DNA from: Candidatus Moraniibacteriota bacterium | GTDB taxonomy: Bacteria > Patescibacteriota > Minisyncoccia > Moranbacterales > UBA2206 | Assembly (NCBI GenBank): GCA_030645735.1 | Contig: JAUSNP010000004.1 | Location: 10,739-74,738, forward strand | Length of the DNA: 64,000 nucleotides | Direction: 5' to 3' | Shown here: piece after piece, positions 1 through 64,000 of the stretch | How the letters are laid out: each line of letters starts with the position of its first letter | Numbering within the stretch: position 1 is the stretch's first letter | The notes under the pieces: model-generated | Database searches by the model: none | Told to the model about the DNA's origin: nothing | Seen by the model: the letters and a program-made list of their open reading frames with translations, nothing else | Translations under genes and position numbers: made by a program

Positions 1-354
1 CTTGTTTCGATCTGATCGAACCAATCTAGGACTATTATTTTGTTATCTTGATAAATAAAAAAACTCTCATGGAGTTGCACTTTTTACTTACCCGAGCCAA
101 TATTATACAGGATTGCCAAAAGGCTGTCAATGACATTTTAGTCCGCCTTTCTATCGATTCGCTCAAATCAAAAAACAGGCTTATTCGCCCGCTTTTTTCA
201 CATATCTATTCAGTCTGGTGCTTCTATCTGTGCATCGTGTATTTTGTATGAAATTGTGAAATACGCATATTACACAATAGCCTTTCGCCAATTAAAAAAC
301 AGGATGCTAAGACGCTAACATCCTGTTCTATTCTAGTAAAGCATTCGGCATTGT

Positions 355-939
355 TCACGCCGGGCTAGTGACTGCCAGCATGCATGTTCCAGCTGACCAG
401 ACGCCATGAAAAAATCCGAGATCAAGTACTGCGCCCGCTTTGGTTCGACAATACTGCGGAACCCTGACGCTTCGAATTCCCTCAGAATGTAATGATTTTG
501 GCTGATCGAGGGCTACAATCAAGGTATTTCTTGGAATATCCAAATTGTCAATTGCGAACGCAAGGCCTTGAGCACCCACGAAGAGCGATCTGATTCTTTC
601 AAGCTCTTTAAGGCAGTCTTCGGAACATAGCGTTTTCTTAAGTTGTAATAACTCGAAAACATAGTGTCCATGAGGGACTAAAGTATGCGTAACTCTGCCG
701 AAATTCACATCATTAACACGATTGTTAAACAGTGTATCCCTGCACTGTCTGACCTTTGAGGCTTTGAGTCCAAGCCTGTGATCATAGCTGGGCGGTATTT
801 TGACAGACGCCGTGAGCACGCTTTTCATAGTTCCGCCTGATGATAGAAGAACCCCAGGAAGCCTGCTTCCTTGCTCAACGGCTGTTCCAGCGAGTTTAGT
901 TAAGTCAGGAAATCGACGTGCACAACATTTCGCTCCCAT
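355..939 (-). CDS. Hypothetical protein. The local GC content is clearly higher than in flanking DNA. There is a weak resemblance to the GGT..HR N-terminal segment of AbiEii-type nucleotidyltransferases, but this is not secure.
   Basis: A 194-aa ORF with no strong motif match recognised. It lies in a GC-richer patch (about 50%, against about 38% in neighbouring DNA). The true start may be an internal Met. Confidence 0.3.
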   Translation of the reverse strand: MGAKCCARRFPDLTKLAGTAVEQGSRLPGVLLSSGGTMKSVLTASVKIPPSYDHRLGLKASKVRQCRDTLFNNRVNDVNFGRVTHTLVPHGHYVFELLQLKKTLCSEDCLKELERIRSLFVGAQGLAFAIDNLDIPRNTLIVALDQPKSLHSEGIRSVRVPQYCRTKAGAVLDLGFFHGVWSAGTCMLAVTSPA

Positions 940-1035
940 AAAAACTCCTCCTTATAAAAAGAACTTCCTTGGAAACCGCCAAGTCGGCTGTGGAATTTTT
1001 CCACAAATTAAGTCTAAAAAATCAAACTTTCATTG

Positions 1036-2232
1036 TTAAATATGGCTTTCTGGGTCTTTCGAGAAATATTGTACTTTTTTAGCATAGTCATTGCATTTAT
1101 TGTTCCAGAAAGATGAGCCTGGACCTCCGCAATAATATCGTTTTGAAGCTAGAAATTCACCACTCTTGCTAGTTGCGCCACCAGCTGCCAACTTGATAGC
1201 CATGCCCGTGATTCCATCGGCCAAATCCCATGGATCAGCTGGACTACTACCTGTCTTGGCGGAAATCTTAGCTTTGTAGCCAATCCAAGTGGTTGGCATA
1301 AATTGGGCCACGCCCATCGCGCCACCATAACCGCCCCATTTCGGTGAACAAGATAATTTCTTACCTTTATAATCTCCCCCGTAGGCCTTGGTGAGTTCAG
1401 CGGCAATTTTCAAAAATTCATTCACATCGGCCGCTTTCATACGAATGTTTTTGTAGGTGCAACCACCTGTGAAAGTTCCGTATCCAGTTTCCACAATCAG
1501 CTCGGCTTGCAAAAATTCTTTGCGCAAACCTGTGGCCTTACTGGCATAGGCCACGGCGTCATCAATATCCTTGGTACTGTATGACTTGCCTAAAAAAGAT
1601 GACAAGGTACTGCGTAGTTCAGCTATTTTTTGTTGAATTTCAGCCAAGGTTGCCTGAGCCTCTTTGATATCTCCGACAATCTCGCCTTGCTCCGCTTTTT
1701 GTTGTTGCAAAAGTTTTTCATGTTCAGCTTTTTTATCTGCTAGTTCCTCTTTGGTTTGCGCAATCACTTGTTGCGATGCGTCAATATTATCCAAAAGTCC
1801 CAGAATTTTTTCCTTTACATTCAGCATCTGATCGTCATTGCCAAAAATATTATTCAAATTTTCATTCGCCATCGCCAACTGCATAACTGGATCTTGGTTG
1901 TTGAAATATAACTCCTGCAAATAGGCCGTCATAATTTTTTTATACAACGCCACCTGGTCAGCTAAGTTTTTCAGCTCCGTTTCTTTGCGCGCTATTTCAG
2001 TTACCGTTTCAACAATCTTGCTTTTGGTGGTCCCGACCTGAACTTGATTTTTCTGTAACAAAACTTTCGAAGCATTCAGGTCTTTTGTGACTTGTTCTTG
2101 CTTAGCGGTCAGCTTGTTTATGGCGCTCAAAATGCTACTTTCATCTTGCGCCCAAGCAAAATTGAAAACATCAAAAAGCATAACCGCGATTATGCCCACT
2201 GCCAAAAAATGTTTTCGTCCTAGTTTGTTCAT
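1036..2232 (-). CDS. Membrane-anchored lytic transglycosylase (MltB/SLT_2-like) with a long coiled-coil region
   Basis: The N-terminal signal/TM is MNKLGRKHFLAVGIIAVMLF, so the real start is probably this internal Met and not 2271. A heptad-rich coiled-coil region is followed by a C-terminal ...GGYGGAMGVAQFMPTTW... motif typical of the MltB-like lytic murein transglycosylase domain. Confidence 0.7.
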   Translation of the reverse strand: MNKLGRKHFLAVGIIAVMLFDVFNFAWAQDESSILSAINKLTAKQEQVTKDLNASKVLLQKNQVQVGTTKSKIVETVTEIARKETELKNLADQVALYKKIMTAYLQELYFNNQDPVMQLAMANENLNNIFGNDDQMLNVKEKILGLLDNIDASQQVIAQTKEELADKKAEHEKLLQQQKAEQGEIVGDIKEAQATLAEIQQKIAELRSTLSSFLGKSYSTKDIDDAVAYASKATGLRKEFLQAELIVETGYGTFTGGCTYKNIRMKAADVNEFLKIAAELTKAYGGDYKGKKLSCSPKWGGYGGAMGVAQFMPTTWIGYKAKISAKTGSSPADPWDLADGITGMAIKLAAGGATSKSGEFLASKRYYCGGPGSSFWNNKCNDYAKKVQYFSKDPESHI

Positions 2233-2262
2233 ATTGTATATTATAGCACTTTTTAGACAATA

Positions 2263-2296
2263 AAAAACCATCCGCTACAGCGGATGGCCTTTCTTT
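2263..2296 (-). terminator. Rho-independent terminator downstream of the 2308-3000 gene
   Basis: The hairpin ccatccgc-taca-gcggatgg is flanked by an A-run and a T-run. On the minus strand it is followed by TTTTTT. Confidence 0.6.
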
Positions 2297-2307
2297 TGTT
2301 TGCTCTG

Positions 2308-3000
2308 TTATTTTGTCATTCCTTCTCGCAATTTACGCAAAATCAAAGCGGCTTCCTCTCGTCCACCTAGACCAAAGGCCAAGCCTCCAGCTAGTGAGAA
2401 CATCGCTACGATGCCAATGAAAATTGTGCTCACCAAAGATGAGGCAATTCCAAGTTGCAAAAGAGATGCTAGGATACCAAAGATTATGATTGCCCATTTG
2501 GCAATTCCAGCCAGCATCGTGGCGGACATCACACCCGCAGCGCGCGTACTGCCTTTCACCACGCTGTACACGAAATTTCCAACAATCACCACCACGGTCA
2601 TAATAATCACTGACACTACCACATTCGGCAGATATAGCAATATGCTATTAATAAAAGCAGTGACTTGCTTCAATTGCAAAACATCTGTCGCGGCCATCAA
2701 GAAAACTAAAATCAAAAACCACTTGACCAAGCCGCCAAAAAATTCGGCAATGCTTGCGCTGATTCCCATTTCAGAAAGTCTTTGTCCCCAACCAATCTTT
2801 TGCAAGGCGTGATCAACTTTCATAGTTTTCACAATTTTCTCCACAACCTTGCCCAGCGCCACAGCCACAATCCAACCAGCTACGAAGATTACCAACGCGC
2901 CAATGATTGCCGGCAAGAAAAATATAAAAGATTCCCACACGCCCAAAAGCGACAATGTTATCGCCTCTCCCCAAGTTTGAATTCCATTCATAATTATCAC
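2308..3000 (-). CDS. Integral membrane protein with conserved TM-helix repeats (MscS N-terminal-like)
   Basis: A 230-aa protein with several hydrophobic helices, each followed by KxVEK/KT-type basic linkers. The pattern resembles the PF05552 'conserved TM helix' repeat. Confidence 0.5.
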   Translation of the reverse strand: MIIMNGIQTWGEAITLSLLGVWESFIFFLPAIIGALVIFVAGWIVAVALGKVVEKIVKTMKVDHALQKIGWGQRLSEMGISASIAEFFGGLVKWFLILVFLMAATDVLQLKQVTAFINSILLYLPNVVVSVIIMTVVVIVGNFVYSVVKGSTRAAGVMSATMLAGIAKWAIIIFGILASLLQLGIASSLVSTIFIGIVAMFSLAGGLAFGLGGREEAALILRKLREGMTK

Positions 3001-3008
3001 CTGCCTTT

Positions 3009-3599
3009 CTAATTATTGTTTAATAACTCTCTAAATTCAGAATATATTTTTTCCAAGCTCAACAAATCCGGATTGCCATCACTTGCCAAAACCTTCATAC
3101 GAGCTTCAATCAATCTATTTTTCAATTCATCAACTCCGATATTTTCTTTTTCTGCGTTCAAAAAATTCACAAAAATATCCCGCACATACAGAATGAAGTC
3201 TTGACGATCTGGGTTGCCAGCATTTTTTCCCAACAATTCTTCCGTCACTGCATAAATGCGATCTACACTTTGGCCAGCCTTTTTGAAATAATCATACATC
3301 AGATTCAAAGCATCTTCACTCATCGAACTATTTTTGGCTAGCAGTTTTATTTTTATCTCAATCAATTCATGTTTGCTTTGATCCAAGCTGTGTTTTCTGA
3401 AACCATCTTCAATAAATAGCTTTTCTACTGTTCGCACATACTCCATAAAAGATCGCAAATCGGAATATTCGCCATATTTCTCCACGGTTTTCACATATGC
3501 CACTTCAACTTTTTCTAGTTTGCTTTGCAATTCTCGTTCGTGCATATATATAGTGTCAAAATTTTCAAACTGACTTGCCTCATTTCTTTCATCATACAT
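3009..3599 (-). CDS. Hypothetical cytoplasmic protein
   Basis: A 196-aa ORF with a clean frame, no TM helix, and a 9-nt gap to the next gene. Confidence 0.5.
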   Translation of the reverse strand: MYDERNEASQFENFDTIYMHERELQSKLEKVEVAYVKTVEKYGEYSDLRSFMEYVRTVEKLFIEDGFRKHSLDQSKHELIEIKIKLLAKNSSMSEDALNLMYDYFKKAGQSVDRIYAVTEELLGKNAGNPDRQDFILYVRDIFVNFLNAEKENIGVDELKNRLIEARMKVLASDGNPDLLSLEKIYSEFRELLNNN

Positions 3600-3728
3600 A
3601 ATAAAGTTTTTATAATCCTATTAGTACCCCCATAATAGCATTTTTTTGTCTATCCTACAACCAAAAACACCCTGCCCAAAAAGGCAAAGTGTTTTTTATT
3701 GCAAAGACAGCTTTCACTGAAATAATGT

Positions 3729-6233
3729 CTATTCAGTAACTGGCGCCACCGCTGAATCTGTAGCTGGTTCAGCAACTGGAGCCGTGTCAGGCTCAGCACT
3801 CAAGCTTTCTGGCGTATTTTCAATGCCAGCTTGAATATTGCTAATCATTTTTTGAACTTGTTTTATCGCCTGCTCAGACTCATTTGGCCCGCCTTGCATC
3901 GACGAAGCGTCTCTGCTAGTCGAGGCAGGCAACAACTCAATAACTCTCCTATATTCCTTAACTGCTTCATCCCTCCTGTTGGTTTTTTCATACAGCATGC
4001 CCAAGCTGAAATGTGTGTTAACATCTTTGTCATTGCCACTCAAGATATATGCATATAGAGACTCAGCTGTTTTACTGTCATCGCCTTTGCCTCTTTCTTG
4101 ATATAATCTGGCCAAATTGAAAATGAAGCTTGCGTTGTCTCTTTCTATTGTTAGCGCGTTGGTCATACTCTCGATGGCGCCATCCACTTCCCCCAAGGCA
4201 TCTTTTGCCAAAGCCAATTGATAATAGGCTTGCGCAAAATTGACCTTTTCATCCACCGCTTTTTGGAACAAATCGCGAGCTTCAGAAACCAATTTCTTCT
4301 TAGCCTCAACATCTTTTTCACCCGCCACTTGATTCAATTTTATCTGTCCCATCTTTACCAGCAAACTTGGATTGTGCGGTTCCAAATCGAGCGCCTTTTG
4401 ATAACTTTCCAAAGCCAATTGGAATGAATTGGCTACATAGTATCCGGAATTATCATAAATTTGCGCCAACGCTTCAGAAGTGCTGACATCTTGCGCTGAT
4501 TTTTCTTTGGCTTTTGTAGCTGCCAAGATTGAATTGTTCAGATAGTTTTGAATCTTATTGACATCTTTGTTTTCTGCGCCATTCAATGCCTCGTCATTAG
4601 CCAAAACCATATTGATTTGCGACAAAGCTGTGTAATAACGGCTTTCAAAACTGTATAAATTTATTGCTTGCACCATTTTGTTCATCGAGCCATCATCAAC
4701 TTTGTTCTTTCCTGCCATGCCAGCATAAATGTCAGCAGTGATAACTTTTCCAACAAACACGAACAAGAAAATCACGCTCGCGCTCACCACCATGAAAATC
4801 AAAGCGAGTGTCAGCGCAAATTTTGGCGAAGCTTTCAAAGAAAAATTAATGAAATTTTCTTTGATTGGCCCTTCCTTCATCAGGATTGCCAAAGACAGCG
4901 CGCAAATCAAAGCGCCGATGAGAAAGACTGAGCCTTCCATCCTTGAGGAAAACAAATTGATCAAAAACACCATTGCCGCTGACAAAAAAGTCAGGGAATA
5001 AATCTTGTCCCGCTCCTTTTCCAGAGAAATGAAATAGATGCTAGCGCCGATAAATGACAGGATCAAAACCAACATAAAGAATGTTCCCACCGCGCCAACG
5101 GTTGCCAATGATTCAAAAAGAATGCCTGTGCCTTGATAGAAGCGCAAATTGAACAATGAGTTCAGGTTGAATTCTTGCGGTTTGTGGGCAGAAAAATCAT
5201 AGCCATAAGTTGCCTGACCAGAACCGAAGAAAAAATTATCTTTGATTGATTCTTTGGCAATCTGCCAAGAAATTTTGTAATCCAAACTCACCTCGGCTGG
5301 CAATTGAATTTTGGAAATGTTCATTGACTTGCCACCCATAAACAGTACCATCAAAACCACAAACACCGCCATCAAAAACCACGAGTTGGAATATTTTTTC
5401 ACTTTCACAACATTAGCCAAGATGTAGATCAAGAAAAAGGCCACGCCAGCCAGCAAAGCAATCCAAATGGACAACGAAATAAACGAATAGAAAGTCAACA
5501 ACAAAAATAGATTTAATATCGTGCTTATCGCTACAAATGCTTGCCCAGCTGTTCTGGCAATTTTGTTTTCCACGCTCTCGCCAATTTTCAAGAACAATCC
5601 CATCAAAACTGGAATCATGATTGAAATAAAAATGACCATACCCGTGAAAGACCCGATCAAATTGACGGGGATATTTTTAGCTAAAATTTGTGGCACAAAA
5701 CCCAAATTCAAAACACTGACCAACGCCCAAACTGCTACCAAAAAATTAGCGCCCAGCAAAGCGCCAGCGAATAATTTGATCTTGTTTGTCTGCACTCTCT
5801 CCAAGATCAAATAGAAAACCACCACTAGCGCCAAAAGACCGATGAAGCCACGAGAAGGGTCACCAAAAGATCCCCAAAAGCTGTGCCATTTGTCCACCGA
5901 AAGAATTGCCGTCAGAAACGCAATCACAATCGTGGCAACAATCGGCAAGTCGAGCGGGTTTCGCTTGATGCGCATCTCTCCAGCTACCACTCCGCGCAAA
6001 GCCCAGAAAACCAATGCCACCAATACCAAAACATAGAAGTACATCTGCTTTTCAAAAATTATACCTTGAAAAGTTTTATTGAGAAAAAATAGTGGCACCC
6101 CGAAAACCATCAACACCAAGCTGGCGTCAATCACCCAGTTGCAAATCCGCATCAACCAATTATTTTTCACTCCGACCTCATTGTCCGCCCCAACTTCCTC
6201 GGTGCGAATTCTTTTGTTCACTACTTTTTCCAT
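3729..6233 (-). CDS. O-antigen ligase (Wzy_C)-family polytopic membrane protein with a C-terminal TPR repeat region. It may be a PglL/PilO-like O-oligosaccharyltransferase.
   Basis: About 12 predicted TM helices occupy the first roughly 500 aa. The C-terminal roughly 300 aa carries several TPR-like repeats (LGEVDGAIESMTNAL..., ARLYQERGK..., LGMLYEKTNRRDEAVKEYRRVIEL). Confidence 0.65.
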   Translation of the reverse strand: MEKVVNKRIRTEEVGADNEVGVKNNWLMRICNWVIDASLVLMVFGVPLFFLNKTFQGIIFEKQMYFYVLVLVALVFWALRGVVAGEMRIKRNPLDLPIVATIVIAFLTAILSVDKWHSFWGSFGDPSRGFIGLLALVVVFYLILERVQTNKIKLFAGALLGANFLVAVWALVSVLNLGFVPQILAKNIPVNLIGSFTGMVIFISIMIPVLMGLFLKIGESVENKIARTAGQAFVAISTILNLFLLLTFYSFISLSIWIALLAGVAFFLIYILANVVKVKKYSNSWFLMAVFVVLMVLFMGGKSMNISKIQLPAEVSLDYKISWQIAKESIKDNFFFGSGQATYGYDFSAHKPQEFNLNSLFNLRFYQGTGILFESLATVGAVGTFFMLVLILSFIGASIYFISLEKERDKIYSLTFLSAAMVFLINLFSSRMEGSVFLIGALICALSLAILMKEGPIKENFINFSLKASPKFALTLALIFMVVSASVIFLFVFVGKVITADIYAGMAGKNKVDDGSMNKMVQAINLYSFESRYYTALSQINMVLANDEALNGAENKDVNKIQNYLNNSILAATKAKEKSAQDVSTSEALAQIYDNSGYYVANSFQLALESYQKALDLEPHNPSLLVKMGQIKLNQVAGEKDVEAKKKLVSEARDLFQKAVDEKVNFAQAYYQLALAKDALGEVDGAIESMTNALTIERDNASFIFNLARLYQERGKGDDSKTAESLYAYILSGNDKDVNTHFSLGMLYEKTNRRDEAVKEYRRVIELLPASTSRDASSMQGGPNESEQAIKQVQKMISNIQAGIENTPESLSAEPDTAPVAEPATDSAVAPVTE

Positions 6234-6284
6234 ATTTTTTAATTATTTTAGACTAATTTATTTACTTCTTTTATTATACTACAT

Positions 6285-9200
6285 TTATTTTTCTGCCACA
6301 ATCCACCAATTGAAGTTGATTTCTTTCGGCGCCAAAATTGCATCAAGTCGGTCCACTCCGACTTCAAAGCCTTTGCCTATATCTGTGTTTTTCACATAAA
6401 TAACTTGATTGTCAGTTGAACCAATTGGCGTGATATAAATCTTTGAATCCGCGCTAACTGCACTAGTTTTCACAACGACAACACTTTTATCCGCCACAAT
6501 CACCGCCTCACCAATCGTGGCTGCGGTTTTGTCATTGACTGCAATAGTCAGCAAGCCAGTCTCAGTGATTTGCGAGGTCAATTTACCAACAATTGTAATG
6601 TCGCCAGCCTTGCTAGTGTCTGTGATGCCTAGGAGTTGGTTCAAATAATCTATGGATTGGGTGTTGGCATCAATTTGCGCAATGTTGACTGGTGTAGCAA
6701 TTTGCGATTGCAAGGCGGTGATTTGTTGTTGCAAAATATCTGTCAGCGCCTGTAGAGACGCAATGCTTTGCGTCTGCGCATTGATTTGCGTATTGATATT
6801 TGCAACTTGTTTGGTGAATGTATCTTGGTTATTGGTGATGGTGGTTAGGTTTTTTTCAATTGAACCAAGTTGAGTGTTAACAGAATTTTTCAAATCCGTG
6901 ACAGTTGAAATGTTGCCAGTTAGTTGCAAGTTTAGATTTTCAATCTGAGTTTTTTCTTCTTGGAACATTTGATTTTTCACATCCGCAAATCTAGCGTAGA
7001 GTCCATGGATAGCGCCGTCTTGGAGAGTTGAGTCGGCATATGGTATGAGCAGTTCGCCTGGGGTAATTTGTTGAGTTAGATAGTTTTGGAAATGGGTCAG
7101 TTCATTTGGAGTGACACCTTTGAGAGTGTTTTTGGAAAGCTGGTTGAGTGGAGCAACTTCGTAGTTTGGAATTTGGAAACCTCCAGTCTTAGCGATGTAG
7201 CTCCAAGTGCCTCCAGTTCTAAAGTAGAGTCTTTCAGTGCCTAGAGTTGTGTCCAGACAAGTGAGACCGTCAGTAGCTGTGGTGAAAGTTAAATCAGTAC
7301 AAGCGCCGGCGTTGGTTTTTTGGATGAAGCCGTCGGAGGCAAGAGCTTGGCCAGTTGCACCTACTTTAAATTTATTTACTGAATTAACATTGAAATCTAA
7401 GAAGTCGCCAGTGAATGAGCCAGTGCCAGAAGCCATGTCGGCGTGAAATAAGTCTGCTGTTTTATCAGAGGTATTATGCGACACATAAATAGATTCATCA
7501 CTCGTAGAGTCACTGTCATCAATATAGAGACCGTATCCAGCGCCTGTTATGGTAGCATAAAAAGCTGGGGCTCCCCCTGATTCAGTGACCCAAACCCCAA
7601 CGTTGCCCGCAGAATCATTGATTTCTACACCACCATCATTCCTTACTTTGAATACTGAATCGCTATTCACATTGAAATCCAAAAAATCGCCAGTAAATGA
7701 ACCTGTGCCAACAGCCATGTTGGCATTGATTAAGTCACCTGATTTAGCGGATGTATTATGTATAAAATACAATGAGTTAGCAGTGGTAGAACCATAATCA
7801 TAGCCAAAAATAAAACGATTATTGTCTTGCTGATAGAGTTTCAAATCGTCATTTCCCCCAGTTGCATAAAGATATGCCACCGTACTATCATCTGTAGTAA
7901 ATCCGCCATCTGTCACATAAAGTGGGTCTGAGCCGGTATCAGTATTTGGAGTTATGCGAAGTTCACCACTGTGCCCGACTGTGAATGACGCAACATTGTT
8001 TTTTCTAAAATCCAAGAAGTCACCAGTGAATGAACCTGTGCCAACAGCCATATTAGCATTGATTAAGTCACCGGTTTTAGCGGAAGTTGAATGATATGTA
8101 TTAAAAGTATTATTTGAAGCTGAAGCAGTATCATAGACATACATAGCTGGAACATCAGCACCTAATTGTGCATAATATGCGGTGTTGCCATAGGACACGA
8201 TAGATTCAATTATGCCGTTACCTTCCATTAAATTTGCATCCGTAGCTCGCAGTGCATATGAGCCAGCTGAATTGATATATGTATCACCAGATGAACTAAC
8301 TTGAAATACCTTAGGATTAACGCCGACGTTACCATTATTAAAATCCAAGAAGTCACCAGTGAATGAGCCTGAACCACCCCCAAAATTCATATTAATGCCG
8401 TCGCCAGAAAAAGCAGAGTTTGATTGAGTTAATCCAATCAAATTATTGGAAGTAATGGAGTAAGATATCCCAGTGATTAATGGTGCATTATTACTATTGC
8501 CTGCATTGTAACTAACCAAGCTCAAAACTGGCGCAGCATAATTGCCAGAATATTCAAATGTTCCCAATCCCCAGCCATTGCCTTGGACATTGAAGGCATT
8601 GCCGTCTATATTGTCATTTGGGTCATTGTAATTAAGATAAAAACCATTGCCATTTTTTCCTATTTCCGTATTGATGTATGAACCATCGCCATAATAGAAA
8701 TTATTATTATAGCCTAGACCAGATACCGCATTATATTGCGCCTCGCTCAACGAATACCGCGTCATCCAACCACTTGAATTAAGACTTGGATCATTCCCCC
8801 AACCATCTCCATTTTCATATGCAAAAAAGGCGAACGGATAATCATATTGCCATTGCCCATAATCACTATCTGGTCCATCATATGTGACAGTGATTGCATT
8901 TCGAATTGGGTTTTGAATAATTACCGCCCCATCAAAACCATTCGTGTCTTCATACAAACCAGACAAGGACCGTCCGCCACCTATAGATCCGTCATTACCG
9001 AAAGTTAAAATTAAGCGCTCAGCGCTATTGAAAGTATCACGGCTACCCACAATCTTTATCCGATGAGTATAAGGGATTGTAGCTTCAATTTCTTGCGCAG
9101 TATTTCCGTTTGAAGTAGTTGTTGCAATGGCAGGTGTGTTTCGATCACTTGGCAAAAAGATAAAAGCTGAGATGCCACCAAATGCTGGATCATTGGACTC

Positions 9201-10784
9201 ATAGCTATTATATGATTCATGGTAACCTGAAATTATCTCAATCGTGTCCTCTCCGTTAGAGTACGCAATATATGGATTACTAGGACTAGTCAAAGACGGA
9301 TCAAGTCGATAGACTTTACCCTCGCCTTTGGCATATTCCCATTTAGTGTCCGTGCCGGTGGAAGACAAAAACATCCCGTCTGTTCCGTTGGAATTGGTGC
9401 TGTCAAAGAGTCCATTTTCTAAGCGCATATTGCCGGCGATGTGCAAAGCTTCGGTTGGACTGGAGGTTCCAATTCCAAATTGTTTGCTGGCGTTGTCCCA
9501 GAAAAGACTGGCATCCGCCCCAAAGGTTCCGGCATTGTTAAATTGCAACTGACCAATGGAACCGCCTGGTACCGCATTGACACTAGCCCAGCTCAAGTTG
9601 CCATCACCATCAGTAGTCATAACTTGATTAGGATTGCCATCCACCGCTGGCAAGGTATAGGCGCCGGCAATGATGATTGTTTGTGTATGCAAAGTTCCTT
9701 GCACTTCAGCGTCATGGGAAATGACTAGATCACCAGTGTTTGTTAGGCCGTGATTTGAATTGTTCTCACCAATGAAAATCGGTGAAGCGCCAATCAAGCG
9801 ATGGGTATAGATCGTGTTCCAGCTTTTGTCAGAGTTGCCGAGATTGTAGGAGAGGTTGTTGTCTGGGATGATGTCCTTGGTGGTAGTGGTGCCTTCGACA
9901 GTCAGGTCAGCCTTGTCACCGGACAGAACAAGCGCGCCACTGACTTCTCCGCCAGTATTAGACAACTTAGTTTTTACATCCGTAGCCAGTTGTGTTGAGG
10001 CTTTATCAATTGATTGGGAGAAATCTTCTTTGACTGTGGAGAGATCGGCGGATAAATTGGAGTTAGAAGATGAGATTTCTTTAAATAGATTACTTTTGGT
10101 ATCGCGAATAGCCTTACCTAGAAGACCTGTTAAGGAAGCTTGCTGAGTTGAATCGTCATTAGAACTAAAGACACTTGCTATTGCCTCTCCAATGGGAGCA
10201 TAGGCTTGTGGATAGGCAAAAGCTGAGAAAGAAAACAATAGGAAAAAGACCAGGAAAGCTGAGTAGAGGATTTTTTTAGTTAGATGACTAATTGAGTCTT
10301 GGTATTCACCGATGCCTTTTTGGTACAAGCGGACAAAGAAAAGAACTAGCGAGCCAGTTACGGTTAAAACACCGATGTAGGCCATTATGATGAAGGCGTC
10401 GTCGAGGGAAAGACTGGTTACGAAGTGGAATAGTGGATAGATTAAGAAGAATACCGGTTTCCATTCAGAAGGGAAAAAGACTATAAATAGGATTAGGAAA
10501 GCTAGGGAGATTTTGAGAAAGTTTTTTAGAAAAACATCATTCTTTTGCATCAACACATACATGGCGTGATCCTGCTTGTCTTTCAGATACATCCACAAGG
10601 CAAAGCCGATTATCAATACCAACGGCATCAGAGCGATAAAGGTGACAATGAAGTTGGCAAAAAACTCAAACTGCGCCAATGAGCGCAAAATGACAAATTC
10701 AGCAAAGACTACGAAGATTAGGAAACGGCTTTTGTGTAAGTTTAATTTTTGTAGAAGTGAATATTGTTCGATTGCTTCGGACAT
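6285..10784 (-). CDS. Giant surface protein 1 (1499 aa). It has an N-terminal multi-TM anchor and G/N/S/T-rich beta-helical repeats, and ends in the conserved C-terminal module shared with the other two giant proteins.
   Basis: A long uninterrupted ORF. N-terminal hydrophobic helices. Four internal repeats of the ...TSAK(S/T)GDLINANMAVGTGSFTGDFLDFNVNS... type. The C-terminal roughly 330 aa is almost identical to the C-termini of the ORFs at 18281-24610 and 24875-32218. Confidence 0.8.
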   Translation of the reverse strand: MSEAIEQYSLLQKLNLHKSRFLIFVVFAEFVILRSLAQFEFFANFIVTFIALMPLVLIIGFALWMYLKDKQDHAMYVLMQKNDVFLKNFLKISLAFLILFIVFFPSEWKPVFFLIYPLFHFVTSLSLDDAFIIMAYIGVLTVTGSLVLFFVRLYQKGIGEYQDSISHLTKKILYSAFLVFFLLFSFSAFAYPQAYAPIGEAIASVFSSNDDSTQQASLTGLLGKAIRDTKSNLFKEISSSNSNLSADLSTVKEDFSQSIDKASTQLATDVKTKLSNTGGEVSGALVLSGDKADLTVEGTTTTKDIIPDNNLSYNLGNSDKSWNTIYTHRLIGASPIFIGENNSNHGLTNTGDLVISHDAEVQGTLHTQTIIIAGAYTLPAVDGNPNQVMTTDGDGNLSWASVNAVPGGSIGQLQFNNAGTFGADASLFWDNASKQFGIGTSSPTEALHIAGNMRLENGLFDSTNSNGTDGMFLSSTGTDTKWEYAKGEGKVYRLDPSLTSPSNPYIAYSNGEDTIEIISGYHESYNSYESNDPAFGGISAFIFLPSDRNTPAIATTTSNGNTAQEIEATIPYTHRIKIVGSRDTFNSAERLILTFGNDGSIGGGRSLSGLYEDTNGFDGAVIIQNPIRNAITVTYDGPDSDYGQWQYDYPFAFFAYENGDGWGNDPSLNSSGWMTRYSLSEAQYNAVSGLGYNNNFYYGDGSYINTEIGKNGNGFYLNYNDPNDNIDGNAFNVQGNGWGLGTFEYSGNYAAPVLSLVSYNAGNSNNAPLITGISYSITSNNLIGLTQSNSAFSGDGINMNFGGGSGSFTGDFLDFNNGNVGVNPKVFQVSSSGDTYINSAGSYALRATDANLMEGNGIIESIVSYGNTAYYAQLGADVPAMYVYDTASASNNTFNTYHSTSAKTGDLINANMAVGTGSFTGDFLDFRKNNVASFTVGHSGELRITPNTDTGSDPLYVTDGGFTTDDSTVAYLYATGGNDDLKLYQQDNNRFIFGYDYGSTTANSLYFIHNTSAKSGDLINANMAVGTGSFTGDFLDFNVNSDSVFKVRNDGGVEINDSAGNVGVWVTESGGAPAFYATITGAGYGLYIDDSDSTSDESIYVSHNTSDKTADLFHADMASGTGSFTGDFLDFNVNSVNKFKVGATGQALASDGFIQKTNAGACTDLTFTTATDGLTCLDTTLGTERLYFRTGGTWSYIAKTGGFQIPNYEVAPLNQLSKNTLKGVTPNELTHFQNYLTQQITPGELLIPYADSTLQDGAIHGLYARFADVKNQMFQEEKTQIENLNLQLTGNISTVTDLKNSVNTQLGSIEKNLTTITNNQDTFTKQVANINTQINAQTQSIASLQALTDILQQQITALQSQIATPVNIAQIDANTQSIDYLNQLLGITDTSKAGDITIVGKLTSQITETGLLTIAVNDKTAATIGEAVIVADKSVVVVKTSAVSADSKIYITPIGSTDNQVIYVKNTDIGKGFEVGVDRLDAILAPKEINFNWWIVAEK

Positions 10785-10875
10785 AATATGTGAGTGTTTT
10801 TATTTTTATTCTTATCCTATTATACCACAGAAAAGAGATGTTGCGGATGTGGATAACTTGGTTGTGTGAGAATCA

Positions 10876-10903
10876 AAAAAGCAGACATGGAAGTGTCTGC
10901 TTT
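10876..10903. terminator. Bidirectional-looking intrinsic terminator downstream of rplY
   Basis: aaaaaagcagaca-tggaag-tgtctgctttttt gives a perfect 7-bp stem with a flanking A-run and T-run. Confidence 0.6.
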
Positions 10904-10933
10904 TTTGGTTCCAATTCAGAAAATATATCTGAT

Positions 10934-11599
10934 TTATTTCTTGTCTTTCTTTTCCTCCACTGGAGCTTCTGGCTTAACTACACCCTCAACCTTAGTTACA
11001 TCAGCCTCGACTTTTTCTTCAAGTGCGGCTAGATCCTCTTCGGTTCGTGGCGCAGACACAAGCGCAACAACGGTTTCTGGGTCAAGTTCAATTTTCACCT
11101 TGGCTGAAACCTTCAAATCCTTGATAGTGATATGATCTTCAAATGTTACAATCTTAGAAATATCTACATCAATGTGAGATGGCAAATCAGATGGCAAACA
11201 TTTCACCGTAACCTTGTCGATGCTCTTAACAAAGATTCCACCCATTGTTTTCACAGCAGGAGCTTCGCCAATAAACACCAATTCAACTTCAGTTTCAATT
11301 TCTTCATCCATACGAACTTGGAAAAAATCAACATGCGTGAATTTCCCAGTCACGCCATTCTTTTGAATTTCATGAATCAAAACATTGCGGTCATCCTTGC
11401 CATCAATTTTCAAATCAATGATGGTGCTTTCTCCAGATTTTTTCAACAATCTTTTCAAATCCAAGGCATTCACCCAAAGACTAGTTGACTCAACACTGTG
11501 TCCATAAACAACAGCTGGCACTCGTCCTTCTCGACGACCCACATTCACTTTTCTGCCTCGTTCAGCTCGCGCTGTCGCTTCCAATAAAACTTTCTCCAT
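10934..11599 (-). CDS. rplY: 50S ribosomal protein L25 / general stress protein Ctc
   Basis: The N-terminus is ...LEATARAERGRKVNVGRREGRVPAVVYGH.... Overall length and architecture are typical of L25/Ctc, with a C-terminal charged tail. Confidence 0.85.
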   Translation of the reverse strand: MEKVLLEATARAERGRKVNVGRREGRVPAVVYGHSVESTSLWVNALDLKRLLKKSGESTIIDLKIDGKDDRNVLIHEIQKNGVTGKFTHVDFFQVRMDEEIETEVELVFIGEAPAVKTMGGIFVKSIDKVTVKCLPSDLPSHIDVDISKIVTFEDHITIKDLKVSAKVKIELDPETVVALVSAPRTEEDLAALEEKVEADVTKVEGVVKPEAPVEEKKDKK

Positions 11600-11630
11600 A
11601 AATATTACATCCTACCTGAACCCGCCCATG

Positions 11631-11700
11631 CGGGAATTTCCAATTTCCAATTTCCAATTTCCAAACAATTTTCAATGACCAAATTTTCAATGACCAAAAC
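11631..11700. repeat. Hairpin plus short tandem repeats in the rplY upstream region
   Basis: A cccgcccatgcggg hairpin is followed by (TTTCCAAT)x4 and (ATTTTCAATGACCAAA)x2, read directly from the sequence. Confidence 0.8.
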
Positions 11701-11868
11701 TTTTTTAAATTTTGGAGGTTGTAATTTGAAATTTAGAATTTATTTGGTTATTGTATCTTGGTTATTGTATTTTCCGCTTCACGGTTTCCCCTCGGACATT
11801 AAAAAATTAATAACTAAACAAAAATCAGCTTTTTCAACTGTTTTATGATTTTACCAGCATTTAACGGC

Positions 11869-12960
11869 TTAGTCAAGTGTTTTTATGCGCCTTAAATAGA
11901 TACTTTGCACAATTCCCAAAGAAGCCAAAACGGCAATCATCGAACTGCCACCATAGCTCAAAAGTGGCAACGGCACACCAGCTACCGGCGCTACCCCGAT
12001 GTTCATACCCACATTCACCAAAATCTGCAAAAACAGCATAATAGCAATGCCCACAGCCAACAAATAGCCAAAATTATCCCGCGCCAAACGTGCCGTTTCC
12101 TTGATGCGATAGATCAAAATTCCAAACAAAATGATGATAGCGCAAGATCCAAAAAAGCCCAACTCTTCAGCGAAAACTGCGAAAATAAAGTCGGTATGCT
12201 TTTCTGGCAAAAAGTTCAGCTGGGATTGTGAACCATGGCCCAAACCCTTACCCCACATTCCACCTGAACCCACGGCCACCGTAGATTGAATGACATTGTA
12301 CCCGCTACCCATCGGGTCCTGCTCGGGGCTGACGAAATTTATCAAACGATCTTTTTGATAATCCTTCAGCACAAACCAACCCGAAGAGGCAGTTACAACC
12401 CCCACTAATAGCAGAGCAAAAAAAACTTTTTTAGTTATACCAGACACAAATAGCATCCCCAGCCAGATGCCCATAATAACTGCGGCTGAACCAAAATCCG
12501 GTTGCTTCAAAATCAAAAAAACTGGAATGGCAATCAAAATTATGGACGCAATTGTTCTGACAATCACGCTTAGATGAGTTTTCTTTTTGGACAGGAAGCT
12601 AGCCAAAAAAATTATGACAATCAGTTTGGTTATTTCCACTGGTTGAATATTGAAGGCGCCCACGCCAATCCAGCCCGTTGTGCCACGCACTGTAGTTCCC
12701 CACAACACTAGCACCAGCAAAATTCCAATGATGCCAAAATATAATTTAGTGCTATATGAATTGAGCGCGCGATAATCAAAAAATGAAAAAAACATCATCA
12801 AGGCCAAGCCAATGCCAACTGACACTAATTGCTTTTGAAAGTGATTCATTTGAGCGCTATCTTCGATTGAAGAAATGGTGTACAAAGTCACCAAGCCAAC
12901 TGCCAGTAACAAAAAAATGGTGATCGTTAGCACCCAATCAAGTTTTAAAAAATTTCTCAT
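11869..12960 (-). CDS. SEDS-family peptidoglycan glycosyltransferase (RodA/FtsW/SpoVE)
   Basis: About 10 TM helices. Conserved SEDS segments include ...NFLPEKHTDFIFAVFAEELGFFG... and ...GVPLPLLSYGGSSM.... Confidence 0.9.
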   Translation of the reverse strand: MRNFLKLDWVLTITIFLLLAVGLVTLYTISSIEDSAQMNHFQKQLVSVGIGLALMMFFSFFDYRALNSYSTKLYFGIIGILLVLVLWGTTVRGTTGWIGVGAFNIQPVEITKLIVIIFLASFLSKKKTHLSVIVRTIASIILIAIPVFLILKQPDFGSAAVIMGIWLGMLFVSGITKKVFFALLLVGVVTASSGWFVLKDYQKDRLINFVSPEQDPMGSGYNVIQSTVAVGSGGMWGKGLGHGSQSQLNFLPEKHTDFIFAVFAEELGFFGSCAIIILFGILIYRIKETARLARDNFGYLLAVGIAIMLFLQILVNVGMNIGVAPVAGVPLPLLSYGGSSMIAVLASLGIVQSIYLRRIKTLD

Positions 12961-12963
12961 ATT

Positions 12964-13797
12964 TTATAAACCAGGTACAAAATATTGTTTAGTAAAAGTT
13001 TCCGATTCAAAAATATTAACTCCCGTCTGCACTTCCACATTCATAACTTCACCAGGAAATCGGTTGAGCCACAAGGCTCGAAAATCTCGATTTTCACCAG
13101 ATTTCACCGTATTCATTTCCGTTGAATTCAAAGCAATCACACTGTCGTTGGCATCTTTCAAAATCACATCCAGTCTGATGGTATTGAAATTGAATGAACT
13201 TTCATTTTTCAATAGCCCCTTAACTTCGCTAAAGCCGATACCGGAATTTATTTGACCATAAGTCTTGTTAACAATTTTCAGCTGTGGTCTTTCATAATAA
13301 TTAGCAAATTCTGACCATTCTTGATTGAGAATATTGAATTCAACACGACTTGGCACACCAACAAATTCTACATTATTCTCTACGACATATTTACTTTCAG
13401 CTGGCAAAATATAGCTGACGCCTTTTTTTGTTGTCACAACCGAACCCGCTGCATCCAAAATTTTGAATTCATATTGAAATTTTTTGCTGCCAAAAGTTGC
13501 ATTTGGATTGGACACGCGGGCATACAAATCAATCTTGCTAGCCACGCCACTTTCCACAAAGCCACTCTCTTGGCTGGTCAAATTTTGCGCCACAATTGCA
13601 CACTTAGTTGCACACACTCCGCCACAATCAATACCAACTTCATTCTGGTTCTTTTTATTATCAGAACAACTCGGCACTGGTTTTAACCAAGAATATAACA
13701 TAAAAATAAACAACAAAAAAACAGCCACAAAAATGGCTATTATAGTCGCTCGCTTTTTCTGATATTTATCCTCTAAAAATTTATCTAATATTTCCAT
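12964..13797 (-). CDS. Membrane-anchored hypothetical protein (single N-terminal TM helix, Cys-rich segment)
   Basis: A 277-aa ORF lying 3 nt downstream of the SEDS gene. It has an N-terminal TM helix and a CSDN...CGGVCATKC motif. Confidence 0.5.
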   Translation of the reverse strand: MEILDKFLEDKYQKKRATIIAIFVAVFLLFIFMLYSWLKPVPSCSDNKKNQNEVGIDCGGVCATKCAIVAQNLTSQESGFVESGVASKIDLYARVSNPNATFGSKKFQYEFKILDAAGSVVTTKKGVSYILPAESKYVVENNVEFVGVPSRVEFNILNQEWSEFANYYERPQLKIVNKTYGQINSGIGFSEVKGLLKNESSFNFNTIRLDVILKDANDSVIALNSTEMNTVKSGENRDFRALWLNRFPGEVMNVEVQTGVNIFESETFTKQYFVPGL

Positions 13798-13839
13798 AAA
13801 TCTATTCTAGCACAAATTTTTCCACAAAAAAAGAGCATT

Positions 13840-13957
13840 GTTTTGGCGGCGTCCTACTTTTCCTAGACTGATGCCTAGATATCATCGGGGCTGAAATGCT
13901 TAACTGCCGAGTTCGGAATGGGATCGGGTGTTGCCATTTCGCTAGAACCACCAAAAC
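13840..13957 (-). rRNA. rrf: 5S rRNA
   Basis: The reverse complement reads GTTTTGGTGGTTCTAGCG...CCGAACTCGGCAGTTAAGC...GGACGCCGCCAAAAC. It has terminal helix I pairing and conserved 5S loop motifs. Confidence 0.85.
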
Positions 13958-14394
13958 AATGCTCTTTTTTCGCAGTCCGTAAAGTCCCAAGTCCGTAAAG
14001 TTTTTAAAGTCACATACTTTATGGACTTTTGACTTTATAGCCTTTCGACTCTAGAACGCGTTTATAACTGGTGCAAAAAACAAAAATGAAAAGATCGCAA
14101 TCGCAATTACAGAGAAGATGATGAAGATAAACTTCAAGCTTTCTCCGTATTTTTTAGAATACGATTTCATATTATTATTGTCCATTGTAAATATACTAAT
14201 ACAACTATTTATTCAGTAGATCTTGTGCACTCAGTTGAATTTCGCCATAAGCAAACTTCAACCGAGATAGTTTAGAAACTATTAACCACTAACCCACGCA
14301 TAACGCGTAACGCATATCGTGAAACATATATGAAATACGTTCTACGATTTGCGCTCTACGATCTGCGATTTATTTAAATTTAAGAGTGTAATTT

Positions 14395-17570
<3,176 letters not shown>

Positions 17571-17992
17571 TAAATGGTTAGCAGTTAGTAGTTTCTAAAG
17601 TTACTAACGCTAAACCTGAACTTTCTTACTATTGCAATACCTCGCAATTCCGCTAACCGAAATTACGAAGCTTTTTCTACTTCATTGAATTCTTGCCGTG
17701 AAGCAAAAACCCAACTCCATAAACCTACTGTATTACAACATGTGTTGCACGCATGTTGTAATTAACTAATCACGACTCCTCCGACCTCGTTCCCGCGAAC
17801 TCAAGACCAGACTTGTGTGATAGACCATCGTATTCAGTTGTGAAAGTTCACACTGATGCGGAAATAATAATTTACCGATTCCTTTCGATAAATTATTACC
17901 TCCTCACCAACCAAAATTTTTAATTTGACTGACACCGACTGCGGTCGGTGTTTATTGCCTGGGCGAAATTATAAATTTCGAAAGACAATAAA

Positions 17993-18020
17993 AAAAACCG
18001 CTCTCGCGGGTTTTTAGACA
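17993..18020 (-). terminator. Intrinsic terminator downstream of giant gene 2
   Basis: aaaaaaaccgc-tctc-gcgggttttt. On the minus strand the hairpin is followed by a T-run. Confidence 0.55.
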
Positions 18021-18134
18021 ATAAAAAAGTCTAAAAAATTCACCCGCCGTATTTGTTTGAAACTCTAATGGATACTATCATGTATTATCCTTAAACTTTC
18101 CCCCACTATTTGACTACTTTTTAACAGTATTACC

Positions 18135-18163
18135 ATCTTAGCAATTCCTTGAAAACCTGTCAA
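18135..18163 (-). promoter_or_regulatory. Candidate sigma70-type promoter directed toward the 23S rRNA
   Basis: The minus strand reads TTGACA-17 nt-TAAGAT about 560 nt upstream of the 23S 5' end. It is a single consensus-like match only. Confidence 0.3.
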
Positions 18164-18280
18164 CCCCGCCACAATCGCGACCTGTTGATAACTTTTCAGA
18201 ATACTCATTTAATACCGTTTTTATAGTATAAAGGAAAGAAAAAGCTAAGTCAAGGGTTTTTCCGTGCCCTCGACCTTTGC

Positions 18281-21200
18281 CTATTTCTTATCCACAATCC
18301 ACCAATTTATCTGCAAATCTTCTAGTAAAACCTTGCCAATTTCAATTTTGAAACTTGCGCCTTTTTGAATTGTATTCACCCCAATTTCCACTGGCTTTTC
18401 TGAAGTCACAAAAACTTTTGAGTCAGCACTGATTGCCGTGGTATCCACCTTCACCGAAGTATCGCCAGCTTTGATAATGGCCTCACCAATCGTGGCTGCG
18501 GTTTTGTCATTGACTGCAATAGTTAGTAGACCAGTTTCAGTGATTTGGGAGGTGAGTTTTCCAACTATGGTAATGTCACCAACTTTGCTAGTTGGAGTGA
18601 TGCCGAGCAACTGATTGAGATAGTCAATTGATTGGGTGTTGGCATCAATTTGCGCAATGTTGACTGGTGTAGCAATTTGCGATTGTAGAGTTGTGATTTG
18701 AGCTTGCAAAGTTGTTGCCAGATTTTCTAGAGTTGCAATTCTAATTTCATCATTTGTAATTTGAGTATTGATGTTTGAAATTTGTTTGGTTATTGTATCT
18801 TGGTTATTGGTTATTTCGCTTAGACTTTTTTCAATTGAACCAAGTTGCGTATTGATAGAATTTTTTAGTTCTGCGACTGTGGTGATGTTGCCTGTGACTT
18901 GCAAATTGAGATTTTCAATCTGAGTTTTTTCTTCTTGAAACATTTGATTCTTCACATCCGCAAATCTAGCGTAGAGTCCATGGATAGCTCCGTCTTGAAG
19001 AGTTGAGTCAGCGTATGGAATGAGGAGCTCGCCAGGAGTGATTTGTTGAGTTAGATAGTTTTGGAAATGGGTCAGTTCATTTGGAGTGACACCTTTGAGA
19101 GTGCTTTGGGAAAGTTGGTTGAGGGGGGCGACTTCATAGTTCGGAATTTGGAAACCTCCAGTTTTAGCGATGTAGCTCCAAGCACCACCGGTGCGGAAAT
19201 ACATTCGTTCTACACCCGCGGTGGAGTCTAGACAAATTTGTCCATCAGTGTCAGTGGTGAAAAGGGCGTCGGTGCAGGCGCCGGCGTTGGTTTTTTGGAT
19301 GAAGCCGTCGGAGGCAATGGCTTGGCCGACAACATCAAGCTTGGCAGTTGGAGTTACCGTCCCGATGCCGATGTTGCCGTTTTTATCAACAACACTTAAC
19401 ACGTTACCCACACTATCCTGCCACTCTTGAAGATTAGCTGATTGAGTTGCTGAATTTGCCCTAATGACTAAACCTTTTACCGTATCGCTTGCGGTTAAAA
19501 CATAAGCCCTGACTCCACTAAGTCCGCCTATCGCACCTACACTAAGTTGATTCTGATTCATTACGGTAGACACGAAAGCATTACCGACAACATGCAAATT
19601 GTATGTCGGACTCGTCGTCCCGATGCCGACGTTGCCAGCCGAAGTGTCGACATAAAGTTGATTAGTATTCACGGCAAAATCACCTGCACCGGAAAGACCA
19701 ATGTTTAAATTCGATCCGGCAGTCGGAGAAATGGTAATCGCTCCAGAAGTGGCATCAATCGTGTTTCCATCAATCCTAAGGTTATCAACCGTAAGTTGTC
19801 CTAGTCCTGTAATTGATTGGGCATTTCCAGTGACCGCGCCTAAAAGAGTGTGCGTGCCAAGTCTTAATGTTCCAGATGAAGCGGTAATATCATGATTTCC
19901 CGTTTGATTGAAAGTGAGATTACCATAAGCTGATGGATTATATTCAGAAAGGAAGGGATAAATAAATCCATTCTTTTTATACCATCCCAATTGCCTTATG
20001 TATGTTGTAGCTTCAGTCAAGGAAGTTATTGAATAACGAACACCCTTAATAGCCCATGCTGCTGGATATGGAGCCACATTCGTAACTGGCTGAGAAAACC
20101 AATACGCCTTTGAGGCTATGCTAATATCTTCATCCGCCAATGTTACCCAGGTGTCATCAAATTTTTTAATTTCCACTAAAAGATGCCCACTGATATTACC
20201 ATGAGCCTGCAGAAAAACTCTTTGACTGCCAACATCCGTGTCCGAAGGAATGCTTCCAGTTACTTCAACCACGATTGGTAAGGTCGTATTTGTAATAGTG
20301 GCGTATGTGTCTCCTTGTCTGAAAGCACTACTAACGCTTGAAATAGAACCACTAGAAGTTATAGCAAATCCTTTTGCATCGGCAAACATAAGTTGATTTC
20401 CGATATAGTCATTCATCGGTGGAGTTTGTTCAATTGTCGCGCCACCAAAAGAATTAGTAAATAAATAATTTCCTCCTGAAGTATAAGTCGAACCCCAACT
20501 ACTTAATTTTGATGTTAATGTGGTTCCATTCACATCCAATTTTGCTCCCGGTGCCGACGTCCCGATGCCGACGTTGCCAGAAGAATTAATTCTCATGTAT
20601 TCAGCGGAGAATGGATCGGTAAATCTCAACCCATATGCTCCATCGAGACCTCTAATTTGGCCACCCGATGTCTCTGTTGTGTTGGTTAATAAAATAAACG
20701 GCTCGTTTCCAGCATTACGCCGAAGTCTAATCCCCGCACTGACTCCGTCAATCTGGAATTGAGAAACAGGACTCGTCGTCCCGATGCCGACGTTGCCGTT
20801 TCCATTTATGACCAACGCACTAGTAGTAACACCCGCCCCCGCTGGGTTATAAACTTGCCAACCTAAATAATCACTTTCCGCAGTCGTACTTTCTGTTCTA
20901 TGAAGTTGATATGAGAAAGCACTAGCATTAGATATTACTCCTGTAGAAGGATTGCGGTTGAAAGATAAATCTCCTCCAGTAATGCCTCTTAAATATATTT
21001 GAGAACCTCCAACTGGACCAATTTGAAAATCTCCTCCAGCAATGTGAAGTTTAGACCCAGGCGCCGTCGTCCCGATGCCGACATTGCCGCCATTGAAATA
21101 ACTGTTTCCACCAGTATCCAATCTAATTGTTTGTGAATCTGTAGCATTATAAAAAGCAAATGTTGCACGTGTATCACTTTCTTCATAAATTCCTGCAAGC

Positions 21201-24200
21201 CTTTGTGAATCACTCGAATTTACTAAGAATCCCCAAGCATCCGTTCCTCCACTTTTTACATTCAGTTTCGCCCCCGGATTCGTCGTTCCTATGCCGACGT
21301 TGCCGTTTATATTATCTACCGCAAAGACCGTACCGGAGTTATCATATTTTTTGATGTAGCTAACACCATTAGTTTCAAGATGCGTTATTAATGTTGCTTG
21401 TCTATATAAATCCAGTCCCCCATATCCAGAACCGCTACTCGTATCCAATATCCTTGCATATGAGTAACTAGCATCACCAACGGAAAATTTAGCCAAAGGA
21501 TTCGTCGTCCCGATGCCGACGTTGCCGTTATTTGCTATTCTCATCCGTTCTACCTCTGAAGTATTTCCAGTACTAAAAGTGATTGGATAGGTTCCTCCTG
21601 CACCATATCCTCCAATCGCCCTTAATGTCAATCCATAAAATGATTCTATTCTGGAAGTAGGTCCACCTTTTATGCTGATATATTGATCTCCACTTTGAGT
21701 AGCTGATACCCTAATTCCACTGTCGCTAACCAGGTGCAGACTTGTACTTGGACTCACCGTCCCGATGCCGACGTTGCCGTTAGCTAAGACGTTTATGCCA
21801 GAACCAGCGGTGGCACCATAAAAACTTCCAATATTTATATAATTAGATGCGCTTCCGTCAGAAACATGATTATATGCAACACCACCCCTATTATTAGCCG
21901 ACGCTTCTTTACCAAGTACCATATAAGCATTTCCTCCATTGGAGATATTTGGCGTTAAGCCCTGCATGATTCCAATGGACCCTGCTGAAGTAACATTATT
22001 AGTTGCTATCATTATTGTATTAGCCCCTGAAAAAGAACCGGCCACGGATAAAGGGGATCCCGGACTCGTCGTTCCAATGCCGACGTTGCCTTCTGGAGTA
22101 ATCCGCATCTTTTCAGATGAACCTGGAGCAAAAATTTGGCCTACAGAAGAATACAAAAACGAACCTGCACTAGTAATATTGATTGACCCAGCTCTTGTGC
22201 CATCGCCCCAAGCTATTTTTTGAGATGCATATCCCGTAGAACCAACAGAACCTATTTGTAATGAAGATACTGGTGCCGTCGTCCCAATGCCGACGTTGCC
22301 ATTAGATGCCTTGATAAGCATGTTATTTATAACGGAAGAACCATTCCAACTTTTCCAACTATAATCAGCTGCTGCTGAATAAAAATTGTCAAAATAAACT
22401 TTTGTTCCGTTGGTCCATTCGAAAAACTGACTCGTGTCCGAAAAACGCAAATTACCATTGACTTCTAATTTTTGGTTTGGTGCCGTCGTCCCAATGCCGA
22501 CGTTGCCACCGGAAATAATCCTCATCGCTTCGGTTGTGCCCGGTGAAAAAATTATAGCACCCGTTGTTAGTGTATTAAGCGTGAAATTCGCTCCATTGGA
22601 TTGCGTCAAAATTCCATTAGCTCTTATATTTGTATCGGACCAGACCGAACCAGAACTGCGAATGTTACCTGTAACTTGCAATGGGTACCCCGGACTCACC
22701 GTCCCCACCCCCACATTCCCTGTTGTTGCATCCACAAAAAGTTTTCCTGAGTTAACATTCAAGTTGCCAGCCAAATCTAGGCTACCTGTTCCATACACAT
22801 TTCCATCCACATGCAATCGGTAACCATTCGCATCATTAGACCCAATCGCCACATCCCCCGTCTCTCGGTAAATATTCCCGCCTGATTCTCCCCACCAATT
22901 GGCGTTGACTGAGCCAGGAGTTAGATAGGCTCCATTAGTTGCGTCATAGAAATTGGTAGCTCTGACCGTGCCAGCTACTTCCAACTTAGTGGTCGGAGTG
23001 ATGCCAATACCCACATTGCCAGCAAGATTGTAAGCTACATCCGAACCAGTCTTGGTCCAGAAGTTTTCACCCAATTTTAATCCGTTCCAATAGACATCTC
23101 CAGCTACATTGTAAAGCTTGTCGACAGTGTCAACTGGCGCGGTGGTTTGGCGCAAATGCACGCGACCGTTGATGTCGAGAGTTTCGGTGGGAGTGTTAGT
23201 CCCCATTCCAATGTTGCCAGTTTCGCGATAGATATTGCCTGCGGTTTCTCCCCAGTAGTTAGTTGAGACACTATCAGAAGTTAGATAGATGCCACCCGGC
23301 AACATAAAGGCATCCGCTTTGACGGTGCCAGTCACTTGCAGTTTGGTGCTCGGACTATTGGTGCCAATACCTAGACGTTTGTCAGTGTTGTTCCAAAACA
23401 GTTCTGAGTCAGAGGCAAATGTGCCGTTGTCATTCCATTGCAATTGCCCCGTGGTGCCACCTGGGATGATTTTGGCTGTCCAACTCAAATTGCCATTGCC
23501 GTCAGTGGCAATGAGTTGATCCGCGCTACCATCACTAGTTGGCAGCGTGTAGGCGCCAGCAATGAGAATCGTCTCAACATGCAAGGTGCCTTGCACTTCG
23601 GCGTCGTTGGAAATCACTAAATCGCCAGTCTGAGTTAGACCGTGTTTGGAATTGTTGTTGCCAATGAAAATAGGTGAAGCGCCGATTAGACGATGGGCGT
23701 AGATGGTGTTCCAGCTTTTGCTAGAGTTACCAAGATTGTAGGAGAGATTATCATTAGGAATAATATCCTTGGTAGTGGTGGTACCTTCTACTGTTAAATC
23801 GCCTTCACTCCCTGAGAGAGTTAGGGCGCCACTGATTTCTCCGCCATCACTGGAAACTTTGCCATTGATAGATTCGGTTAGATTTTTGGAAGTGTCAGTG
23901 ATAGATTGGGTAAGCGTTTCTTTGCTGGAAGCAATAGTTTTGGACAGATCTGTTCTGGTTGAATCCAAAGCGCCAGAGAGATTGTCAGAAGTTTTGTTGA
24001 TGGCGCTTTTAGCTAGATTGAAAAAGGAACTGTTAGCTTGCAGTTGTTCACCCGAAAGTTTTGTCAGAGCAATCCTGCCTTGACTCACCGTGAACATACC
24101 ATCAGCCACTGCGTCCGTGATTGGATAGAAAGCTTGCGGGTAGGTGAAGACGGAAAATAGCAAGAGGAAAATGAAAATGAAGAAAGTGGCGTAGAGACTT

Positions 24201-24610
24201 TTTCTCGTTAGTTGTTTGACTGTTTGCTGATAAGTGCCTCGACCGATTTGATAGAGCCGGATGACATAGGTGATGAGTCCGATGGCCAGGGTGATCACTG
24301 CTACATACGCAGCCAGAAAAAAATATGTTTCTAAGGAAAAGAAGTTGCGAAAAATAGTGAAGAAATTTAGCAATGGCGCCCAAGCATTTGGAAAAAAGAC
24401 GATAAACAGAATGAGGATAGCGAGGGAGAGTTTGAAAGCCAGCTTCAAGAAAAAGCCATGTTTTACGAGAGCTTCATACAGAATGTGATCTTTGCGGTTT
24501 TTAATGTATAGCCAGAGAGCAAAGGAGATAAGTAGAATAAAGGGTGAAACAGCAATGGTGCTGGTGATCAGATTAGCCAGTGATTCATATTGAGAAAGGA
24601 ATTTGAGCAA
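18281..24610 (-). CDS. Giant surface protein 2 (2109 aa). It has an N-terminal multi-TM anchor, about 15 GNVGIGTT(S/A/N)P beta-helical repeats, and ends in the conserved C-terminal module.
   Basis: A long ORF. Its N-terminal module (GEISGALTLSGSEGDLTVEGTTTTKDIIPNDNLSYNLGNSSKSWNTIYAHRLIG...) is homologous to that of giant protein 1. It carries repeated DNA 24-mers cgtcgtcccgatgccgacgttgcc. The C-terminal roughly 330 aa is shared with the other two giant proteins. Confidence 0.8.
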   Translation of the reverse strand: MLKFLSQYESLANLITSTIAVSPFILLISFALWLYIKNRKDHILYEALVKHGFFLKLAFKLSLAILILFIVFFPNAWAPLLNFFTIFRNFFSLETYFFLAAYVAVITLAIGLITYVIRLYQIGRGTYQQTVKQLTRKSLYATFFIFIFLLLFSVFTYPQAFYPITDAVADGMFTVSQGRIALTKLSGEQLQANSSFFNLAKSAINKTSDNLSGALDSTRTDLSKTIASSKETLTQSITDTSKNLTESINGKVSSDGGEISGALTLSGSEGDLTVEGTTTTKDIIPNDNLSYNLGNSSKSWNTIYAHRLIGASPIFIGNNNSKHGLTQTGDLVISNDAEVQGTLHVETILIAGAYTLPTSDGSADQLIATDGNGNLSWTAKIIPGGTTGQLQWNDNGTFASDSELFWNNTDKRLGIGTNSPSTKLQVTGTVKADAFMLPGGIYLTSDSVSTNYWGETAGNIYRETGNIGMGTNTPTETLDINGRVHLRQTTAPVDTVDKLYNVAGDVYWNGLKLGENFWTKTGSDVAYNLAGNVGIGITPTTKLEVAGTVRATNFYDATNGAYLTPGSVNANWWGESGGNIYRETGDVAIGSNDANGYRLHVDGNVYGTGSLDLAGNLNVNSGKLFVDATTGNVGVGTVSPGYPLQVTGNIRSSGSVWSDTNIRANGILTQSNGANFTLNTLTTGAIIFSPGTTEAMRIISGGNVGIGTTAPNQKLEVNGNLRFSDTSQFFEWTNGTKVYFDNFYSAAADYSWKSWNGSSVINNMLIKASNGNVGIGTTAPVSSLQIGSVGSTGYASQKIAWGDGTRAGSINITSAGSFLYSSVGQIFAPGSSEKMRITPEGNVGIGTTSPGSPLSVAGSFSGANTIMIATNNVTSAGSIGIMQGLTPNISNGGNAYMVLGKEASANNRGGVAYNHVSDGSASNYINIGSFYGATAGSGINVLANGNVGIGTVSPSTSLHLVSDSGIRVSATQSGDQYISIKGGPTSRIESFYGLTLRAIGGYGAGGTYPITFSTGNTSEVERMRIANNGNVGIGTTNPLAKFSVGDASYSYARILDTSSGSGYGGLDLYRQATLITHLETNGVSYIKKYDNSGTVFAVDNINGNVGIGTTNPGAKLNVKSGGTDAWGFLVNSSDSQRLAGIYEESDTRATFAFYNATDSQTIRLDTGGNSYFNGGNVGIGTTAPGSKLHIAGGDFQIGPVGGSQIYLRGITGGDLSFNRNPSTGVISNASAFSYQLHRTESTTAESDYLGWQVYNPAGAGVTTSALVINGNGNVGIGTTSPVSQFQIDGVSAGIRLRRNAGNEPFILLTNTTETSGGQIRGLDGAYGLRFTDPFSAEYMRINSSGNVGIGTSAPGAKLDVNGTTLTSKLSSWGSTYTSGGNYLFTNSFGGATIEQTPPMNDYIGNQLMFADAKGFAITSSGSISSVSSAFRQGDTYATITNTTLPIVVEVTGSIPSDTDVGSQRVFLQAHGNISGHLLVEIKKFDDTWVTLADEDISIASKAYWFSQPVTNVAPYPAAWAIKGVRYSITSLTEATTYIRQLGWYKKNGFIYPFLSEYNPSAYGNLTFNQTGNHDITASSGTLRLGTHTLLGAVTGNAQSITGLGQLTVDNLRIDGNTIDATSGAITISPTAGSNLNIGLSGAGDFAVNTNQLYVDTSAGNVGIGTTSPTYNLHVVGNAFVSTVMNQNQLSVGAIGGLSGVRAYVLTASDTVKGLVIRANSATQSANLQEWQDSVGNVLSVVDKNGNIGIGTVTPTAKLDVVGQAIASDGFIQKTNAGACTDALFTTDTDGQICLDSTAGVERMYFRTGGAWSYIAKTGGFQIPNYEVAPLNQLSQSTLKGVTPNELTHFQNYLTQQITPGELLIPYADSTLQDGAIHGLYARFADVKNQMFQEEKTQIENLNLQVTGNITTVAELKNSINTQLGSIEKSLSEITNNQDTITKQISNINTQITNDEIRIATLENLATTLQAQITTLQSQIATPVNIAQIDANTQSIDYLNQLLGITPTSKVGDITIVGKLTSQITETGLLTIAVNDKTAATIGEAIIKAGDTSVKVDTTAISADSKVFVTSEKPVEIGVNTIQKGASFKIEIGKVLLEDLQINWWIVDKK

Positions 24611-24825
24611 AGCGAAGATGCAAAAACCACAAAGACCAGAAAACGGCTTGTGTGTAGATTGTATTTTTCAAAAACATTGCCTCCGTTAGCTTGCATGAGT
24701 TTTTGTTTTTTATAGCCAATATCTGGCAATGTATGATTGCTCAGAAAAGGCTTTTATCTGATTGAATTATACCACAAAAATGGGTATGCAGGGGGGTGTG
24801 GATAACTTTGTGAGGGGGGAGTGAA

Positions 24826-24856
24826 AAAAGCGATTGCCTTATAGCAATCGCTTTTT
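24826..24856 (-). terminator. Intrinsic terminator downstream of giant gene 3
   Basis: aaaaaagcgattgc-cttata-gcaatcgcttttt gives a perfect 9-bp stem. Confidence 0.6.
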
Positions 24857-24874
24857 ATATCCTAAGTTGTGAGG

Positions 24875-27800
24875 TTATTTAGAATCAACCAACCACCAGT
24901 TGAATTTCAGATCTTCAACCGAAGGAATTTTAATTTTCACGATAAAGCCCTCTCCGGCATTTATCTTTGTAACGGCCAACGGTTGATCAGTGACTATCAT
25001 TGAAGTCACAAAAACCTTGCTATCCCCACTCACCGCTTTCGTGTTGACTGTCACCGAAGTATCCCCAGCCTTGATAGTGGCTTCTCCGATAGTAGCCTTG
25101 TCTTTGTTTTTTGGATCGACGGTGATGATGATGGAGCCAGTCTCAGTGATTTGCGAGGTCAATTTACCAACAATTGTAATGTCGCCAGCCTTGCTAGTGT
25201 CTGTGATGCCTAGGAGTTGGTTCAAATAATCTATGGATTGGGTGTTGGCATCAATCTGGGCGATGTTGACCGGTGTAGCAATTTGGGATTGCAAGGTGGT
25301 GATTTGTTGTTGAAGAGTTTCTGTTATTGTCTGTAGAGACGCAATATTTTGCGTCTGTGCGTTGATTTGATCATTGATATTTGAAATTTGTTTGGTGCTT
25401 GTATCTTGGTTATTGGTTATTTCGCTTAGACTTTTTTCAATCGAACCAAATTGGGTGTTAACAGAATTTTTTAGTTCTGCCACTGTGGTGATGTTGCCCG
25501 TGACTTGCAGATTTAGATTTTCAATCTGCGATATTTGCTCTTGGAACATCTGATCTTTCACATCGGCAAATCTGGCATAGAGTCCATGGATAGCTCCGTC
25601 TTGAAGAGTGGAGTCAGCGTATGGGATGAGGAGTTCTCCAGGAGTGATTTGTTGAGTTAGATAGTTTTGGAAATGAGTGAGTTCATTGGGAGTGACACCT
25701 TTGAGGGTGTTTTTAGAAAGTTGGTTAAGTGGGGCGACTTCGTAGTTGGGAATTTGGAAACCTCCAGTCTTAGCAATATAGCTCCAAGTGCCTCCAGTTC
25801 TAAAGTAGAGTCTTTCAGTGCCTAGGGTTGTATCAAGACAAGTGAGGCCGTCAGTAGCTGTGGTGAAAGTTAAATCAGTACAAGCGCCGGCGTTGGTTTT
25901 TTGGATGAAGCCGTCGGAGGAGGTGGTTTGGCCGACAACATCCAGCTTGGCAGTTGGATTGCTTGTACCAATCCCAATATTTCCAGCGGATGTTATTCTC
26001 ATTTGCTCTGCAACAACAGTGCTACCAGTTCTAAAAACTAAATCAGTTGGAACACTATCAGCAACTACAGTTCCATTTACTATTGCAAAAATAGTAGCTC
26101 TCTGCGTATAGGCTGTTCCATATCCAAAAAAACCTACAGAACCAATATAGTCTCCATTAGCTAAAGTAGATGGTGACAATATTGTCCCCCTTGATTTTCT
26201 TAGATTTAAAAGTGCAGAATGTACGCTTGAAGCATGTTGTGACGAAGTTATACCTCTGTCTGCACTAACAGTGTCAGAAGATGTTACATGTAATTCTCCA
26301 ACTGGAGAATTAGTACCAATACCAACATATCCAGTCGTACTATTAACAATAAAATTGTGTGAGTTAGTCCCTCTGCTTACCAAAAAACCTTTGTTTGCTG
26401 GGATATAAAATCCTGCATACGCTCCCTCCAATGTAAAAGAATCATTAATTCCTACTTGAAAATCTGCATTTTCTGTCCATGCTGTTGGTTTAAATCTTAG
26501 CGCTGGATAAGTTGAAGAAAGTTTTATATTACCAAGTATGTCTAATTTTTCAGCAGGGACAGTTACACCCATTCCTATTCTCCCATTACTTGTTATTCTC
26601 ATACCCTCGACTGGTGTACCCGCACTATAAGAATTTAGCAATAATGAAGATGTATTATCTGCCCCAACTCTTAACGCCTGAATTGAACCAACAGCATTCG
26701 CTACACCAGCACTATCTTTAATTTGGAAAGTGAGAGAAGAGCCAAATCCATCAACCATATCACCTGACGTAGTGTGTCTTACAAACAAAGCTGAAGCTAC
26801 GGAATTTGTAATAGCAGTTGCCCTTTCTAGCGTAATTATTTCAGAAGCACCACTAATTACATGTAACTTGCTTTCAGGAGCAGTCGTGCCGATGCCGACG
26901 TTGCCAGTTGGTTTAATTGTCATAGCAGTAATCTCGGCAGTATTAGAAGAGACTCTAAATTGCATGTTTGCTGGATTATAAAAAGTAGAACCAGCAGTGC
27001 CATCTTGTTGAACAATAATTCTAGCAGCTTGACCAAAAGTATTAACAGAAGTAACTCCGCCAAATTGAAAAATACCTAAATAATCTCCATCTTGTGTTGT
27101 AACCATAGAACCAGCTGTTGTTCCACGTGTTTTTAACCAACTTCCATAGGAAGCATTACCATCATTACCAAATTTTGTAATTTGAAATTGGTCTCCTAAA
27201 CCACTACCAGCTACTTCTAGTTTATATGCGGGCGCCGTCGTCCCGATGCCGACATATCCGTTTGTTCTTAGTAAAGTCATTACCGTGGATTTTAAAGCAC
27301 CTGCGTCCGTTCGACTGACAAATTCTAAATTTGTGCCAACATCGCTACCAGATTCTGCTACACTATTTGCTCTGATTATCCACCTAGAAAGTCCCCCTGA
27401 AGAAAACATCAAATCACGTGACTGTCCCGCTGCCGAATTAATCATAGCTGATACATATCCACCGTTACCATCTACCTGCAGTAAAGATGTGGGCGTTGCT
27501 GTTCCAATACCAACACTACCATTGAATGCCACTATGTCAGTTGAAAAATCTCCATAAATCAAAGGCGAGGCAGTGTTAGAGTTGTCGATATATAATTTGT
27601 TTGAACCAGTTTCGCTGTAGCCAGACTTATATCCAATAAATATATTGCCTGAACCAAGTACTGAATATCCAGCTTGGTAGCCAACTCCTGTATTATAGTT
27701 GCCAATGATGTTGGAGTAGAGAGTATCCACACCATTAGCAGTATTGAAGGAGCCTGTGGTATTAGAAAAAAGAGTATGCCTACCATTGGCAGTATTATAG

Positions 27801-30800
27801 GAACCTGTGGTATTGACATAGAGAGCATTCATACCATTGGCGGTGTTTTGAAGCCCCGTAGTGTTAGTATAGAGTGCTTGTCCACCATTGGCAGTATTTT
27901 CTTGGCCCGTAGTATTGAATCGGAGAGCTCTATATCCATTAGCTGTATTTACGCCACCCGTAGTATTAGAGTTTCCAGCCTGATAACCCGTGAAAGTATT
28001 CCAATTTCCCGTATTAACATTCCCTGCTTGATAGCCAAGAAAGGTTGAAAATCTTGCATCATCAAAATTAATCAGTCCACTAACTTGCAAGCTATTATTT
28101 GGCGTTGTAGTTCCAATGCCGATGTTGCCTGTTGCATTTACTACCGTTAATAAAGCTGTGCCGCTTGAATTACTAACAATTATATTTCCACCTAACTCTG
28201 GTGCAAATAAAAAATTATTGCTGTTGTCGATTCCAAAATACCCCTGACGAGCCGTATTATTATAAAATTCGATATAATTCCAACCGCCCGTGGTCTTACG
28301 CAATCTAATAGGATTATCAGTTGTGCTCGAAATTTCTAATTTTGCCCCTGGCGTCGTTGTCCCGATGCCAACATTTCCACTGCTTGCTTGAATATACATA
28401 CGATCAGTGGCACCGGCGTTGAATCGCATATTTATTGAATTAGCCGAGCCCATACTTAGTGTGCCGCTAGTGCTATTTCCATCATGCGTAAAAAGCGCAG
28501 CCCCGCCAAGACGGACATATTGATTCTGAGCTAGATTTAAATCGCCACCGCCAATGTCCAACTTGTATGCTGGATTCGTCGTTCCAATTCCAACATTGCC
28601 TCGCAAAATTGTTTCCACGACAGAGGCGTTGCCCAGCACTACTTGATTGCTAGCGGTGGTATAGGCGCCATTGCCCAGTGCCATGGAATTTGTAGCATCA
28701 ACTTTTTGCGAAGCATTGTTGCCAGCACTATTTCCCAAAAATGTATTGTATGTCCCAGTTGTAATTGAAAATCCAGATTGATAGCCCATAGCCGAATTGT
28801 TATCAGCAATAGTATTGCGCAAAGAATATGGACCAATTGCTACATTTGAAGAACCCAAGACATTCATTCTAAGCGCTTCTGAACCAACTGCTACATTATA
28901 TGCTCCAGAAGTATTGGCATACAGAGTATATGAACCAATTGCTGTATTCATCATCCCCGTGTTATTTGGCCCAAGAACATAAACTCCCAAAGCAGTATTA
29001 TAATTGCCAGTATTATTGACACTCGCTCCAGCGCCTATCAATGTTGAGTTCTTCGCACTATCAAAATTAATCAATCCTGCCACCTGCAAAAGATTATTTG
29101 GCGTAGTCGTGCCAATACCCAAGCTTCCATTGACGGCCAAAATATTGGTTGAAAAATCTCCATAAATCAAAGGCGTGGCCGTGTTGGAATTGTCGATATA
29201 CAATTTGTCTGATCCAGTTTCGCTGTAACCAGCTTGGTAACCAAGAAAGATGTTGCCAGAGCCAAGCGCTGAATATCCAGCTTGATAACCAAAGCCAATA
29301 TTATTGCTGTTGGTACTAATGTTCCTAAGAGTTTCCTGGCCTATGGCATAATTATTAGAACCAGTCGTGTTTGAAATAAGCGCATACAAGCCAATAGCGA
29401 TATTACTGTTTCCAGAAGTATTTGAATAAAGAGCCATATTGCCCATGGCGGAATTATATGATCCAGTAGTGTTAGAATACAATGCCAGTGGCCCAAAGGC
29501 AGAATTATATGAGCCAGTAGTATTAGAAAAAAGGGCGCTATTTCCCAAAGCTGAATTATAAAATCCAGCAATGTTTGCACGAAGCGCTTGGTTTCCTAGA
29601 GCTGAATTATAACCACCTGTAGTGTTTGAAAAGAGAGCTAGATAGCCAATTCCCGTGTTATCATTATTCGTCAAATCATCCACTTTTCCAGCATCTTCAC
29701 CGAAATAGGTTGACCGTCCTAGCCCAGTTTGTGAAACCCGTCCGTTAATGGTTAGTTTTGCTCCAGCAGTTGAAGCGCCGCTAATTCCTACTGTGCCATT
29801 TATGGTCAGTGCATCGGTTGAAAAATCTCCATAAATCAAAGGCAACGCTGTATTGGAATTGTCGATATACAATTTGTTTGAACCAAGTTCATTATAGCCA
29901 GCGTTATAGCCAACAAAAATATTGCCCGAACCAACAGAATTTTGAAATCCTGCCCCATTGCCAACACCAACGTTGCTATTTCCAGTAGTATTGCCCCGCA
30001 AAGCATCTACGCCGACAGCCGAGTTATAGCTACCCGTCGTATTGGAATAAATAGCATACACTCCGAAAGCAGAGTTGTATCCACCAGCAGTATTATATCT
30101 GAGAGCTCTCATCCCAAACGCAGAATTACTCCAGCCATCAATGTTATACATCATGGACTGATAACCTACAGCTACATTATTTTGACCAGCAGTATTGCGA
30201 TTAAGAGTTTGATATCCGACTGCAATATTATTTGAAGCTGTATTACTATAAAGAGTACCTGTTCCAATGGCAATGTTATAACCACCTGTGTTAGAATATA
30301 GCGCCTGATATCCCACAGCTATATTGTCTTGACCCGTGGTATTTAACGCCCCAGCCTGATAGCCCACAAAGGAGTTATGAATTCCAGCATTCGCATTCCC
30401 CGCTTGATAACCAAGGCTTGTGGAATATAGGGAGTTATTAAAATTTATAAGTCCCGCTACTTGAAGAAAATTATTTGGCGATGAAGTTCCAATGCCAAGA
30501 TTACCAGCAAAATATCCATTACCGCTAGCATCGAGCTTGAATTTATTGACGCTATTAACATTGAAATCCAAGAAGTCGCCACTGAATGAGCCAGAGCCGT
30601 TGGCGAAATTCATATTGATACCATCTCCAGAAAAAGCGGAGGTTGTCTGAGATAAACTCAAAGCATTTCCGGTTGTTACTCCACTCTGATATAAATATAT
30701 CCCGCTTGAACCTGATGCAACAGTCGATAACTCAAGCGCGGTATTGCTTATATTTTGATTTATTGTAAGGGCTGCGCCTTGTGCATTGTTTGTAAAAACT

Positions 30801-32218
30801 GCCCTGCCTCTTGGCGCAATAGTGAAAACATCCCCACCACCGAGAGTTGCAGGTTGTGATATTTTAAAGACACTCTGGCTAACTCCTTCCTTCCCTTGAA
30901 TATGCAGATTGGCGGATGGCGTACTCGTCCCAATCCCCACATTCCCCTCAGCATAAATATTTTTCACATTCAAATCCCCCAACTCCTCCGTATTCTCTCT
31001 TTGAAATAAGTTAAATTGTGACAGAGTGGCGTCCCAGACCAAGGCTGCATAGCCGTTTAGGCTCGAGCGATAGAAACGCAAGCCCATAGTTTCATCAACT
31101 GTTGAATCAGTGTTGATGGCAAAGTATTCACTGGTAGTTCCGTTTAGGTCTGTTCCACCTACACTCATGTTGTCTACATACAAGCTAGACCAGTGATTGG
31201 TAGCTGAGCCCAAATTAAGTCCCGTGGTTGATGGAATCAAATTGGAATTGATGGTCACATTCTCACCCGAGGTTCCCAGTGTGGCCTCACCATTGATGAT
31301 GAGTGATCTAGCATTGATAGTTCCAGCAACATCCAGCGCATAGGCAGGATTGTCTACGCCGATGCCGACATTGCCGTTGTTTAAAATCACCATCCGTTTA
31401 ACATCGGCGATTTTGATGAAAACATCACCTATGCCATCGGCGTTGGAGTCAGCGATGACCAATGCGTCGTCCGTATTGGAAATGTTTTGAGAAGAGATCA
31501 AATCTCCCCAAGCCGGCAAGCCGTTGATGACGCTTAGGACTTGTCCATTAGTACCAATTTTTAAATTAGACAGTGTGTTAGCAGCTGAAGCAAAAAGGGT
31601 GTCGCCGACGGTGTAGGTGGTGAGACCAGTGCCACCAAAGTTTGTGGTGACAGCATCGCCTTCCCAGGTTCCCGTGGCAATCACGCCGAGCGTTGTGATG
31701 CTGGGTAGAATTTTAGCATCGATCTTTCCACCTTTAGCTAGTTGCACAATGTTGCCTTCGGCTGTGCCAAGAGTGGCGCCACCGACTGAGTAGGAATCTG
31801 AAGCCAATGGCACAGCACCAATCTTTTTTCTGGGCACCATTTCACTGTCTGTGTTGATGCGGATACCGATGTAGTAATCATTTTCAGAAAAGTTCAAATC
31901 GGCCGGCAAAGGAGTTTCTTCCCCGAGGAAAGCGCCGATAGAACCGTTTTCAATTTTCACCTTTTGGGTTTCCTCCCAAACTCTGGCTCCAGCATCAGCA
32001 TTAGATGGATAACCATCTGTCTTTGTGCGGTCAGTGGTGTAAATGGCAAAACGGATGTCATATTCCCCATTGGGAATTTCTTTGTTTTTGTTGTTGAGGA
32101 TGTAGGCGGAGACATCGAGTTTTTTGATGGCTTGCGCGTGATTGGAAAAAAACAAAAGACTGCCTACTGTTGTTAGTAGAGCGACAGTTGCAATTAGTTT
32201 TGTTTTTGTTCTAAACAT
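24875..32218 (-). CDS. Giant secreted surface protein 3 (2447 aa). It has a signal peptide, tail-fibre-like NTxG/AxG beta-helical repeats, and ends in the conserved C-terminal module.
   Basis: The N-terminal signal peptide is MFRTKTKLIATVALLTTVGSLLFFSNHAQA. There are long runs of the YxSxxGxxAL..NTTGxxN(T/S)A.G repeat type seen in phage tail-fibre/beta-helix proteins. The SGDFLDF module and the C-terminal roughly 330 aa are shared with giants 1 and 2. Confidence 0.8.
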   Translation of the reverse strand: MFRTKTKLIATVALLTTVGSLLFFSNHAQAIKKLDVSAYILNNKNKEIPNGEYDIRFAIYTTDRTKTDGYPSNADAGARVWEETQKVKIENGSIGAFLGEETPLPADLNFSENDYYIGIRINTDSEMVPRKKIGAVPLASDSYSVGGATLGTAEGNIVQLAKGGKIDAKILPSITTLGVIATGTWEGDAVTTNFGGTGLTTYTVGDTLFASAANTLSNLKIGTNGQVLSVINGLPAWGDLISSQNISNTDDALVIADSNADGIGDVFIKIADVKRMVILNNGNVGIGVDNPAYALDVAGTINARSLIINGEATLGTSGENVTINSNLIPSTTGLNLGSATNHWSSLYVDNMSVGGTDLNGTTSEYFAINTDSTVDETMGLRFYRSSLNGYAALVWDATLSQFNLFQRENTEELGDLNVKNIYAEGNVGIGTSTPSANLHIQGKEGVSQSVFKISQPATLGGGDVFTIAPRGRAVFTNNAQGAALTINQNISNTALELSTVASGSSGIYLYQSGVTTGNALSLSQTTSAFSGDGINMNFANGSGSFSGDFLDFNVNSVNKFKLDASGNGYFAGNLGIGTSSPNNFLQVAGLINFNNSLYSTSLGYQAGNANAGIHNSFVGYQAGALNTTGQDNIAVGYQALYSNTGGYNIAIGTGTLYSNTASNNIAVGYQTLNRNTAGQNNVAVGYQSMMYNIDGWSNSAFGMRALRYNTAGGYNSAFGVYAIYSNTTGSYNSAVGVDALRGNTTGNSNVGVGNGAGFQNSVGSGNIFVGYNAGYNELGSNKLYIDNSNTALPLIYGDFSTDALTINGTVGISGASTAGAKLTINGRVSQTGLGRSTYFGEDAGKVDDLTNNDNTGIGYLALFSNTTGGYNSALGNQALRANIAGFYNSALGNSALFSNTTGSYNSAFGPLALYSNTTGSYNSAMGNMALYSNTSGNSNIAIGLYALISNTTGSNNYAIGQETLRNISTNSNNIGFGYQAGYSALGSGNIFLGYQAGYSETGSDKLYIDNSNTATPLIYGDFSTNILAVNGSLGIGTTTPNNLLQVAGLINFDSAKNSTLIGAGASVNNTGNYNTALGVYVLGPNNTGMMNTAIGSYTLYANTSGAYNVAVGSEALRMNVLGSSNVAIGPYSLRNTIADNNSAMGYQSGFSITTGTYNTFLGNSAGNNASQKVDATNSMALGNGAYTTASNQVVLGNASVVETILRGNVGIGTTNPAYKLDIGGGDLNLAQNQYVRLGGAALFTHDGNSTSGTLSMGSANSINMRFNAGATDRMYIQASSGNVGIGTTTPGAKLEISSTTDNPIRLRKTTGGWNYIEFYNNTARQGYFGIDNSNNFLFAPELGGNIIVSNSSGTALLTVVNATGNIGIGTTTPNNSLQVSGLINFDDARFSTFLGYQAGNVNTGNWNTFTGYQAGNSNTTGGVNTANGYRALRFNTTGQENTANGGQALYTNTTGLQNTANGMNALYVNTTGSYNTANGRHTLFSNTTGSFNTANGVDTLYSNIIGNYNTGVGYQAGYSVLGSGNIFIGYKSGYSETGSNKLYIDNSNTASPLIYGDFSTDIVAFNGSVGIGTATPTSLLQVDGNGGYVSAMINSAAGQSRDLMFSSGGLSRWIIRANSVAESGSDVGTNLEFVSRTDAGALKSTVMTLLRTNGYVGIGTTAPAYKLEVAGSGLGDQFQITKFGNDGNASYGSWLKTRGTTAGSMVTTQDGDYLGIFQFGGVTSVNTFGQAARIIVQQDGTAGSTFYNPANMQFRVSSNTAEITAMTIKPTGNVGIGTTAPESKLHVISGASEIITLERATAITNSVASALFVRHTTSGDMVDGFGSSLTFQIKDSAGVANAVGSIQALRVGADNTSSLLLNSYSAGTPVEGMRITSNGRIGMGVTVPAEKLDILGNIKLSSTYPALRFKPTAWTENADFQVGINDSFTLEGAYAGFYIPANKGFLVSRGTNSHNFIVNSTTGYVGIGTNSPVGELHVTSSDTVSADRGITSSQHASSVHSALLNLRKSRGTILSPSTLANGDYIGSVGFFGYGTAYTQRATIFAIVNGTVVADSVPTDLVFRTGSTVVAEQMRITSAGNIGIGTSNPTAKLDVVGQTTSSDGFIQKTNAGACTDLTFTTATDGLTCLDTTLGTERLYFRTGGTWSYIAKTGGFQIPNYEVAPLNQLSKNTLKGVTPNELTHFQNYLTQQITPGELLIPYADSTLQDGAIHGLYARFADVKDQMFQEQISQIENLNLQVTGNITTVAELKNSVNTQFGSIEKSLSEITNNQDTSTKQISNINDQINAQTQNIASLQTITETLQQQITTLQSQIATPVNIAQIDANTQSIDYLNQLLGITDTSKAGDITIVGKLTSQITETGSIIITVDPKNKDKATIGEATIKAGDTSVTVNTKAVSGDSKVFVTSMIVTDQPLAVTKINAGEGFIVKIKIPSVEDLKFNWWLVDSK

Positions 32219-32252
32219 TCTTGATTAATATTCCTTGTGTTAAATTTGTTTT

Positions 32253-32915
32253 CTACTTTTCATTGATTGCCCAACCGAAGATATCATCAAAAGCTTTGCC
32301 GACTAGTTCAAAAACCGAGACAGCACGCGAACCAGAATAGATGCCATAGAAACCAGAAGTCAGTGAGTTGTTCCAGCGATCTTTACTTTTGATTTGATAA
32401 AGGTAACCCGTGCCTTGTGCTAAATTAGGTAGAACCAAACTGTGACTGAAACCAAAGCCATTCTCTTTGGCAGTTTTGGAACCCTGACCATTATTCTTGG
32501 CGTAGCTGATTTCTGAGTTAGTGAGTTTGTTAGATTTCCAAGTGATGACGGCGCGCGACTCTTCCCCTTTTTTATCAGCGAAGACTTCGCTTTTGATGTC
32601 ATAGATTTCAATCGGCAGACTTTCTTGATCGTCGCCAGCAACGAGGGTATCCCCCCCGAATCTAACTTGCTTGATGGTGAAGTTTTCACTGGTCAGATTC
32701 TTGTTTTGAGCAATGATTTCAGCAGGAATATCAGCGGTGTTTTCAGGTAAGATTTCGGTGACAGTTTTTTTCTCGATGGTGATGGGAGTTTCAGTTTTGA
32801 CGATGACTTCGGGAAGGTTATTTGACTTTTGTTTGAGCCATAGATACGAAAAAGCGGCCACTAAAAAAATTACAGTGATGACTGTTGCTATGCTCCATAA
32901 TTTTCTTTCGCTCAT
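32253..32915 (-). CDS. Membrane-anchored hypothetical protein, immediately upstream of giant gene 3 and co-oriented with it
   Basis: A 220-aa ORF with an N-terminal TM helix. It lies 34 nt from the start of the giant gene. Confidence 0.5.
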   Translation of the reverse strand: MSERKLWSIATVITVIFLVAAFSYLWLKQKSNNLPEVIVKTETPITIEKKTVTEILPENTADIPAEIIAQNKNLTSENFTIKQVRFGGDTLVAGDDQESLPIEIYDIKSEVFADKKGEESRAVITWKSNKLTNSEISYAKNNGQGSKTAKENGFGFSHSLVLPNLAQGTGYLYQIKSKDRWNNSLTSGFYGIYSGSRAVSVFELVGKAFDDIFGWAINEK

Positions 32916-32989
32916 GAGTGGATTATACCATTTTTTTGCTTGCAGAACAATGATTTTTAGATAAGTTATCCACAGTTATACGCAAACAA

Positions 32990-33020
32990 AAAAATCTGAC
33001 CAGAAGGGTCAGATTTTTAA
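32990..33020 (-). terminator. Intrinsic terminator downstream of gyrB
   Basis: aaaaaaatctgacc-agaag-ggtcagattttt. Confidence 0.6.
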
Positions 33021-33043
33021 AAATTTATAAACTAAATCTGTAC

Positions 33044-35128
33044 TTATACATCCAGATTTTTTACACTCTTAGCGTGAGTCTGAATAAATCGGCGCCGCGG
33101 TTCAACTTCTGAACCCATCAAAACATCAAACATCTTGTCAGCCGCTTCCGCGTCTTCAATGTTCACTTGCAACATCAAGCGATGCGCCGGATCCATGGTG
33201 GTATCCCAAAGTTGTTCTGGATTCATTTCTCCGAGACCTTTATAGCGTTGAATATTGATGCCGAGTGCCTTTTCTTCAGTGAGTTCCTCTGCTTCACCCT
33301 CTTCGCTATCAGTTTCCATAGTCATATTTTCCTCCACGGTCTTCAATGCTTCCAAAGCATCATCTTCATCCTTTTTGTCCTTCTTGTCTTTTTTAGTTTT
33401 GGCCAAAGTGGCTTTTATTTTTTCAATGGCCACAACTTTTTCTTCATCCGTGAAAACATATTGCACATCTTTGCCTTTTTGAATTCGGTAGAGCGGTGGT
33501 TGGGCAATATAAATAAATCCGCTACGAATCAACGGTTCATAATAACGATAGAAAAAAGTCAAAAGCAAAGTTCGAATATGTGATCCATCAACATCGGCAT
33601 CGGCCATGATGATGATTCGATGATATCTCAATTTATCAATATTGAAACTTTCGCCAATGCCTGCTCCCAGCGCGATGATGATTGGCTTCAAGGTGTCAGA
33701 TTTCACCACCTTGTCCAAAGTAGTTTTTTCCACATTCACCAATTTTCCACGCAATGGCAAAATGGCTTGGAATTTTCGGTCGCGTCCTTGTTTAGCTGAA
33801 CCACCAGCAGAGTCTCCCTCTACAATGTACAATTCAGTTTCAGCTGGATTTCGTGAAGAACAATCAGCCAATTTTCCTGGAAGAGTCATGCCTTCCAAAG
33901 CGCCTTTGCGAATCACGGCATCCTTAGCGGCGCGTGCTGCAATTCTGGCTTTGCAGGTCAACAAACATTTACCAATGATTGCCTTGGCATTGTTAGGATG
34001 TGATTCAAGATAATCTGCCAACGCTTCCGCCATCACACTCGAAACTGCGCCACGCATTTCTGAATTGCCCAACTTAGCTTTGGTCTGTCCTTCAAATTGC
34101 GGGTTGCGCAATTTCACACTGATAACCGCTGTCAAACCTTCTTGCAAATCTTCGGCTGTCAAATTTTCTTCTTTTTCTTTAAGAATATTATTTTTTCTAG
34201 CATAGGCATTCACCACGCGCGTCAAAGCAGTGCGGAAACCGACTTCATGCATTCCACCCTCTGGCGTAAAAATGTTATTGGCAAAAGAAAAAACATGCTC
34301 TTTATAACTGTCCGTATATTGCATAGCAATTTCCACCACTGTATCAGTCGTGTCATCTTTCTTTTCTACATAGAAAGGCAATTCATTCTTGATTTCCTTG
34401 CCACGATTTAAAAATTTGATAAATGAAACCAGTCCTCCATCAAACAAAAAGCCATAAGCCCGTTCCTTGCCAGCTTCTCGACTATCATAAACTTTGATGG
34501 TGATGCCTTTGGTCAAAAAAGCTTGGTGCCTGACATAGCCCAAAATCTTTTCCCAGCTATATTTTATTTCTGGGAAAATTTGCGGGTCAGCTTGAAAAGA
34601 AATAGTTGTTCCAGTCTTGTCAGATTTGCCAGTCACTTTTGGTTCCTTGCTTTTTGGCACACCGCGTTCAAATTCCATCGCATACACTTTGCCATCACGA
34701 CGCACTTCCGCCTTGGTCCAAACTGACAACGCATTCACCACGGACACACCCACACCATGCAAACCACCAGAGATTTTGTAGCCATTGCCACCAAATTTTC
34801 CTCCAGCATGCAAAACGGTCAACACAGTTTCCAAGGTTGATTTTTTAGTTTGCGGATGAATTTCAACTGGGATTCCACGACCATCATCCGAAATTTCTAC
34901 CAAATCGTTTGGCAAAAGTTTAATGATAATATCTTTTCCATAACCCGCCATCGCCTCATCGATGGAGTTATTAATAACCTCCCAAATCAAATGATGCAGA
35001 CCTTCAGTTGAAGTTCCACCAATATACATTCCGGGGCGTTTGCGCACTGGCTCTAGTCCCTCCAAGACCTGGATGGAGCTAGCAGTGTACCCGCCATTAT
35101 CTTTTTTTAATTCTTTTTCTTTAGCCAT
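33044..35128 (-). CDS. gyrB: DNA gyrase subunit B (type IIA topoisomerase ATPase subunit). It carries an acidic/lysine-rich low-complexity insertion near the C-terminus.
   Basis: The GHKL ATPase N-terminus is ...VRKRPGMYIGGTS..GLHHLIWEVINNSIDEAMAG.... The TOPRIM segment is ...ELYIVEGDSAGGSAKQGRDRKFQAILPLRGK.... The C-terminus is ...GLGEMNPEQLWDTTMDP.... Confidence 0.9.
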   Translation of the reverse strand: MAKEKELKKDNGGYTASSIQVLEGLEPVRKRPGMYIGGTSTEGLHHLIWEVINNSIDEAMAGYGKDIIIKLLPNDLVEISDDGRGIPVEIHPQTKKSTLETVLTVLHAGGKFGGNGYKISGGLHGVGVSVVNALSVWTKAEVRRDGKVYAMEFERGVPKSKEPKVTGKSDKTGTTISFQADPQIFPEIKYSWEKILGYVRHQAFLTKGITIKVYDSREAGKERAYGFLFDGGLVSFIKFLNRGKEIKNELPFYVEKKDDTTDTVVEIAMQYTDSYKEHVFSFANNIFTPEGGMHEVGFRTALTRVVNAYARKNNILKEKEENLTAEDLQEGLTAVISVKLRNPQFEGQTKAKLGNSEMRGAVSSVMAEALADYLESHPNNAKAIIGKCLLTCKARIAARAAKDAVIRKGALEGMTLPGKLADCSSRNPAETELYIVEGDSAGGSAKQGRDRKFQAILPLRGKLVNVEKTTLDKVVKSDTLKPIIIALGAGIGESFNIDKLRYHRIIIMADADVDGSHIRTLLLTFFYRYYEPLIRSGFIYIAQPPLYRIQKGKDVQYVFTDEEKVVAIEKIKATLAKTKKDKKDKKDEDDALEALKTVEENMTMETDSEEGEAEELTEEKALGINIQRYKGLGEMNPEQLWDTTMDPAHRLMLQVNIEDAEAADKMFDVLMGSEVEPRRRFIQTHAKSVKNLDV

Positions 35129-35140
35129 ACTGATAAAATT

Positions 35141-35290
35141 ACAAATTCAAAATTACAAATATCAAACAAATTCAAAATTACAATTTTCAAAATTCAAAAC
35201 AATTTTGAATTTCAATTTTTGGTTATTGTGATTTATTTGGAATTTGAGATTTTGAATTTTGGATTTAACAAATTATAAATTTTTAAAAAA
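35141..35290. repeat. Intergenic palindromic repeat element, about 130-150 bp, copy 1 (MITE/REP-like)
   Basis: It shares the blocks caaaattacaattttcaaaattcaaaa and ttggttattgt(g/a)(a/g)tttatttggaatttgagattttg(a/g)atttt with 51233-51362. The two halves are roughly reverse-complementary. Confidence 0.7.
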
Positions 35291-35295
35291 TCTCG

Positions 35296-35667
35296 CTACT
35301 CCCTAGATACAAAATAAAACTCTATCAAAAATATTCCTGCCAACAACAATAATCCATCCCACCAAACTAGCAATCTCAGGCTTTGCAAAATCAGAAGTCC
35401 AATCGCAAACAATGCCAACAACATTCCCTGTCGAAAACTAAGTCCGACATTGGAAAAAGCATTTTCCATATCCACATTTTTTCTACGTAACCACAACAAC
35501 AACAGATTGAAAAGCCCACTCAGAGCAAAAAACAAACTGCAATAAAAAAGCAATTTGCCCGCCACACCTGTCGCATCTGGATCAACGAATTTGACCACAA
35601 AAACAAATGCCACAACTGAAAGCAAAGTTACCAAACGAATGCCCCAAATGTATGATTTTAAGGTCAT
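35296..35667 (-). CDS. Small integral membrane protein (4 TM helices), hypothetical
   Basis: A 123-aa hydrophobic ORF. Confidence 0.45.
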   Translation of the reverse strand: MTLKSYIWGIRLVTLLSVVAFVFVVKFVDPDATGVAGKLLFYCSLFFALSGLFNLLLLWLRRKNVDMENAFSNVGLSFRQGMLLALFAIGLLILQSLRLLVWWDGLLLLAGIFLIEFYFVSRE

Positions 35668-35897
35668 AGAAGTTTAATTGTTTTTTTATTTTACTTTTTT
35701 AATTATACAGCATTTCAAATATTTTGGCAAAGGCTTAAATAAAGCAAAAACAGTCCGCCAAGACGAACTGTTTTTGATATGCGGGAAGGACAGTTGATAG
35801 GTGGGAACATGTTTCCAAGGCTGGTGACTGGCATTTTGGAGAATTGGGATAGGATTGAGGTGAAAGTGGAAAGGATGGAGACTTTGATGAAGGGTTG

Positions 35898-36113
35898 CTA
35901 GTTACTAGCCTTGTCTTGCGTTTGTTTCATCTTTGCTAGAGCGCCATTTATAAACACCATTCCGAGCCTACTAAGCTTATCCATATGTAATTCAGCCTCA
36001 TCCTCGGTGATTTTCTTGCCGGAGCGTTCGAATATGAGATTCTGACACTTCTTGATTAGCTCATTTGAATATGTGCGACTTGGTTGTTCTTCTCTTTTTA
36101 AGTTTGTCATATT
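35898..36113 (-). CDS. Small protein of the paralogous ELIKKCQ..IFERSGKKIT.DEAE family, copy 1
   Basis: The start is chosen at the internal Met (MTNLKREEQPSRTYSNELIKKCQNLIFERSGKKITEDEAELHMDKL...) by alignment with copy 2. It is followed by an intrinsic-terminator-like hairpin at about 35740-35770. Confidence 0.5.
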   Translation of the reverse strand, partial: NMTNLKREEQPSRTYSNELIKKCQNLIFERSGKKITEDEAELHMDKLSRLGMVFINGALAKMKQTQDKASN

Positions 36114-36192
36114 CTTTGTGATGATAGTGAAAACAAATTGACCACACTCTTTATTATGCAACAATTGAATAAAAAAATTTTACTTTTTTTAT

Positions 36193-36642
36193 CTAAATTA
36201 TATTTAGATAGACAAAAAATAAAACACTTATAAGATTCACGAATAACAACGCCGTCATAACAAAAGTTTGAATTTCGATAAATTTCGATTGCCATGCCTT
36301 TCCTCCAAATGGGCCAACTAGATGTTTTCCAGTTTCTCTTGCGTGTTTAGTATAAACTTCGGCTGATTCTCGAGTAATTAAAAAATAAAAGAGATTTTCC
36401 AATAAAGCCGCCAAAACAATTAAAACAGCGGTGAGAATTATGATAAAAAAGAAAACTTTCTTGTAATTTGTATCAAGAGACACTGATGTTGAAAGAAAGA
36501 AAAGCCCCGATGTAACAGGCGTGTATATTGTCAAAAGAAGTTTTGAAAATATCCTTCTTTCTTTATCTGTTTCATTAATCAGTTTGTTAAACACCCGCAT
36601 GATTGTTAGTTCATCATTTGGATCTAATTTATCGGTATCCAT
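36193..36642 (-). CDS. Integral membrane protein, hypothetical, downstream partner of copy 2 of the small protein family
   Basis: A 149-aa ORF with three hydrophobic helices. It lies 21 nt from the preceding gene. Confidence 0.45.
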   Translation of the reverse strand: MDTDKLDPNDELTIMRVFNKLINETDKERRIFSKLLLTIYTPVTSGLFFLSTSVSLDTNYKKVFFFIIILTAVLIVLAALLENLFYFLITRESAEVYTKHARETGKHLVGPFGGKAWQSKFIEIQTFVMTALLFVNLISVLFFVYLNII

Positions 36643-36663
36643 TTCGGTTAATAACTAAATTTA

Positions 36664-36855
36664 TTATTTCTTTTTTACTTGTTCCTCTTGATCCAAAACT
36701 TTCACCGCCAGCATGAAATAGCGCGCAAATTTTTCGAGATATAATTCGGCCTTGTCCTTAGTGATTTTTTTGCCGGAGCGTTCAAATATGATCCGCTGGC
36801 ACTTTTTAATCAATTCACTCGAGAATGTGCGTTTTGGCTGATTTTCTTTTATCAT
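36664..36855 (-). CDS. Small protein of the ELIKKCQ..IFERSGKKIT family, copy 2
   Basis: MIKENQPKRTFSSELIKKCQRIIFERSGKKITKDKAELYLEKFARYF.... Identity to copy 1 is clear. Confidence 0.55.
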   Translation of the reverse strand: MIKENQPKRTFSSELIKKCQRIIFERSGKKITKDKAELYLEKFARYFMLAVKVLDQEEQVKKK

Positions 36856-36921
36856 ATTATTTGCCTTGTTGCAAAAACAAATCGCTGTTGTGCTTATTAT
36901 GCGATAGAGCGATTAAAAAAA

Positions 36922-37221
36922 TTACTTTTTTCCAGATTCCAAATTTTGTTCGGCTGGCGAAAGACCACCGGCGGCTTTATGCGGAAAATAATTCCAAGCG
37001 TCTGTGACAAGCTCCAAAACATTGCCCAATTCTGAGGCATCGCCACCACGGTCAAACATCGCCACGACATGCATAAAATCATCCTGCTCTTCTTCGTTGA
37101 AAATCGCATCTTTGATATCTCGCAATTCAAAATCACTTTCAGTTTCTTCAAGCATTTCCAAAATCTCGCTTTCAATTTCTTTGCGCCTTTCTAAAATTTC
37201 TTCTTTTGTTTCAGTTTCCAT
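36922..37221 (-). CDS. Acidic small cytoplasmic protein, hypothetical, 5 nt downstream of the serine protease gene
   Basis: A 99-aa ORF rich in E/D (MFDRGGDASELGNVLELVTDAWNYF). It overlaps an alternative-frame ORF that is judged spurious. Confidence 0.45.
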   Translation of the reverse strand: METETKEEILERRKEIESEILEMLEETESDFELRDIKDAIFNEEEQDDFMHVVAMFDRGGDASELGNVLELVTDAWNYFPHKAAGGLSPAEQNLESGKK

Positions 37222-37226
37222 ATTTT

Positions 37227-38102
37227 TTATTTTTCAGATCCAACATCTTGAACTTTTGCCTCCTCGGTTTTTTGAGGTAGAGGAATTTTGTCAATAATTT
37301 CAAATATTAATTCGATAGGCACAACTCTTACTAATCCAGTTTGTTCTGTAAATATTATTCTAGGCTCACCAGTCTGCTGACTAATAGCAACATCAGAATA
37401 ATTTTCTCCTGAACTAACAACGCCTATTAATCCTGCGGAAGGATTACTTTGGGTGCCAGCAATTGCTAGCAATTCCGGTTTATGGATAACTGGGCCTCCA
37501 CTATTTCCGGGATAAGCCGAAGCATCGATATAGAAAAAACCTTCCCCCAATACTTCTTCATCAACTCTAGCTATTATTCCTTGTCTAACAATAACAAAAT
37601 TTCTTGCTTTACCACTTATACGCATTGGAAATCCAAGTACAAACAATCCATCGCCGGTTGAAATATTTTTTGTTGCAAAATCTTTAGCATAAAATAACTC
37701 TTCCCCAACAAAAAAATCGTAATTTATTTTTGCCTCGTCTATTGCAGTAGCGTTAATTGGAAGCACCGCCAAATCAACTCTTTCATCTTCGTGCATTAAC
37801 CAGAGAGGACAACCATCACTCTTTAATAAATTCACTTTGAAATAATGACTTTTATTATCCAAAGTGTTAAATCTAAAAAATACCTCCTTGAGAAATTCCT
37901 TTGTTTTTTTATTCTGATATACATGCCTATTTGTCACAATAAACAACCTGAAGAGGGCGCCTCCTTCATTACTTTTGCCTGTTGGTTTTCCCACCAAAAA
38001 ACCCGTTGCAATTGAGTTTTTTTGCAACAATCCATTATTATCTTTACTCTCAACTTCAATTGATACAACTGAGTTTAAATAATGTGGTGGTATTAATGAC
38101 AT
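37227..38102 (-). CDS. Trypsin-like (S1/chymotrypsin fold) serine protease with no signal peptide, sitting within the R-M operon
   Basis: His (..TNRHVY..), Asp (..RVDLAVLPI..) and Ser (..GNSGGPV..) triad motifs appear in canonical order. The gene is co-directional with res and lies 6 nt downstream of it. Confidence 0.7.
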   Translation of the reverse strand: MSLIPPHYLNSVVSIEVESKDNNGLLQKNSIATGFLVGKPTGKSNEGGALFRLFIVTNRHVYQNKKTKEFLKEVFFRFNTLDNKSHYFKVNLLKSDGCPLWLMHEDERVDLAVLPINATAIDEAKINYDFFVGEELFYAKDFATKNISTGDGLFVLGFPMRISGKARNFVIVRQGIIARVDEEVLGEGFFYIDASAYPGNSGGPVIHKPELLAIAGTQSNPSAGLIGVVSSGENYSDVAISQQTGEPRIIFTEQTGLVRVVPIELIFEIIDKIPLPQKTEEAKVQDVGSEK

Positions 38103-38108
38103 AAGATT

Positions 38109-40784
38109 TTATTTTTTAAATGCACCTACTAACTGCATAAAGCTTGTCGGCTTATATTTATCCCATTCCTCCTGCTTAACATAAAGCATTTTATATTCAA
38201 TTTTCTTTTGTCTTTCACTGGCATCCTCGCACCATTGTGCCAATCTTTTTATTTTTTCAATATCATCCAAATCTTCCCGTCCTTTTGTTTCGATAATATA
38301 GATTGTTTTGTTATCTGTCTTCACAAAAAAGTCTGGGTAATAACTGGAAATTGCACCGCTCGCATTTTTGTAATCAATCTTGAAATGAATTTCAAAGTAA
38401 TTTTTTGCGAAAGAAAGCACATCTTCAGCACCTTCCAAGAAGTCCGCAAATTCAAGCTCGAAATCACTGTCGCCGACAATTTTATTAAATACGCTCTTTT
38501 TGGGCAATAAATATTTTTTATCAGTTACCACAAATGGTCGCGCGCTACTAATTTTGAGATAATTTTTTATTTCCGTATCACCAACATCCTGCACAGTCAA
38601 ATTGTTTATCTCTTTTTTAAAGGTTTCGACAATAGTTTTTACCGCCTCTAATTCGGATAAGTTTCGCAAAATATTTGCGTCATTAAGATTCACTTCTTCA
38701 TTAAATAGATGCGCGTTGATAAATTCTTTCACTTTGCCAAAAAGAATGTCATAGCAACCAAAGAGACGGAGTTCTTTCATTATTCTTTGCACAAAAAATC
38801 CAATCACACTTTGGTAATTTGGCTCAATGGAGCTATTCAAAATTGTTGTGTGATGTTCTTTGTCATCAATAACTTCCTTAAAAACAATCTCTTTCTTTTC
38901 TTCCTCGGAAAACTGCTTAACTGAAATTTTTTCATGTTTGAAAGTAGCAATATTCAATAGATTGAGATTTTTGTATTCCCTCTGGATTCTCGGTGTCAGA
39001 ACCGGCAGTTCAATGTCCAAATTTTCAATATCTTTTTTTACATTTTCATGATCGACTTCAATGACTGTGGGAGTGATTGGAGAACCGCTTCGATCCATTC
39101 TTCTTTTTTCCAATTCAACACCTTCTGCCTTGATTGATTCAACAAACTCCATAAAAGCAGGTGTTCCAATGATACTCACATACTCTTCCACATCTTGTCC
39201 AAAAAACATTCGGCGAAGACCACGACCGAGTGTCTGCTCTGGCAAAATTTTTGAATCAGAACCATAAGGACGGAGTCCAACGATTGTTGTCACATTTTTT
39301 ACATCCCAACCCTCTTTGAGCATCAAGACAGAAACAATGACTTTATATGGGCTTTCCATGCTATCAATATCATTGGCCTTTTTCCTGAGTTCTTGCAATT
39401 CTTTTTCTTTTTTGCCAGTTGTCGTTTCAGATATCTCACCACTTCTATTTGTGTGAATTGTCAGAACCGCACCTTTCAATTGTGGATAGCTATTTTCCAA
39501 AAATTCCGCCACATCATCACAATTCGTTGTATCATCAGTCATTATAAAAAGAATCGATTTTTTTCCTGTTGGCAATAATTCTGTATATATCTTTTCCCAT
39601 TCTTCCACGCCCAGTCGAATAAAGTCTTCGTATTTTTCAGAAAATATTGAACTTTGTTTTTCTTGCAGTTTTGCCCGACTGGCAGAATCCGGCAAGACCG
39701 GATTTTTCACTACGCCTTGATGGATAGCTTCAACCAGCGGATAGTCAGAAACAGTCTGCACAAAAATCTCGCCACGATTATTTTTTGGTGTCGCAGTCAC
39801 ATCGATTTGCAAAGCTAGTTTTTTACCCTTTTGTAATAATCGATTATGAATATCTTCGATTGATTTAAACCATGCCATTTTTGGATCATGAATGTGATGA
39901 GCTTCGTCATTAATAACCATCAACTCATCAACGTCGCGCACGATTTCTCCTAAATCAATTTTTGAATCATTAGTCTTTCCAGTAACCTTACTGCCCATAA
40001 AATAATCTGACGTGTCCTCATCTTCAAAACTAGCTTCAGATATATCGCCTTCATAAACTCTATGTATATTAGTCAGAAAAATATTTCCCGATTTTGAAAT
40101 TGTGCCAACCTCATCTTGCAAATGCAGTTTTATTTGAAAATCATCTTGCCAATTTTGTCCGGCAAATCCATTATCAGGCAAAATCGGATCATCATGAAAT
40201 ATTTTCAATCCTTCAAAATCAGCCTTGATTCGATCCAAAACGATGATATTTGGCGTGATGAGTAAGAAATTTTTAGATAGTTCAGAATCTTCTTCATAAA
40301 GCTTGTGAAAATATGACCAAGCTAATAGCAAACTCATAACTTTTGTTTTTCCACTTCCAGTCGCCATCTTTATCACAAAACGAAGCCAATCCTCATTGAA
40401 CATATTCGGACTAACACGACCCAATTTATCAAACTTTATCAAATCATATTTGTTGGAAACTTTTTCAACATCATAGAGCCAGATAATTGTTTCCACTGCC
40501 TCTCTTTGAGCATAATAATATTGAAAGGAAACGCTTGTTCCGTCTTTGGCAAAAATGGTGTGTGGCTCAAGAAACCACCAATTCAAAAGAGCCTTGGAAG
40601 TTTCGCTTGCTCCGTCATAATTATTCTTTCGCCACTCCGCAACTTGCTCACGCAATTCTGGAACAAAAGGAGGCAAAAGCTTTTCAAAACCCTCTCTTCG
40701 CAAATCTTCTTCGGCCGGAAACCACCTGATTGCCGGATCAAGGATTTGAAATTTATCTTTTGGAAAATCTTTGTGTAATGCCAT
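38109..40784 (-). CDS. res: Type III restriction enzyme Res subunit (SF2 helicase plus a C-terminal PD-(D/E)xK-like nuclease)
   Basis: Walker A is ..MATGSGKTKVM... DEAH box is ..VINDEAHHI... A helicase C-terminal region follows. The C-terminal ..YYPDFFV...YIIETKGRE.. motif is nuclease-like. Confidence 0.85.
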   Translation of the reverse strand: MALHKDFPKDKFQILDPAIRWFPAEEDLRREGFEKLLPPFVPELREQVAEWRKNNYDGASETSKALLNWWFLEPHTIFAKDGTSVSFQYYYAQREAVETIIWLYDVEKVSNKYDLIKFDKLGRVSPNMFNEDWLRFVIKMATGSGKTKVMSLLLAWSYFHKLYEEDSELSKNFLLITPNIIVLDRIKADFEGLKIFHDDPILPDNGFAGQNWQDDFQIKLHLQDEVGTISKSGNIFLTNIHRVYEGDISEASFEDEDTSDYFMGSKVTGKTNDSKIDLGEIVRDVDELMVINDEAHHIHDPKMAWFKSIEDIHNRLLQKGKKLALQIDVTATPKNNRGEIFVQTVSDYPLVEAIHQGVVKNPVLPDSASRAKLQEKQSSIFSEKYEDFIRLGVEEWEKIYTELLPTGKKSILFIMTDDTTNCDDVAEFLENSYPQLKGAVLTIHTNRSGEISETTTGKKEKELQELRKKANDIDSMESPYKVIVSVLMLKEGWDVKNVTTIVGLRPYGSDSKILPEQTLGRGLRRMFFGQDVEEYVSIIGTPAFMEFVESIKAEGVELEKRRMDRSGSPITPTVIEVDHENVKKDIENLDIELPVLTPRIQREYKNLNLLNIATFKHEKISVKQFSEEEKKEIVFKEVIDDKEHHTTILNSSIEPNYQSVIGFFVQRIMKELRLFGCYDILFGKVKEFINAHLFNEEVNLNDANILRNLSELEAVKTIVETFKKEINNLTVQDVGDTEIKNYLKISSARPFVVTDKKYLLPKKSVFNKIVGDSDFELEFADFLEGAEDVLSFAKNYFEIHFKIDYKNASGAISSYYPDFFVKTDNKTIYIIETKGREDLDDIEKIKRLAQWCEDASERQKKIEYKMLYVKQEEWDKYKPTSFMQLVGAFKK

Positions 40785-40788
40785 ATAA

Positions 40789-41145
40789 CTATTTCTTTTT
40801 TATTAGCTCCTGAATTTGTTTTTGCTGTTCCAATATTAACTGTTGATTTTTTTGATTTTGATCAAGAAGTTCCTGGTTAATCTTCTGTGATTGTTCAACA
40901 GATCCGGTTTTTTCTGAATATTCCTTATAGATGGCTGAATTTATATGAAAAGAATCAATAATCAATGTTGACACCATCACTAATAAAATTATAACAACAC
41001 TAAGTAAGATATAGTTTATATCTTTAAATTTAGAATCGGCTTCTTTTTTAACATCTTCCACCGTAACAGAGCCACCAGTTTCTGGTATTTTAATTTGGAT
41101 TTCACCAAGTTCAGATTTTTCAAATTGCACTTGTTCCTTTTCCAT
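40789..41145 (-). CDS. Small single-pass membrane protein with a Q-rich coiled-coil C-terminus, inserted between mod and res
   Basis: A 118-aa ORF with a central TM helix (ILLSVVIILLVMVSTLII) and ...QELLDQNQKNQQLILEQQKQIQELIKKK. Confidence 0.4.
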   Translation of the reverse strand: MEKEQVQFEKSELGEIQIKIPETGGSVTVEDVKKEADSKFKDINYILLSVVIILLVMVSTLIIDSFHINSAIYKEYSEKTGSVEQSQKINQELLDQNQKNQQLILEQQKQIQELIKKK

Positions 41146-41148
41146 AAA

Positions 41149-41367
41149 TTAAAAAATACCCTTAATTACAAGAACGCCAGACTCCTCCTCAACAGCAAAA
41201 TCTCTTCCAACAAATTGAGCAAGATCTATCCCACTAAAAGACACTCCTCTACCAAATCTAACACCTGGGCCCATTTGCACGCCACCAATTCTAACCAAGC
41301 GAAGAGGCTCAATGCTTCCATCTGTATCTACTTTAAATATTTGATAAAAATTAATTCTTTGAATCAT
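41149..41367 (-). CDS. Small Gly-rich hypothetical protein between mod and res
   Basis: A 72-aa ORF with a 4-nt overlap or spacing to its neighbours. No motif was recognised. Confidence 0.3.
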   Translation of the reverse strand: MIQRINFYQIFKVDTDGSIEPLRLVRIGGVQMGPGVRFGRGVSFSGIDLAQFVGRDFAVEEESGVLVIKGIF

Positions 41368-41371
41368 TAAT

Positions 41372-43534
41372 TTATATATTTATCTCAATTACTTTGGTCG
41401 TATCGTTTCCAAAAATATCAATCACCTTGATTGCGATTTTCATTTTGCCTTTGGACACTTCCTTGAAAACTGAAATCAATTCAAGAGATCTGTCTTTTTT
41501 GGTTCTGAATGATTGCCACTCATTTTCAAAAATATAATTTCCAGTCCATTTTTCTTCAAAGTCGCCTATCTCCATTTGTACAGCATCAGACGATCCATCA
41601 AGTTTTTGCTGAACAGTTTTTTCTTTCGGCACTCTGATAATTTCTTTTTTGCTTTCAAAATCAAAATCCACCGACCAATAATCAATCCAGTCAGTCCATT
41701 TTTTTGTCAAAGTTTCACGCTCAATAATATCCGTATTTTTATCCTTGGAAATCTTTATGACTTGACCGTTTTCAATGACAATCTTGTTTCCACCGGATTT
41801 CAATTTTTCCTCCACTTCTCCAGTATTGTCTTGATTATAGAAAACGGAGAAATCAGTTATCTCAATAGCAACTTCTTTGGCGTTGCCTCGTCCGCGGATA
41901 ATTGGTTTAACTTCAATATAGGCAATGTCATAAAATTTCACCTGTCCTTTTTCAACCGCTTTTTTATCAAACACTTCACGCGGAATAACCTTAAATTGCA
42001 CATCAATACCCAGTTTTTTTGCTTGCTCAAAGTCCAGTCCCATTTCATAGTCAAATCCCAAAACATCAGCTTTAGTTATTTTATTCTCCCGACATTCAGT
42101 GATTATTTTTTCCAGAAAATCATTTGTAATTGGCGTATCAATTGATCCGACTGCAATCAGCCTATCTCTTTTCTTACCGACAAATGAATTGAATGAATCA
42201 ATTGGCTCAGCCTTGTAGGCAGAAAGAATGAGTTTGATAAATTCTTTTTCTTTATTCACCCTTTGAATTCTTTTTTCTTCGTCACGCAAATTTTCATTCA
42301 CAGTCAAAAACTTCTCTCTTTCATATTTTCCAATATTTAAAATTTCAAATGCTCGAAAATTTTTACCAACTTTCTTCAATTCTCTTTGCACCCCAATCAT
42401 TCTCTTGCGAGTGGTATGGACAGAAAAACGACCTAAATCAGAACCAATCCATTTTCGATTTAGCTTTTCTGCAACCGCCAAAGTTGTGCCTGAGCCACAG
42501 AAAAAATCAGCAACAAGATCACCTTCATTGGAAGAGGCGCTTATTATTCTTCTGAGCAGTGACTCTGGTTTCTGGGTTGGATAAGCAATGTGTTCAGGAA
42601 GTGCATTAAAAACCTGTCCGATATTATTTTCTTTTCTATCTAGCCAAGTCCAAACATCATCCGCTTTTCTCCCTTCATCTGCATAATATCTTGTAGCATT
42701 ATTATTTCCAGACATTCTATACTTTCTACCATCCTCATCAACAAGAGGATAAATACTTTCATTCTTTACAAGCAAACGCACTTGATTAAATTTTACTGAT
42801 TTTTTATTTTTAGCAAAAGAAATTATATAATCATGCTTTTTAGCAAAGCCTTTTATTGGCGCTGTACCAGCCTGATAATGCCAAATTATTTGATTCAAAA
42901 AATTTTCCTTTCCAAAAATTTCATCTAGAATTAAGCGCATATAACTATTCAATCTCCAATCACAATGCACATAAACACTACCATCATCCGCCAAAAGACC
43001 GTGCATCAACTTTAGCCTTTCATAAATCATCGCTATAAAACTATCGGCGCCTTTGCCCCAGGTGTCGCGGTAGGCAATTTCTTCAATCACCGACGGTTTT
43101 TTGGTGAAAGTATCTTCGCCAATTTCAATATTCATCGAAAAATCCGCGCCCACATCAAATGGAGGATCGATATAAATCAATTTCAATCCACCCTCAGCTT
43201 CAATTTGTTTTCGAAGTGGTCCATTCTTGAGCGATGACAAAATCAATTTATTGTCACCCCAAATTAGCTTGTTTGACCAGCCTTTCATTTGCCGGCCAGA
43301 AGTGTCAAAAAGAGAAGTTTGCGCGGTTATTTTTTCCTCACTCCGTGGTTCATCAATATGCTCAATCGTCTGAAATGGCAAAACTATATTTTCCGTTTCA
43401 TCAGTTTTTCCATTCCATAAAAGCTCAACCTCCCGATCGGTGTCAAAAAGCAAAAAGCGGTATTTCTCCGGCAATGACTTGCCAGATTCCAAATACTTTA
43501 TTACATCTCGTTTTTCATTCTCAGTTAGCTTCAT
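41372..43534 (-). CDS. mod: Type III R-M Mod subunit (N6-adenine/N4-cytosine beta-class DNA methyltransferase)
   Basis: Motif IV (..LIYIDPPFDVGADF..) precedes motif I (..DFFCGSGTTLAVA..). The protein is 720 aa and lies upstream of res in the same orientation. Confidence 0.85.
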   Translation of the reverse strand: MKLTENEKRDVIKYLESGKSLPEKYRFLLFDTDREVELLWNGKTDETENIVLPFQTIEHIDEPRSEEKITAQTSLFDTSGRQMKGWSNKLIWGDNKLILSSLKNGPLRKQIEAEGGLKLIYIDPPFDVGADFSMNIEIGEDTFTKKPSVIEEIAYRDTWGKGADSFIAMIYERLKLMHGLLADDGSVYVHCDWRLNSYMRLILDEIFGKENFLNQIIWHYQAGTAPIKGFAKKHDYIISFAKNKKSVKFNQVRLLVKNESIYPLVDEDGRKYRMSGNNNATRYYADEGRKADDVWTWLDRKENNIGQVFNALPEHIAYPTQKPESLLRRIISASSNEGDLVADFFCGSGTTLAVAEKLNRKWIGSDLGRFSVHTTRKRMIGVQRELKKVGKNFRAFEILNIGKYEREKFLTVNENLRDEEKRIQRVNKEKEFIKLILSAYKAEPIDSFNSFVGKKRDRLIAVGSIDTPITNDFLEKIITECRENKITKADVLGFDYEMGLDFEQAKKLGIDVQFKVIPREVFDKKAVEKGQVKFYDIAYIEVKPIIRGRGNAKEVAIEITDFSVFYNQDNTGEVEEKLKSGGNKIVIENGQVIKISKDKNTDIIERETLTKKWTDWIDYWSVDFDFESKKEIIRVPKEKTVQQKLDGSSDAVQMEIGDFEEKWTGNYIFENEWQSFRTKKDRSLELISVFKEVSKGKMKIAIKVIDIFGNDTTKVIEINI

Positions 43535-43571
43535 ATCTTATTGAAACACAAAGGGTTTTTTAGCTATTCTT

Positions 43572-44561
43572 ATGGTATCATTAAGTAAGGGTTTATTCAA
43601 GACAGATGAAATGAGCAGGATTTCAAATACAAATAGCACAGGAGGATTGGAAATAGATCGCCTAATGGGCGACGATTTTCTTTTTCTCCTCCTTATTCTG
43701 ATTGACTACCCAGAAAAAAATCCCGGCATCCTTGATCCAGCTCCGTTTGGAAAATTTAGATTCAAAAATTTGCAGTGGAAGTATTGTATTGAATTTATAC
43801 TGTTTCTCAAAAATTGTGCTGGCATAAAAGTCACACGAACAAACCAAGACCTTCCCGAAGTTGAAGTTTTTGAGGAATCGATTGAAATTATTCAAAATGG
43901 CATAAATAATTATTTGGAAAAATTCATCTCTGGCGAACTTATCCCCATTGATAAAAATTATTTAAATTTTGAAAAACAGAAAAAATATTTTCTAGAGAAA
44001 ATAAAAACTAAGCTTGAAAATGAAACATCTAAAACGCTTTTTCTTTCTGACAATGAAATTGAAAATGAATATGATTTTTTTGAAAGCATGTTGGCTTTGG
44101 AAAGGCAAAAATATTTAAAAATAAAAAGTGTCACCAATTCCCAAAAGCCAGAAAGCTCTGATTTTTATAAAATAGTTTTTACAATACGATCAAAATTTCA
44201 CAAAAAAGTTAGCGTGCAAAACAAAAAAGTTAGAAGGCTTTCCGTTAAATGCTTTTCAAAAGGAAACTTGGGCTATTTTCGCGTGAAAAAAGAATCCAAA
44301 GAAAAAATCATCGGAAAGGCTAATTCCAGGCCGTTTTTATTATTACAATTTTTAGTCAATCAAGGCATTGGCGAAATAGTATCGTTCCAAAAAGCTTTCA
44401 AGGCCATCAAAGACGGCAAACATTATAAAACAACCTCCCACCTTGTGGATGAAGAATTGGCCGCTCTTATAAATGCTAGGAAAGTTCTGCAGAAAGAGAG
44501 AAAAATACACCCCTTCAAACTAATTATCGGCAAAAAAGACCGCACAATCCGAATGCAATAA
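43572..44561 (+). CDS. Hypothetical protein, about 300 aa, lysine-rich, in the mobile-element-like module. The start is uncertain.
   Basis: A long plus-strand ORF. No catalytic motif was recognised. The C-terminal region is helix-rich. Confidence 0.45.
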   Translation: MVSLSKGLFKTDEMSRISNTNSTGGLEIDRLMGDDFLFLLLILIDYPEKNPGILDPAPFGKFRFKNLQWKYCIEFILFLKNCAGIKVTRTNQDLPEVEVFEESIEIIQNGINNYLEKFISGELIPIDKNYLNFEKQKKYFLEKIKTKLENETSKTLFLSDNEIENEYDFFESMLALERQKYLKIKSVTNSQKPESSDFYKIVFTIRSKFHKKVSVQNKKVRRLSVKCFSKGNLGYFRVKKESKEKIIGKANSRPFLLLQFLVNQGIGEIVSFQKAFKAIKDGKHYKTTSHLVDEELAALINARKVLQKERKIHPFKLIIGKKDRTIRMQ

Positions 44562-44698
44562 ATTAAAATCATTTTATTGATTTTGGAAAAAACAGAGAAT
44601 TCACTCTGTTTTTTCGTTTGAATAAACGAAAAAGTTCAACAGCCAATTCTCTCGTGGCTTGTTTTCTTGACGGCGTGGGGAGCGTTTTATGTAATGCA

Positions 44699-44896
44699 GT
44701 CATGCAAGAACAATTTTCACCACACCTCATAGAAAAATGCCAAAAGCTCGTTTTCAAGCGAGCTGGGGTTCACATCACCGAAGATCAAGCAGGGAGGTGC
44801 TTGGAAAAATTGGCGCGTTTGGCTAAACTGGCTTTCGAGACTCTTGTGGAAAATAAACATAATGCAAAACCCGATGGAAAGAATAATCACAATTGA
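44699..44896 (+). CDS. Small protein of the ELIKKCQ family, copy 3 (..PHLIEKCQKLVFKRAGVHITEDQAGRCLEKLARL..)
   Basis: The start is placed at the internal Met by alignment with copies 1 and 2. Confidence 0.5.
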   Translation, partial: VMQEQFSPHLIEKCQKLVFKRAGVHITEDQAGRCLEKLARLAKLAFETLVENKHNAKPDGKNNHN

Positions 44897-45173
44897 TAAA
44901 AATGCCCGCTTAAAAATCATTTGCGGAAGCATAATGTTGCAATATAGGAAAAAATCCAAAACAAAGCAAATAGCGTGGCACACAGACGGCCATTTCTCAG
45001 ATTATGCATCAATGGCAGAACATTACATTTCCAACGCGCCATACCGCGCTATTGAAGGCACAGCGTCAATAGAAAAGCTGATTGAAGTCGTCCAGCAGTC
45101 GAGCGACCAAATCAGCCGAGTTTTGAAAAATAATCAATTAAATGGAAAATCACATGGAAAATCAAACCGATGA
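44862..45173 (+). CDS. Hypothetical small protein
   Basis: An ORF of about 100 aa that overlaps the end of the preceding gene, with a start at an internal Met. Confidence 0.35.
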   Translation: MQNPMERIITIDKNARLKIICGSIMLQYRKKSKTKQIAWHTDGHFSDYASMAEHYISNAPYRAIEGTASIEKLIEVVQQSSDQISRVLKNNQLNGKSHGKSNR

Positions 45174-45375
45174 GACTACGAATGAAGAATTCAATCAAAT
45201 ACCAGCTGGTGAGAAACTCTGCCCGCTCATGAATGGATTCTACAAGGGCATTCCTTGCACTTCAGATTGTGCCCTGTATCGTGAGGGTAAGAATGAAAAT
45301 GCATGTGCTTTGCATGAACTGAGATCGATCAGTTGGTTCATGAAGCAGAGCCAGGACAAAAAGCCCATTGATTAA
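45142..45375 (+). CDS. Small Cys-motif protein (LCPL...C..DC family), copy a
   Basis: A 77-aa ORF containing ...EKLCPLMNGFYKGIPCTSDCALY...C.... Confidence 0.45.
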   Translation: MENHMENQTDETTNEEFNQIPAGEKLCPLMNGFYKGIPCTSDCALYREGKNENACALHELRSISWFMKQSQDKKPID

Positions 45376-45416
45376 ATCAATGGGCTTAAAAAAATAATTA
45401 TTAACTACACAATCAA

Positions 45417-45662
45417 ATGGCTATGGTCAAGATTGAGGGCTTCCTCAAAAAGCTGGAAAAATTGCCGTTGAGCGAGCTATGCCCGCTCATCGACAATGTG
45501 AAGTGGAACTGCGGAAAATTAGACAAAGGCAATGAGCCATGCTGTCATAATACCTATAAATATATGAACTGTCCGCATTTCAAAAAATGGTTCTATTGGA
45601 ATGTGACCCGGATGGTTGCCAAAGAAATCGCCAAACTGGAAATTAGTCAAAAGAAAAAGTAA
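45417..45662 (+). CDS. Small Cys-motif protein (LCPL...C..CC..C family), copy b, a paralog of 45142-45375
   Basis: An 81-aa ORF containing ...SELCPLIDNVKWNCGKLDKGNEPCCHNTYKYMNCPHF.... Confidence 0.45.
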   Translation: MAMVKIEGFLKKLEKLPLSELCPLIDNVKWNCGKLDKGNEPCCHNTYKYMNCPHFKKWFYWNVTRMVAKEIAKLEISQKKK

Positions 45663-45702
45663 CCAAAAAGAAATGTAAATAATACTTACTTACTAAAGGT
45701 AC

Positions 45703-45744
45703 AGTAACTAGTAAGTAAGTATGGTTTTAAAAACTTTTTCTTTG
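45703..45744. promoter_or_regulatory. 14-bp perfect inverted repeat hairpin (atacttacttacta / tagtaagtaagtat) directly after the Cys-protein gene. It may be a terminator or a recombination/operator site.
   Basis: Read from the sequence. It is followed by GGTTTT. Confidence 0.5.
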
Positions 45745-46856
45745 AGAAATCTCTCTAACTGAAAAACTGAAACGACCTAAAAATCCCTCTGTCGCGCGAA
45801 AAATGCTACGCTATGCACATTTAAAAGGCTCGGATAAGCCAAAGTTATGGGAATTAAAAATGACGGTGATCCGCCGCGCGCTGGCAACGAACCACTGACT
45901 TGAAAAAATGCACAAATCTTGGCAGAGGCGCAGCGGAAAGGGCGCCAGAGGACAAAAAAATTGGAGCAATCTTTGAGAAGACGCATTTTTGCCGGAACAA
46001 TGACGGCCATCCGGAATTGGACGGAAAAATGCAAGCGACGAGAAGTTGAAACGATTTTGTTTGGCCTCGGGTTCGCACTCCCCTCGCCTTGGGGCGAGGG
46101 GTTGGGGGTGTGGGGAAATCCAAAGTGCGGAAAAGGATTGATGTCCTACAACGGGCATTCTTGCGACACCCCTTTTTTCTCAAAAATCGGGGAAAGCTTG
46201 GACACGATTTTTGCAAGAAAAAAGAGCGTGTTCGCAAAATGCCTCGTTGTGGGAGGGTGAGAAAAAGACAGTCCTTTAGTTTTCAAAGTGAAGTTTTTTT
46301 CGAATCCCCTTGCGTCAATCCTTTTCCTTCCTTGCGGGGAAAGAGATTGAGAAGACCGCCAAGGTTTTCTCACTACTAAAGCAGTTTGACCGCAACCTTT
46401 ATAAATTGTGCAGGATGAAACAGTGGCATTGGAAAAGTCTGATTAGATATTTGGCAGTCTGGAATTTTCGCCGCGAAAAGTTCCAGTCTGCCAAATTCCT
46501 TGAATGAAAACATTTTCCAAGGACACTGTTTCTTTCTGCTTTCCTTTTTGATTGGTTGCGGGAAAACTACCCTTATTTTAGGGGGTTATCCATAGAATAA
46601 AAATATGTTATTATACATATGGACACAAATTAATATTCATCAGAACACAATCGGTGCGATTTTTTTTCGTATCGAGAAAAGGGCGACTTTCGCTTCAAGT
46701 TCTGATGAAGAATTTGTGTCCAGCGAGGTCGTCCTTTTGTTTGGGCGAAAAACAAAAAAATTATGGACACAAACTTATTACTCAGCGATTCACCGGCAGA
46801 CTTGCCAACCATATTGATGTTTTTTGGAACATTTATTTTTATAATTTTTATGGAAT

Positions 46857-48443
46857 ATGGAAACGATAAAAACAAAAACAAATAAACCAAAATTTGTCAT
46901 CTATGCCCGTAAGTCATCAGAAGACAATAGCAAACAAGTGCATTCGATTGATGCGCAGATTTTTGTCATGAAAGACATTGCCAAACATGAAGGCATTCAG
47001 ATTGTGGAAATCTTTCAAGAATCAAAATCCGCCAAAGAACCTGGGCGGCCGGTTTTCAACAAGATGATCGAGCAATTCAAGAAAAACAAATATGATGGCA
47101 TTCTCTGCTGGAAAATTGACCGCTTGGCGAGAAATCCGGTGGACGCCGGAATTGTGCAATGGCTTTTGCAGAAAAATTCCATCCAGCAGATTATCACCAG
47201 CGACCGAAAATATAATCCGGAAGATAATGTCATTATTGCCAGCGTAGAATTCGGAATGTCGAATCAGTATATTTTGGATTTGTCTAAAAATGTGAAACGC
47301 GGTTTGGCGGAGAAAGTTCGGCGCGGAGAATATCCCGGGCCGGTGCCACTCGGATATTTGCGAGATTTCAAAACTAAAAAGATTATCCTAGATCCTGACA
47401 AAGCGCACTATATCAAACGAGCCTACCAACTTTATTCAACTGGCCTTTATTCTATCGACCAGCTCACGGAAAAACTGAACAATGAAGGCTTGCGCTCTTT
47501 GCACAGCCAAAGAGTCCAGCCATCAATTATTGGGCGCATGCTGAATAATCCAATTTATTATGGCTGGTTTGAATGGAAGGGCCAACTTTGCCCGGGCAAG
47601 CACGCGCCAATCATCTCCAAGGACATTTTTGACAAGGTGGACGAGATAATGTTTCCGCAGAGGGTTATGAAACGGAAAGATAAGCGAAAGTTCACTTTTC
47701 GCGGCCTTTTGCGTTGCGGTGAGTGTGGGTTGAAGATAACCGCGGAGGTGCGGAAAGGCCACACCTATTATCGTTGCACGAAATCCAGAGGCACCAACAA
47801 ATGCTCCCAAAGATATGTGCGTGAAGAGGCTCTGGACGAAGAAATCAACCGCAAGCTATCTGAGCTCAACTTTGATCCGGAAGTGACTGAGCTGGCCATT
47901 TTGGCGCTCAAAGACCAAAACAGAAACCAACTGCAACAGCAAATTGAAATCCAAAGAAAGAACGAGGAACTGCTCCGCAAGAACCGAGAATCGCAAGACA
48001 TCCTCGTCAATCGCTTTTTGGACAATCTCGTGCCAGAGGATATTTATAATCGCCGGCTGACAGGCTTGCGCAACGATGAAGCACGGTTGGATGAAATAAT
48101 CCAAAACACCAAAGACAACACACGCAACGCTTTTGATAAGATTGAAACGATTGTGCGCTTTTCCCAATTAGCCAATGAAATATTTACAAATGGAACTCCG
48201 GTAGCGAAGAAAGAAGTGGCTGGCATAATATCTTCGGACATCACTTTGAAAGATAGAAAAATCCTTGATTTTAGCCTTGATGTTGAATTTCAATGGATGA
48301 TAGATGATATGAATGACTCGTTTGCCCTAAACCACAAAATTGCAATCTTGGAACCAGTCACTTTAGCTTTAGAAAAAGCAAAAGCAGGCATTGAGTTGCC
48401 TGCTAAAAGCGTTGTGCGGGGCTGGCCGGACTCGAACCGGTGA
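46857..48443 (+). CDS. Large serine recombinase (phage-integrase type). It has a resolvase catalytic domain, a recombinase domain and a zinc-ribbon domain.
   Basis: The N-terminus is ..FVIYARKSSEDNSKQVHSIDAQ.. with the catalytic Ser motif, followed by ..ILCWKIDRLARN... The zinc ribbon is ..CGECGLKIT...YYRCTK..C.. and a long coiled coil follows. The last roughly 25 nt of the ORF overlap the 3' end of tRNA-Asp. Confidence 0.9.
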   Translation: METIKTKTNKPKFVIYARKSSEDNSKQVHSIDAQIFVMKDIAKHEGIQIVEIFQESKSAKEPGRPVFNKMIEQFKKNKYDGILCWKIDRLARNPVDAGIVQWLLQKNSIQQIITSDRKYNPEDNVIIASVEFGMSNQYILDLSKNVKRGLAEKVRRGEYPGPVPLGYLRDFKTKKIILDPDKAHYIKRAYQLYSTGLYSIDQLTEKLNNEGLRSLHSQRVQPSIIGRMLNNPIYYGWFEWKGQLCPGKHAPIISKDIFDKVDEIMFPQRVMKRKDKRKFTFRGLLRCGECGLKITAEVRKGHTYYRCTKSRGTNKCSQRYVREEALDEEINRKLSELNFDPEVTELAILALKDQNRNQLQQQIEIQRKNEELLRKNRESQDILVNRFLDNLVPEDIYNRRLTGLRNDEARLDEIIQNTKDNTRNAFDKIETIVRFSQLANEIFTNGTPVAKKEVAGIISSDITLKDRKILDFSLDVEFQWMIDDMNDSFALNHKIAILEPVTLALEKAKAGIELPAKSVVRGWPDSNR

Positions 48444-48490
48444 CCTACTGCGTGACAGGCAGTCGCTCTAACCAACTGAGCTACAGCCCC
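48417..48490 (-). tRNA. tRNA-Asp (anticodon GTC)
   Basis: The reverse complement is GGGGCTGTAGCTCAGTTGGTTAGAGCGACTGCCTGTCACGCAGTAGGTCACCGGTTCGAGTCCGGCCAGCCCC plus a discriminator. The cloverleaf and the anticodon loop CTGTCAC were checked by eye. Confidence 0.8.
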
Positions 48491-48513
48491 ATTTGTCTAT
48501 TCTATTTTTAACT

Positions 48514-48576
48514 TTGCGTAACCTACTGCGTGGCAGTCCCGAGTACTCGGGATCTGACCAACTGAGCTACAGCCCC
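48514..48576 (-). pseudogene. Truncated pseudo-tRNA-Asp fragment. It comprises the 5' acceptor and D arm, an 18-nt palindrome, and an anticodon-stem remnant, and has no T arm.
   Basis: The reverse complement is GGGGCTGTAGCTCAGTTGGTCAGA-tcccgagtactcggga-CTGCCACGCAGTAGGTTACGCAA. It duplicates the 5' half of the adjacent tRNA-Asp. Confidence 0.5.
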
Positions 48577-48604
48577 ATAATTTGTCTATTTTATTTTCAA
48601 CCCG

Positions 48605-48678
48605 TAGCAGGGGTGAGATTCGAACTCACGACCTCAGCGTTATGAGTGCTGTGCTCTAACCAACTGAGCTACCCGGCC
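48605..48678 (-). tRNA. tRNA-Met, or tRNA-Ile2 with lysidine (anticodon CAT), probably the elongator
   Basis: The reverse complement is GGCCGGGTAGCTCAGTTGGTTAGAGCACAGCACTCATAACGCTGAGGTCGTGAGTTCGAATCTCACCCCTGCTA. There is one acceptor-stem mismatch. Confidence 0.7.
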
Positions 48679-48700
48679 ATGCTTTTTATTCCAATTTATG

Positions 48701-48772
48701 TTGCGGGGGCAGGATTCGAACCTGCAACCTCATGGTTATGAGCCATACGAGCTGCCATTGCTCTACCCCGCT
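48701..48772 (-). tRNA. Initiator-like tRNA-Met (anticodon CAT), with a 1-72 mismatch and strong resemblance to tRNA-fMet
   Basis: The reverse complement is AGCGGGGTAGAGCAATGGCAGCTCGTATGGCTCATAACCATGAGGTTGCAGGTTCGAATCCTGCCCCCGCAA. Compare with E. coli fMet: CGCGGGG...CTCATAA...CCCCCGCAACCA. Confidence 0.7.
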
Positions 48773-48844
48773 ATAAGTCCATTCTATGCAGTAAAATGGC
48801 ACTGCAAAAACTATTTGTTATTATAATCAAACCAGCTAAGTTTG

Positions 48845-49378
48845 TCAATCAAATATTTGATATACACGCAAAAATTCCTCAAAATGATTCAGAGCATGTT
48901 CAGCGTCCTCCTTGCTCAATTCCAAACTGTCATCATGTATAATCCTGTTTCGCAGTTCATGCGCCTCTTTCATCCCCTCCACATTTTCAATTTGACCATC
49001 TGGGATGCCATCCAATCGCTCAGCAAAATTGTCACCTTTATATCCCATCCTAGTTATCAAATCATCAATAAAAGTGTCTGCTTCAATGATTGCAATCTTA
49101 TAATCTGATTCATTGCCAACCTCTATTTTTTGTCGAATCTGTTGCCAAGTCTTTCTGGTTTTTTTCTTGTTAGTTGTTAGTTCACGCGGGATATTCATTC
49201 CAGTCACTGTCTCTCTCAGGTTGCCACTCAAACCTCTTTGCACCAAAAGCAAGATAATATCCACAAAAAGTATGATTGTATAAACACCCGCCAAAAATTT
49301 TATCACTGACAAAGCGCCTGAGTGATAAAGCTTAATTGCGTCAGCATATATAGTTGTCGCCAGCATTTCTACATCCAT
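48845..49378 (-). CDS. Hypothetical protein with one N-terminal TM helix
   Basis: A 177-aa ORF. Confidence 0.45.
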   Translation of the reverse strand: MDVEMLATTIYADAIKLYHSGALSVIKFLAGVYTIILFVDIILLLVQRGLSGNLRETVTGMNIPRELTTNKKKTRKTWQQIRQKIEVGNESDYKIAIIEADTFIDDLITRMGYKGDNFAERLDGIPDGQIENVEGMKEAHELRNRIIHDDSLELSKEDAEHALNHFEEFLRVYQIFD

Positions 49379-49420
49379 TCTTTTTTTATTTACCCTATTA
49401 GATTCCTCTATGGGGGCAGA

Positions 49421-50878
49421 TTATTTAGTTGCGATTTCGTATGCATGCGCCGCACGCAAGAGATTTTCTTCATCAAACCATTTGCCCATCAGCTGAAAGC
49501 CTTGCGGTAATTGTTTGCCGTCTACCTCCACTGTCGGCCCAGGCACACTGATTGCTGGCACACCTACAATGTTAGCTGTAATAGTAAAGATATCTTCCAG
49601 ATACATTTGAATTGGATCAGCCGTTTTTTCTCCAAATTTGAAAGCAGGACTTGGGGTGGTCGGCGTCAAAATCAAATCCACCGCCTCAAAGGCTTTTTCA
49701 AAATCTTGCTTAATCAAGGTTCGCACTTTTTGGGCTCGTAAATAATATGCGTCATAATATCCTGAGGACAAAGCATAGGTTCCCAACATTATACGTCTTT
49801 TTGGTTCAGCACCAATTCCATATCGTCTTGAGTCTAGGTATGTTTCAATGAGATTCCGATCTTCTGGCAAAAAGTCAAGCTGAGTATCTTCATGGTCTTC
49901 CGCGCGCATACCAAATTTCACCCCATCAAAGCGCGCCAGATTTGAACTCACTTCACATGGCATAATAATATAATAAACTGGCAAAGAATATTTCGCATTT
50001 GGCAATTCAATTTCTTTAATCTCGGCGCCCAGTTCGCGATATTTTTCCACCACTTTTTCAAAAGAAATTTTCACTTCGCCCGTCAATTTTTCTAAATAAT
50101 CTTTGACGACTCCAATCTTGAGTCCGGAAACTTCTCCAGTCAGATATTTAGTATAATCCTTAGCTGGGCTTTGTGCGCTAGTTGCATCCATTTTGTCTTC
50201 ACCAGAAATCACGCTCAAAATTATTGCCGCATCTTCCACGGTTTTAGTGATTGGTCCGATTTGATCCAAACTTGAAGCCATAGCAATGGCGCCATAACGA
50301 GAAACCCGACCATAAGTGGGCTTGAGTCCCACCACGCCACAAAATGACGCTGGTTGGCGAATTGAGCCCCCAGTGTCAGTTCCCAACGCCCAAACAGCCT
50401 CGCCTGAAGCCACTGATGCCGCTGAACCGCCTGAAGAACCTCCTGGCACTCGCTCCAAATCTACTGGATTTTTAGTTGAACCATAAGCGCTCTTCTCGGT
50501 GGAAGAACCCATCGCAAATTCATCCATATTCGTTTTGCCCAAAAACACTGCTCCAGCCTCCTCGAGCTTTATAACCACTGTTGCGTCAAAGGGCGCAATG
50601 TAATTATCCAAAATTTTTGAAGCTGCCGTCGTCCGCACACCTGTCACACACAAATTGTCCTTAATCGCTCCAGGGATACCTTCTATCATTCCAATTTCAA
50701 CTCCTGCCGCAATTTTTTCATCCACTTTTCTGGCCTGCTTCAAAGCCAGTTCTTTGGTCAAAGTTAGATAGGCATTTAGATTTTTATCCTGCTCCTTAAT
50801 GCGCGCAAAATATTCTTCAGTCAATTGAACTGAAGTAATCTCTTTTGAAATTAATTTATTGTGAAGCTCTTTAATCAT
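49421..50878 (-). CDS. gatA: Glutamyl/aspartyl-tRNA amidotransferase subunit A (amidase signature family)
   Basis: The amidase signature is ..GGSSGGSAASVASG.. and it is preceded by ..KDNLCVTGVRTTAASK... The start is placed at MIKELHNK, because the upstream in-frame extension lies inside a tandem repeat. Confidence 0.9.
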   Translation of the reverse strand: MIKELHNKLISKEITSVQLTEEYFARIKEQDKNLNAYLTLTKELALKQARKVDEKIAAGVEIGMIEGIPGAIKDNLCVTGVRTTAASKILDNYIAPFDATVVIKLEEAGAVFLGKTNMDEFAMGSSTEKSAYGSTKNPVDLERVPGGSSGGSAASVASGEAVWALGTDTGGSIRQPASFCGVVGLKPTYGRVSRYGAIAMASSLDQIGPITKTVEDAAIILSVISGEDKMDATSAQSPAKDYTKYLTGEVSGLKIGVVKDYLEKLTGEVKISFEKVVEKYRELGAEIKEIELPNAKYSLPVYYIIMPCEVSSNLARFDGVKFGMRAEDHEDTQLDFLPEDRNLIETYLDSRRYGIGAEPKRRIMLGTYALSSGYYDAYYLRAQKVRTLIKQDFEKAFEAVDLILTPTTPSPAFKFGEKTADPIQMYLEDIFTITANIVGVPAISVPGPTVEVDGKQLPQGFQLMGKWFDEENLLRAAHAYEIATK

Positions 50879-50948
50879 GAAGCATGAAACATGAAGCATG
50901 AAACAATTTTATTTTTTGTTACATGTTTTATGTTGTATGTTATATGTT

Positions 50949-51230
50949 TTATAATATAGACTTAACTTTCCCAAAATTATCTTTCTTATCTGGAAACAAA
51001 TTTATTATTTCAGCCTTATTCTCAAACTCGCTCATCTTATCTTCCCGCAGCCGATTCTGCATCCCAGTAATATGCGCCGTCGGTTCTACGCCAGAAACAT
51101 CAACCTCTTTCAACTCTTCAATCCAATCCAAAACAGCTGACAAGTCAGTTGCAAATTTTTCCAAATCTTTTTCGTCAACGCCAATGCGGGCTAGACCAGC
51201 AATGTGTTGAACTTCTTCCTTACTTAACAT
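50949..51230 (-). CDS. gatC: Glutamyl/aspartyl-tRNA amidotransferase subunit C
   Basis: A 93-aa protein reading MLSKEEVQHIAGLARIGVDEKDLEKFATDLSAVLDWIEELKEVD.... It lies immediately upstream of gatA. Confidence 0.8.
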   Translation of the reverse strand: MLSKEEVQHIAGLARIGVDEKDLEKFATDLSAVLDWIEELKEVDVSGVEPTAHITGMQNRLREDKMSEFENKAEIINLFPDKKDNFGKVKSIL

Positions 51231-51232
51231 AA

Positions 51233-51362
51233 ATTACAAATTCAAAATTACAAGCTCCAAATAAATTCAAAATTACAATTTTCAAAATTCAAAATAGTTT
51301 TGGATTTTAGATTTTGGTTATTGTAGTTTATTTGGAATTTGAGATTTTGGATTTTAGATTTA
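51233..51362. repeat. Intergenic palindromic repeat element, copy 2, homologous to 35141-35290
   Basis: Near-identical blocks aaattcaaaattacaattttcaaaattcaaaa and ttggttattgtagtttatttggaatttgagattttggattttagattt. Confidence 0.7.
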
Positions 51363-51368
51363 AAATTA

Positions 51369-53546
<2,178 letters not shown>

Positions 53547-53694
53547 CTAATTATAGCATACCCAGCAAAATAAAAAGTAGAGTCTCGTAACTCCGCTTTT
53601 TGAAGATATTTTATCAAAACTTACTTAGCTTACTTGGGACGGTTCTAGGTAATATATCGAAAAAGCTCCGAAGATTAAATCTTCGGAGCTAAAA

Positions 53695-54780
53695 TTAGTC
53701 CTTGATGCATCTTACTGAAGTTCCATAGCCTCGTCCAGAAGAATCACGAAAAATTTTAACCCTATTTGAACTCAAGCTACGAAACCAAGTACTGCTCGCT
53801 AAGCGCGGAGATGATGTCCAAAAATATACTTCAACTCCACGCTCCCAAAAATTACCATTTTGAAGACGGCTTCCAGATAAAAGCGCGGTGAAACCACTTG
53901 AATTATTTCCATTTAATGTTTCCGTAGAAAGCTTACTGCCTTCATTCACACCGCGCCAAGCAGAAATTTTATCCGCCTCAAGTTGAGTCATCCCAAGTTC
54001 CATTTCCAATGTTTTATATTCACCGTCTGTTGGCAAGTGCCAACTATCAGGACAAACACCCTGTGCACCCTCCACAGTTGATCCATTCATAGCTGCACTC
54101 CATTGATACAAAAAGCCAAGTTTATTATTTTTTATATTGGTTAGTGTTTCTTCGGCTGTTCCCGCCAAATTAGATGGGTACGCATAATATCCATTATCAC
54201 TACCATCCCAGGTGGGGGCTGTTGGGCCACGAACAATCGAAGTCCCATTAGGATACTTAGTAGTCTGAAGACTTTCTTTCATCCAGCATTGTGAGCCAAT
54301 TTGTACAGTTCCATATTCATTACCCTCTACATCAATTAGTTTACCACCACAACCAGGGGCAACCGCTGTCTCAATTGATCGTTGCATATCACTGCCTGTA
54401 CCGACTGATTTTATGGCGACAATCTTATCTAAGGTGTCTGTGCAAACTGCGACAATTTCATTGCCAGGATTGGCTGGATCGTCTTTTTTAAGTTCAACCA
54501 CAAATCCTGCTCCGGTAACTTTTCCGCCACTGCAAGGCAACCCCAAATCATTGCCAGTCTTTGTGCTGACAGTTCGATTTGTCAGAATGGCATCCATCAA
54601 TTTTTCAATACCCGTATCCGCGGTTTGATAGGCTTGGTTGGATTTATTAGATCCAAGTGAAGCCTTCCTTTCCTTGAGAGATACAATGGCGATACTTAGA
54701 GATGAGGTTAATACAATTCCCAAAATCATCATAGTGACAATCAGAATTGAAGCTTTAAAATTTTTTATTTTTTTAGTCAT
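53695..54780 (-). CDS. Membrane-anchored protein with a C-terminal FISUMP domain (Fibrobacter succinogenes major paralogous domain, TIGR02145-like), at the head of the pilus locus
   Basis: An N-terminal TM helix. The C-terminal motifs are ..GTVQIGSQCWMKESL.., ..GFLYQW.., ..CPDSWHLPTDGEYKTLE.., ..YFWTSS.., ..GTSVRCIKD. Confidence 0.7.
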   Translation of the reverse strand: MTKKIKNFKASILIVTMMILGIVLTSSLSIAIVSLKERKASLGSNKSNQAYQTADTGIEKLMDAILTNRTVSTKTGNDLGLPCSGGKVTGAGFVVELKKDDPANPGNEIVAVCTDTLDKIVAIKSVGTGSDMQRSIETAVAPGCGGKLIDVEGNEYGTVQIGSQCWMKESLQTTKYPNGTSIVRGPTAPTWDGSDNGYYAYPSNLAGTAEETLTNIKNNKLGFLYQWSAAMNGSTVEGAQGVCPDSWHLPTDGEYKTLEMELGMTQLEADKISAWRGVNEGSKLSTETLNGNNSSGFTALLSGSRLQNGNFWERGVEVYFWTSSPRLASSTWFRSLSSNRVKIFRDSSGRGYGTSVRCIKD

Positions 54781-54795
54781 ATTTTTCTATTAATT

Positions 54796-55374
54796 TTATG
54801 GAGCTACCTCTTGATAGTCCCTCAATGAAACAGCTGACTGAATCGCCACTTCATCTCCAGCTTCTCCCGTGCACACATTATTATAGCAAATATGCAAAGA
54901 AATTGTGACTCTGGCAACTGGCACGCTAGCAGATTTAACCACGAAAAAATTTGCACTATTAAGCGATCCGCTTATCATGTCAGAATAACTACTGCTAAAG
55001 TTGCAGATTGGAGTCACTTCGGGCGTTCCAGAATTTGTCCATGTTCCTGCCCTAGATTGTAATTTAGGACTGCTAAAATTATATTCTAAACAGCTATTTC
55101 GAGAATAATCAAAAAATTGCAGATTTTGAACTGGGGTTCTGTCAATTGGATTCAAAACCGTGCTAGTTCGCAAAGTTTTTGACATTTGTTCTATAGCAAA
55201 TCTAGCATTCTCCGTGTCCTGTTGCAACATTCTGGCTTTTTTACGCACACTCACCACACTCACAAAAGTCGACACCATCGTGGTCATCAACAAAGAAAAA
55301 ACAAAAATCGCCACAATCATTTCCATCAATGAAAATCCTTTATATTTTGATTTTAGATTTGTCCCAGATTTCAT
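54796..55374 (-). CDS. Pseudopilin/minor pilin (prepilin-type N-terminal cleavage/methylation domain)
   Basis: ..KYKG|FSLMEMIVAIFVFSLL.. matches the class III leader G|F(S/T)L(I/M/V)E consensus. Confidence 0.7.
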   Translation of the reverse strand: MKSGTNLKSKYKGFSLMEMIVAIFVFSLLMTTMVSTFVSVVSVRKKARMLQQDTENARFAIEQMSKTLRTSTVLNPIDRTPVQNLQFFDYSRNSCLEYNFSSPKLQSRAGTWTNSGTPEVTPICNFSSSYSDMISGSLNSANFFVVKSASVPVARVTISLHICYNNVCTGEAGDEVAIQSAVSLRDYQEVAP

Positions 55375-55411
55375 TATAAATTAGAAATTATAAATTAGAA
55401 ATTGCGCACAC

Positions 55412-55999
55412 CTACTCGCCCCAACTACTGAGCGTTGTTTCAGTATAGACACATTTATTTTTTGTATTACAATCAGCGTTGCTAGCCGGGAAAGATCCAT
55501 TCCAAGCTACCATGCTGATGACTGTTCGGTCTGTAGCTCCTGAAATAATCAACTTTCGATAAAATTTTGTTGCTGTTGAATTAACTGAAGAGTGCCCATA
55601 AAATCCAGTTGAATCAATATATAGCCGTTTAGCTGGAACACCTGCGGTGCAATCAATCGACGCAGGATAGGCATATGATTTATCTATGCGACAATCACCG
55701 CCTAACACAAAATGCGCAAATGATTTTCCAGCATCAGCCGTCGCCCAATTGTTATCCCGCACATTTCGCACCAATTCAATACCTTCCTGAGCCAATCCGC
55801 TAGCAATCGACTGATCGCGTGAATCTAATGATTCTGTCAGGCCCTTACTCAACAATTGCAAAGAAGCCAACAGTCCAATTGAAACTAAAAATACGGAAAA
55901 CAAAACCTCTACTAAAGAAAAGCCCTGCCTATTCGACTGTCCAGCAGATAAACGACTTTGTTTTTTAATCATACTATTGTCTGCTAATGTTTTTTGCAT
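55412..55999 (-). CDS. Pseudopilin/minor pilin
   Basis: ..SNRQG|FSLVEVLFSVFLVSIGLLA.. Confidence 0.7.
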   Translation of the reverse strand: MQKTLADNSMIKKQSRLSAGQSNRQGFSLVEVLFSVFLVSIGLLASLQLLSKGLTESLDSRDQSIASGLAQEGIELVRNVRDNNWATADAGKSFAHFVLGGDCRIDKSYAYPASIDCTAGVPAKRLYIDSTGFYGHSSVNSTATKFYRKLIISGATDRTVISMVAWNGSFPASNADCNTKNKCVYTETTLSSWGE

Positions 56000-56000
56000 A

Positions 56001-56546
56001 CTAATTTTCTACTATATTTCCAGTTGAGCTTATGGTGACTGATTTAGTAGCGCCTGTGCCAGCTGGATATTGGAGCACAATTAATTGATCGCCAACTAGT
56101 GTTAAACCATCCTTACCCAAAACATTTCCAAACGGAATTGCAAAATAAATTTCCGTGTCCGCAGAGACGGCAGGACTACTTAAAACCACATTGTTTCCGA
56201 GTTGCAAATTTTCCATCTGATTAAAAGAAGTAAAGTTGGTGTCGCTACAATCTTTGCCTGAATTTGGCAATTTATAAAAAATTTCATACTTGCTTGTATC
56301 AGTAAATCTGAAACCATAACCGCATGGTGTTTGTCCGCCCTGCATTCTTCCTTGCAAAGCATAGCTCTGCGCTAGTCTAATTGTCGTGGCTACTTCTCGT
56401 TGCGCAGTTACTAATCGCGTCGTGCTTTTTGACGATTGTAAAGACGCAAAACCCACTCCACCCATAATCCCCATTATTGCAATCGTGATGATAAGCTCGA
56501 GAAATGAAAAGCCATTATATTTTTTTACAATTTCCATTGAATTCAA
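56001..56546 (-). CDS. Pseudopilin/minor pilin
   Basis: ..KKYNG|FSFLELIITIAIMGIM.. Confidence 0.7.
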   Translation of the reverse strand: MNSMEIVKKYNGFSFLELIITIAIMGIMGGVGFASLQSSKSTTRLVTAQREVATTIRLAQSYALQGRMQGGQTPCGYGFRFTDTSKYEIFYKLPNSGKDCSDTNFTSFNQMENLQLGNNVVLSSPAVSADTEIYFAIPFGNVLGKDGLTLVGDQLIVLQYPAGTGATKSVTISSTGNIVEN

Positions 56547-56566
56547 TTCGTTAATGCGTTAATGTC

Positions 56567-57391
56567 CTAAAAGAATAATCCGAAATACCAATCCACGATT
56601 GGCTGATACCAAAACATTGCAATTAGCGACCCCAAAACCAAAAATGGCGCAAACGGGATTTGACTGCTCATCTTTTTCTGTTTCAATGCAATTAAAATGA
56701 TGCCAAAAATTGCTCCCAATGAGAAGGCCAGCATCAGCGCCAAAAGAATATTTGGCCAACCCAGAATGAGCCCCAGCAAAATCACCAAATAGGCATCGCC
56801 CATGCCCATCCATTTCTCTTTGGAAATTGCCACCATGGCAAAGAAAAAGGCAAAAGCCACCACCGCGCCCAATGTCCCAGAATAAACCAAACTATCCAAA
56901 ACACCTATTCCCCCTTGACCTCCTACACTTCCTGTTAGTCCCGTCGTCGCCCAATCAAAAAACAAATTGAATACAATCGCGAAACCAATTGCCGGCCACA
57001 ACGCCAAGCCTGGAATTTCCATATACAGGAAGTCATAAACAAAAATCACCATCAAGAAACTCACGATACCAAGATAATAAACTGTGCTAGCCCAAGTTGA
57101 AACATCAATTACATCAAAAAATTTGTAGCCGATTACCGCAAATAGGAGTCCAGTGAATATTTCTACCAATGGATATTGCCAAGAAATTTTTGTTTTGCAA
57201 TTTCTACATCTAAATTTCAATAAAATGAAACTGATGACTGGAATGTTATCGTACCACGCGATAGTTGCTTTGCAATGCGTACAATGCGAGCGCCCTGTCA
57301 CAAATGATTCCGCCAAATTCAAACGATAGACTACCACATTCAAAAAACTACCCACAATCAATCCCAGCACGAAGAAAATTAATATCATCAT
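56567..57391 (-). CDS. pilD: Prepilin peptidase (A24 family)
   Basis: A polytopic membrane protein. The N-terminal Zn-binding tetracysteine is ..CTHCKATIAWYDNIPVISFILLKFRCRNCKTKI... There is a conserved Asp-containing loop ..GMGDAYL... Confidence 0.85.
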   Translation of the reverse strand: MMILIFFVLGLIVGSFLNVVVYRLNLAESFVTGRSHCTHCKATIAWYDNIPVISFILLKFRCRNCKTKISWQYPLVEIFTGLLFAVIGYKFFDVIDVSTWASTVYYLGIVSFLMVIFVYDFLYMEIPGLALWPAIGFAIVFNLFFDWATTGLTGSVGGQGGIGVLDSLVYSGTLGAVVAFAFFFAMVAISKEKWMGMGDAYLVILLGLILGWPNILLALMLAFSLGAIFGIILIALKQKKMSSQIPFAPFLVLGSLIAMFWYQPIVDWYFGLFF

Positions 57392-57412
57392 ATTTTTTGA
57401 ATTATTGTTTAA

Positions 57413-57814
57413 TTATTCGCAAATTTGTCCTGTACAACTACATGCTATAAAGGTGTTGCCTAATTTAGTCATATCAGATCCTATATTAACCTTAAAGCTA
57501 CAATTGACTGAATCATAGCCGATTCCAGCATCATAAGTATAGCCATAAGAAAGCGCTGGCCACTTAGCACCCGCAAGCCCAACGGCTGTATTACAAATAT
57601 TTACATCTGCTGAGGGAGAACTAACCGAACCACCACCATCTTTACAGGCAATTATAGCCGGCAAAACAGTTTTTATCGAGGTCTTAACCCCATTTATTCT
57701 AGCATTTTTACGCGCCTGATTCACACTGACCAAAACAGCTATCGCCAAAATAGCAATGATGGCAACAACTACTAATAATTCTATTAATGTAAAACCCTGC
57801 CTGCGATCAGACAT
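57413..57814 (-). CDS. Type IV pilin
   Basis: The leader is MSDRRQG|[20 protein letters not shown]. The start is chosen at MSDRRQG. The ORF upstream of that point is hydrophobic and unlikely to be a leader. Confidence 0.75.
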
Positions 57815-57970
57815 GGCTCTTTTATTTTGCATAAAAATATTGAATCCATAAAATATTATAACCCCGTACAAACTCTAATTTTAACTACGCGATAAACGAA
57901 ATTGATAATTAAAGCTGGTGCGGGGCTTGCCAATTTCGCCTAGGCGGACAAATTGGCAAGCAAAAACTAA

Positions 57971-58354
57971 CTAGGGTTTACTACAGCCTACTTGAGTACA
58001 AGTGATTACGACAGTTGAAGCGTCTGTGGCAGTATAACTGAATGTTCCAGCAGCAGGATCTGATGTTGCAGCTCCTCCCCATGCTCCGCCGTTTCCAGCA
58101 ATAGCCGGCCATACAGAAGTTGAACCTGCGCACATAGCAACGCCCGCAGTTGGACCTGCAAGAGCCAAGCCATCATCCATACACATAACTCCACCAGCTA
58201 CAGTGCTACTAACTGAAGCATAGATAGCTGCGTCCTTAGCCTTTATTCTTGCAGAATTCAAACTAACCAAAACGATTGACGCTAAAATACCAATGATGGC
58301 AATTACGATCAAAAGTTCAATCAAGGTGAAACCTCGCATTATTTTATTTTTCAT
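57971..58354 (-). CDS. Type IV pilin, a candidate major pilin
   Basis: MKNKIMRG|[24 protein letters not shown]... It is 127 aa, Gly/Ala/Thr-rich, and has a C-terminal Cys pair. Confidence 0.8.
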
Positions 58355-58376
58355 ATATTCACCCGCCTTTCTAGCT

Positions 58377-58396
58377 AATCCCGAGTACTCGGGATT
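58377..58396. promoter_or_regulatory. 20-nt perfect palindrome aatcccgagtactcgggatt in the pilin 5' leader/promoter region. It is a candidate operator or leader hairpin.
   Basis: Read directly from the sequence. The 16-nt core recurs inside the pseudo-tRNA-Asp at 48537-48552. Confidence 0.6.
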
Positions 58397-58487
58397 CTAT
58401 TAATTCTTATCTCTATCTTAAAATCATGTTTTCAAAAAATATTCCGTGAAATCAAGTGTGCTCAGGTACTAATCAGTGGTTCGGAAA

Positions 58488-59702
58488 CTACATCTGACCT
58501 GCAATATTGTAAATTGGCATAATCACAGAAAAGGACAGGAATGCCACGGCCACGCCAATCGCCACCATCAACAATGGTTCAATCAAAGTTGAAAGGTTTT
58601 TAGCCATATTATCAGCTTCTTGTTCATAGAATCTGGCCACATGCGCCAAAACGGAATCGATTTGTCCAGACTCTTCACCAATTCGCACCATCTGTGAAAC
58701 AATGGCTGGAATTTGCGGAGATCGGCGCAAAACATCACTCATTGAGCCACCAATGCGAACTTCGTCAGCCGCTTTCAAAAAAATAGATTCATATACAACA
58801 TTATCAATCACTGAACTTACGATATTCAAAGATTGAATAATTGGAATTCCGCCAGACAACAGCACAGCTAGATTGTCGGCAAACCTCGCCACATATAAAT
58901 TTTGATAAATTTTGCCAAAGATAGGCAATTTAATTTTTATTTGATCCCATTCTCTTGAACCATCTTCACTCTTGATATAATATACAACTCCGCCAACAAA
59001 TAAAATAATTGCGACTGCGATTGCCCACCAATAACTAGCCATGAAATCACTAATCACAATAATCACTTGTGTATACCAAGGCACGACGATATCCGGACCC
59101 ATATCTTTAATCATTACTGTCAATTTTGGAACTACAAAAGAAACTACTAAAAAAGCAATTACGAAAAAAACTACCAACACAATAATTGGATACATCATTG
59201 CCGACTTAATTTTAGTCGATAGTTTATAATTTTTTTCAATATTATCCGCCACATACTCTATCGACCTTTTCAGATTGCCTGAAACCTCCCCAGCCTTGAT
59301 GATATTGATGGCTAGACTTGAAAAGATGTCTCTATGTTTTTTCAACGCATCAGAAAAGGGCAATCCGTCTTGCACATCACCGACCATTTCAGCAATTATT
59401 TTTTGAAAATATTTATTCTCAATTTGTTCCTTAATTGCATTCAGGGAAGATACTATCGGAACCTTTGCTTCTATAAGAATTGCTAGCTGTCTGAAAAAAA
59501 CCATCAATTCACGCGTATCAACTCTATCAAGATACTTCAGAAATATCTTTTCAATTGAGTCATTATTCCCCTCCTCCTTAATCGCCAACGGAAACAGATC
59601 ATTTTTTTGAAGCAACTCAATCGCGACTTCGCTACTGGCGGCCTCAATAACTCCTTCTTTCAACTCGCCACCTTTATTTTTAGCCTTGAATAGAAATTTC
59701 AT
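58488..59702 (-). CDS. pilC: Type IV pilus inner-membrane platform protein (GspF/PilC family)
   Basis: A 404-aa protein with two T2SS-F repeats and three TM segments, positioned between the pilin and pilT. Confidence 0.85.
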   Translation of the reverse strand: MKFLFKAKNKGGELKEGVIEAASSEVAIELLQKNDLFPLAIKEEGNNDSIEKIFLKYLDRVDTRELMVFFRQLAILIEAKVPIVSSLNAIKEQIENKYFQKIIAEMVGDVQDGLPFSDALKKHRDIFSSLAINIIKAGEVSGNLKRSIEYVADNIEKNYKLSTKIKSAMMYPIIVLVVFFVIAFLVVSFVVPKLTVMIKDMGPDIVVPWYTQVIIVISDFMASYWWAIAVAIILFVGGVVYYIKSEDGSREWDQIKIKLPIFGKIYQNLYVARFADNLAVLLSGGIPIIQSLNIVSSVIDNVVYESIFLKAADEVRIGGSMSDVLRRSPQIPAIVSQMVRIGEESGQIDSVLAHVARFYEQEADNMAKNLSTLIEPLLMVAIGVAVAFLSFSVIMPIYNIAGQM

Positions 59703-59773
59703 TTTTTTATTTTATTTACCCACTGATTCTATATTTATTATACACCAGAAAATCAAAAAAATACACGGCTAAC

Positions 59774-60847
59774 CTATCGAAGCAACGACTGGAAATCACC
59801 TGGATTTTTCGCGAAGGAAACAGCAGTGTCAATGGAGATTATTCCTCGTCTTGCAAAATCAGCTAGAGATTTATCCATAGTCACCATGCCTTGATCAGAA
59901 CCTGTTTCAATTATATTATCTATTTGATAAGTCTTGCCTTCGCGAATCAAATTTTCAATAGCATGATTTTTAATCATAATTTCCACCGCTGGAATTCGCC
60001 CGCCATCAACTTTTGGAACCAATCTTTGTGAAATTACGCCCAAAAGTGAATTTGCAAGCTGAGCGCGCACTTGATTTTGTTGATGAGACGGGAAAACATC
60101 AATGATTCGATCAATTGTTTGCGCCGCATCATTCGTGTGCAGTGTGGCAAAAATCAAATGTCCGGTTTCCGCTCCAGTCATAGCAATGCTGATACTATCC
60201 AGATCTCGCAATTCGCCCACCAAAACTACATTGGCGTCCTCACGAAAAACTGCTTTAAGCGCCGATTGAAATGACTTGGAATCTTGATAGACTTCTCTTT
60301 GATTGATAATGCTTTTGTCCTGCTCATATATATATTCAATTGGATCTTCGATAGTGATGATGTGCTTTTCTTGGTTATGATTTATCTCATTAATGAGAGC
60401 TGCCAGGGTTGTGGATTTTCCATGTCCCACCGGTCCTACTACCAACACAAGTCCTTGCGTAAATTTAGTGAAATCATACAGAACTTCTGGCATATTCAGT
60501 TCATCCAGACGCCTAATTTCTTTCGGAATAAGCCGCATCGCTACACTAACATAACCTTGTTGAAAAAATATGTTTACACGAAATCTAGCCTTGTCCTCAA
60601 AATTGTATGACAAGTCAATTTGCCCTTCGGCTAAAAACTTTTTCTTTTTTTCTTCACCCAAAATCACATCTGCCATAGCCTGCGTGTCTGCTGGAGTCAG
60701 AATGCCATCTTGATTCAATGGAAAGAGACGTCCATCAACTCGCAAAGTAGGATGCCTACCTACCACTAAGTGCAGATCTGATGCTCCTTGTTGCGCCACC
60801 AGTCTCATTAAATTTTTTATTTGCTGTTCAGTATGTACTGTCCCCAT
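59774..60847 (-). CDS. pilT: Type IV pilus retraction ATPase PilT
   Basis: A 357-aa protein. Walker A is ..GLVLVVGPVGHGKSTTLAALI... There is an Asp box and a His box. Its size is typical of PilT rather than PilB. Confidence 0.85.
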   Translation of the reverse strand: MGTVHTEQQIKNLMRLVAQQGASDLHLVVGRHPTLRVDGRLFPLNQDGILTPADTQAMADVILGEEKKKKFLAEGQIDLSYNFEDKARFRVNIFFQQGYVSVAMRLIPKEIRRLDELNMPEVLYDFTKFTQGLVLVVGPVGHGKSTTLAALINEINHNQEKHIITIEDPIEYIYEQDKSIINQREVYQDSKSFQSALKAVFREDANVVLVGELRDLDSISIAMTGAETGHLIFATLHTNDAAQTIDRIIDVFPSHQQNQVRAQLANSLLGVISQRLVPKVDGGRIPAVEIMIKNHAIENLIREGKTYQIDNIIETGSDQGMVTMDKSLADFARRGIISIDTAVSFAKNPGDFQSLLR

Positions 60848-60948
60848 AAAATTTCACTCTCACATCAATCAAGGATCTAAAAAAATTAATCCAAAATATA
60901 ATCCGAGGTAGGTTTATTTTTTATTTTATACTTTTTTATTTATATGGC

Positions 60949-61353
60949 TTAATCTATGTCAGAGACTTGCTCTTCTTTATCTAAATAAATTCTAATCTTT
61001 GCTAGAACCTCGGATGGCGTGAAATGCGATTTAATTAAATAGTCATCTGCGCCTAAAATCATCCCCTGGTCGATATCCTCCTTCTGACTTAAATTTGTCA
61101 ACAAAATTATTGGGATTTTTTTCAACCTGTCATTATTTTTTATTTTCTCCAAAACTTCCAGTCCGTTTACGAACGGCATTATGATATCTAACAAAATAAG
61201 ATCTGGTTTGCAATCAATTTTTTCTAGTTTTTCCAATGCCTCCATTCCGTTATTAGCCGCTATAATGTCAAAGCCTTCTAGAGACAACTTCGTTTGGTAA
61301 ATATCCATCACGAAAGAATCGTCCTCAATAATCATGATAGTTTTTTTTGCCAT
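60949..61353 (-). CDS. Single-domain response regulator (CheY-like receiver, PilH/PilG-like)
   Basis: ..IMIIEDDSFV.. (acidic pocket), ..LILLDIIMP.. (phospho-acceptor Asp), ..PIILLTNLS.. (T/S), and ..DYLIKS.. (K). Confidence 0.8.
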   Translation of the reverse strand: MAKKTIMIIEDDSFVMDIYQTKLSLEGFDIIAANNGMEALEKLEKIDCKPDLILLDIIMPFVNGLEVLEKIKNNDRLKKIPIILLTNLSQKEDIDQGMILGADDYLIKSHFTPSEVLAKIRIYLDKEEQVSDID

Positions 61354-61369
61354 ATCTTTTTCTTATTAA

Positions 61370-63034
61370 TTAGTTATTTTCTTCTTCGAGAGAAACCCGG
61401 CTTTCTGTGACCCTTTCAATCTCCTCAATTGTTGTCTTGCCCAAAAATGCCTTCAAAATCCCATCTTGTCGCATCGTTAAAAACCCTAGCCTATCTCGTT
61501 CTTCGGTCAATAGATTTTCATTGCCTCTTTTCTCAATAATAATATTTCGCATAGCTTCTGTTATTCTAACGACCTCAAAAATAGCTAGCCGTCCGCTAAG
61601 CCCCGTGCCATTGCAGGCATCACAGCCACTGCCCTTGAAAAACTTAATTTCTTTTGACAAATCTATGCCATATTTATTCAATTCATCTGTCGAAATATTC
61701 TCCACTTCTTTCATAAGCATATCTCTAGTAGATTCTGCCAGATCAACTTCAATTTTGCAGTTTTCACAAATTTTTCGCACCAATCTTTGCGCCATCACAA
61801 GTCGCAGTGATGATGATAGCAAAAATGGCTCAATGCCCATGTCAATCATTCGTGGAATTGCCCCGATTGCCGTGTTGGTGTGCAAAGTTGAAAACATCAG
61901 ATGACCAGTGAGCGCAGCATGAACTGCCAATTCGGCTGTTTCACCATCGCGAATTTCTCCAACCATAATGATGTTCGGGTCTTGTCGCAAAATCGTGCGC
62001 AGTCCCGAGGCAAAGGTGTAGCCAATTTCTGGTTTGATTTGACTTTGATTTAGACCCTCAATATTATATTCGATTGGATCCTCCAAGGTTATAATATTCC
62101 GTTCCTCATTGTTCAAAATTTTTAGCATTGCATACAGAGTTGTCGATTTTCCTGAACCAGTTGGACCAGTCATCAAAATCATTCCATAGGTTTCTTTGAT
62201 AGCAGCCTGCATATTTTCTAAGGCTAAGCCCATCAGCCCCATTGATTCAACATCGCTCACGCCCTTATCCTTATCTAAGATTCTCATCACAATCTTTTCA
62301 CCATCAATAACTGGCAAGGTCGAAACACGAAAATCTATTGGATTGCCATTGTGCGAAAGTTGAAAACGACCATCCTGCGGCTTTCTTTTTTCATCAATTT
62401 TCAAATTGGAAAGAATTTTTATTCTCGATATTACAACTGGTCCGATTTCTTTGGGAATAATCAGACTCACATGCAAAACTCCATCTACCCGAAATCTCAC
62501 TCGGTAATCCCTGTCCATTGGCTCAATGTGAATATCACTGGCGTGTCCTTCAATCGCATGGCTCACAATAACTTGCACTAACTTCGCTACAGGAGCTTCT
62601 TTAAGGATTTGCTCATTGCTCCGATCAGTGTGGCTGGAATCACTGGCCTCATCAAATTTAACATCTTCAGAAAATGACCTGACTGCCTCCTTGACCATCT
62701 CTGCCGGTCCAGCATAAAAGGCAAACAACTCTTCAAGAATTTTTTCAGAAACTAAATAAATATTAATTTCCCTTTTTTCCTTCTCCGCAATGAAGCGCAA
62801 CATATTGAGCGCGTTTATATCCTGCGGATCAATCATAGCAACCTGTATAGCGTTGCTATCTCTTCCAAATACCACGATTCTGTTTTTCTTAGCAACTTCT
62901 TCGGGGATAATATTAATAACACTATTATCAATAACTTTAGGCGTCTTATCTAAATAGGCCACGCCTAATGAGGCCGCCTTGCTTGCGAAATCATCTCGTT
63001 CAGCTTGAATATTATTATTTTTGATATCACTCAT
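61370..63034 (-). CDS. pilB: Type IV pilus assembly ATPase PilB (GspE family)
   Basis: A 554-aa protein. It has an N-terminal GspII_E_N-like domain. Walker A is ..GMILMTGPTGSGKSTTLYAML... A tetracysteine (..CENCK...C..C..) is present. Confidence 0.9.
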   Translation of the reverse strand: MSDIKNNNIQAERDDFASKAASLGVAYLDKTPKVIDNSVINIIPEEVAKKNRIVVFGRDSNAIQVAMIDPQDINALNMLRFIAEKEKREINIYLVSEKILEELFAFYAGPAEMVKEAVRSFSEDVKFDEASDSSHTDRSNEQILKEAPVAKLVQVIVSHAIEGHASDIHIEPMDRDYRVRFRVDGVLHVSLIIPKEIGPVVISRIKILSNLKIDEKRKPQDGRFQLSHNGNPIDFRVSTLPVIDGEKIVMRILDKDKGVSDVESMGLMGLALENMQAAIKETYGMILMTGPTGSGKSTTLYAMLKILNNEERNIITLEDPIEYNIEGLNQSQIKPEIGYTFASGLRTILRQDPNIIMVGEIRDGETAELAVHAALTGHLMFSTLHTNTAIGAIPRMIDMGIEPFLLSSSLRLVMAQRLVRKICENCKIEVDLAESTRDMLMKEVENISTDELNKYGIDLSKEIKFFKGSGCDACNGTGLSGRLAIFEVVRITEAMRNIIIEKRGNENLLTEERDRLGFLTMRQDGILKAFLGKTTIEEIERVTESRVSLEEENN

Positions 63035-63073
63035 ATATAATGATTTACGATGTTGGGAGGATAAGCGAGCTGA

Positions 63074-63811
63074 TTATAGGACGAATGGGTTCGATCTACC
63101 CAGGGATCCTGCGTCAACTTTAGACATATCTACGCTTGTTTTATTTTTAATATCTTCTACCACATTCATATCAAATTTTCCATCTGCGAATATCTTTCTG
63201 TCGACATTGGCAACCGATGTAATCTTATTTAAATAATTGAAGGTTACTATCACTTTCGCCATCAGCGTATCATCATCAGCATTAGCGTCTCTTTTTATTT
63301 CGAGAGCTGAAATATTATTAAATCTTTTTAACGCGGATAATAATAAAATAAATTTCTTTATTTCTCCATAATCACCAGCGATTTCAATTTCAACTTTAAA
63401 ATTATCAACTAAACTCTCGGTTGACGGGGCATCCAACATCCCATCAACAACTTCTGCATTTTTAATCTTAGCATCTTTCAACACATCTTTTGTTGATATG
63501 CTGGCAATCAAAAGATCCGCTGATGAAGCTATGGAGTTTAAGCTATTAATGACCTCTTCATCTTGTTTTGCATCTGGCAAATACTGACGCAGCACTGTCT
63601 GCTGATCAGAGTTATAGTTCAAATCATTTGCAAGCTTAACTGCGTTCTCCCCCTTCATATTTATATCAACCAGCCTAGCCTCAGCTTTTACTAAGTTATC
63701 TTTGGCAGAATTAACACCATTTTGGCCAGCATATGCTGGAATAATAACCCAAATGACCAAATACAATCCGTACAACATTATTACAGGAGCAAACAATAAT
63801 TTTAATTTCAT
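63074..63811 (-). CDS. PilO/PilN-like bitopic pilus alignment protein
   Basis: A 245-aa protein with an N-terminal TM helix and a coiled-coil/periplasmic domain. It sits upstream of pilB in the T4P locus. The assignment rests on context and topology only. Confidence 0.4.
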   Translation of the reverse strand: MKLKLLFAPVIMLYGLYLVIWVIIPAYAGQNGVNSAKDNLVKAEARLVDINMKGENAVKLANDLNYNSDQQTVLRQYLPDAKQDEEVINSLNSIASSADLLIASISTKDVLKDAKIKNAEVVDGMLDAPSTESLVDNFKVEIEIAGDYGEIKKFILLLSALKRFNNISALEIKRDANADDDTLMAKVIVTFNYLNKITSVANVDRKIFADGKFDMNVVEDIKNKTSVDMSKVDAGSLGRSNPFVL

Positions 63812-63842
63812 AATGTTATCGACTCAAAAGAGTCATATTTAA

Positions 63843-64000
63843 ATTATTTAGATCTTATGCTGATTGAAAAATTAATTTTCCCATTTTCTCCTATTTTAGC
63901 GCTTCCAATGGTTACATCTGAAAAGGCTTCTGAATGCTTGAAACTCAAAATCTGTCTAGCTATGGCATCATAATTATCAGCTATGCATTCTAATTCAAGT
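63843..64000 (-). CDS. C-terminal part of another pilus-locus ORF (possibly PilN/PilM), truncated by the window edge
   Basis: The frame is open to the window edge and ends ...DVTIGSAKIGENGKINFSISIRSK*. Confidence 0.3.

Follow-up and report, generated by a model that had tools for sequence, protein, structure and literature searches.

Large serine recombinases such as those of the SPbeta (SprA), phiC31, Bxb1, and A118 elements have a three-domain architecture and act on short att sites of minimal identity, with the P-arm motif offset outward. Their use of tRNA genes is not known according to a review of mapped islands (PMC4383910), and another survey counted just 14 of 297 cases of serine integrases at tRNA genes, none of them experimentally proven (PMC7192596). 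Serine-family recombinases tied to tRNA-gene integration do appear in two accounts, for the phiRSM-type small serine recombinases as cited in PMC7192596 and for the 27 of 937 tycheposons with a large serine recombinase (bioRxiv 10.1101/2020.12.28.424599). Compared by these descriptions, the phiRSM enzyme has neither the recombinase nor the zinc-ribbon domain of the integrase studied here, and the tycheposon text, as far as consulted, describes flanking partial tRNA copies and not an ORF-spanning attP. Sites inside integrase genes are known from tyrosine recombinases. In myxophage Mx8 (IntP/IntX), attP lies in the int coding sequence, and integration creates a new int 3' end and a changed C-terminus (PMC6070905, PMC4383910). 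SSV-type archaeal integrases have the recombination site in the integrase ORF, target tRNA genes, and have their gene partitioned upon integration (PMC7253208, PMC8371274).

The island described here shares the three-domain recombinase and the att-site properties of the large serine integrases. It differs from them in its tRNA-gene target, an attP inside the integrase ORF, an antisense replacement tRNA terminator inside the integrase gene, and a structured RNA of about 1 kb plus a membrane microprotein ahead of the integrase. The window, that is, the whole stretch analysed, comprises 64,000 nt of Candidatus Moraniibacteriota assembly GCA_030645735.1 (contig JAUSNP010000004.1, positions 10,739–74,738, forward strand), from a CPR bacterium (GTDB: Patescibacteriota; Minisyncoccia; Moranbacterales; UBA2206).

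A relative with GatA and GyrB 83% and 86% identical to those of the window has the island-free gene order LigA, GatC, GatA, a 177-aa protein, two tRNA-Met, tRNA-Asp, terminator, a 123-aa membrane protein (mem123), and GyrB (locus L166); nothing is inserted between tRNA-Asp, its own terminator, the membrane-protein gene, and gyrB. Virtual excision of 35786–48420 from the window produced a junction colinear with L166 in alignment, and this comparison set the island limits at about 35786–48420 (12.6 kb). The empty site and the virtual excision bear out the proposal of a preliminary description, made from the window alone, that an integrative element with a large serine recombinase occupies the tRNA-Asp 3' end. 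Its suggestion that 35.9–48.5 kb is one acquired island with defence cargo also holds, given these limits and a type III restriction-modification (R-M) block. GC content drops to 0.33–0.38 across 35–45 kb from about 0.41 in the flanking DNA, and the skew reverses over 44–48 kb. The same tRNA-Asp site is occupied in two other relatives by homologous recombinases with different R-M cargo. In L083 the integrase is 83% identical to that of the window and the cargo includes type III R-M, DUF87, and PDDEXK genes; in L084 the integrase is N-terminally truncated, without the catalytic domain, and the cargo is a type I R-M system. The window and L083 integrases are more conserved than the host proteins GatA (74%) and LigA (56%), suggesting recent movement. 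The intact tRNA at one end and the empty site in a relative agree with the Islander-type island signature, whereas no direct repeat of tens of nt from the tRNA 3' end lies at the far end and the sole recombinase belongs to the serine rather than the tyrosine family. Logan contigs of the source sample SRR13727526 run unbroken through both attL and attR, and neither an excised circle nor an empty site was seen among them.

The integrated-state integrase (46857–48443, plus strand) has 528 residues and matches the Pfam families Resolvase (PF00239, E = 2.6e-20, residues 14–158), Recombinase (PF07508, 9e-17), and Zn_ribbon_recom (PF13408, 1e-11). Among 34 homologues, Tyr-16, Arg-18, Lys-19, and Ser-20 of the catalytic region as well as the zinc-ribbon cysteines Cys-287, Cys-290, and Cys-307 are invariant, and Cys-316 is nearly so. 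The enzyme is thus complete in catalytic serine, recombinase domain, and zinc ribbon, as had been noted. Its best relative of solved structure is the SPbeta integrase (9dxh, E = 1e-9), in an alignment reaching residue 421. The last 28 nt of the ORF (48416–48443; estimated earlier at about 25 nt) are antisense to the 3' part of the intact tRNA-Asp(GTC) gene (48416–48490, minus strand), which is the integration target and the B arm of attL. The empty site together with the reconstructed junctions indirectly points to this integrase as the probable catalyst of both integration and excision; no recombination directionality factor was identified for the element.

The only sequence common to attL, attR, and attB is the 6-bp core TGCGGG (CCCGCA on the tRNA strand), located at 48415–48420 in attL and 35780–35785 in attR, both on the plus strand. 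The attL copy consists of the last acceptor-stem bases and the discriminator of the tRNA plus 1 nt past the called gene. Junction identity in the window is limited to these 6 bp (17 nt in another element, L008), and no second copy of the tRNA-Asp 3' segment of at least 16 nt was found in the window, where a repeat of 20–45 nt had been predicted to mark the far end. The 28 nt of tRNA sequence beneath the integrase ORF are therefore host DNA, and the "classic" tRNA 3'-end arrangement initially assumed does not apply. Their host origin follows from the position of attP within the recombinase ORF, which continues beyond the attL core for 8 codons and a stop in host tRNA antisense. The missing part of the gene was located at the opposite end of the island. 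An orphan integrase 3' end comprising the last 38 codons and the stop, (R)EGQLIGGNMFPRLVTGILENWDRIEVKVERMETLMKGC*, forms the P arm of attR (35786–35901, plus strand), and joining 46857–48420 to it at the core generated an in-frame ORF of 559 aa, longer by these 38 codons.

The orphan tail bears a conserved motif, ILENW..ER..L, and is homologous to the C-termini of two unintegrated integrases, P0036 (42% identity over 31 aa, E = 4e-4) and P0063; four further loci (L005, L007, L008, and L022) contain orphan tails homologous to it. Its presence on unintegrated homologues and as orphans in these four loci indicates that attP is inside the integrase gene. A tail HMM located the tails in L007, L022, and L005 on the integrase strand, 9–10 kb upstream of the integrase, with E values of 1e-6 to 8e-5 when those tails were left out of the model. 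Each of these orphan tails adjoins a short core matching the end of the target tRNA, follows a host-like terminator, and joins the integrase in frame. Two unintegrated 4.3 kb contigs (L226 and L227), not demonstrably circular, carry the full tail and no tRNA, with a homologue of the 63/88-aa island protein downstream of the tail. Substitutions in the tail fall 18/6/36 on the three codon positions; this third-position bias and the retention of the tail across integrases only about 50% identical argue for selection at the protein level. The tail is carried by only 2 of the 120 closest homologues, and among the best 150 cluster representatives from a search with P0063 no match extends beyond residue 523 of 555.

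Both junctions were reconstructable in only four integrated loci, with cores of 6–17 bp. All four have a TCGAAC-like motif, whose distance from the core is 11–17 nt in the B arm and 16–23 nt in the P arm, the P-arm motif sitting 5–6 bp further outward. This spacing fits the known offset of about 5 bp by which the half-sites of attP and attB differ in serine integrases, as reported by Rutherford and colleagues in 2013. The sites are thus short with a small shared core, and the right arms show the outward attP half-site motif typical of serine integrases; the left (P'/B') arms yielded no conserved motif. The attB of Mx8 also lies in a tRNA-Asp gene. The island resembles Mx8 in having attP within the integrase coding sequence, and SSV-type elements in having the recombination site in the integrase ORF together with a tRNA-gene target. 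Mx8 is a 50 kb phage with a tyrosine recombinase, whereas the island is a 12.6 kb cargo element with a serine recombinase; the SSV-type systems are archaeal, also use tyrosine recombinases, and have their gene split into two inactive parts, whereas the island integrase loses only about 38 C-terminal codons. Its ORF does span attP, as in the Mx8/SSV type, without a tyrosine recombinase fold, and the resemblance is functional, not homologous.

Insertion has left the native tRNA-Asp terminator hairpin (35746–35775, minus strand; two mismatches from the L166 hairpin) on the host side (B' arm) of attR, 12.6 kb from the tRNA that it directly follows in L166. The P' arm of attL contains an element-supplied intrinsic terminator (48373–48404, minus strand), a hairpin, AGCAGGCAACTCAATGCCTGCT, with a T-run, which runs antisense inside the 3' part of the integrase coding sequence. 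Nearly every target tRNA of the close clade is followed by such a terminator, compared with 15 of 500 control windows.

The cargo includes a type III R-M block on the minus strand (38109–43534) with Res (38109–40784), two small ORFs, and Mod (41372–43534). The Mod methyltransferase and Res helicase-nuclease are encoded in one operon, as in type III systems, and are supported by Pfam domains (ResIII, RE_endonuc, and N6_N4_Mtase) and PADLOC matches (REase_III, 9e-23; MTase_III, 9.5e-113). Next to it on the same strand is a candidate defence gene for a trypsin-like peptidase (37227–38102; Pfam Trypsin_2, 9.5e-13; PADLOC PDC-S45, 3e-24), followed by four small ORFs that are either cargo or backbone (35898–37221, minus strand); they encode 88-aa and 63-aa small-family proteins, a 149-aa membrane protein, and an acidic protein of 99 residues. 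The backbone ORFs (43572–45662, plus strand) encode proteins of 329 aa, 92 aa (a small-family member), and 99 aa as well as Cys-motif proteins of 77 and 81 aa. They have no Pfam, PHROG, or PADLOC match, and tblastn detects counterparts at the equivalent position upstream of the integrase in many loci. The small ORFs had been called phage-like; they match no PHROG, and the backbone genes recur in other elements of the family. The small-protein family, including the further copies noted to the left, comprises three paralogues of 50–60% identity (35898–36164 and 36664–36855, minus; 44618–44896, plus). The two Cys-motif ORFs (45142–45375 and 45417–45662) each have homologues in other elements and, contrary to the initial view of them as paralogues, show no detectable BLASTP similarity to one another.

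Between the backbone ORFs and the integrase lies a conserved, structured RNA of about 1 kb, either non-coding in its own right or a long leader of the integrase (45741–46742, plus strand), whose 3' end is a long hairpin followed by TTTTGTTT. It is 72–91% identical in nucleotides to elements with integrases only about 50% identical in protein. A profile matched 27 loci, in every case on the plus strand and just ahead of the integrase. Compensatory changes occur at 31 of 65 pairs of the central block, in which 93% of the cells are paired, versus 81% in shuffled controls (0/500) and 47–58% when slid. Rfam returned no match at gathering thresholds, and at E ≤ 1 yielded chance miRNA/small-RNA matches on short hairpins. 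Overlapping the integrase start codon is an ORF for a 40-aa single-pass membrane microprotein, MDTNLLLSDSPADLPTILMFFGTFIFIIFMEYGNDKNKNK (46763–46885, plus strand); in 24 of the 26 loci examined, an ORF of this kind, in one of two sequence types, reaches or overlaps the start of the integrase gene. Both the RNA and the microprotein may control integrase expression.

At 56 of 80 homologous genome loci the integrase stop lies within or beside the 3' end of a tRNA gene that converges on it, with many tRNA specificities represented, and most of the other loci are interrupted by contig ends. Of 114 close homologues, 52 have an antisense T-arm peptide at the C-terminus, as do 31 of 135 distant representatives (<1 expected). 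As judged from these sequences, the arrangement is family-wide, in CPR bacteria and some other phyla with clades using different tRNAs; the integrase family is apparently large and undescribed.

The explanation we favour, at a probability of roughly 85%, is that a non-phage 12.6 kb island was inserted by a serine recombinase at the extreme 3' end of tRNA-Asp in a Candidatus Moranbacteria chromosome, with attP inside the integrase gene. attB has the T-arm and acceptor end of tRNA-Asp as one half and the native terminator of this tRNA as the other, and crossover occurs inside the 6-bp core without duplicating tRNA sequence past it. attP lies 38 codons ahead of the stop, such that the free form encodes the 559-aa integrase with the conserved tail. 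Integration strands the tail-coding piece at the far end of the island and lets the integrase read 8 antisense-tRNA codons to give 528 aa, while the hairpin and T-run inside the junction substitute for the displaced tRNA terminator. The type III R-M system and the trypsin-like candidate defence gene are cargo; the five small ORFs, the RNA, the microprotein, and the integrase form the conserved backbone.

A prophage or phage satellite could be suspected from the tRNA location and the match of the integrase to PHROG 95 ("integrase"). This is very unlikely; no other island ORF matches a PHROG, the 12.6 kb lack capsid, terminase, tail, and lysis genes, and IMG/VR contains no close relatives by protein (≤40% identity) or DNA pattern. 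Another boundary is suggested by a pseudo-tRNA-Asp 5' part beyond the tRNA (48517–48577, minus strand). It has one mismatch to tRNA-Asp within the first 24 nt, a 16-nt GC hairpin, TCCCGAGTACTCGGGA, inserted after the D arm, and an anticodon loop shorter by 4 nt, and the similarity stops at the variable loop. The element might have brought a complete tRNA-Asp and broken the host gene at the variable loop; the copy adjoining tRNA-Met keeps the host-like upstream spacer, the intact tRNA is on the island side, and each of the three island-bearing relatives (the window, L083, and L084) has the pseudo-part, which L166 lacks. We find this hardly credible, as the far junction contains no T-arm or acceptor fragment, its sequence, once joined at the tRNA 3' end, extends the integrase reading frame, and the native terminator directly follows the 6-bp core. 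Comparable pseudo-parts at other tRNAs, some flanking a GIY-YIG gene, point to a different agent. The truncated copy reported in the preliminary description is real, but it represents the upstream spacer and the 5' two-thirds of tRNA-Asp duplicated in tandem, not an att site. More weight goes to a fixed, immobile remnant, inserted once and kept as a defence locus while its integrase gene decays, in agreement with the integrated state being the only one assembled in the source sample, the loss of the catalytic domain in L084, and the 6-bp identity of the window junctions. We still regard it as rather unlikely: the integrase is full-length with every invariant residue, the orphan tail is an open frame with its motif although not expressible when integrated, the P-arm motif keeps its spacing, the integrase conservation noted for L083 suggests recent movement, and the site is empty in a closer relative (L166).

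For the inserted island with attP inside the integrase gene, integration swaps the enzyme tail, and the consequence can be read in two ways. The overlap may reflect genome compaction, the tail being dispensable and the swap without effect on activity or directionality. The antisense-tRNA residues show no constraint on length or sequence (the overlap ranges from 6 to about 255 nt), so that the integrated-state C-terminus is not itself selected, and part of the apparent peptide conservation originates at the DNA level: KTKTA corresponds to the antisense terminator's T-run, whereas D-x-[VIF]-R-T corresponds to the TCGAAC-like P-arm motif. The ILENW..ER..L motif, however, lies 27–51 nt or more past the core, whereas the P-arm motif ends 21–23 nt from it, and it is the motif kept across the divergent integrases with third-position-biased substitutions; the equivalent change in the tyrosine integrase of Mx8 also alters integrase behaviour (PMC6070905). 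Compaction is thus plausible, though we lean against it. In the explanation we favour, the long form probably performs integration and the truncated form is probably altered in activity, stability, or directionality. Extended further, and here only as a speculation with the odds well against it, the tail swap would be a built-in commitment or directionality switch, with the RNA and the microprotein as further regulators or cofactors. The free circle would make the long integrase competent for attP × attB, and integration would remove the tail-coding end and leave a resident enzyme that is inactive, unstable, or biased to attL × attR. If so, the enzyme itself would record the state of the substrate, with no classical directionality factor involved, and the 1 kb RNA and the microprotein would be new regulators or cofactors of the recombination module.

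The source assembly belongs to Candidatus Moranbacteria (CPR), and the recombinase in the window is 100% identical to the NCBI entry 'MAG: recombinase family protein [Candidatus Moranbacteria bacterium]'. ARAGORN and Rfam located a tRNA-Asp(GTC) at 48416-48490 on the minus strand with two tRNA-Met genes upstream of it. GC content falls to 0.33-0.38 across 35-45 kb and the GC skew flips at 44-48 kb. The 528-aa ORF with its domains, the overlap of this ORF with the tRNA and a partial tRNA 5' copy confirm the preliminary description. The second copy of the tRNA 3' segment that it proposed as the far att site was absent from the window (16- to 40-mers, up to 3 mismatches); the core shared by the two ends is only 6 bp. 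Relatives were therefore searched, and the far junction was found only through an empty site. Two metagenome contigs, L083 and L084, carry homologous recombinases at the same tRNA-Asp and share with the window the host genes on the tRNA side (both tRNA-Met genes, a 177-aa HEPN-like protein, GatA, GatC and LigA). The L083 cargo consists of type III R-M, DUF87 and PDDEXK genes. At the same site in L084, an integrase without a catalytic domain (10001-11041) adjoins a type I R-M system with a RhuM gene; the L084 island is a decayed member of the same family with exchanged cargo. A metagenome scan with GatA returned no syntenic relatives. The host gene nearest to the island's far end is gyrB, and its homologues led to L166, a locus whose host proteins are nearer to those of the window than are the L083/L084 proteins (GatA, 83% vs 74%).

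In L166 the site is empty: tRNA-Asp is followed directly by a terminator hairpin, a gene for a 123-aa membrane protein, and gyrB. The window contains the L166-type hairpin displaced to 35746-35775, with 2 mismatches, and after deletion of 35786-48420 it is colinear with L166 over the junction. The hairpin match and this virtual deletion thus define an island of 12.6 kb bounded by the 6-bp core TGCGGG at plus-strand positions 35780-35785 and 48415-48420. In the reconstructed junctions, attP contains AAAAGCGTTGTGCGGGAAGGACAGTTG and attB contains GATATGCGGGGCTGGCCGG. The cargo is a type III Mod/Res pair together with a trypsin-like protein that matches PDC-S45, a candidate defence family. The integrative defence island at tRNA-Asp is real, and the original reading was correct in its core. 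The small ORFs had been called phage-like; apart from the integrase, nothing in the island matched a phage protein family. IMG/VR contained distant integrases only, and the DNA patterns of the RNA and tail described below had no match there; a 329-aa backbone protein had no family match in Pfam, PADLOC or PHROG.

An AT-rich direct repeat of ~133 nt (89% identity; 35136-35268 and 51231-51363), located in the spacers between gyrB and the membrane-protein gene and between gatC and ligA, was weighed as a candidate for the island ends and discarded: comparison with L166 puts it outside the insertion, and its 23-nt core recurs a third time at 51825-51847. Logan contigs break inside the repeat. It is a dispersed intergenic repeat unrelated to the island ends. 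As for the host flanks, the gene for the 177-aa protein beside the tRNA cluster (48845-49378, minus strand) has weak HEPN/DUF4145 similarity (E ~6e-3) and is conserved in L166. Upstream of gyrB are three very large minus-strand ORFs (6285-10784, 18281-24610 and 24875-32218; 1499, 2109 and 2447 aa). The 23S rRNA (14382-17563) measures 3182 nt against a 2925-nt model and probably carries an insertion; a 5S rRNA is close by (13841-13955), and no 16S rRNA occurs within the window.

The integrase ORF (46857-48443, plus strand) encodes Resolvase, Recombinase and Zn_ribbon_recom domains with conserved catalytic and zinc-binding residues, and its nearest solved relative is the SPbeta integrase. The last 28 nt of the ORF are antisense to the 3' part of tRNA-Asp. 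Because the junctions share only 6 bp, the tRNA sequence beneath the ORF is host DNA rather than a copy borne by the element. When the junctions are joined at the core to reconstruct attP, the ORF runs 38 codons further in frame, yielding a protein of 559 aa that ends in ...KSVV(R)EGQLIGGNMFPRLVTGILENWDRIEVKVERMETLMKGC before the stop codon. This tail resembles the C-termini of P0036 and P0063, two homologous integrases that do not end in tRNA-derived sequence. P0063 is encoded on unintegrated contigs from two different samples, both without a tRNA. Downstream of the tailed integrase they have a convergent gene and a homologue of the island's 63/88-aa protein, the very order predicted for the circular form of the window's element. 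Integrated relatives of P0063 read ...LLG followed by RRDSNP, whereas P0063 itself reads ...LLG followed by IEDSF.

A tail profile recovered further orphan tails in the homologous loci L008, L007, L022 and L005 (two in the last); each shares the strand of the integrase and lies 9-10 kb upstream of it. In L007, L008 and L022 the tail adjoins a 6-17 bp copy of the end of the locus's target tRNA (Trp, Asp and Val, respectively), has a host-type terminator before it and is in frame with the integrase when the two are joined. Within the ILENWDRIEVRLER stretch of the tail, substitutions number 18, 6 and 36 at codon positions 1, 2 and 3, as expected of translated sequence. Taken together, the in-frame reconstruction, the tailed homologues, the orphan tails and the codon bias place attP inside the integrase gene, such that integration removes the last 38 codons. 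The two L005 tails (17-193 and 1043-1132) are separated by ~1 kb and both belong to the far end of a single island, as if one tRNA had received tandem or successive integrations. A protein search with the reconstructed C-terminus gave no match, and none of the best 150 matches in a P0063 search of representatives reached the tail or added a tailed protein.

Four elements with both junctions available allowed comparison of the att arms. On the tRNA side, a TCGAAC-like motif, corresponding to the tRNA's T-loop, is found at a distance of 11-17 nt from the core; the P arm has TCGAAC, TCGGAC, TGTAAC or GGGAAC 16-23 nt from the core, an offset of 5-6 bp. Such an offset between attB and attP half-sites has reportedly been described for serine integrases (Rutherford et al. 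2013). The P-arm motif accounts for a D-x-[VIF]-R-T peptide in the tail through a constraint at the DNA level. Across the core from these motifs, the B' arm of the host and the P' arm of the element both form terminator-like hairpins in an A/T-rich context; neither a shared motif nor a convincing symmetry was found in these left arms. A scan of the tRNA strand predicted a hairpin with a T-run at 48404-48383, inside the 3' coding region of the integrase and beginning 12 nt past tRNA-Asp. Nearly every member of the close clade has the same feature after its target tRNA (20 loci under a strict rule, more by eye; control rate, 15 of 500 antisense windows within integrase ORFs), and the T-run is the source of the conserved peptide K-[TA]-K-[TA]-[AG]. 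In this way the element would give back to the tRNA the terminator that it displaces. Most loci also have a GGTTCGAAGG/GGTTCTAACC-like box, encoding the peptide F/L-E-P, within the integrase ORF and ~60 nt downstream of the target tRNA (~48345-48356 in the window). The box is conserved in near and distant clades and resembles a T-loop, and is too distant from the core for a usual half-site.

Use of tRNA 3' ends extends throughout the family. Among the 120 closest homologues (45-83% identity), the majority have C-termini of the RDSNP, ESNPR or GFEP type, peptides that are the translated antisense T-arms of tRNAs. A [DE]S[ND][PLSR] motif within the final 45 residues was counted in 52 of 114 close homologues and in 31 of 135 representatives at greater distance, with fewer than one expected; several distant representatives have D-x-[VIF]-R-T tails instead and may be read as unintegrated forms. 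Among 80 homologous loci in species-representative genomes, the integrase stop falls within or adjoins the 3' end of a convergent tRNA in 56 (Asp, Gln, Trp, Ser, His, Val, Tyr, Asn, Ile, Pro, Glu or Arg), most of the others being cut by contig ends. The hosts are mostly Patescibacteria but also include Omnitrophota, Margulisiibacteriota, Ignavibacterium and others. At E<=1e-30, 2,292 clusters (50% identity) matched, again mostly from CPR/Patescibacteria, with Omnitrophota and others. These proteins form a clade of tRNA-targeting serine integrases with a reconstructed attP within the gene, a predicted replacement terminator and an associated large structured RNA.

This RNA occupies an ORF-poor stretch of 1.2 kb before the integrase, in which the window's DNA is 72-91% identical to that of elements whose integrases are only ~50% identical in protein sequence. 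The RNA lies at 45741-46742 (plus strand) in the window, 2010-3419 in L225, 8611-10002 in L009 and 169-1376 in L226, among others. Profile matches were found at 27 loci, all in the clade of at least 44% identity, on the plus strand only and directly upstream of the integrase; ~85 control loci had none. For the central block (46066-46390), 12 sequences gave a 65-pair consensus with compensatory changes in 31 of the 65 pairs; 93% of cells were paired, compared with 81% in shuffles (0/500) and 47-58% with slid partners. Many U-G pairs are invariant, which assigns the RNA to the strand of the integrase. At its end the region forms a long hairpin, with TTTTGTTT after it. Structural support comes from the central and 3' blocks, the mixed-length alignment of the 5' third having given no usable consensus. 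No Rfam family matched even at E<=1. An internal repeat module, CAACGAAsCA...GCAGAGGCGyCAG...CAAGCGmCGAG, is present in duplicate in L225, L009 and L007, whereas the duplication in L006 is partial.

Between the RNA and the integrase, and overlapping the integrase start, is an ORF for a 40-aa microprotein with a predicted single membrane pass (46763-46885). Comparable ORFs, of two sequence types, were present in 24 of 26 loci examined. We infer that the RNA and microprotein may control integrase expression. The sequence TGGACACAAA occurs twice in direct orientation and once inverted as AATTTGTGTCCA (46620-46631, 46712-46723 and 46764-46775), and the start codon of the microprotein falls within its second direct copy. 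Pairing of the inverted copy with one or the other direct copy would be a possible translational switch.

The truncated tRNA-Asp 5' copy in the preliminary description is real (48517-48577), but is not an att site, since the far junction joins the integrase in frame at the tRNA 3' end. It is a tandem duplication of the upstream spacer and the tRNA to its variable loop, with an inserted GC hairpin. The same architecture and junction, with more hairpins, recur in L083 (11625-11745) and L084 (11110-11200) and are absent from the empty site L166. Similar pseudo-5' parts lie upstream of the target tRNA in L070, L072, L021, L034 and L029; the short GC-rich insertions include TCCCGAGTACTCGGGA, TCCCGACAAAGTCGGGA and TCCGCCAGCCGGCGGA. 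A GIY-YIG ORF separates the pseudo-part from the real tRNA in L070 (intact) and L021 (frameshifted), and L083 has a GIY-YIG gene beside tRNA-Met. Our best guess, offered only as a lead, is that the pseudo-tRNA may be the scar of a separate, tRNA-targeting GIY-YIG cassette.

Continued mobility of the island would fit an intact integrase gene, an orphan tail that is still an open frame with its conserved motif, and a P arm that has kept its spacing. It would also fit the empty site in the closer relative L166 and the stronger conservation, between lineages, of the integrase than of host proteins. On the other hand, Logan contigs from the source sample SRR13727526 cross both junctions unbroken and no circular form was found. 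A circularity check of contigs L225-L227 gave no terminal overlaps.

Serine integrases are highly valued in genome engineering and are generally assumed not to use tRNA genes. To our knowledge, dependence of the C-terminus on the free or integrated state is known only for the unrelated tyrosine integrases of Mx8 and SSV, which also have attP in the gene; here the arrangement is found in a serine integrase. The Islander paper knew only tyrosine integrases to target tRNA genes, and it mentions integrases, those of Mx8 and SSV, that reach across attP (PMC4383910), and in Mx8 the attP within int creates a new int 3' end and alters integrase behaviour (PMC6070905). Of the 297 serine-integrase islands of Mageeney et al., 14 lay at t(m)RNA genes, a situation called previously unreported and needing proof (PMC7192596). 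A preprint lists 27 of 937 tycheposon-type elements at tRNA genes with a large serine recombinase (bioRxiv 10.1101/2020.12.28.424599), and a citation in PMC7192596 mentions the small serine recombinase of phiRSM as integrating at a tRNA. In the literature covered, which was incomplete and may have missed an earlier description, we found no account of a serine integrase whose ORF crosses attP, nor of this clade or its RNA.

The analysis brings to light a ~1 kb structured RNA without a known family and a large natural clade that targets the 3' ends of tRNAs and so supplies a set of integrases whose attB sites are predictable and universally conserved. Since attP is internal to the gene, the integrase C-terminus depends on the free or integrated state, possibly a form of self-regulation, and control of serine-integrase directionality without a separate factor becomes directly testable. 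The island also shows how defence systems move among CPR genomes, whose mobile elements are poorly known.

Follow-up and report, generated by a model that had tools for sequence, protein, structure and literature searches.

Evidence for a large multi-domain RNA common to tRNA-gene islands of Moranbacteria and small podophages

Upstream of a large serine recombinase gene in Candidatus Moraniibacteriota lies a stretch (45663–46856) in which a sequence-only reading had seen no open reading frame (ORF) beyond about 120 codons, a GC content above that of the surrounding coding DNA and a candidate large structured RNA, with pseudogene remnants from a higher-GC donor as the alternative. This raises the question of which of the two the stretch holds, and what such an RNA would do. 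All coordinates are positions in the 64-kb window, the whole stretch of DNA that was analysed, and labels such as L001 or L229 denote compared loci. The ORF content was as described, with the longest ORF being 127 aa (45854–46237, minus strand), and all ORFs being short, mutually overlapping and located on both strands. The GC content peaked at 0.52 (45850–46149), was 0.48 at 46000–46299, and was clearly above that of the genes upstream of the RNA (0.25–0.42 at 43750–45850), but the contrast was weaker on the right-hand side, with 0.32–0.35 at 46600–47049 and 0.43–0.49 in the recombinase gene. The GC skew was approximately +0.2 over 45850–46300. The minimum free energy z-score of 45760–46600 was −12.7 on the plus strand and −10.5 on the minus strand (0/20 shuffles as good), versus −1.7 for a segment of the same length from the adjacent recombinase gene. 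Together with the covariation described below, which withstood controls, this supports the structured RNA: we consider ~45754–46555 on the plus strand to be the gene for a large, multi-domain folded RNA belonging to a family that Rfam does not contain, with a probability of roughly 0.9 that the structured RNA is genuine.

Covariation, coding signals and known RNA families

In the covariance-model alignment of the core (11 loci, 206 positions), 43 of the 57 pairs showed compensatory changes and 94.2% of the cells could pair, versus 44–53% when the partners were slid, with a covariation score of 0.575 versus 0.09–0.135. An independent MAFFT alignment of 10 loci gave compensatory changes in 30/50 pairs and 91.4% pairing versus 45–57% after sliding, and none of 500 shuffles matched any of the measures. 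For the 3′ domain, compensatory changes were present in 21 of the 31 predicted pairs in an alignment of seven sequences (A17), phage included. The covariation of this RNA is unusually strong given the few sequences. Cells with G-U outnumbered those with A-C by 48:10, an excess which points to the plus strand as the RNA, and invariant U-G pairs were also present.

Mismatches in the RNA region were distributed evenly over codon positions (for example 26/25/25 and 28/35/27, with 51/27/183 in the recombinase control), 532 of 562 indels (95%) were out of frame, and searches of the internal and small neighbouring ORFs against protein families (Pfam, PHROGs, NCBIfam) gave nothing useful. The absent codon periodicity, the out-of-frame indels and the compensatory changes led us to reject a decayed gene, and the check for frame-shifted protein homology likewise found the region free of any coding signature, which removes the donor remnants as an alternative. 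More generally, a region lacking any RNA function, consisting either of such remnants or of DNA-level palindromes (att, oriT or protein-binding sites), would fit with the many short overlapping ORFs, some of which are called genes in public annotations of homologs, and with the good folding of both strands. This is highly improbable, as it is contradicted by sequence conservation of 67–80% among loci and a phage despite the frame-breaking indels, by ORFs without any protein family match, by nested long-range helices that are maintained by compensatory change, and by the wobble excess with its invariant pairs; iteron-type direct repeats were not found.

Rfam searches of the whole window at the gathering threshold returned rRNA and tRNA only, and positions 45300–47200 at E ≤ 10 gave sub-threshold chance matches of miRNA and sRNA type, with the best at 25.8 bits against a gathering threshold of 79. 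The combination of a blank Rfam search and strong compensatory changes upholds the structured RNA. Membership of the GOLLD, ROOL, OLE, raiA and HEARO families was rejected, with none of the covariance models matching. The suggestion of a GOLLD/ROOL-type RNA was borne out in its phage-like setting close to tRNA genes, with the same RNA found in phage genomes, but not in family membership. A group I or group II intron was rejected on the absence of an Rfam match and of a reverse transcriptase or maturase ORF, and on the location of the element between genes, while tmRNA was detected by neither ARAGORN nor Rfam. No description of the present RNA was found in the literature.

Architecture of the RNA

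The features of the locus are collected in Table 1. The ends of the RNA, its processing and its transcription are predicted from sequence features, and no conserved promoter or canonical terminator was found for it. The AT-rich hairpin ahead of the RNA lies shortly after the stop codon of the 81-aa ORF, has a similar segment in L100 and L011, and is possibly a terminator or processing site. The 5′ domain had nhmmer matches with E-values of 1e-29 to 1e-52 in five loci (L010, L011, L093, L098, L101) and weak matches in L096 and L001, while two of its motifs reappear in L019 with matching spacing; it was not found in the phage loci. Its consensus fold (MAFFT and RNAalifold) comprised 10 pairs only, all of them invariant.

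The 9-bp perfect stem singled out in the sequence-only reading (cccctcgcc-ttgg-ggcgagggg) is present as hairpin Pa, 1–2 nt away from the 46078–46100 given there. In this helix 87% of the cells are paired and two pairs have changed on both sides, and the motif "C-tract hairpin + UU + GGGGG" is conserved in all homologs, with two copies in phage L229. The G tracts may form a pseudoknot with CCCCUUGC. Invariant motifs of the core include GUC.CACAA, UUGUG.GAGGG, UCCUU and AAUCCCCUUGC. The small hairpin downstream of the core sits in a recurring motif (GGGAAAG.G.UUGAGAA.ACC...GGUUUUC), of which a second copy is located further 3′ in L010, L011 and L093. In the 3′ domain, the inner hairpin has a kept GUCUG/CAGUCUG with a U-U mismatch, and the hairpins are followed by a GCUUUCC tail, also conserved, and a run rich in U, which probably form the 3′ end of the RNA; in L010 and L011, conservation does not extend to the U tract that follows the 3′ hairpin.

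Table 1. Features of the RNA locus and its neighbouring genes (window coordinates)
Feature	Position	Strand	Basis or remark
329-aa first gene of the conserved module	43572..44561	+	C-terminal OmpR/PhoB-type winged-helix DNA-binding domain
77-aa Cys4 protein (CP.-x-C-x3-C-x-C...ISW)	45142..45375	+	tblastn and alignment
81-aa Cys-rich ORF directly 5′ of the RNA	45417..45662	+	conserved in 10/14 loci compared
AT-rich near-perfect hairpin ATACTTACTTACTA...TAGTAAGTAAGTAT and T-rich run	45679..45725	+	sequence; inverted repeat I1
5′ domain of the RNA, islands only	45754..45948	+	nhmmer; alignment A8
Kept motifs of the 5′ domain	UCGCGCGA 45792-45799; hairpin GGCUCGGAUAAGCC 45827-45840; GCAACGAACCAC 45884-45895; GGCAGAGGCG 45921-45930		
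Hairpin Pa (46080-46088/46093-46101), then UU and G tracts (46104-46108, 46112-46115)	46080..46115	+	helix 1
Conserved core, three-way arrangement	46126..46329	+	covariance model R1, 195.7 bits here
Core helix P1, long-range	46131-46144/46312-46325	+	perfect repeat 46129-46141/46315-46327
Core helix P2, long hairpin	46145-46159/46238-46253; 46168-46169/46228-46229; 46173-46187/46207-46223	+	
Core helix P3	46254-46257/46307-46310; 46260-46266/46296-46302	+	
Small hairpin GAAGACC-GCCAA-GGUUUUC	46351..46369	+	pairs 335-354 of alignment A5
3′ domain: long hairpin 46410-46436/46513-46539 around hairpin 46449-46468/46477-46496	46410..46555	+	inverted repeats I2, I5; alignment A17
Conserved extended −10 element (TGTTATTAT)	46606..46614	+	nearly invariant in 15 loci
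Recombinase leader	46620..46745	+	alignment A11, 15 loci
Leader helices H1, H2 and inner hairpin	H1 46621-46631/46711-46721; H2 46636-46646/46699-46709; inner hairpin ~46652-46676	+	
Leader terminator-like helix T, then UUUUGUUU	46677-46693/46723-46738	+	
40-aa hydrophobic small ORF (MDTNLLLSDSPADLPTILMFFGTFIFIIFMEYGNDKNKNK)	46763..46885	+	29-nt overlap with the recombinase start
Large serine recombinase, 528 aa	46857..48443	+	Pfam Resolvase, Recombinase and Zn_ribbon_recom

Islands, recombinase leader and phage copies

The islands are inserted in tRNA genes of Moranbacteria, carry restriction-modification systems, and have a module of small ORFs, the RNA, a leader and the large serine recombinase, relatives of which insert in four tRNA genes (Asp, Pro, Gln and Trp). 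The island described here is ~10–13 kb in size (from about 35.2–38 kb to 48.4 kb), and the last recombinase codons overlap the 3′ end of a tRNA-Asp gene (48416–48490, minus strand), which is located 1.9 kb downstream of the RNA and is followed by two tRNA-Met genes. The Cys4 protein, which lacks a Pfam or PHROG family, is the only protein family common to the islands and the RNA-bearing phages, but in phage L229 its gene is located far from the RNA, and the link between the protein and the RNA is thus one of co-occurrence only. The 81-aa ORF had a weak, sub-threshold Pfam match (Cys_rich_VLP, E 0.27), and in the other loci a homolog of the 40-aa ORF or an analogous single-pass peptide was found in the same place (as read in L010 and L098). 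In three loci (L014, L019 and L100) the core is missing or replaced and the same protein module is kept; distant recombinase relatives (34–44% identity) lack the RNA as judged by model R1, and in several of these (L002–L005) ORFs abut the recombinase.

To judge from its sequence, the conserved extended −10 element probably serves as promoter for the recombinase mRNA. Minus-strand ORFs (L001) or a called minus-strand gene (L094) that separate the RNA from the recombinase leader, the recombinase having an extended −10 element and leader of its own, and the persistence of this leader in loci without the RNA core all suggest that the recombinase mRNA is a transcription unit apart from the large RNA. 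Within the leader, helix H1 was 98.8% paired with five covarying pairs, and helix T was 83% paired with three. Since the 3′ arms of both H1 and H2 lie inside helix T, the two folds are probably mutually exclusive, and their alternation would constitute a switch. The leader beside the RNA looks like a separate, testable RNA switch. No conserved base pairing of the RNA with the leader was found; the only matches were those of G tracts to pyrimidine tracts and a lineage-specific one of 16–19 nt (L096, L015), which the window lacks. For lack of covariation, we also rejected the idea that the apical GGACAC of P2 mimics a leader arm.

Pattern scans of IMG/VR gave at least 120 chance matches and one true match with a loose pattern, and two true matches among 26 with a tighter pattern, and R1 scored 148.9 and 176.8 bits in two phage contigs; no match to the RNA was found among GenBank phages and PLSDB plasmids. 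One of the RNA-bearing contigs is a complete podophage genome of ~14 kb (13.97 kb), which encodes capsid, portal, adaptor, TerL, lysin and tail fibre and lacks an integrase, and no recognisable replication gene was found in this genome or on the islands. The part common to phages is the 3′ ~470 nt of the RNA (46098–46569), with blastn aligning positions 3580–3741 of phage L234 to 46408–46569 of the window, and an Rfam search of the L229 copy gave no match, pRNA included. The phage copy occupies the larger part of an ORF-free gap of ~1 kb just 5′ of terL, on the same strand as terL and downstream of a TerS-like ORF; related phages keep a gap of 0.66–1.5 kb at this location, the sequence of which changes fast. 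TerL is a full-size terminase in the RNA-bearing phages, the 474-aa ORF of L108 is likewise TerL, and the phage contig ends fall within terL. As the RNA takes up ~7% of a 14-kb phage genome, it is presumably needed by the phage. The copies in phages and the gap kept by their relatives point to a probable phage origin of the RNA.

Possible roles and comparison with known systems

We propose that the RNA functions as a folded RNA, rather than by being translated, serving as a DNA site or guiding the recombinase. Transcribed together with the upstream small-ORF operon, it would then form a lasting, stable particle, probably together with the Cys4 protein encoded nearby, and it may help the phage to propagate, or the island upon infection by such a phage, in a role of the same kind as that of the phage-borne ornate RNAs GOLLD and ROOL. 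A phage-derived, trans-acting ribonucleoprotein is a tentative reading that we would not put at even odds, and the whole statement, of structured RNA and mechanism together, comes not far below an even chance.

The co-orientation of the RNA with the next downstream plus-strand gene in 13/13 loci and its operon-internal position fit equally well with a cis-acting leader or intercistronic element in a polycistronic transcript, which would control the downstream genes (terL and the head genes, or the recombinase) by processive antitermination, attenuation or transcript processing, as in HK022 put RNA and the lambda late leader, with the Cys4 protein as cognate regulator. Such a leader would explain why no promoter is seen for the RNA itself and why it is placed in a gap between the TerS-like ORF and terL that related phages keep, the conserved terminator-like helix and U tract in the recombinase leader could be its antitermination target, and the small Cys-rich gene directly 5′ may be likened to Q or Ogr-type late regulators. 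We nevertheless regard it as unlikely, given the minus-strand ORFs or gene that separate the RNA from the leader in L001 and L094, the conserved and probable promoter of the recombinase itself, the lack of a conserved RNA-leader pairing and the functionally unrelated downstream genes, and also since an RNA of 470–800 nt in which a three-way junction is combined with invariant unpaired motifs goes far beyond the smaller and simpler RNAs known from antitermination. Somewhat more doubtful is an RNA-primed replication origin, at which the RNA would be a pre-primer like RNA II of ColE1, with the fold and G tracts holding an RNA-DNA hybrid from which host RNase H and Pol I make the primer, for the phage as well as for excised islands without a replicase. 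The RNA filling most of an ORF-free gap in a 14-kb phage without recognisable replication gene, the islands likewise lacking one, the conserved G tracts and GC skew, a size near that of RNA II (~550 nt), the rapid sequence turnover between related phages, and an HTH or winged-helix gene adjoining the RNA in both settings would all agree with this. However, neither an antisense control RNA nor iterons nor an AT-rich unwinding element could be identified, a location between terS and terL, should the upstream ORF be terS, points to expression late rather than early, and priming needs no elaborate junction with invariant loops.

The location directly 5′ of terL could also reflect a role in packaging, with the RNA being a component of the packaging motor (as is phi29 pRNA) or the region doubling as a pac site, in which case the islands would be satellites packaged in the heads of 14-kb phages. 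The island size of ~10–13 kb is close to the phage genome of 13.97 kb, contig ends inside terL fit with a permuted, headful-packaged genome, and islands and phage have in common exactly the RNA region and one small protein. This is nonetheless improbable: Rfam gave no pRNA match, TerL is unlike phi29 gp16 in being full-size, a double-stranded pac site would not yield strand-specific G-U covariation, the islands lack terS and capsid-remodelling genes, and their satellite status is conjecture. The least probable role is that of a guide or bridge RNA programming the serine recombinase for its tRNA target, after the example of IS110 bridge RNAs, even though every island has the RNA 5′ of, and co-oriented with, the recombinase gene and the relatives use four tRNA targets. 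The longest identity or complementarity to the cognate tRNA averaged 9.08 nt versus 9.17 ± 1.0 nt for non-cognate tRNAs, which largely refutes a guide, with room left for short bipartite ones; moreover, the cores of L093 (Pro) and L098 (Trp) are 85% identical, the RNA is present in phages without a recombinase, and the core is missing in three islands of the same recombinase clade. Large serine recombinases read att sites via protein domains.

Large bacterial RNAs with a well-supported structure and a function still to be found are rare, and several earlier RNAs of mobile elements (HEARO, IS110 leaders) proved to represent new mechanisms. The present RNA stems from an uncultured phylum with tiny genomes, and its occurrence in phages and recombinase islands with restriction-modification cargo provides a concrete handle on the movement of mobile DNA in Patescibacteria. 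A more speculative extension, which we think unlikely to hold in full, is that minimal (~14 kb) Patescibacteria phages use the RNA within the machinery that handles their DNA, as packaging-motor RNA or as primer/origin, and that the islands are phage satellites with their own copy, replicated or packaged by a helper and spreading their restriction-modification cargo among CPR bacteria. If true, phage DNA machines that depend on RNA would gain a second, unrelated example, and CPR would have its first described satellite system.

Comparison with known systems shows partial likeness only. With HEARO/omega and IS110 bridge RNAs it shares being a large structured RNA beside, and co-oriented with, the recombinase gene of a mobile element, but its neighbour is a large serine recombinase rather than IscB, TnpB or an IS110 DEDD enzyme, it lacks a target-matching segment, and it is also found in phages lacking the recombinase. 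Like HK022 put RNA and the lambda late leader (65–200 nt, two or three stems), it is operon-embedded and co-oriented with long late operons, with a small regulator gene 5′ and, on the islands, a terminator-like helix 3′; it differs in its length of 470–800 nt, its junction and long-range helices, and the opposite-strand genes that may intervene. ColE1 RNA II is similarly a G-rich structured transcript of ~0.5 kb, made from a long non-coding part of a small replicon without replicase, but the present RNA has no sequence relation to it, belongs to a phage and islands instead of a plasmid, lies just 5′ of terL, and has no identified counterpart of antisense RNA I, with the minus-strand terminator-like hairpins found in consensus scans (45895–45866 and 45840–45827) being short and partly conserved. 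The pRNA of phi29 (~174 nt, not adjacent to gp16) is likewise a structured RNA of a small podophage, and the present RNA adjoins a packaging ATPase/terminase gene, but it differs from pRNA in the lack of an Rfam match and in its full-size TerL. Motifs upstream of terminase and resolvase genes are also mentioned in a catalogue of short candidate viral RNAs. Closest are GOLLD and ROOL, which are RNA-only homo-oligomers by cryo-EM (PMC12286853). The shared traits are a length of several hundred nt, multiple domains with many covarying helices and conserved junctions, a presence in phages and in integrated elements near tRNA genes, and the absence of an adjacent protein that explains the RNA. The present RNA is unrelated to both in sequence and architecture, its hosts are Patescibacteria, and it has a fixed place, 5′ of terL in mini-podophages and 5′ of the serine recombinase in islands.

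A conserved RNA structure upstream of the recombinase gene

The plus strand of the window carries a conserved multi-domain RNA structure (approximately 45754-46555, hereafter the large RNA). No long ORF is present at 45663-46856, the longest being 127 aa, and the GC content reaches 0.52, versus 0.25–0.42 in the genes to the left. A sequence-only reading had proposed a candidate large structured RNA at 45780-46560, and the 9-bp stem it quoted is indeed found, at 46080-46101. Folding of 45760-46600 as RNA gave z-scores of −12.7 (plus strand) and −10.5 (minus strand), compared with −1.7 for an equal length of the recombinase gene.

Using the recombinase, we fetched 14 distinct related loci (46–83% recombinase identity to that of the window), and the gap DNA of the window is 73–78% identical to that of L010, L093 and L098 over 280–520 nt. 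A MAFFT alignment of the core from ten loci (window 46066-46400) gave 50 predicted pairs in RNAalifold, with both sides changed in 30; 91.4% of cells were paired, versus 45–57% with the 3′ partners slid by 1–3 columns, these slid controls had 5–14 covarying pairs as opposed to 30, and 0/500 column shuffles equalled the real alignment on any measure. The covariance model of the core (R1; window 46127-46329, 206 positions, 57 pairs) matched the window at one place only; its scores ranged from 138 to 196 bits across ten loci, with lower values for L018 (81 bits) and L001 (36 bits). In the R1 alignment (11 sequences), 43/57 pairs covaried, 94.2% of cells were paired and the covariation score was 0.575, versus 0.09–0.135 for slid controls; this alignment is fitted to its own model, and the independent MAFFT outcome is concordant. 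The motifs GUC.CACAA, UUGUG.GAGGG and AAUCCCCUUGC surrounding the core junction are invariant. The proposal of a large structured RNA is thus supported by covarying helices in both the core and the 3′ domain; of the two absences named as speaking against it, that of an Rfam match was borne out (none in this region, whether at the gathering threshold or with E relaxed to ≤10), whereas that of covariation was not. Distant recombinase relatives (34–44% identity) lack the large RNA, with no R1 match in 18 such loci.

The alternative of a decayed pseudogene did not hold. In this region, the window and its homologs differ equally often at the three codon positions (e.g. 26/25/25 and 44/42/42) and 532/562 pairwise indels were not multiples of three, compared with 51/27/183 and zero frameshifting indels for the recombinase gene of the same loci, which rules out both a protein-coding gene and a drifting pseudogene. 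Helix cells contained 48 G-U versus 10 A-C combinations, and two U-G pairs are invariant across all 11 sequences, indicating selection on the plus strand as a single strand, which rules out double-stranded protein-binding palindromes. As judged from sequence comparison, such selection points to RNA; functional single-stranded DNA in its place is formally possible.

Genomic islands and the recombinase leader

The window contig derives from a Moranbacteria (Patescibacteria/CPR) genome. Left of the large RNA are four small ORFs on the plus strand, followed by a 329-aa protein for which a structure model predicts an OmpR/PhoB-type winged helix at the C-terminal end. All 14 loci share a module of minus strand cargo, a 305–401 aa protein, 2–4 small ORFs, an ORF-poor, GC-richer gap of 1–1.7 kb, and the recombinase. 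The cargo often consists of restriction-modification genes, and the Res-type protein of the pair in the window includes a TnsA-like endonuclease domain. On sister islands the cargo is a different type III system, a type I system or a protease; the module thus carries defence genes that vary from island to island. A tRNA gene follows the recombinase in 12/14 loci, with the recombinase 3′ end overlapping or abutting tRNA-Asp, -Pro, -Gln or -Trp depending on the locus. With insertions into the 3′ ends of no fewer than four different tRNA genes (window 48416-48490 and loci L010–L101), the recombinase clade offers a ready-made set for comparing how large serine recombinases specify their att sites. 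Between tRNA-Asp and tRNA-Met, 22 nt at 48557-48578 exactly repeat the 5′ part of the former (48471-48492), and may be a remnant of earlier integration or excision. Elsewhere in the window, a 23S rRNA match at 14382-17563 covers 3182 nt where the model has 2925 positions, therefore the gene contains about 250 nt of insertions; a whole-window scan detected no intron families at threshold.

Features of the window
Feature	Position	Strand	Remarks
5S rRNA	13841-13955		
2447-aa ORF	24875-32218	−	No Pfam family at E≤0.001
Type III restriction-modification pair	38109-43534	−	Island cargo; N6_N4 methylase (720 aa), Res-type helicase-nuclease (891 aa)
Cys4 protein	45142-45375	+	Small; CPx...C..C...C...ISW; just upstream of large RNA; no Pfam or PHROG family
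81-aa ORF	45417-45662	+	Left flank of large RNA; Cys-rich; no Pfam or PHROG family
5′ domain	45754-45948	+	Sequence conserved in six loci; RNAalifold gave 10 pairs, all invariant
C-tract hairpin, then UU and G tracts	46080-46115	+	Upstream of core
P1	46131-46144/46312-46325	+	Long-range helix of core
P2	46145-46253	+	Core hairpin of ~110 nt
P3	46254-46310	+	Core helix
Long 3′ hairpin domain	46410-46539	+	Downstream of core; 21/31 pairs covarying (7 sequences)
Extended −10 element TGTTATTAT	46606-46614	+	In 15/15 loci
Terminator-like helix (16 bp) and U tract	46677-46742	+	In 15/15 loci
Hydrophobic single-pass peptide ORF, 40 aa	46763-46885	+	Overlaps recombinase start by 29 nt
Large serine recombinase, 528 aa	46857-48443	+	Resolvase, Recombinase, Zn_ribbon_recom domains; right flank of large RNA
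tRNA-Asp	48416-48490	−	Overlapped by last codons of recombinase

Comparison of the region directly upstream of the recombinase start in 15 loci identified a leader of ~130 nt with covarying helices in every locus (helix H1 98.8% paired). Within the −10 and leader region (window 46606-46745), the covarying helices H1 and H2 and the terminator-like helix with its U tract are topologically incompatible, and the leader resembles an RNA switch or attenuator of a kind not yet catalogued; a CC-GNAA-GG hairpin is possible as alternative fold. All 15 loci have a hydrophobic small ORF of ~40 aa overlapping the recombinase start, which suggests translational coupling. It encodes either a homolog of the window peptide or a different TM peptide (e.g. 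MKYYQKKLKYKGAKSIWDWSLSEWIGYAIILIIFALIYYFSNP in L010), the latter with a stop codon overlapping the recombinase ATG. The large RNA is independent of this leader, since minus strand ORFs (L001) or a called minus strand gene (L094) lie between the two, and three loci (L014, L019 and L100) keep the leader without the core. A comparison of the large RNA with the leader gave no conserved pairing.

Phages carrying the large RNA

When IMG/VR was scanned with a sequence pattern and R1 was then applied, two phage contigs were found to carry the core; minimal phages and recombinase islands share the large RNA. These contigs, and tRNA-Asp at the recombinase 3′ end, bear out the phage-like setting near a tRNA described in the sequence-only reading. 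L229 (IMGVR_UViG_3300025018_000090; 14,094 nt) has 127 identical bases at each end, and hence represents a complete genome of ~13.97 kb. It is podophage-like, encoding an SU10-type major capsid protein and adaptor, an SPP1-like portal, a large terminase, an M23/LysM lysin and a tail fibre, with no integrase or recognisable replication protein. The RNA is located within a 1.05-kb ORF-free gap, about 7% of the genome, between a 187-aa HTH-like ORF (TerS-like by position only) and terL, all three on one strand, and the second contig (L108/L235) has the identical arrangement around the RNA and terL. At the start of the L229 gap (12100-12151), a type III hammerhead matched below the Rfam threshold (21.7 bits, gathering 48.5, E 0.11), which is probably inactive as its core reads, by eye, CUGAAAA instead of CUGANGA; for the window, no equivalent was reported.

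The segments shared with phages match window 46098-46569, and comprise the hairpin and G tract, part of the core and the 3′ hairpin, while the 5′ domain, leader, recombinase and winged-helix protein are not common to islands and phages. The Cys4 protein is the only shared protein, its gene being located just upstream of the TerS-like ORF in several phages and directly upstream of the RNA on several islands. Thirteen more phage contigs have a TerL 58–72% identical to that of L229, and a gap of 0.66–1.5 kb upstream of terL is kept in 10 of the 12 that were measurable. Four gave R1 matches, all weak and partial, so this region evolves fast. Nothing similar was found in GenBank phages or PLSDB plasmids.

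Possible roles and relation to known RNAs

Its function we can only infer, and at a probability of about 0.35 the large RNA would be a phage-derived RNA working as folded RNA or RNP, of the GOLLD/ROOL kind, based on its size, the junction with invariant unpaired motifs, the modular domains and the two unrelated gene contexts. A cis-acting leader or antitermination element, an unlikely reading, is consistent with co-orientation in 13/13 loci, the lack of a visible promoter of its own and the terminator-like helix downstream on islands. The RNA could also act as an RNA II-like primer or origin, given that it occupies most of the long non-coding gap in a replicon without replicase and shows a positive GC skew along with G tracts, and we regard this as rather doubtful. 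Its position next to terL, together with an island size about that of the phage genome, would fit a packaging role or pac signal, with the islands then being satellites, which appears improbable.

A guide RNA for the recombinase is rejected as very improbable, since the longest identity or complementarity of the RNA region to its own target tRNA (mean 9.08 nt) is no better than to non-cognate tRNAs (9.17 ± 1.0 nt), and the cores of L093 (tRNA-Pro) and L098 (tRNA-Trp) are 85% identical despite their different targets. Set beside the covarying helices, the absence of any RNA function is hardly credible.

A literature search found no description of this large RNA. A catalogue published in 2023 lists 10,006 short candidate viral RNAs, including motifs located upstream of genes for large terminases and resolvases (PMC10690425), and may contain pieces of the large RNA or the leader. 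The closest known RNAs are GOLLD and ROOL, phage-borne ornate RNAs which it resembles in kind and setting, whereas it does not match their Rfam models and is unrelated in sequence and architecture; we regard it as a new RNA family of a general kind already known.

Follow-up and report, generated by a model that had tools for sequence, protein, structure and literature searches.

The tRNA-Asp fragment and the pilin gene spacer

The window analysed here is the whole stretch of 64,000 nucleotides, and the features that bear on the palindrome are listed in Table 1. By exact protein matches it derives from a MAG labelled Candidatus Moranbacteria (Patescibacteria). On the minus strand the genes for two tRNAs-Met and one tRNA-Asp lie between a consensus promoter and an intrinsic terminator, and these three genes are predicted to form a single operon. 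The tRNA-Asp was identical at 75 of 75 positions to that of the closest relative (locus L123). The spacer between the second tRNA-Met and tRNA-Asp (the Met2-Asp spacer) measures 113 nt and consists, in the sense of the tRNAs, of spacer copy A, GGGGCTGTAGCTCAGTTGGTCAGA, the palindrome TCCCGAGTACTCGGGA, CTGCC-ACGCAGTAGGTTAC, GCAAA and spacer copy B.

Table 1. Positions in the window of the tRNA operon, the pilin gene and the two palindrome copies.
Feature	Position	Strand	Basis or remark
Intrinsic terminator 3' of tRNA-Asp	48383..48404	-	Terminator search
tRNA-Asp (GTC), intact, parent of the pseudo-copy	48416..48490	-	ARAGORN, Rfam
Junction GCAAA and spacer copy B, directly 5' of true tRNA-Asp	48491..48517	-	Alignment and repeat search
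Pseudo-tRNA-Asp	48518..48576	-	Alignment to true tRNA-Asp
Palindrome copy 1, TCCCGAGTACTCGGGA	48537..48552	.	In place of tRNA GCGA (3' D stem and position 26)
Spacer copy A, 5' of pseudo-tRNA	48577..48603	-	Repeat search: duplicate of spacer copy B
Elongator tRNA-Met, second operon gene	48604-48678	-	ARAGORN, Rfam
tRNA-Met, initiator type, first operon gene	48700-48772	-	ARAGORN, Rfam
Predicted tRNA operon promoter, TTGACA-17-TATAAT	48820..48848	-	12/12 consensus match
Type IV pilin gene (N_methyl motif), first pilin after pilC	57971..58354	-	
Degenerate inverted-repeat (MITE-like) element filling the pilC-pilin spacer	58375..58481	-	Alignment with L134 element
Palindrome copy 2, AATCCCGAGTACTCGGGATT	58377..58396	.	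Perfect 20-mer; 16-mer core 58379-58394

Alignment of this spacer with the true tRNA-Asp revealed a pseudo-tRNA-Asp that contains the 5' acceptor strand, the D arm, the palindrome and a remnant of the anticodon stem and variable loop, and that has no anticodon, T arm or 3' acceptor strand. A pseudo-tRNA-Asp with the palindrome and without a T arm had been noted in a preliminary description of the locus, and the coordinates and alignments agree with it. The segment 48576..48557 (minus strand), GGGGCTGTAGCTCAGTTGGT, matches the 5' end of tRNA-Asp at 20 of 20 positions and is followed by CAGA, the palindrome and CTGCC-ACGCAGTAGGTTAC. Pairwise alignments gave three differences from the true gene: the replacement of GCGA by the palindrome, the deletion of TGTC from the anticodon loop, and the end of homology at 48518, immediately 5' of the T stem. 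The hairpin formed by this copy of the palindrome, whether as DNA or as RNA, is lengthened by the flanking CAG and CTG. As the pseudo-tRNA is located between the operon promoter and terminator, it falls within the predicted operon transcript.

ARAGORN reported only the three true tRNAs in this region and the Rfam tRNA model gave no match at E≤10 between 48514 and 48576; the fragment was still called by neither of them after the palindrome had been removed in silico. With the T arm and the 3' acceptor strand absent and both searches negative, a functional tRNA gene was rejected. A split or intron-containing tRNA was also rejected, since the insert measures 16 nt and follows the D loop, and the fragment has lost its 3' third. 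Searches for intron families gave no match across the window at gathering scores and none in the pseudo-tRNA region at E≤10, and no known RNA family spanning the hairpin was found in Rfam.

The spacer upstream of the fragment (approximately 22 nt) is also duplicated, with 91% identity between 48580-48601 and 48491-48512 and a repeat period of 86-89 nt. Judged by this identity and period, the fragment is a tandem duplicate of the spacer and the 5' two-thirds (approximately 50 nt) of tRNA-Asp. The duplication breakpoints lie in sequences that resemble each other, ACCGGTTCGA within the tRNA-Asp T stem and ACGGGTTGAA across the tRNA-Met end and the spacer start, and this resemblance suggests illegitimate recombination.

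The second copy of the palindrome was found, as previously described, upstream of the pilin gene, where it is extended to the perfect 20-mer AATCCCGAGTACTCGGGATT. The pilin ATG at 58354 is separated by 22 nt from the 20-mer and by 24 nt from the 16-mer, and is preceded by the conserved leader CTAGAAAG-N3-GGTGAA. The pilC-pilin spacer of the window aligned end to end with a 147-nt element of a relative (L134:17866-18012). The left arm of the window element, AACCACTGATTAGTACCTGAGCACACTTGATTTCAC (58481..58446), carries a decayed palindrome in which AACCACTGATTAGTACCTGAG is a decayed copy of AACCACTGATCCCGAGTACTCGGGA, while the right arm is the intact 20-mer. A weak promoter-like match, TTAAGA-16-TAGAAT (9/12), abuts the palindrome, and a local effect of this putative site on pilin expression may be envisaged.

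Folding of the perfect 16-20-mer stem-loop gave -10.2 kcal/mol as RNA and -6.9 kcal/mol as DNA, with a z score of about -4. For the RNA hairpin of the pilin copy the prediction was -10.2 kcal/mol with z = -4.1, and the ribosome-binding site was not sequestered. The entire pilC-pilin spacer was rejected as a single structured RNA (z = -0.2). The 16-mer has two matches in the 64-kb window, also when two mismatches are allowed, compared with 0.01 expected, and none of 100 shuffles contained two or more. Both copies were present with identical flanks in the independent Logan assembly of run SRR13727526, and are therefore no assembly artefact. No further TCCCG..CGGGA hairpins were found within the window. 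A GTAG-tagged doublet, separate from the palindrome, is located at 52204-52244.

Distribution of the palindrome in relatives and in other genomes

Relatives were represented by 80 metagenomic loci retrieved with the LigA protein at 53-78% identity, which are given L numbers here. The Met-Met-Asp tRNA cluster was present downstream of ligA-gatCA in about 25 of the 80. Six relatives (L128, L160, L132, L140, L130, L129) have a Met2-Asp spacer of only 5-23 nt, and the closest relative, L123, has an AT-rich repeat insert and no pseudo-tRNA at this site. The inserts of other relatives are small GIY-YIG ORFs, LAGLIDADG ORFs or pseudo-tRNA fragments, and in some the insert is an element of approximately 90 nt with a duplicated tRNA 3' end. 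Extra tRNA fragments were identified in 11 of the 33 relatives' loci that carry tRNAs, with G+C-rich mini-hairpins in their D, anticodon or T loops. The pseudo-tRNA-fMet of L126 has its D loop replaced by exactly TCCCGAGTACTCGGGA, and L130 and L197 contain TCCCGCCAAGGCGGGA and TCCCGCTATGGCGGGA at the same position. The pseudo-tRNA-fMet of L142 is the true gene except for a clean 20-nt insert, CCTGCCTGCCGGCAGGCAGG, between positions 35 and 36, and that of L197 similarly has a 20-nt hairpin exactly at 35/36.

The pilC-pilin site is equally variable. Basal relatives have a spacer of only 50-56 nt with the same leader, CTAGAAAG-N3-GGTGAA..ATG, and in other relatives the site is occupied by four-helix-bundle ORFs, GxxExxY ORFs or different hairpin clusters. 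These varied inserts mark the site as an insertion hot spot, and the palindrome is thus no conserved part of the pilin promoter. The 16-mer was absent upstream of the pilin gene in most relatives, and it was absent from the tRNA operons of the relatives.

The 147-nt element of L134 is MITE-like and lies directly 3' of the gyrB stop codon, and both of its terminal inverted repeats consist of AACCACTGA, TCCCGAGTACTCGGGA and CTGATT, giving inverted ends of approximately 45 nt. The ligA gene of the same relative contains a one-mismatch variant of the 16-mer in frame, at a site that is empty or otherwise filled in other relatives. The palindrome is therefore present or absent at orthologous sites among the relatives. 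A survey of these loci (40 hairpins per 0.95 Mb) identified TCCCG..CGGGA as the commonest base of G+C-rich perfect hairpins, with 22 occurrences against at most 11 for any other 5-mer.

The same design was observed in a Sphingobacteriales locus (L082), where two tandem units of spacer and pseudo-tRNA-Asp lie upstream of the true tRNA-Asp. In each unit the 3' anticodon stem and the variable loop have given way to TCCCGAATGCTCGGGA. A small GIY-YIG ORF follows, and then a further tRNA-Asp fragment that bears the exact palindrome of the window, TCCCGAGTACTCGGGA. The pseudo-tRNA-Asp hairpins of this locus are of the TCCCGA..TCGGGA type. Taken with the Moranbacteria cases, redundant tRNA copies with TCCCG..CGGGA hairpins therefore recur independently.

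The 16-mer was scanned against one genome per species (596 Gb), and the following figures refer to the matches listed. The exact 16-mer occurs in at least 119 loci of other genomes, which by record title comprise 73 of Bacteroidota, 22 of Patescibacteria, 9 of one Aminicenantia MAG and 15 other or unlabelled. Among the matches listed, several genomes contribute 3-9 exact copies each, including one Patescibacteria MAG with 5 and one Rikenellaceae MAG with 4, and exact copies were also found in the cultured isolates Marivirga, Maribellus, Natronoflexus and Aestuariivivens. Simple arithmetic gives about 140 expected occurrences of a random 16-mer in 596 Gb, and the raw count of exact matches is of that order, so the case rests on context and taxonomy and not on the count.

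An open frame of at least 150 aa surrounds the palindrome in only 25 of 122 copies listed, the other 97 being outside such frames. At least 3 bp of further exact complementarity flank the palindrome in 17 of the 122, compared with 1.9 expected. A flank-to-flank duplex of -12 kcal/mol or lower was obtained for 18% of listed copies and for 5% of shuffled flanks (Mann-Whitney p = 2.6e-5). Copies are often located at the tip of longer, locus-specific hairpins, the typical context being a terminator such as aaaaagcacca, the palindrome and tggtgcttttttt, and the bases next to the palindrome show a loose bias (Y-K-R-A). Many loci contain near the 16-mer sister palindromes with the same stem base and other inner bases (TCCCGAGCGCTCGGGA, TCCCGATAACTATCGGGA, TCCCGAGGCCTCGGGA). 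The exact 16-mer thus represents a single variant within a family of TCCCG..CGGGA hairpins, and its identity across phyla is therefore less surprising. The preliminary description had allowed that the motif might be a generic restriction-site-like word occurring at random positions; the copies are instead unevenly spread over the phyla, lie mostly outside coding sequence and are nested in hairpins.

In viral contigs the palindrome gave 15 matches, which is about chance level and mostly in coding sequence, and a phage origin was rejected on this basis. Comparison of the window with the 119 listed genome loci found no nucleotide similarity between them.

Origin of the two copies

The palindrome belongs to a family of modules with the stem base TCCCG...CGGGA, dispersed in Patescibacteria, Bacteroidota and some other phyla. 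The reading that we favour, at a probability of about 0.72, is that it is a small non-autonomous REP/MITE-like hairpin module that reached two sites separately, a dead tRNA duplicate and the pilC-pilin spacer. A mobile palindromic motif that had disrupted a duplicated tRNA was one of two proposals in the preliminary description, and it gains support from the unrelated contexts of the palindrome in many genomes and phyla, from its presence or absence at orthologous sites, and from the MITE-like termini that it forms in an element aligning with the pilC-pilin spacer. The special link between tRNA-Asp and pilin that the description implied is not supported. The two copies go back to separate insertions from a single repeat family, and the palindrome occurs well beyond these two genes.

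The probable sequence of events would start with a tandem duplication that produced a truncated, non-functional copy of the spacer and the first ~50 nt of tRNA-Asp within the Met-Met-Asp operon, probably by illegitimate recombination at the microhomology between ACCGGTTCGA and ACGGGTTGAA. This dispensable copy would then have tolerated a hairpin module in place of 4 nt after the D loop, together with a 4-nt deletion. The pilC-pilin spacer would have received a separate inverted-repeat element with a palindrome in each arm, of which the left arm would since have decayed while the right arm persists as the intact 20-mer. The modules appear to tend toward loops and tips where the DNA already folds into hairpins, terminators and the cloverleaf loops of tRNAs among them, and a dead tRNA duplicate would offer them both tolerance and pre-formed hairpins. 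Redundant tRNA copies in the Moranbacteria lineage and in the Sphingobacteriales genome would be riddled with hairpins because the modules land in such loops and tips. At the RNA level the only effect expected from the folding model is an extra stable stem-loop (about -10 kcal/mol), located in the spacer of the tRNA operon and, provided that it is transcribed, in the leader of the pilin gene, and the module probably has no regulatory role.

Movement of the modules would have occurred in trans, either by an enzyme or by templated patch repair. The TCCCG-type modules in pseudo-tRNAs replace 4-15 nt and are not clean insertions, a pattern as compatible with templated patch repair as with transposition. 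Donor and target are flanked by short matches such as GA...CTG. A cognate transposase, whether RAYT, IS200-like or other, was not identified for the palindrome family. The window has 49 larger ORFs, and the 30 of them that were scanned against Pfam gave no Y1_Tnp match. No clear target-site duplication was seen at the ends of the L134 element or the window element, and no IS with ends matching the element was found in the loci compared.

A broader reading, which we hold only tentatively and consider unlikely, is that mini-hairpin modules common to several phyla invade the loops of structured-RNA genes, or that the pseudo-tRNAs are functional, as endonuclease-immune alleles or decoys. The modules would here include TCCCG..CGGGA, CCTGCCTGCCGGCAGGCAGG, TCCGCC..GGCGGA and GCCAAAGGC..GCCTTTGGC, and would be tolerated only in redundant copies, giving hairpin-substituted pseudo-tRNAs beside an intact gene. 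Such pseudo-tRNAs would often be accompanied by genes for free-standing endonucleases, of the GIY-YIG or LAGLIDADG type, through which replacement tRNAs are brought in. A common, undescribed mechanism acting on folded single-stranded tRNA DNA might then account for the near-identical design seen in the window, in L126, L142, L197 and L199, and in L082.

It is doubtful that the palindrome is instead an exapted RNA element, serving as a 5' stem-loop that stabilises or tunes the abundant pilin mRNA and, in the spacer of the tRNA operon, as a structure for processing or protection. The stability of the predicted hairpin, its position 22 nt before the ATG with the ribosome-binding site free, and the inclusion of the pseudo-tRNA copy in the predicted operon transcript are consistent with such a function, as are other G+C-rich hairpin clusters just upstream of the leader CTAGAAAG in L124, L128 and L183. 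However, there is no hairpin upstream of the pilin gene in many relatives (L133, L143, L164, L171, L181), the sole promoter-like match would begin transcription inside the palindrome, and copies elsewhere occur in contexts of every kind.

An origin as a homing-endonuclease relic is likewise improbable. The 5' part of a resident tRNA-Asp would have been displaced by a GIY-YIG cassette with a replacement tRNA-Asp, the ORF would later have been lost, and the hairpin would be part of the scar. In L126, L142, L199 and L082 small GIY-YIG ORFs do separate a pseudo-tRNA-Asp with a hairpin from the intact tRNA-Asp, LAGLIDADG ORFs are found in the same tRNA cluster of L130, L183 and L190, and T4 SegB is documented as a GIY-YIG homing endonuclease within a tRNA cluster (PMC2330249). 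Against this, the window contains no GIY-YIG, LAGLIDADG, four-helix-bundle or GxxExxY ORF, the 91%-identical spacers are as a local tandem duplication predicts, and a GIY-YIG ORF is near the exact palindrome in only 2 of the 119 listed loci. An origin of this kind is not needed to account for the locus.

The second proposal of the preliminary description, a protein-binding site used in two contexts, is very improbable. As an operator, the palindrome would bind a dimeric regulator in common control of the pilin gene and the tRNA operon. The perfect 16-20 bp dyad and the overlap of the pilin copy with the weak -10-like hexamer of TTAAGA-16-TAGAAT could be cited for this. The palindrome is not conserved at the orthologous promoters, neither upstream of the relatives' pilin genes nor in the tRNA cluster, and the tRNA copy lies 270 nt downstream of the operon promoter within a dead gene copy. 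Identical copies are found in distant phyla at hairpin and terminator tips, in pseudo-tRNAs, in coding regions and at MITE ends, and a variant lies even inside ligA. The sister hairpins keep the stem base and vary in inner sequence and length, unlike a fixed operator with two half-sites.

It is scarcely credible that the two copies are recombination sites at which a large serine recombinase approximately 100 nt from copy 1 inverts or excises the 9.8-kb segment and so switches pilin expression: although the recombinase (Resolvase, Recombinase and Zn_ribbon_recom, 46857-48443) converges on tRNA-Asp and the pilin copy separates the pilin gene from its upstream region, the recombinase lies outside the segment bounded by the two copies, ligA, gatCA, tRNAs and pilus genes lie between them, perfectly symmetric sites with a symmetric centre confer no direction, so that lethal deletions would compete with inversion, and the palindrome also occurs in genomes and contexts without such a recombinase nearby. 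The presence of the recombinase is explained by a 13-kb low-GC island from tRNA-Asp to gyrB, which is absent in L134. A second 3' part of tRNA-Asp, marking an attachment-site duplication of this island, was not found with up to 3 mismatches, and the best local match at the far island end, TGCCAGTCAC-CAG, was not significant (26 of 500 shuffles).

The favoured reading, a mobile hairpin module inserted twice, removes the tempting idea that tRNA and pilin expression are coupled via a shared site and accounts for a gene fragment that would be overlooked in annotation. More broadly, it points to a hairpin repeat family, untagged and undescribed, which Patescibacteria and Bacteroidota have in common and which is found preferentially in hairpin loops, including those of spare tRNA copies, and also in permissive protein loops such as that of LigA. 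If loop-targeting holds genome-wide, the family would offer a handle on how selfish DNA builds up and is tolerated in very small genomes, and would flag a source of tRNA mis-annotation in MAGs.

Comparison with known systems

No relevant paper came from literature searches with the sequence CCCGAGTACTCGGG or with flank motifs such as GTCATTCCGAG, and keyword searches for palindromic repeats or pseudo-tRNAs in Patescibacteria returned nothing. No description of the palindrome family or of hairpin-substituted pseudo-tRNAs was found in the searchable literature, where the closest study of tRNA genes in Patescibacteria deals with group I introns at position 35/36 of tRNA-Asp and tRNA-Asn (Nakagawa et al. 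2026, PMC13011429). The tRNA-Asp genes interrupted by these introns are missed by standard tools (PMC13011429). The hairpins at 35/36 of the pseudo-tRNA-fMet in L142 and L197 share this position. In contrast, the insert of the window is 16 nt long, lies after the D loop, gives no intron model match and is accompanied by the loss of the 3' third, so the window pseudo-tRNA cannot be spliced into a tRNA.

In its dispersal the palindrome family resembles the REP, REPIN and BIME sequences, which are repetitive extragenic palindromes moved by Y1 transposases of the RAYT type (Di Nocera et al. 2013, PMC3733652; Quentin et al. 2018, PMC6006769). In other families, REPs have been documented within genes and as insertions into target palindromes, and Rickettsia palindromic elements are mentioned in the same source (PMC3733652). 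The palindrome family is similarly short, G+C-rich, dispersed and mostly extragenic, and would add stem-loops to transcripts. It also sometimes forms inverted doublets (L134, L109), and is found in the centres of target palindromes or inside genes. It differs from typical REPs in being a perfect 16-20-mer, and shorter, and from the two large REP superfamilies in having only loosely biased flanks without the defining GTAG/CGTC tag at the stem foot. Further differences are that no RAYT gene was found, that copy numbers are low (up to 9 per MAG among the matches listed), and that identical copies occur across phyla. The literature searched held no description of an association of REPs with pseudo-tRNA loops.

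Like the bacterial MITEs (Correia/NEMIS, RUP, ERIC, Nezha; PMC3184786), the L134 element and the window spacer have terminal inverted repeats, contain no ORF and lie beside genes. However, the inverted repeats of these two elements contain a self-complementary core that also occurs alone, and neither a target-site duplication nor a parent IS was identified for them.

Rickettsia palindromic elements and the G+C clusters and double-hairpin elements of fungal mitochondria occur in frame in protein genes and also in RNA genes, often alongside homing-endonuclease ORFs. The in-frame hairpins of Moranbacteria ligA genes behave in the same manner, but their sequences and hosts differ from those of both the Rickettsia and the fungal mitochondrial elements, and no homology is claimed. 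Set beside these systems, the palindrome is regarded here as a new version of a familiar type of selfish repeat.

Insertions within ligA

The palindrome in the ligA gene of the window consists of two hairpins carrying the GTAG tag, mutually inverted (GTAGGGGTTTCACCCCTAC / GTAGGGGTGAAACCCCTAC), and looks like a REP doublet within an essential gene. It is translated in frame and covers a 15-residue peptide in the zinc-finger loop of LigA. The same site in the metagenomic relatives whose loci were retrieved with the LigA protein contains 0-40 residues, unrelated to the peptide encoded by the palindrome.

A second hypervariable insertion site lies immediately N-terminal of the KxDG active-site motif in the window, in L134 and in other relatives. 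In L134 this site contains TCCCGAGCACTCGGGA, flanked by simple repeats of the CCAAAT type. The corresponding insert in the window is glycine-rich and unrelated to that of L134.

Features of the window and of the relatives' loci
Feature	Location	Context	Remarks
Island	window ~35800-48415	between tRNA-Asp and small membrane protein + gyrB	13 kb, low GC (0.35)
Large serine recombinase	window 46857-48443	13-kb island	stop codon falls in antisense of tRNA-Asp
N6_N4 DNA methylase	window 41372-43534	13-kb island	
ResIII helicase	window 38109-40784	13-kb island	with TnsA-like nuclease domain
Trypsin-like peptidase		13-kb island	
Palindromic doublet	window 52204-52244	within ligA 51369-53543, minus strand	41 nt, perfect palindrome
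TCCCGAGCACTCGGGA	L134 10327-10342	ligA, site before KxDG motif	in frame, read as NPEHSGQ
Small selfish-looking ORFs	L124, L126, L128, L131, L134, L138, L153, L197	pilC-pilin spacers	
Small selfish-looking ORFs	L126, L130, L131, L142, L158, L183, L190, L199	tRNA spacers	

The tRNA-Asp island, the 23S rRNA gene and intergenic ORFs

In L134 the genes for the membrane protein and gyrB directly follow tRNA-Asp, without the 13-kb island. Positions 35775-35735 of the window are homologous to a terminator that in L123 is located 3' of tRNA-Asp.

The 23S rRNA gene of the window (14382-17563) spans 3182 nt compared with 2925 nt for the model, and must therefore contain at least one insertion. Insertions in 23S rRNA genes are frequent among Patescibacteria.

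Small ORFs of the four-helix-bundle/23S-IVS, GxxExxY, GIY-YIG and LAGLIDADG types, which look selfish, occupy these same intergenic hot spots, the pilC-pilin and tRNA spacers, in the relatives. Each of them has repeats on either side, which are simple and AT-rich or of the hairpin type. No ORF of any of these types was found in the 64-kb window.

Two loci that share the exact 16-nt palindrome of the window, L093 and L120 (SRP178699), are labelled 'uncultured Gammaproteobacteria', and their flanks consist of Patescibacteria-like repeats (attcgta repeats). Among the 119 genome loci listed and 15 viral loci, a protein of L120 was the top match to the FtsW/RodA-family protein of the window, at 50% identity. 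The labels of both loci may be wrong.

Interrupted and duplicated tRNA genes in relatives

At L197 14931-15298 a second, complete tRNA-Met, bounded by 13-bp inverted repeats, sits within the D loop of a tRNA-Met gene and splits it in two. Once joined, the outer halves were identified as tRNA-Met(CAT) by ARAGORN, and co-folding of the halves gave a predicted cloverleaf at -66 kcal/mol. The interruption lies in the anticodon loop of the L199 counterpart, and in L166 the outer gene is broken in the D, anticodon and T loops. The L197 arrangement may represent a split tRNA, a nested one, or a gene killed only recently.

A structured element of ~90 nt (GGGAAAGGGGTCGGGAAAAC..GTTTTCCCG..GGAAGTATTGAAACCGCAAGGTTTCAA..) is located 3' of tRNA-Met genes in L124, L135 and L177, and ends in a duplicate of the final ~17 nt of the preceding tRNA. 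In this duplicated tRNA end it resembles a miniature integrated element. A pseudo-tRNA-fMet in L142 (14836-14935) and another in L197 (14590-14700) contain the 20-nt hairpin CCTGCCTGCCGGCAGGCAGG exactly between positions 35 and 36, the insertion position that has also been reported for group I introns in the tRNAs of Patescibacteria (PMC13011429).

Follow-up and report, generated by a model that had tools for sequence, protein, structure and literature searches.

A probable GspK/PilX-class minor pilin bearing a FISUMP module in a Candidatus Moranbacteria type IVa-like pilus operon with a stand-alone receiver gene

Here, we analyze a minus-strand pilus locus within a 64-kb stretch of Candidatus Moranbacteria DNA (64,000 nucleotides, hereafter the window), in which the last gene encodes a 361-residue protein that joins a pilin module to a C-terminal FISUMP domain. 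The best explanation for the data as a whole, and one we consider reasonably probable, is that the region represents the 3' two-thirds of a conserved Moranbacteria/Parcubacteria type IVa-like operon, pilM-N-O-B-receiver-T-C-pilins-D-H-I-J-K. In this operon the 361-residue protein would be the fourth, GspK/PilX-class minor pilin (K of the H-I-J-K core set) and would carry an exchangeable FISUMP module at the filament tip, while a single-domain receiver encoded between pilB and pilT would serve as a phosphorylatable switch. The initial annotation of this DNA likened the organism to Saccharibacteria, which is the wrong lineage, though one within the same CPR radiation.

Open reading frames and profile searches give a minus-strand order of pilN end, PilO, PilB, receiver, PilT, PilC, two pilins, PilD, three minor pilins and the FISUMP protein, in agreement with the initial annotation on genes, order and strand. 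The window includes the 3' end of a pilN-like gene (63844-64000) that starts beyond it, and whose translated C-terminus is 56% identical over 48 residues to a Pfam-annotated PilN protein in the related locus L095. There follow a pilO-like alignment-complex gene (63074-63811; PF04350, E 2e-7, 31.7 bits against a cutoff of 22), the extension ATPase gene pilB (61370-63034; T2SSE, E 4e-130, plus an MshEN N-domain), the receiver gene (60949-61353; PF00072, E 5e-23), the retraction ATPase gene pilT (59774-60847; TIGR01420, 437.8 bits against a cutoff of 319.1), and the platform protein gene pilC (58488-59702), which matches T2SSF in two stretches (E 5.5e-59) and the GspF/PilC NCBIfam models below their equivalog cutoffs. 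Two pilin genes, whose translations both show a G|FTLIE motif with Glu5, encode a protein of 127 residues (57971-58354; N_methyl, E 6e-9) and a 152-residue reading frame (57413-57871; N_methyl, E 5e-10) whose real start is probably an internal methionine. Beyond the prepilin peptidase gene pilD (56567-57391; A24_N_bact, E 8e-35, and Peptidase_A24, E 1.5e-8) lie three minor pilin genes, each with an N_methyl match. The first (56001-56546; G|FSFLE) has GspH as its top NCBIfam match (TIGR01708, E 4e-7, below cutoff) and occupies the H position; the second (55412-55999; G|FSLVE), in the I position, best matches PilV (TIGR02523, E 1e-10, 42.2 bits against a cutoff of 52.2); and the third (54796-55374; G|FSLME), in the J position, weakly matches ComGE, ComGF, HpsB and GspJ, all below cutoff. 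The H, I and J assignments combine these sub-threshold matches with gene order, and PDB sequence searches were uninformative for them.

The FISUMP gene (53695-54780; FISUMP at residues 159-360) ends the H-I-J-K cassette, whose genes are separated by gaps of 1-37 nt. Directly 3' of its stop codon and upstream of ligA, a strong intrinsic terminator on the same strand (53664-53690; a 12-bp stem with six GC pairs, a 3-nt loop and a TTTTT tail) closes the operon. Thus, the gene initially placed at the head of the locus is its last. The gene initially placed first is indeed PilO-like, but the locus begins beyond the window with PilM and PilN: in another assembly of the same organism (L099), PilM and a 174-residue protein (PilN) are encoded 5' of PilO. 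With PilM and PilN seen in that other assembly, the type IVa components PilB, PilT, PilC, PilD, PilM/N/O and pilins were all found; no PilQ secretin was found in the window.

The 361-residue protein was first described as membrane-anchored, and it does begin with a hydrophobic helix, but this anchor is a prepilin-type N-terminus: MTKKIKNFKA|SILIVTMMILGIVL, with a short basic leader, a small residue at -1 and a hydrophobic alpha1N stretch. The signal is class-III-like (K-[AG]|S) and has Ala instead of the canonical Gly at -1, so that PilD would have to cleave after Ala, as we infer it does. Alone among the pilins of the locus, the protein lacks Glu5 (K-A|S-I-L-I-V, with Val at +5), the other five reading G|F-[ST]-[LF]-[ILVM]-E, and profile searches returned no N_methyl (PF07963) match for it. 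Both absences are the expected exception for a K-class subunit; K subunits lack Glu5 and cap the tip complex (PMC7541494, PMC9934059). Its gene also has the K position: it comes fourth, behind three minor pilins that have Glu5 and weakly match GspH, PilV and GspJ/ComGF in that order.

These N-terminal features bear on a different reading, which we regard as quite unlikely: that the protein is a signal-anchored surface lectin or adhesin, co-transcribed with pilus genes and not polymerised, with its N-terminal helix a mere anchor and its FISUMP module active at the cell surface. The Ala at -1 would suit such a protein, as would its sub-threshold PilX_N (PF14341) score (12.9 bits, E 0.12; gathering cutoff 25.5), the plain N-terminal transmembrane or signal segments of many close FISUMP homologs (P0003-P0010), and the example of the TM7x PilX proteins, which have no predicted PilD sites (PMC11623550). 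Against this stands, first, the family of the N-domain (4,197 representative clusters). Among its 150 best listed members the domain is N-terminal, 85 match PilX_N over the same residues at E<=0.01 (best 2e-8), and a K/R-[AG]-S-x-L motif is fixed, with Lys or Arg at -2 in 134, Ala (95) or Gly (54) at -1 in 149, Ser at +1 in 148, and Val or Phe at +5; the ortholog in L096 carries precomputed PilX_N and Laminin_G_3 matches. The AF2 model (pLDDT 92.7) likewise pairs a full pilin lollipop, rather than a bare transmembrane helix, with a C-type-lectin/FGE-fold FISUMP module. In the pilin module (residues 1-143; 54352-54780) it predicts an alpha1 helix of 60 residues (9-68) and a beta-sheet (87-139), together with a conserved cysteine pair (Cys83 and Cys113), so that the N-domain, as modelled, has the long helix packed on an antiparallel beta-sheet that defines the lollipop fold. 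Finally, at least ten loci keep the gene in fourth place, behind three minor pilin genes. We therefore continue to read the protein as the K minor pilin.

A short linker joins the pilin head to the FISUMP module (residues 147-361; 53698-54342), which has a predicted C-type-lectin/FGE-like fold. Both PF09603 (124.1 bits against a cutoff of 33.9; residues 159-360, profile positions 1-187 of 187) and TIGR02145 (99.5 bits against 41.65) exceed their cutoffs, in line with the domain call of the initial annotation; of the motifs it quoted, YFWTSS, VRCIKD and GFLYQW are present, but CWMKESL stands in place of the ENL form and CPDSWHLP in place of GWHLP. Four cysteines (C144, C165, C243 and C358) are invariant in FISUMP alignment A1, a pattern consistent with predicted extracellular disulfides. 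The best match of the module is TvpA, a variable binding protein, and further matches include binding proteins and adhesins: the Lcl C-terminal domain, the Bd2740 fibre tip, TaqVP, Mtd and CTLDs. Because the FGE/CLec fold also holds enzymes (FGE, EgtB and PvdO), binding rather than catalysis is put forward as a proposal. Conceivably, though we judge it improbable, the protein is a K minor pilin whose FISUMP module is no host adhesin but an FGE/EgtB-like enzyme, a binder of secreted substrates or of the envelope of its own cell, or a component of a pilus for DNA or nutrient uptake; the substrate-binding version is modelled on GspK of the T2SS, which is proposed to contact substrates. The identity of the best match and the abundance of binding proteins and adhesins among the others argue for adhesion instead, FISUMP is not known to have catalytic residues, and the modules that replace it on other K proteins (Laminin_G_3 and vWA) are of classical binding types, which fits adhesion.

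Fib_succ_major, which we take to be IPR011871, and DUF1566 domains make up the CLec2 class of diversity-generating retroelement (DGR) targets, and CPR genomes are rich in DGRs. These two points prompted the idea of a DGR target whose variable region would be the FISUMP C-terminus, an idea that now appears highly improbable. No reverse transcriptase was found among the window's reading frames, and neither sensitive blastn nor an adenine-tolerant scan found a template repeat in the window, the best candidate showing 40 or more non-A mismatches over 137 nt. Nor is the FISUMP gene part of any repeat in the window; it is followed directly by the terminator and ligA. A DGR target in cis is thus largely rejected.

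Comparison with relatives suggests that the K module is exchangeable. Loci L012, L095, L096 and L097 have the same gene order as the window, and the H-I-J-K-LigA cassette recurs in L001, L008, L010, L011, L013 and L014, yet the C-terminal modules of their K proteins differ: Laminin_G_3 in L013, L014 and L096, a Cys-rich module in L012, and short tails in L008 and L011. Among the 150 best listed members of the N-domain family, the modules include nine Laminin_G_3, three FISUMP, one VWA and one Peptidase_S74. The N-domain of the window protein is closest to those of K proteins without FISUMP (45-59% identity), against 34% to the FISUMP-bearing P0002, and its FISUMP module shares 52-54% identity with those of proteins whose N-termini are of non-pilin type. 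FISUMP domains occur mostly outside pilins, pilin fusions making up only about nine of 119 close homologs. Canonical prepilin-FISUMP proteins were found (P0012, P0024, P0028, P0053, P0085 and P0119), but the three canonical fusions examined are all orphan genes outside pilus loci, and one of the three PilX_N-FISUMP proteins (P0002, the closest FISUMP-bearing paralog type) adjoins a TraG/VirD4-like gene instead of a pilin cassette. Linkage of FISUMP to pilus loci, on which the initial annotation had staked its tip-adhesin idea, is therefore mixed, with other modules at the same position in close relatives. That idea is partly supported; the protein is not, however, a separate adhesin docking on the pseudopilins, but appears to be itself the fourth minor pilin.

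Retention of the same locus with differing K C-terminal modules points to module swapping, which probably retargets the pilus. A bolder extension, possible though on balance unlikely, is that in Moranbacteria and related Parcubacteria K is a fixed genomic "socket" for recombination-swapped modules (FISUMP, Laminin_G_3, vWA and Cys-rich knobs) that set episymbiont host choice, and that the orphan receiver, encoded between PilB and PilT, acts directly on the motors as a Chp-independent phospho-switch. If so, module exchange would be akin to the exchange of phage receptor-binding proteins, and it would be chiefly the module that decides to which host cells an episymbiont can attach. Some of the modules considered here are common to non-pilin surface proteins.

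The receiver (134 residues, with PF00072 as its sole domain) is encoded 16 nt from pilB. Its gene lies between those for PilB and PilT in each of the four orthologous loci that extend this far (L012, L095, L096 and L097; 67-76% identity). A set of 120 orthologs consists of single-domain proteins throughout, and 119-120 of them retain the pocket residues E10, D11, D12, D56, T86, Y105 and K108. This conserved synteny and near-invariant phospho-acceptor pocket support, at the level of sequence, a role as a pilus-linked phospho-switch, and to that extent bear out the phospho-control first suggested for it. The PilG/PilH analogy itself is weakened by the profiles, the best of which are OmpR-family receiver domains and not CheY/PilH, and by the lack of a Chp/CheA partner: no CheA-type kinase (ChpA), MCP (PilJ) or CheW (PilI) was found in the window or within 10 kb of orthologs. 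As initially noted, no cognate kinase is present either; among window reading frames of at least 110 residues there is no HisKA or histidine-kinase HATPase_c match, the sole HATPase_c match being GyrB, and relatives have no kinase within 10 kb of receiver orthologs. The missing kinase, the similarity to receivers of OmpR-type transcription factors, and a metagenome scan that found only generic receivers would all be compatible with a phosphate sink or connector for an unrelated two-component pathway, rather than a motor switch. We consider this rather unlikely given the position strictly conserved in every spanning locus, the more than 100 single-domain orthologs with intact pockets, and the short gap to pilB, and retain the pilus-linked switch as the preferred reading.

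We propose a model in which PilD processes the K protein, which would then join the three minor pilins encoded upstream of it in nucleating on PilC/PilB and prime polymerisation of the major pilin. As the first subunit in, and with no need for Glu5, K would cap the filament, and its FISUMP module would thereby be exposed at the very tip. There it may bind a surface ligand of a host or partner cell, the likeliest being a glycan or another cell-envelope polymer, after which PilT-driven retraction would draw the cells together. The receiver, presumably fed by a kinase encoded elsewhere, would most likely bias extension versus retraction through protein-protein contact.

Earlier work has described modular pilins, prepilin-FISUMP fusions and, in Saccharibacteria, lectin-like PilX proteins, and the fusion of a K subunit to FISUMP is a further example of the known modular-pilin way to place an adhesin on a pilus tip. 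Our findings fit existing minor-pilin tip-complex models and do not overturn current understanding. They do extend the modular pilin concept to a PilX_N-type K subunit, which surveys based on canonical N_methyl miss. For partner recognition by the uncultivated Moranbacteria, residues 147-361 offer a concrete candidate module, carried by the one subunit of the pilus that is predicted to sit at its tip and encoded at a locus where relatives exchange the module. The K module thus gives an experimental way into host range across a large CPR clade, and the pilB-pilT receiver is a simple candidate for controlling the motors of organisms without chemosensory systems.

Among known systems, the receiver resembles PilG and PilH of the Pseudomonas Chp system as a stand-alone CheY-like protein with an intact phospho-acceptor pocket and a tie to extension/retraction control, and differs from them in its OmpR-family profiles, its lack of detected chemosensory neighbors, and the location of its gene, which lies between pilB and pilT and not in a che-like operon. 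The FISUMP module shares its fold with CLec-fold DGR variable proteins (TvpA, TaqVP, Mtd and Legionella LdtA), here with neither a reverse transcriptase nor a template repeat in the window. Within the K class of the T2SS and type IVa H-I-J-K core, GspK has its extra alpha-domain inserted within the pilin beta-sheet, whereas FISUMP is appended C-terminally, and the window protein differs from GspK/PilX in its Ala at -1 and its PilX_N score below the gathering cutoff.

Modular pilins are adhesins (PMC8179133), and those of Streptococcus sanguinis, PilB (vWA) and PilC (ConA-like lectin), likewise combine a small pilin module, a short linker and a binding module predicted to be tip-exposed (PMC8179133, PMC9934059); orthologous K genes here even bear Laminin_G_3 or vWA. 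S. sanguinis PilB and PilC, however, have canonical class III signals and Glu5, and it is PilA that lacks Glu5, whereas here the modular subunit itself lacks it and bears FISUMP (CLec fold) as its putative binding module. Closer in composition are the prepilin (IPR012902) plus IPR011871 proteins catalogued by Raynaud et al. 2021 (Dataset S1: 40 proteins, the fifth most frequent architecture, with "no clear function"), which are mostly from CPR and also fuse a pilin N-terminus to FISUMP. Those have the canonical G|FTLIE of N_methyl, while the window protein has a PilX_N-type N-terminus, by reason of which the survey would have missed it, and sits in an H-I-J-K cassette. PilX1 and PilX2 of the Saccharibacteria TM7x are also minor pilins from CPR; their signal peptide is non-canonical, their C-terminal domain is large and lectin-like, and they are proposed tip adhesins, with pilX2 needed for efficient host binding (PMC11623550). 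Their modules differ, being a beta-jelly-roll and a seven-bladed beta-propeller, and they belong to another phylum. In its proposed role as a variable binding module on a minor-pilin tip complex, the FISUMP module is also like the PilY1/PilC tip adhesins of diderm type IVa pili. PilY1 is no pilin and docks on PilX through its beta-propeller; with no PilY1 partner in the locus, we propose that the K subunit itself carries the putative adhesin, as a covalent part of the pilin.

Twelve closely packed ORFs, separated by gaps of 1-133 nt, lie on the minus strand of 53695-64000, and profile searches bear out every gene assignment made there in the initial annotation. In order, they encode a PilO-like protein (63074-63811), PilB (61370-63034; T2SSE and MshEN profile matches), a receiver-only protein of 134 aa (60949-61353), PilT (59774-60847; TIGR01420, above cutoff), PilC (58488-59702), two pilins (57971-58354 and 57413-57871), PilD (56567-57391), three minor pilins recognized by N_methyl, and a protein of 361 aa (53695-54780). 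Residues 159-360 of this last protein score well beyond both curated FISUMP cutoffs. The window holds an incomplete locus: the ORF running off its end is the C-terminus of PilN, and in another assembly of the same organism PilM and PilN lie upstream of PilO. The FISUMP gene, previously described as heading the locus, is instead the last gene of the operon, followed 5 nt past its stop codon by a T-tailed terminator with a 12-bp stem, and then by ligA. The Saccharibacteria-like framing of the organism also has to be revised, as an exact protein match identifies it as Candidatus Moranbacteria, a member of the CPR and not a Saccharibacterium.

The N-terminal half of the 361-aa protein, which the initial annotation called membrane-anchored, is not a plain anchor but a pilin-type domain, and we read the protein as the K (GspK/PilX) subunit of an H-I-J-K set of minor pilins. 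Its N-terminus, K-A|S-I-L-I-V, lacks Glu5, whereas the other five pilins of the locus all read G|F-x-x-x-E. A query with residues 1-143 (the N-domain) retrieved stand-alone, FISUMP-less proteins of 215-241 aa, an alignment of four N-domain sequences recovered four genome loci, and a profile of the domain found 4,197 representative clusters in a search of 1.84 billion proteins. In the best 150 of these 4,197 clusters the domain is N-terminal, in proteins with total lengths of 128-954 aa; their representatives have Ala (95) or Gly (54) at position -1, Lys or Arg at position -2 (134 of 150), Ser at position +1 (148 of 150) and Val or Phe at position +5. Pfam PilX_N matches the window protein alone with an E-value of only 0.12, but is matched over the same residues at E<=0.01 by 85 of the 150 best members (best 2e-8), and one syntenic K ortholog (locus L096) is precomputed as PilX_N+Laminin_G_3, supporting PilX_N homology at the level of the family. 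The three genes upstream of K give weak, sub-threshold matches to GspH, PilV and ComGE/ComGF/GspJ, in that order. PilV is the equivalent of GspI. PDB sequence searches with these three minor pilins returned nothing informative, so we use H, I and J as putative labels; a PDB sequence profile search with the N-domain gave only TM-helix noise. In H-I-J-K operons the member lacking Glu5 is K, which caps the tip complex that primes assembly (PMC7541494, PMC9934059). Our reading of the protein as K draws on its demonstrated position after three minor pilins, absence of Glu5 and pilin fold, together with the PilX_N family matches, the weak matches in H/I/J order and this literature. We infer that the protein sits at the pilus tip, is processed by PilD after Ala, and binds a ligand.

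The predicted structure separates the two halves of the protein. An AF2 run on an 8-sequence alignment reached a pLDDT of 45 and its model was discarded; the model used here, from a 143-sequence alignment, has a pLDDT of 92.7 and a pTM of 0.76. In it, a 60-residue alpha1 helix (residues 9-68) is followed by a sheet of four to five strands (87-139), which a short linker joins to a separate domain (147-361). Structural matches of the N-terminal domain are pilins and pseudopilins; those of the C-terminal domain belong to the C-type-lectin/FGE fold and include dozens of animal CTLDs.

In related genomes, a PilD-H-I-J-K-LigA(-GatC-GatA) cassette is kept in loci L001, L008 and L010-L014, and L012, L095, L096 and L097 keep the full order PilM-N-O-B-receiver-T-C-pilins-D-H-I-J-K. 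The K genes at this conserved locus combine a constant N-domain with a variable C-terminus. The window and L001 (protein P0008) have FISUMP, L013, L014 and L096 have Laminin_G_3, and L012 has a ~130-aa Cys-rich module; L008, L010 and L011 have tails of ~70-95 aa. Pfam-recognisable modules among the 150 representatives of the N-domain family are Laminin_G_3 (9), FISUMP (3), and vWA, Peptidase_S74 and Lcl_C (1 each). The window N-domain is nearest to those of FISUMP-less K proteins (45-59% identity) and only 34% identical to that of the FISUMP-bearing homolog P0002, while the window FISUMP module is 52-54% identical to those of P0002 and P0008 and also to those of proteins with non-pilin N-termini. 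Genomes with LigA 70-77% identical to that of the window encode K without FISUMP, whereas the L001 genome (LigA 44%) encodes K with FISUMP. Given these patterns, module shuffling appears to fit the distribution better than vertical descent. Other genes also occur at these loci: L013 encodes a Cys-rich secreted protein of 825 aa with a weak fn3 match (5949-8426) between its Laminin_G_3-type K gene and ligA, and small PF05635 (23S_rRNA_IVP) ORFs interrupt the pilus genes of L008 (1970-2344), L095 (15840-16196 and 18053-18427) and L096 (12752-13108), with none between the pilus genes of the window.

Whether FISUMP goes with pilus loci in relatives, the check proposed in the initial annotation, has a mixed outcome. 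The K protein of L001 carries FISUMP within the cassette. A canonical prepilin N-terminus occurs in six of the 119 closest FISUMP homologs and a PilX_N-type one in three; the remainder have ordinary signal or anchor segments. The three canonical prepilin-FISUMP fusions examined (P0085, P0119 and P0028) are orphans, none of them lying in a pilus locus, and P0002, the closest full-length homolog with a PilX_N-type N-terminus and FISUMP, lies on a short contig outside any minor-pilin cassette, directly after a gene for an 823-aa TraG/VirD4-like protein (TrwB_AAD_bind, weak; L098, 66-3690). We take IPR011871 to be the FISUMP entry. Raynaud et al. list 'IPR012902 - IPR011871', with 40 proteins, as the fifth commonest modular-pilin architecture, with 'no clear function'. 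Together, the homolog tally, the orphan fusions and this list suggest that FISUMP is in general not a pilus domain, yet has been repeatedly recruited onto pilin modules in CPR bacteria. A Paceibacterota contig (L005/L006) carries two orphan prepilin-FISUMP genes 2 kb apart (4904-6001 and 8001-9050). One comes directly after a CHASE-PAS histidine kinase; downstream of the other are a Big_13 protein of 1063 aa and a second kinase. Since Fib_succ_major is a target class of diversity-generating retroelements (DGRs), the window was screened for DGR components; no template repeat was found in its 64 kb and no reverse transcriptase among its ORFs of at least 110 aa, and we reject the FISUMP gene as a DGR target at this locus.

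The receiver gene starts 16 nt downstream of pilB and encodes a complete CheY-type pocket (E10, D11, D12, D56, T86, Y105 and K108), whose residues are kept in 119-120 of 120 single-domain orthologs found by protein search (65-84% identity). All orthologous loci that extend across this region (L012, L095, L096 and L097) have it in the same place, between PilB and PilT. As previously noted, the window lacks a kinase: there are no histidine kinases among its ORFs of at least 110 aa, and no kinase lies within 10 kb in those four loci. The 80 hits returned by a metagenome scan with the receiver were generic response regulators of at most 40% identity, none adjoining PilB or PilT, and a literature search gave no account of Parcubacteria with a receiver gene placed between pilB and pilT. 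The intact pocket and fixed position agree with the phospho-control suggested earlier, and a pilus-dedicated phospho-switch, presumably acting on the pilus machinery, is the most economical reading. We found Chp partners neither in the window nor within 10 kb in the orthologous loci, and the receiver's best profile matches are OmpR-type receivers, which leaves the accompanying proposal of PilG/PilH-like (Chp) membership unsupported.

Elsewhere in the window, a 133-nt AT-rich direct repeat with internal inverted repeats (35136-35268 and 51231-51363; 89% identical) directly precedes gyrB and gatC on the minus strand. A related motif, 'AATTTCCAA / AAATTACAAATTCAAAA', occurs upstream of the L25 gene (11635-11676) and inside ligA (51797-51865), where it encodes a low-complexity insert; neither repeat nor motif has an Rfam match. 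Encoded on a low-GC (~35%) island at ~35300-48490 are a ResIII helicase/endonuclease (38109-40784), an N6_N4 DNA methylase (41372-43534) and, adjoining three clustered tRNA genes (48417-48772) at its 3' end, a large serine recombinase (46857-48443); the island looks like an integrated mobile element with a restriction-modification system. Three giant ORFs without Pfam matches (6285-10784, 18281-24610 and 24875-32218; 1499, 2109 and 2447 aa) have in common 300-nt repeats and many ~63-nt units encoding G-N-V-G-I-G-T, and are probably paralogous repetitive surface proteins. The 23S rRNA match (13841-17563) spans 3182 nt against 2925 in the model, implying ~250 nt of insertions; 5S adjoins it, and the window contains no 16S gene.

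Mechanistically, the 361-aa protein is a modular minor pilin. Such proteins are already established, and it adds a further member of the same kind as PilB and PilC of S. sanguinis, which carry a vWA and a ConA-like lectin module, respectively (PMC8179133, PMC9934059). In Saccharibacteria, PilX1 and PilX2 have been proposed as modular minor pilins, and pilX2 is required for host binding (PMC11623550); non-canonical signals and lectin-like C-terminal domains are common to these proteins and ours. Specific to the window locus are that the module sits on the Glu5-less K subunit itself, that this module is FISUMP, and that relatives appear to exchange the module at a fixed locus.
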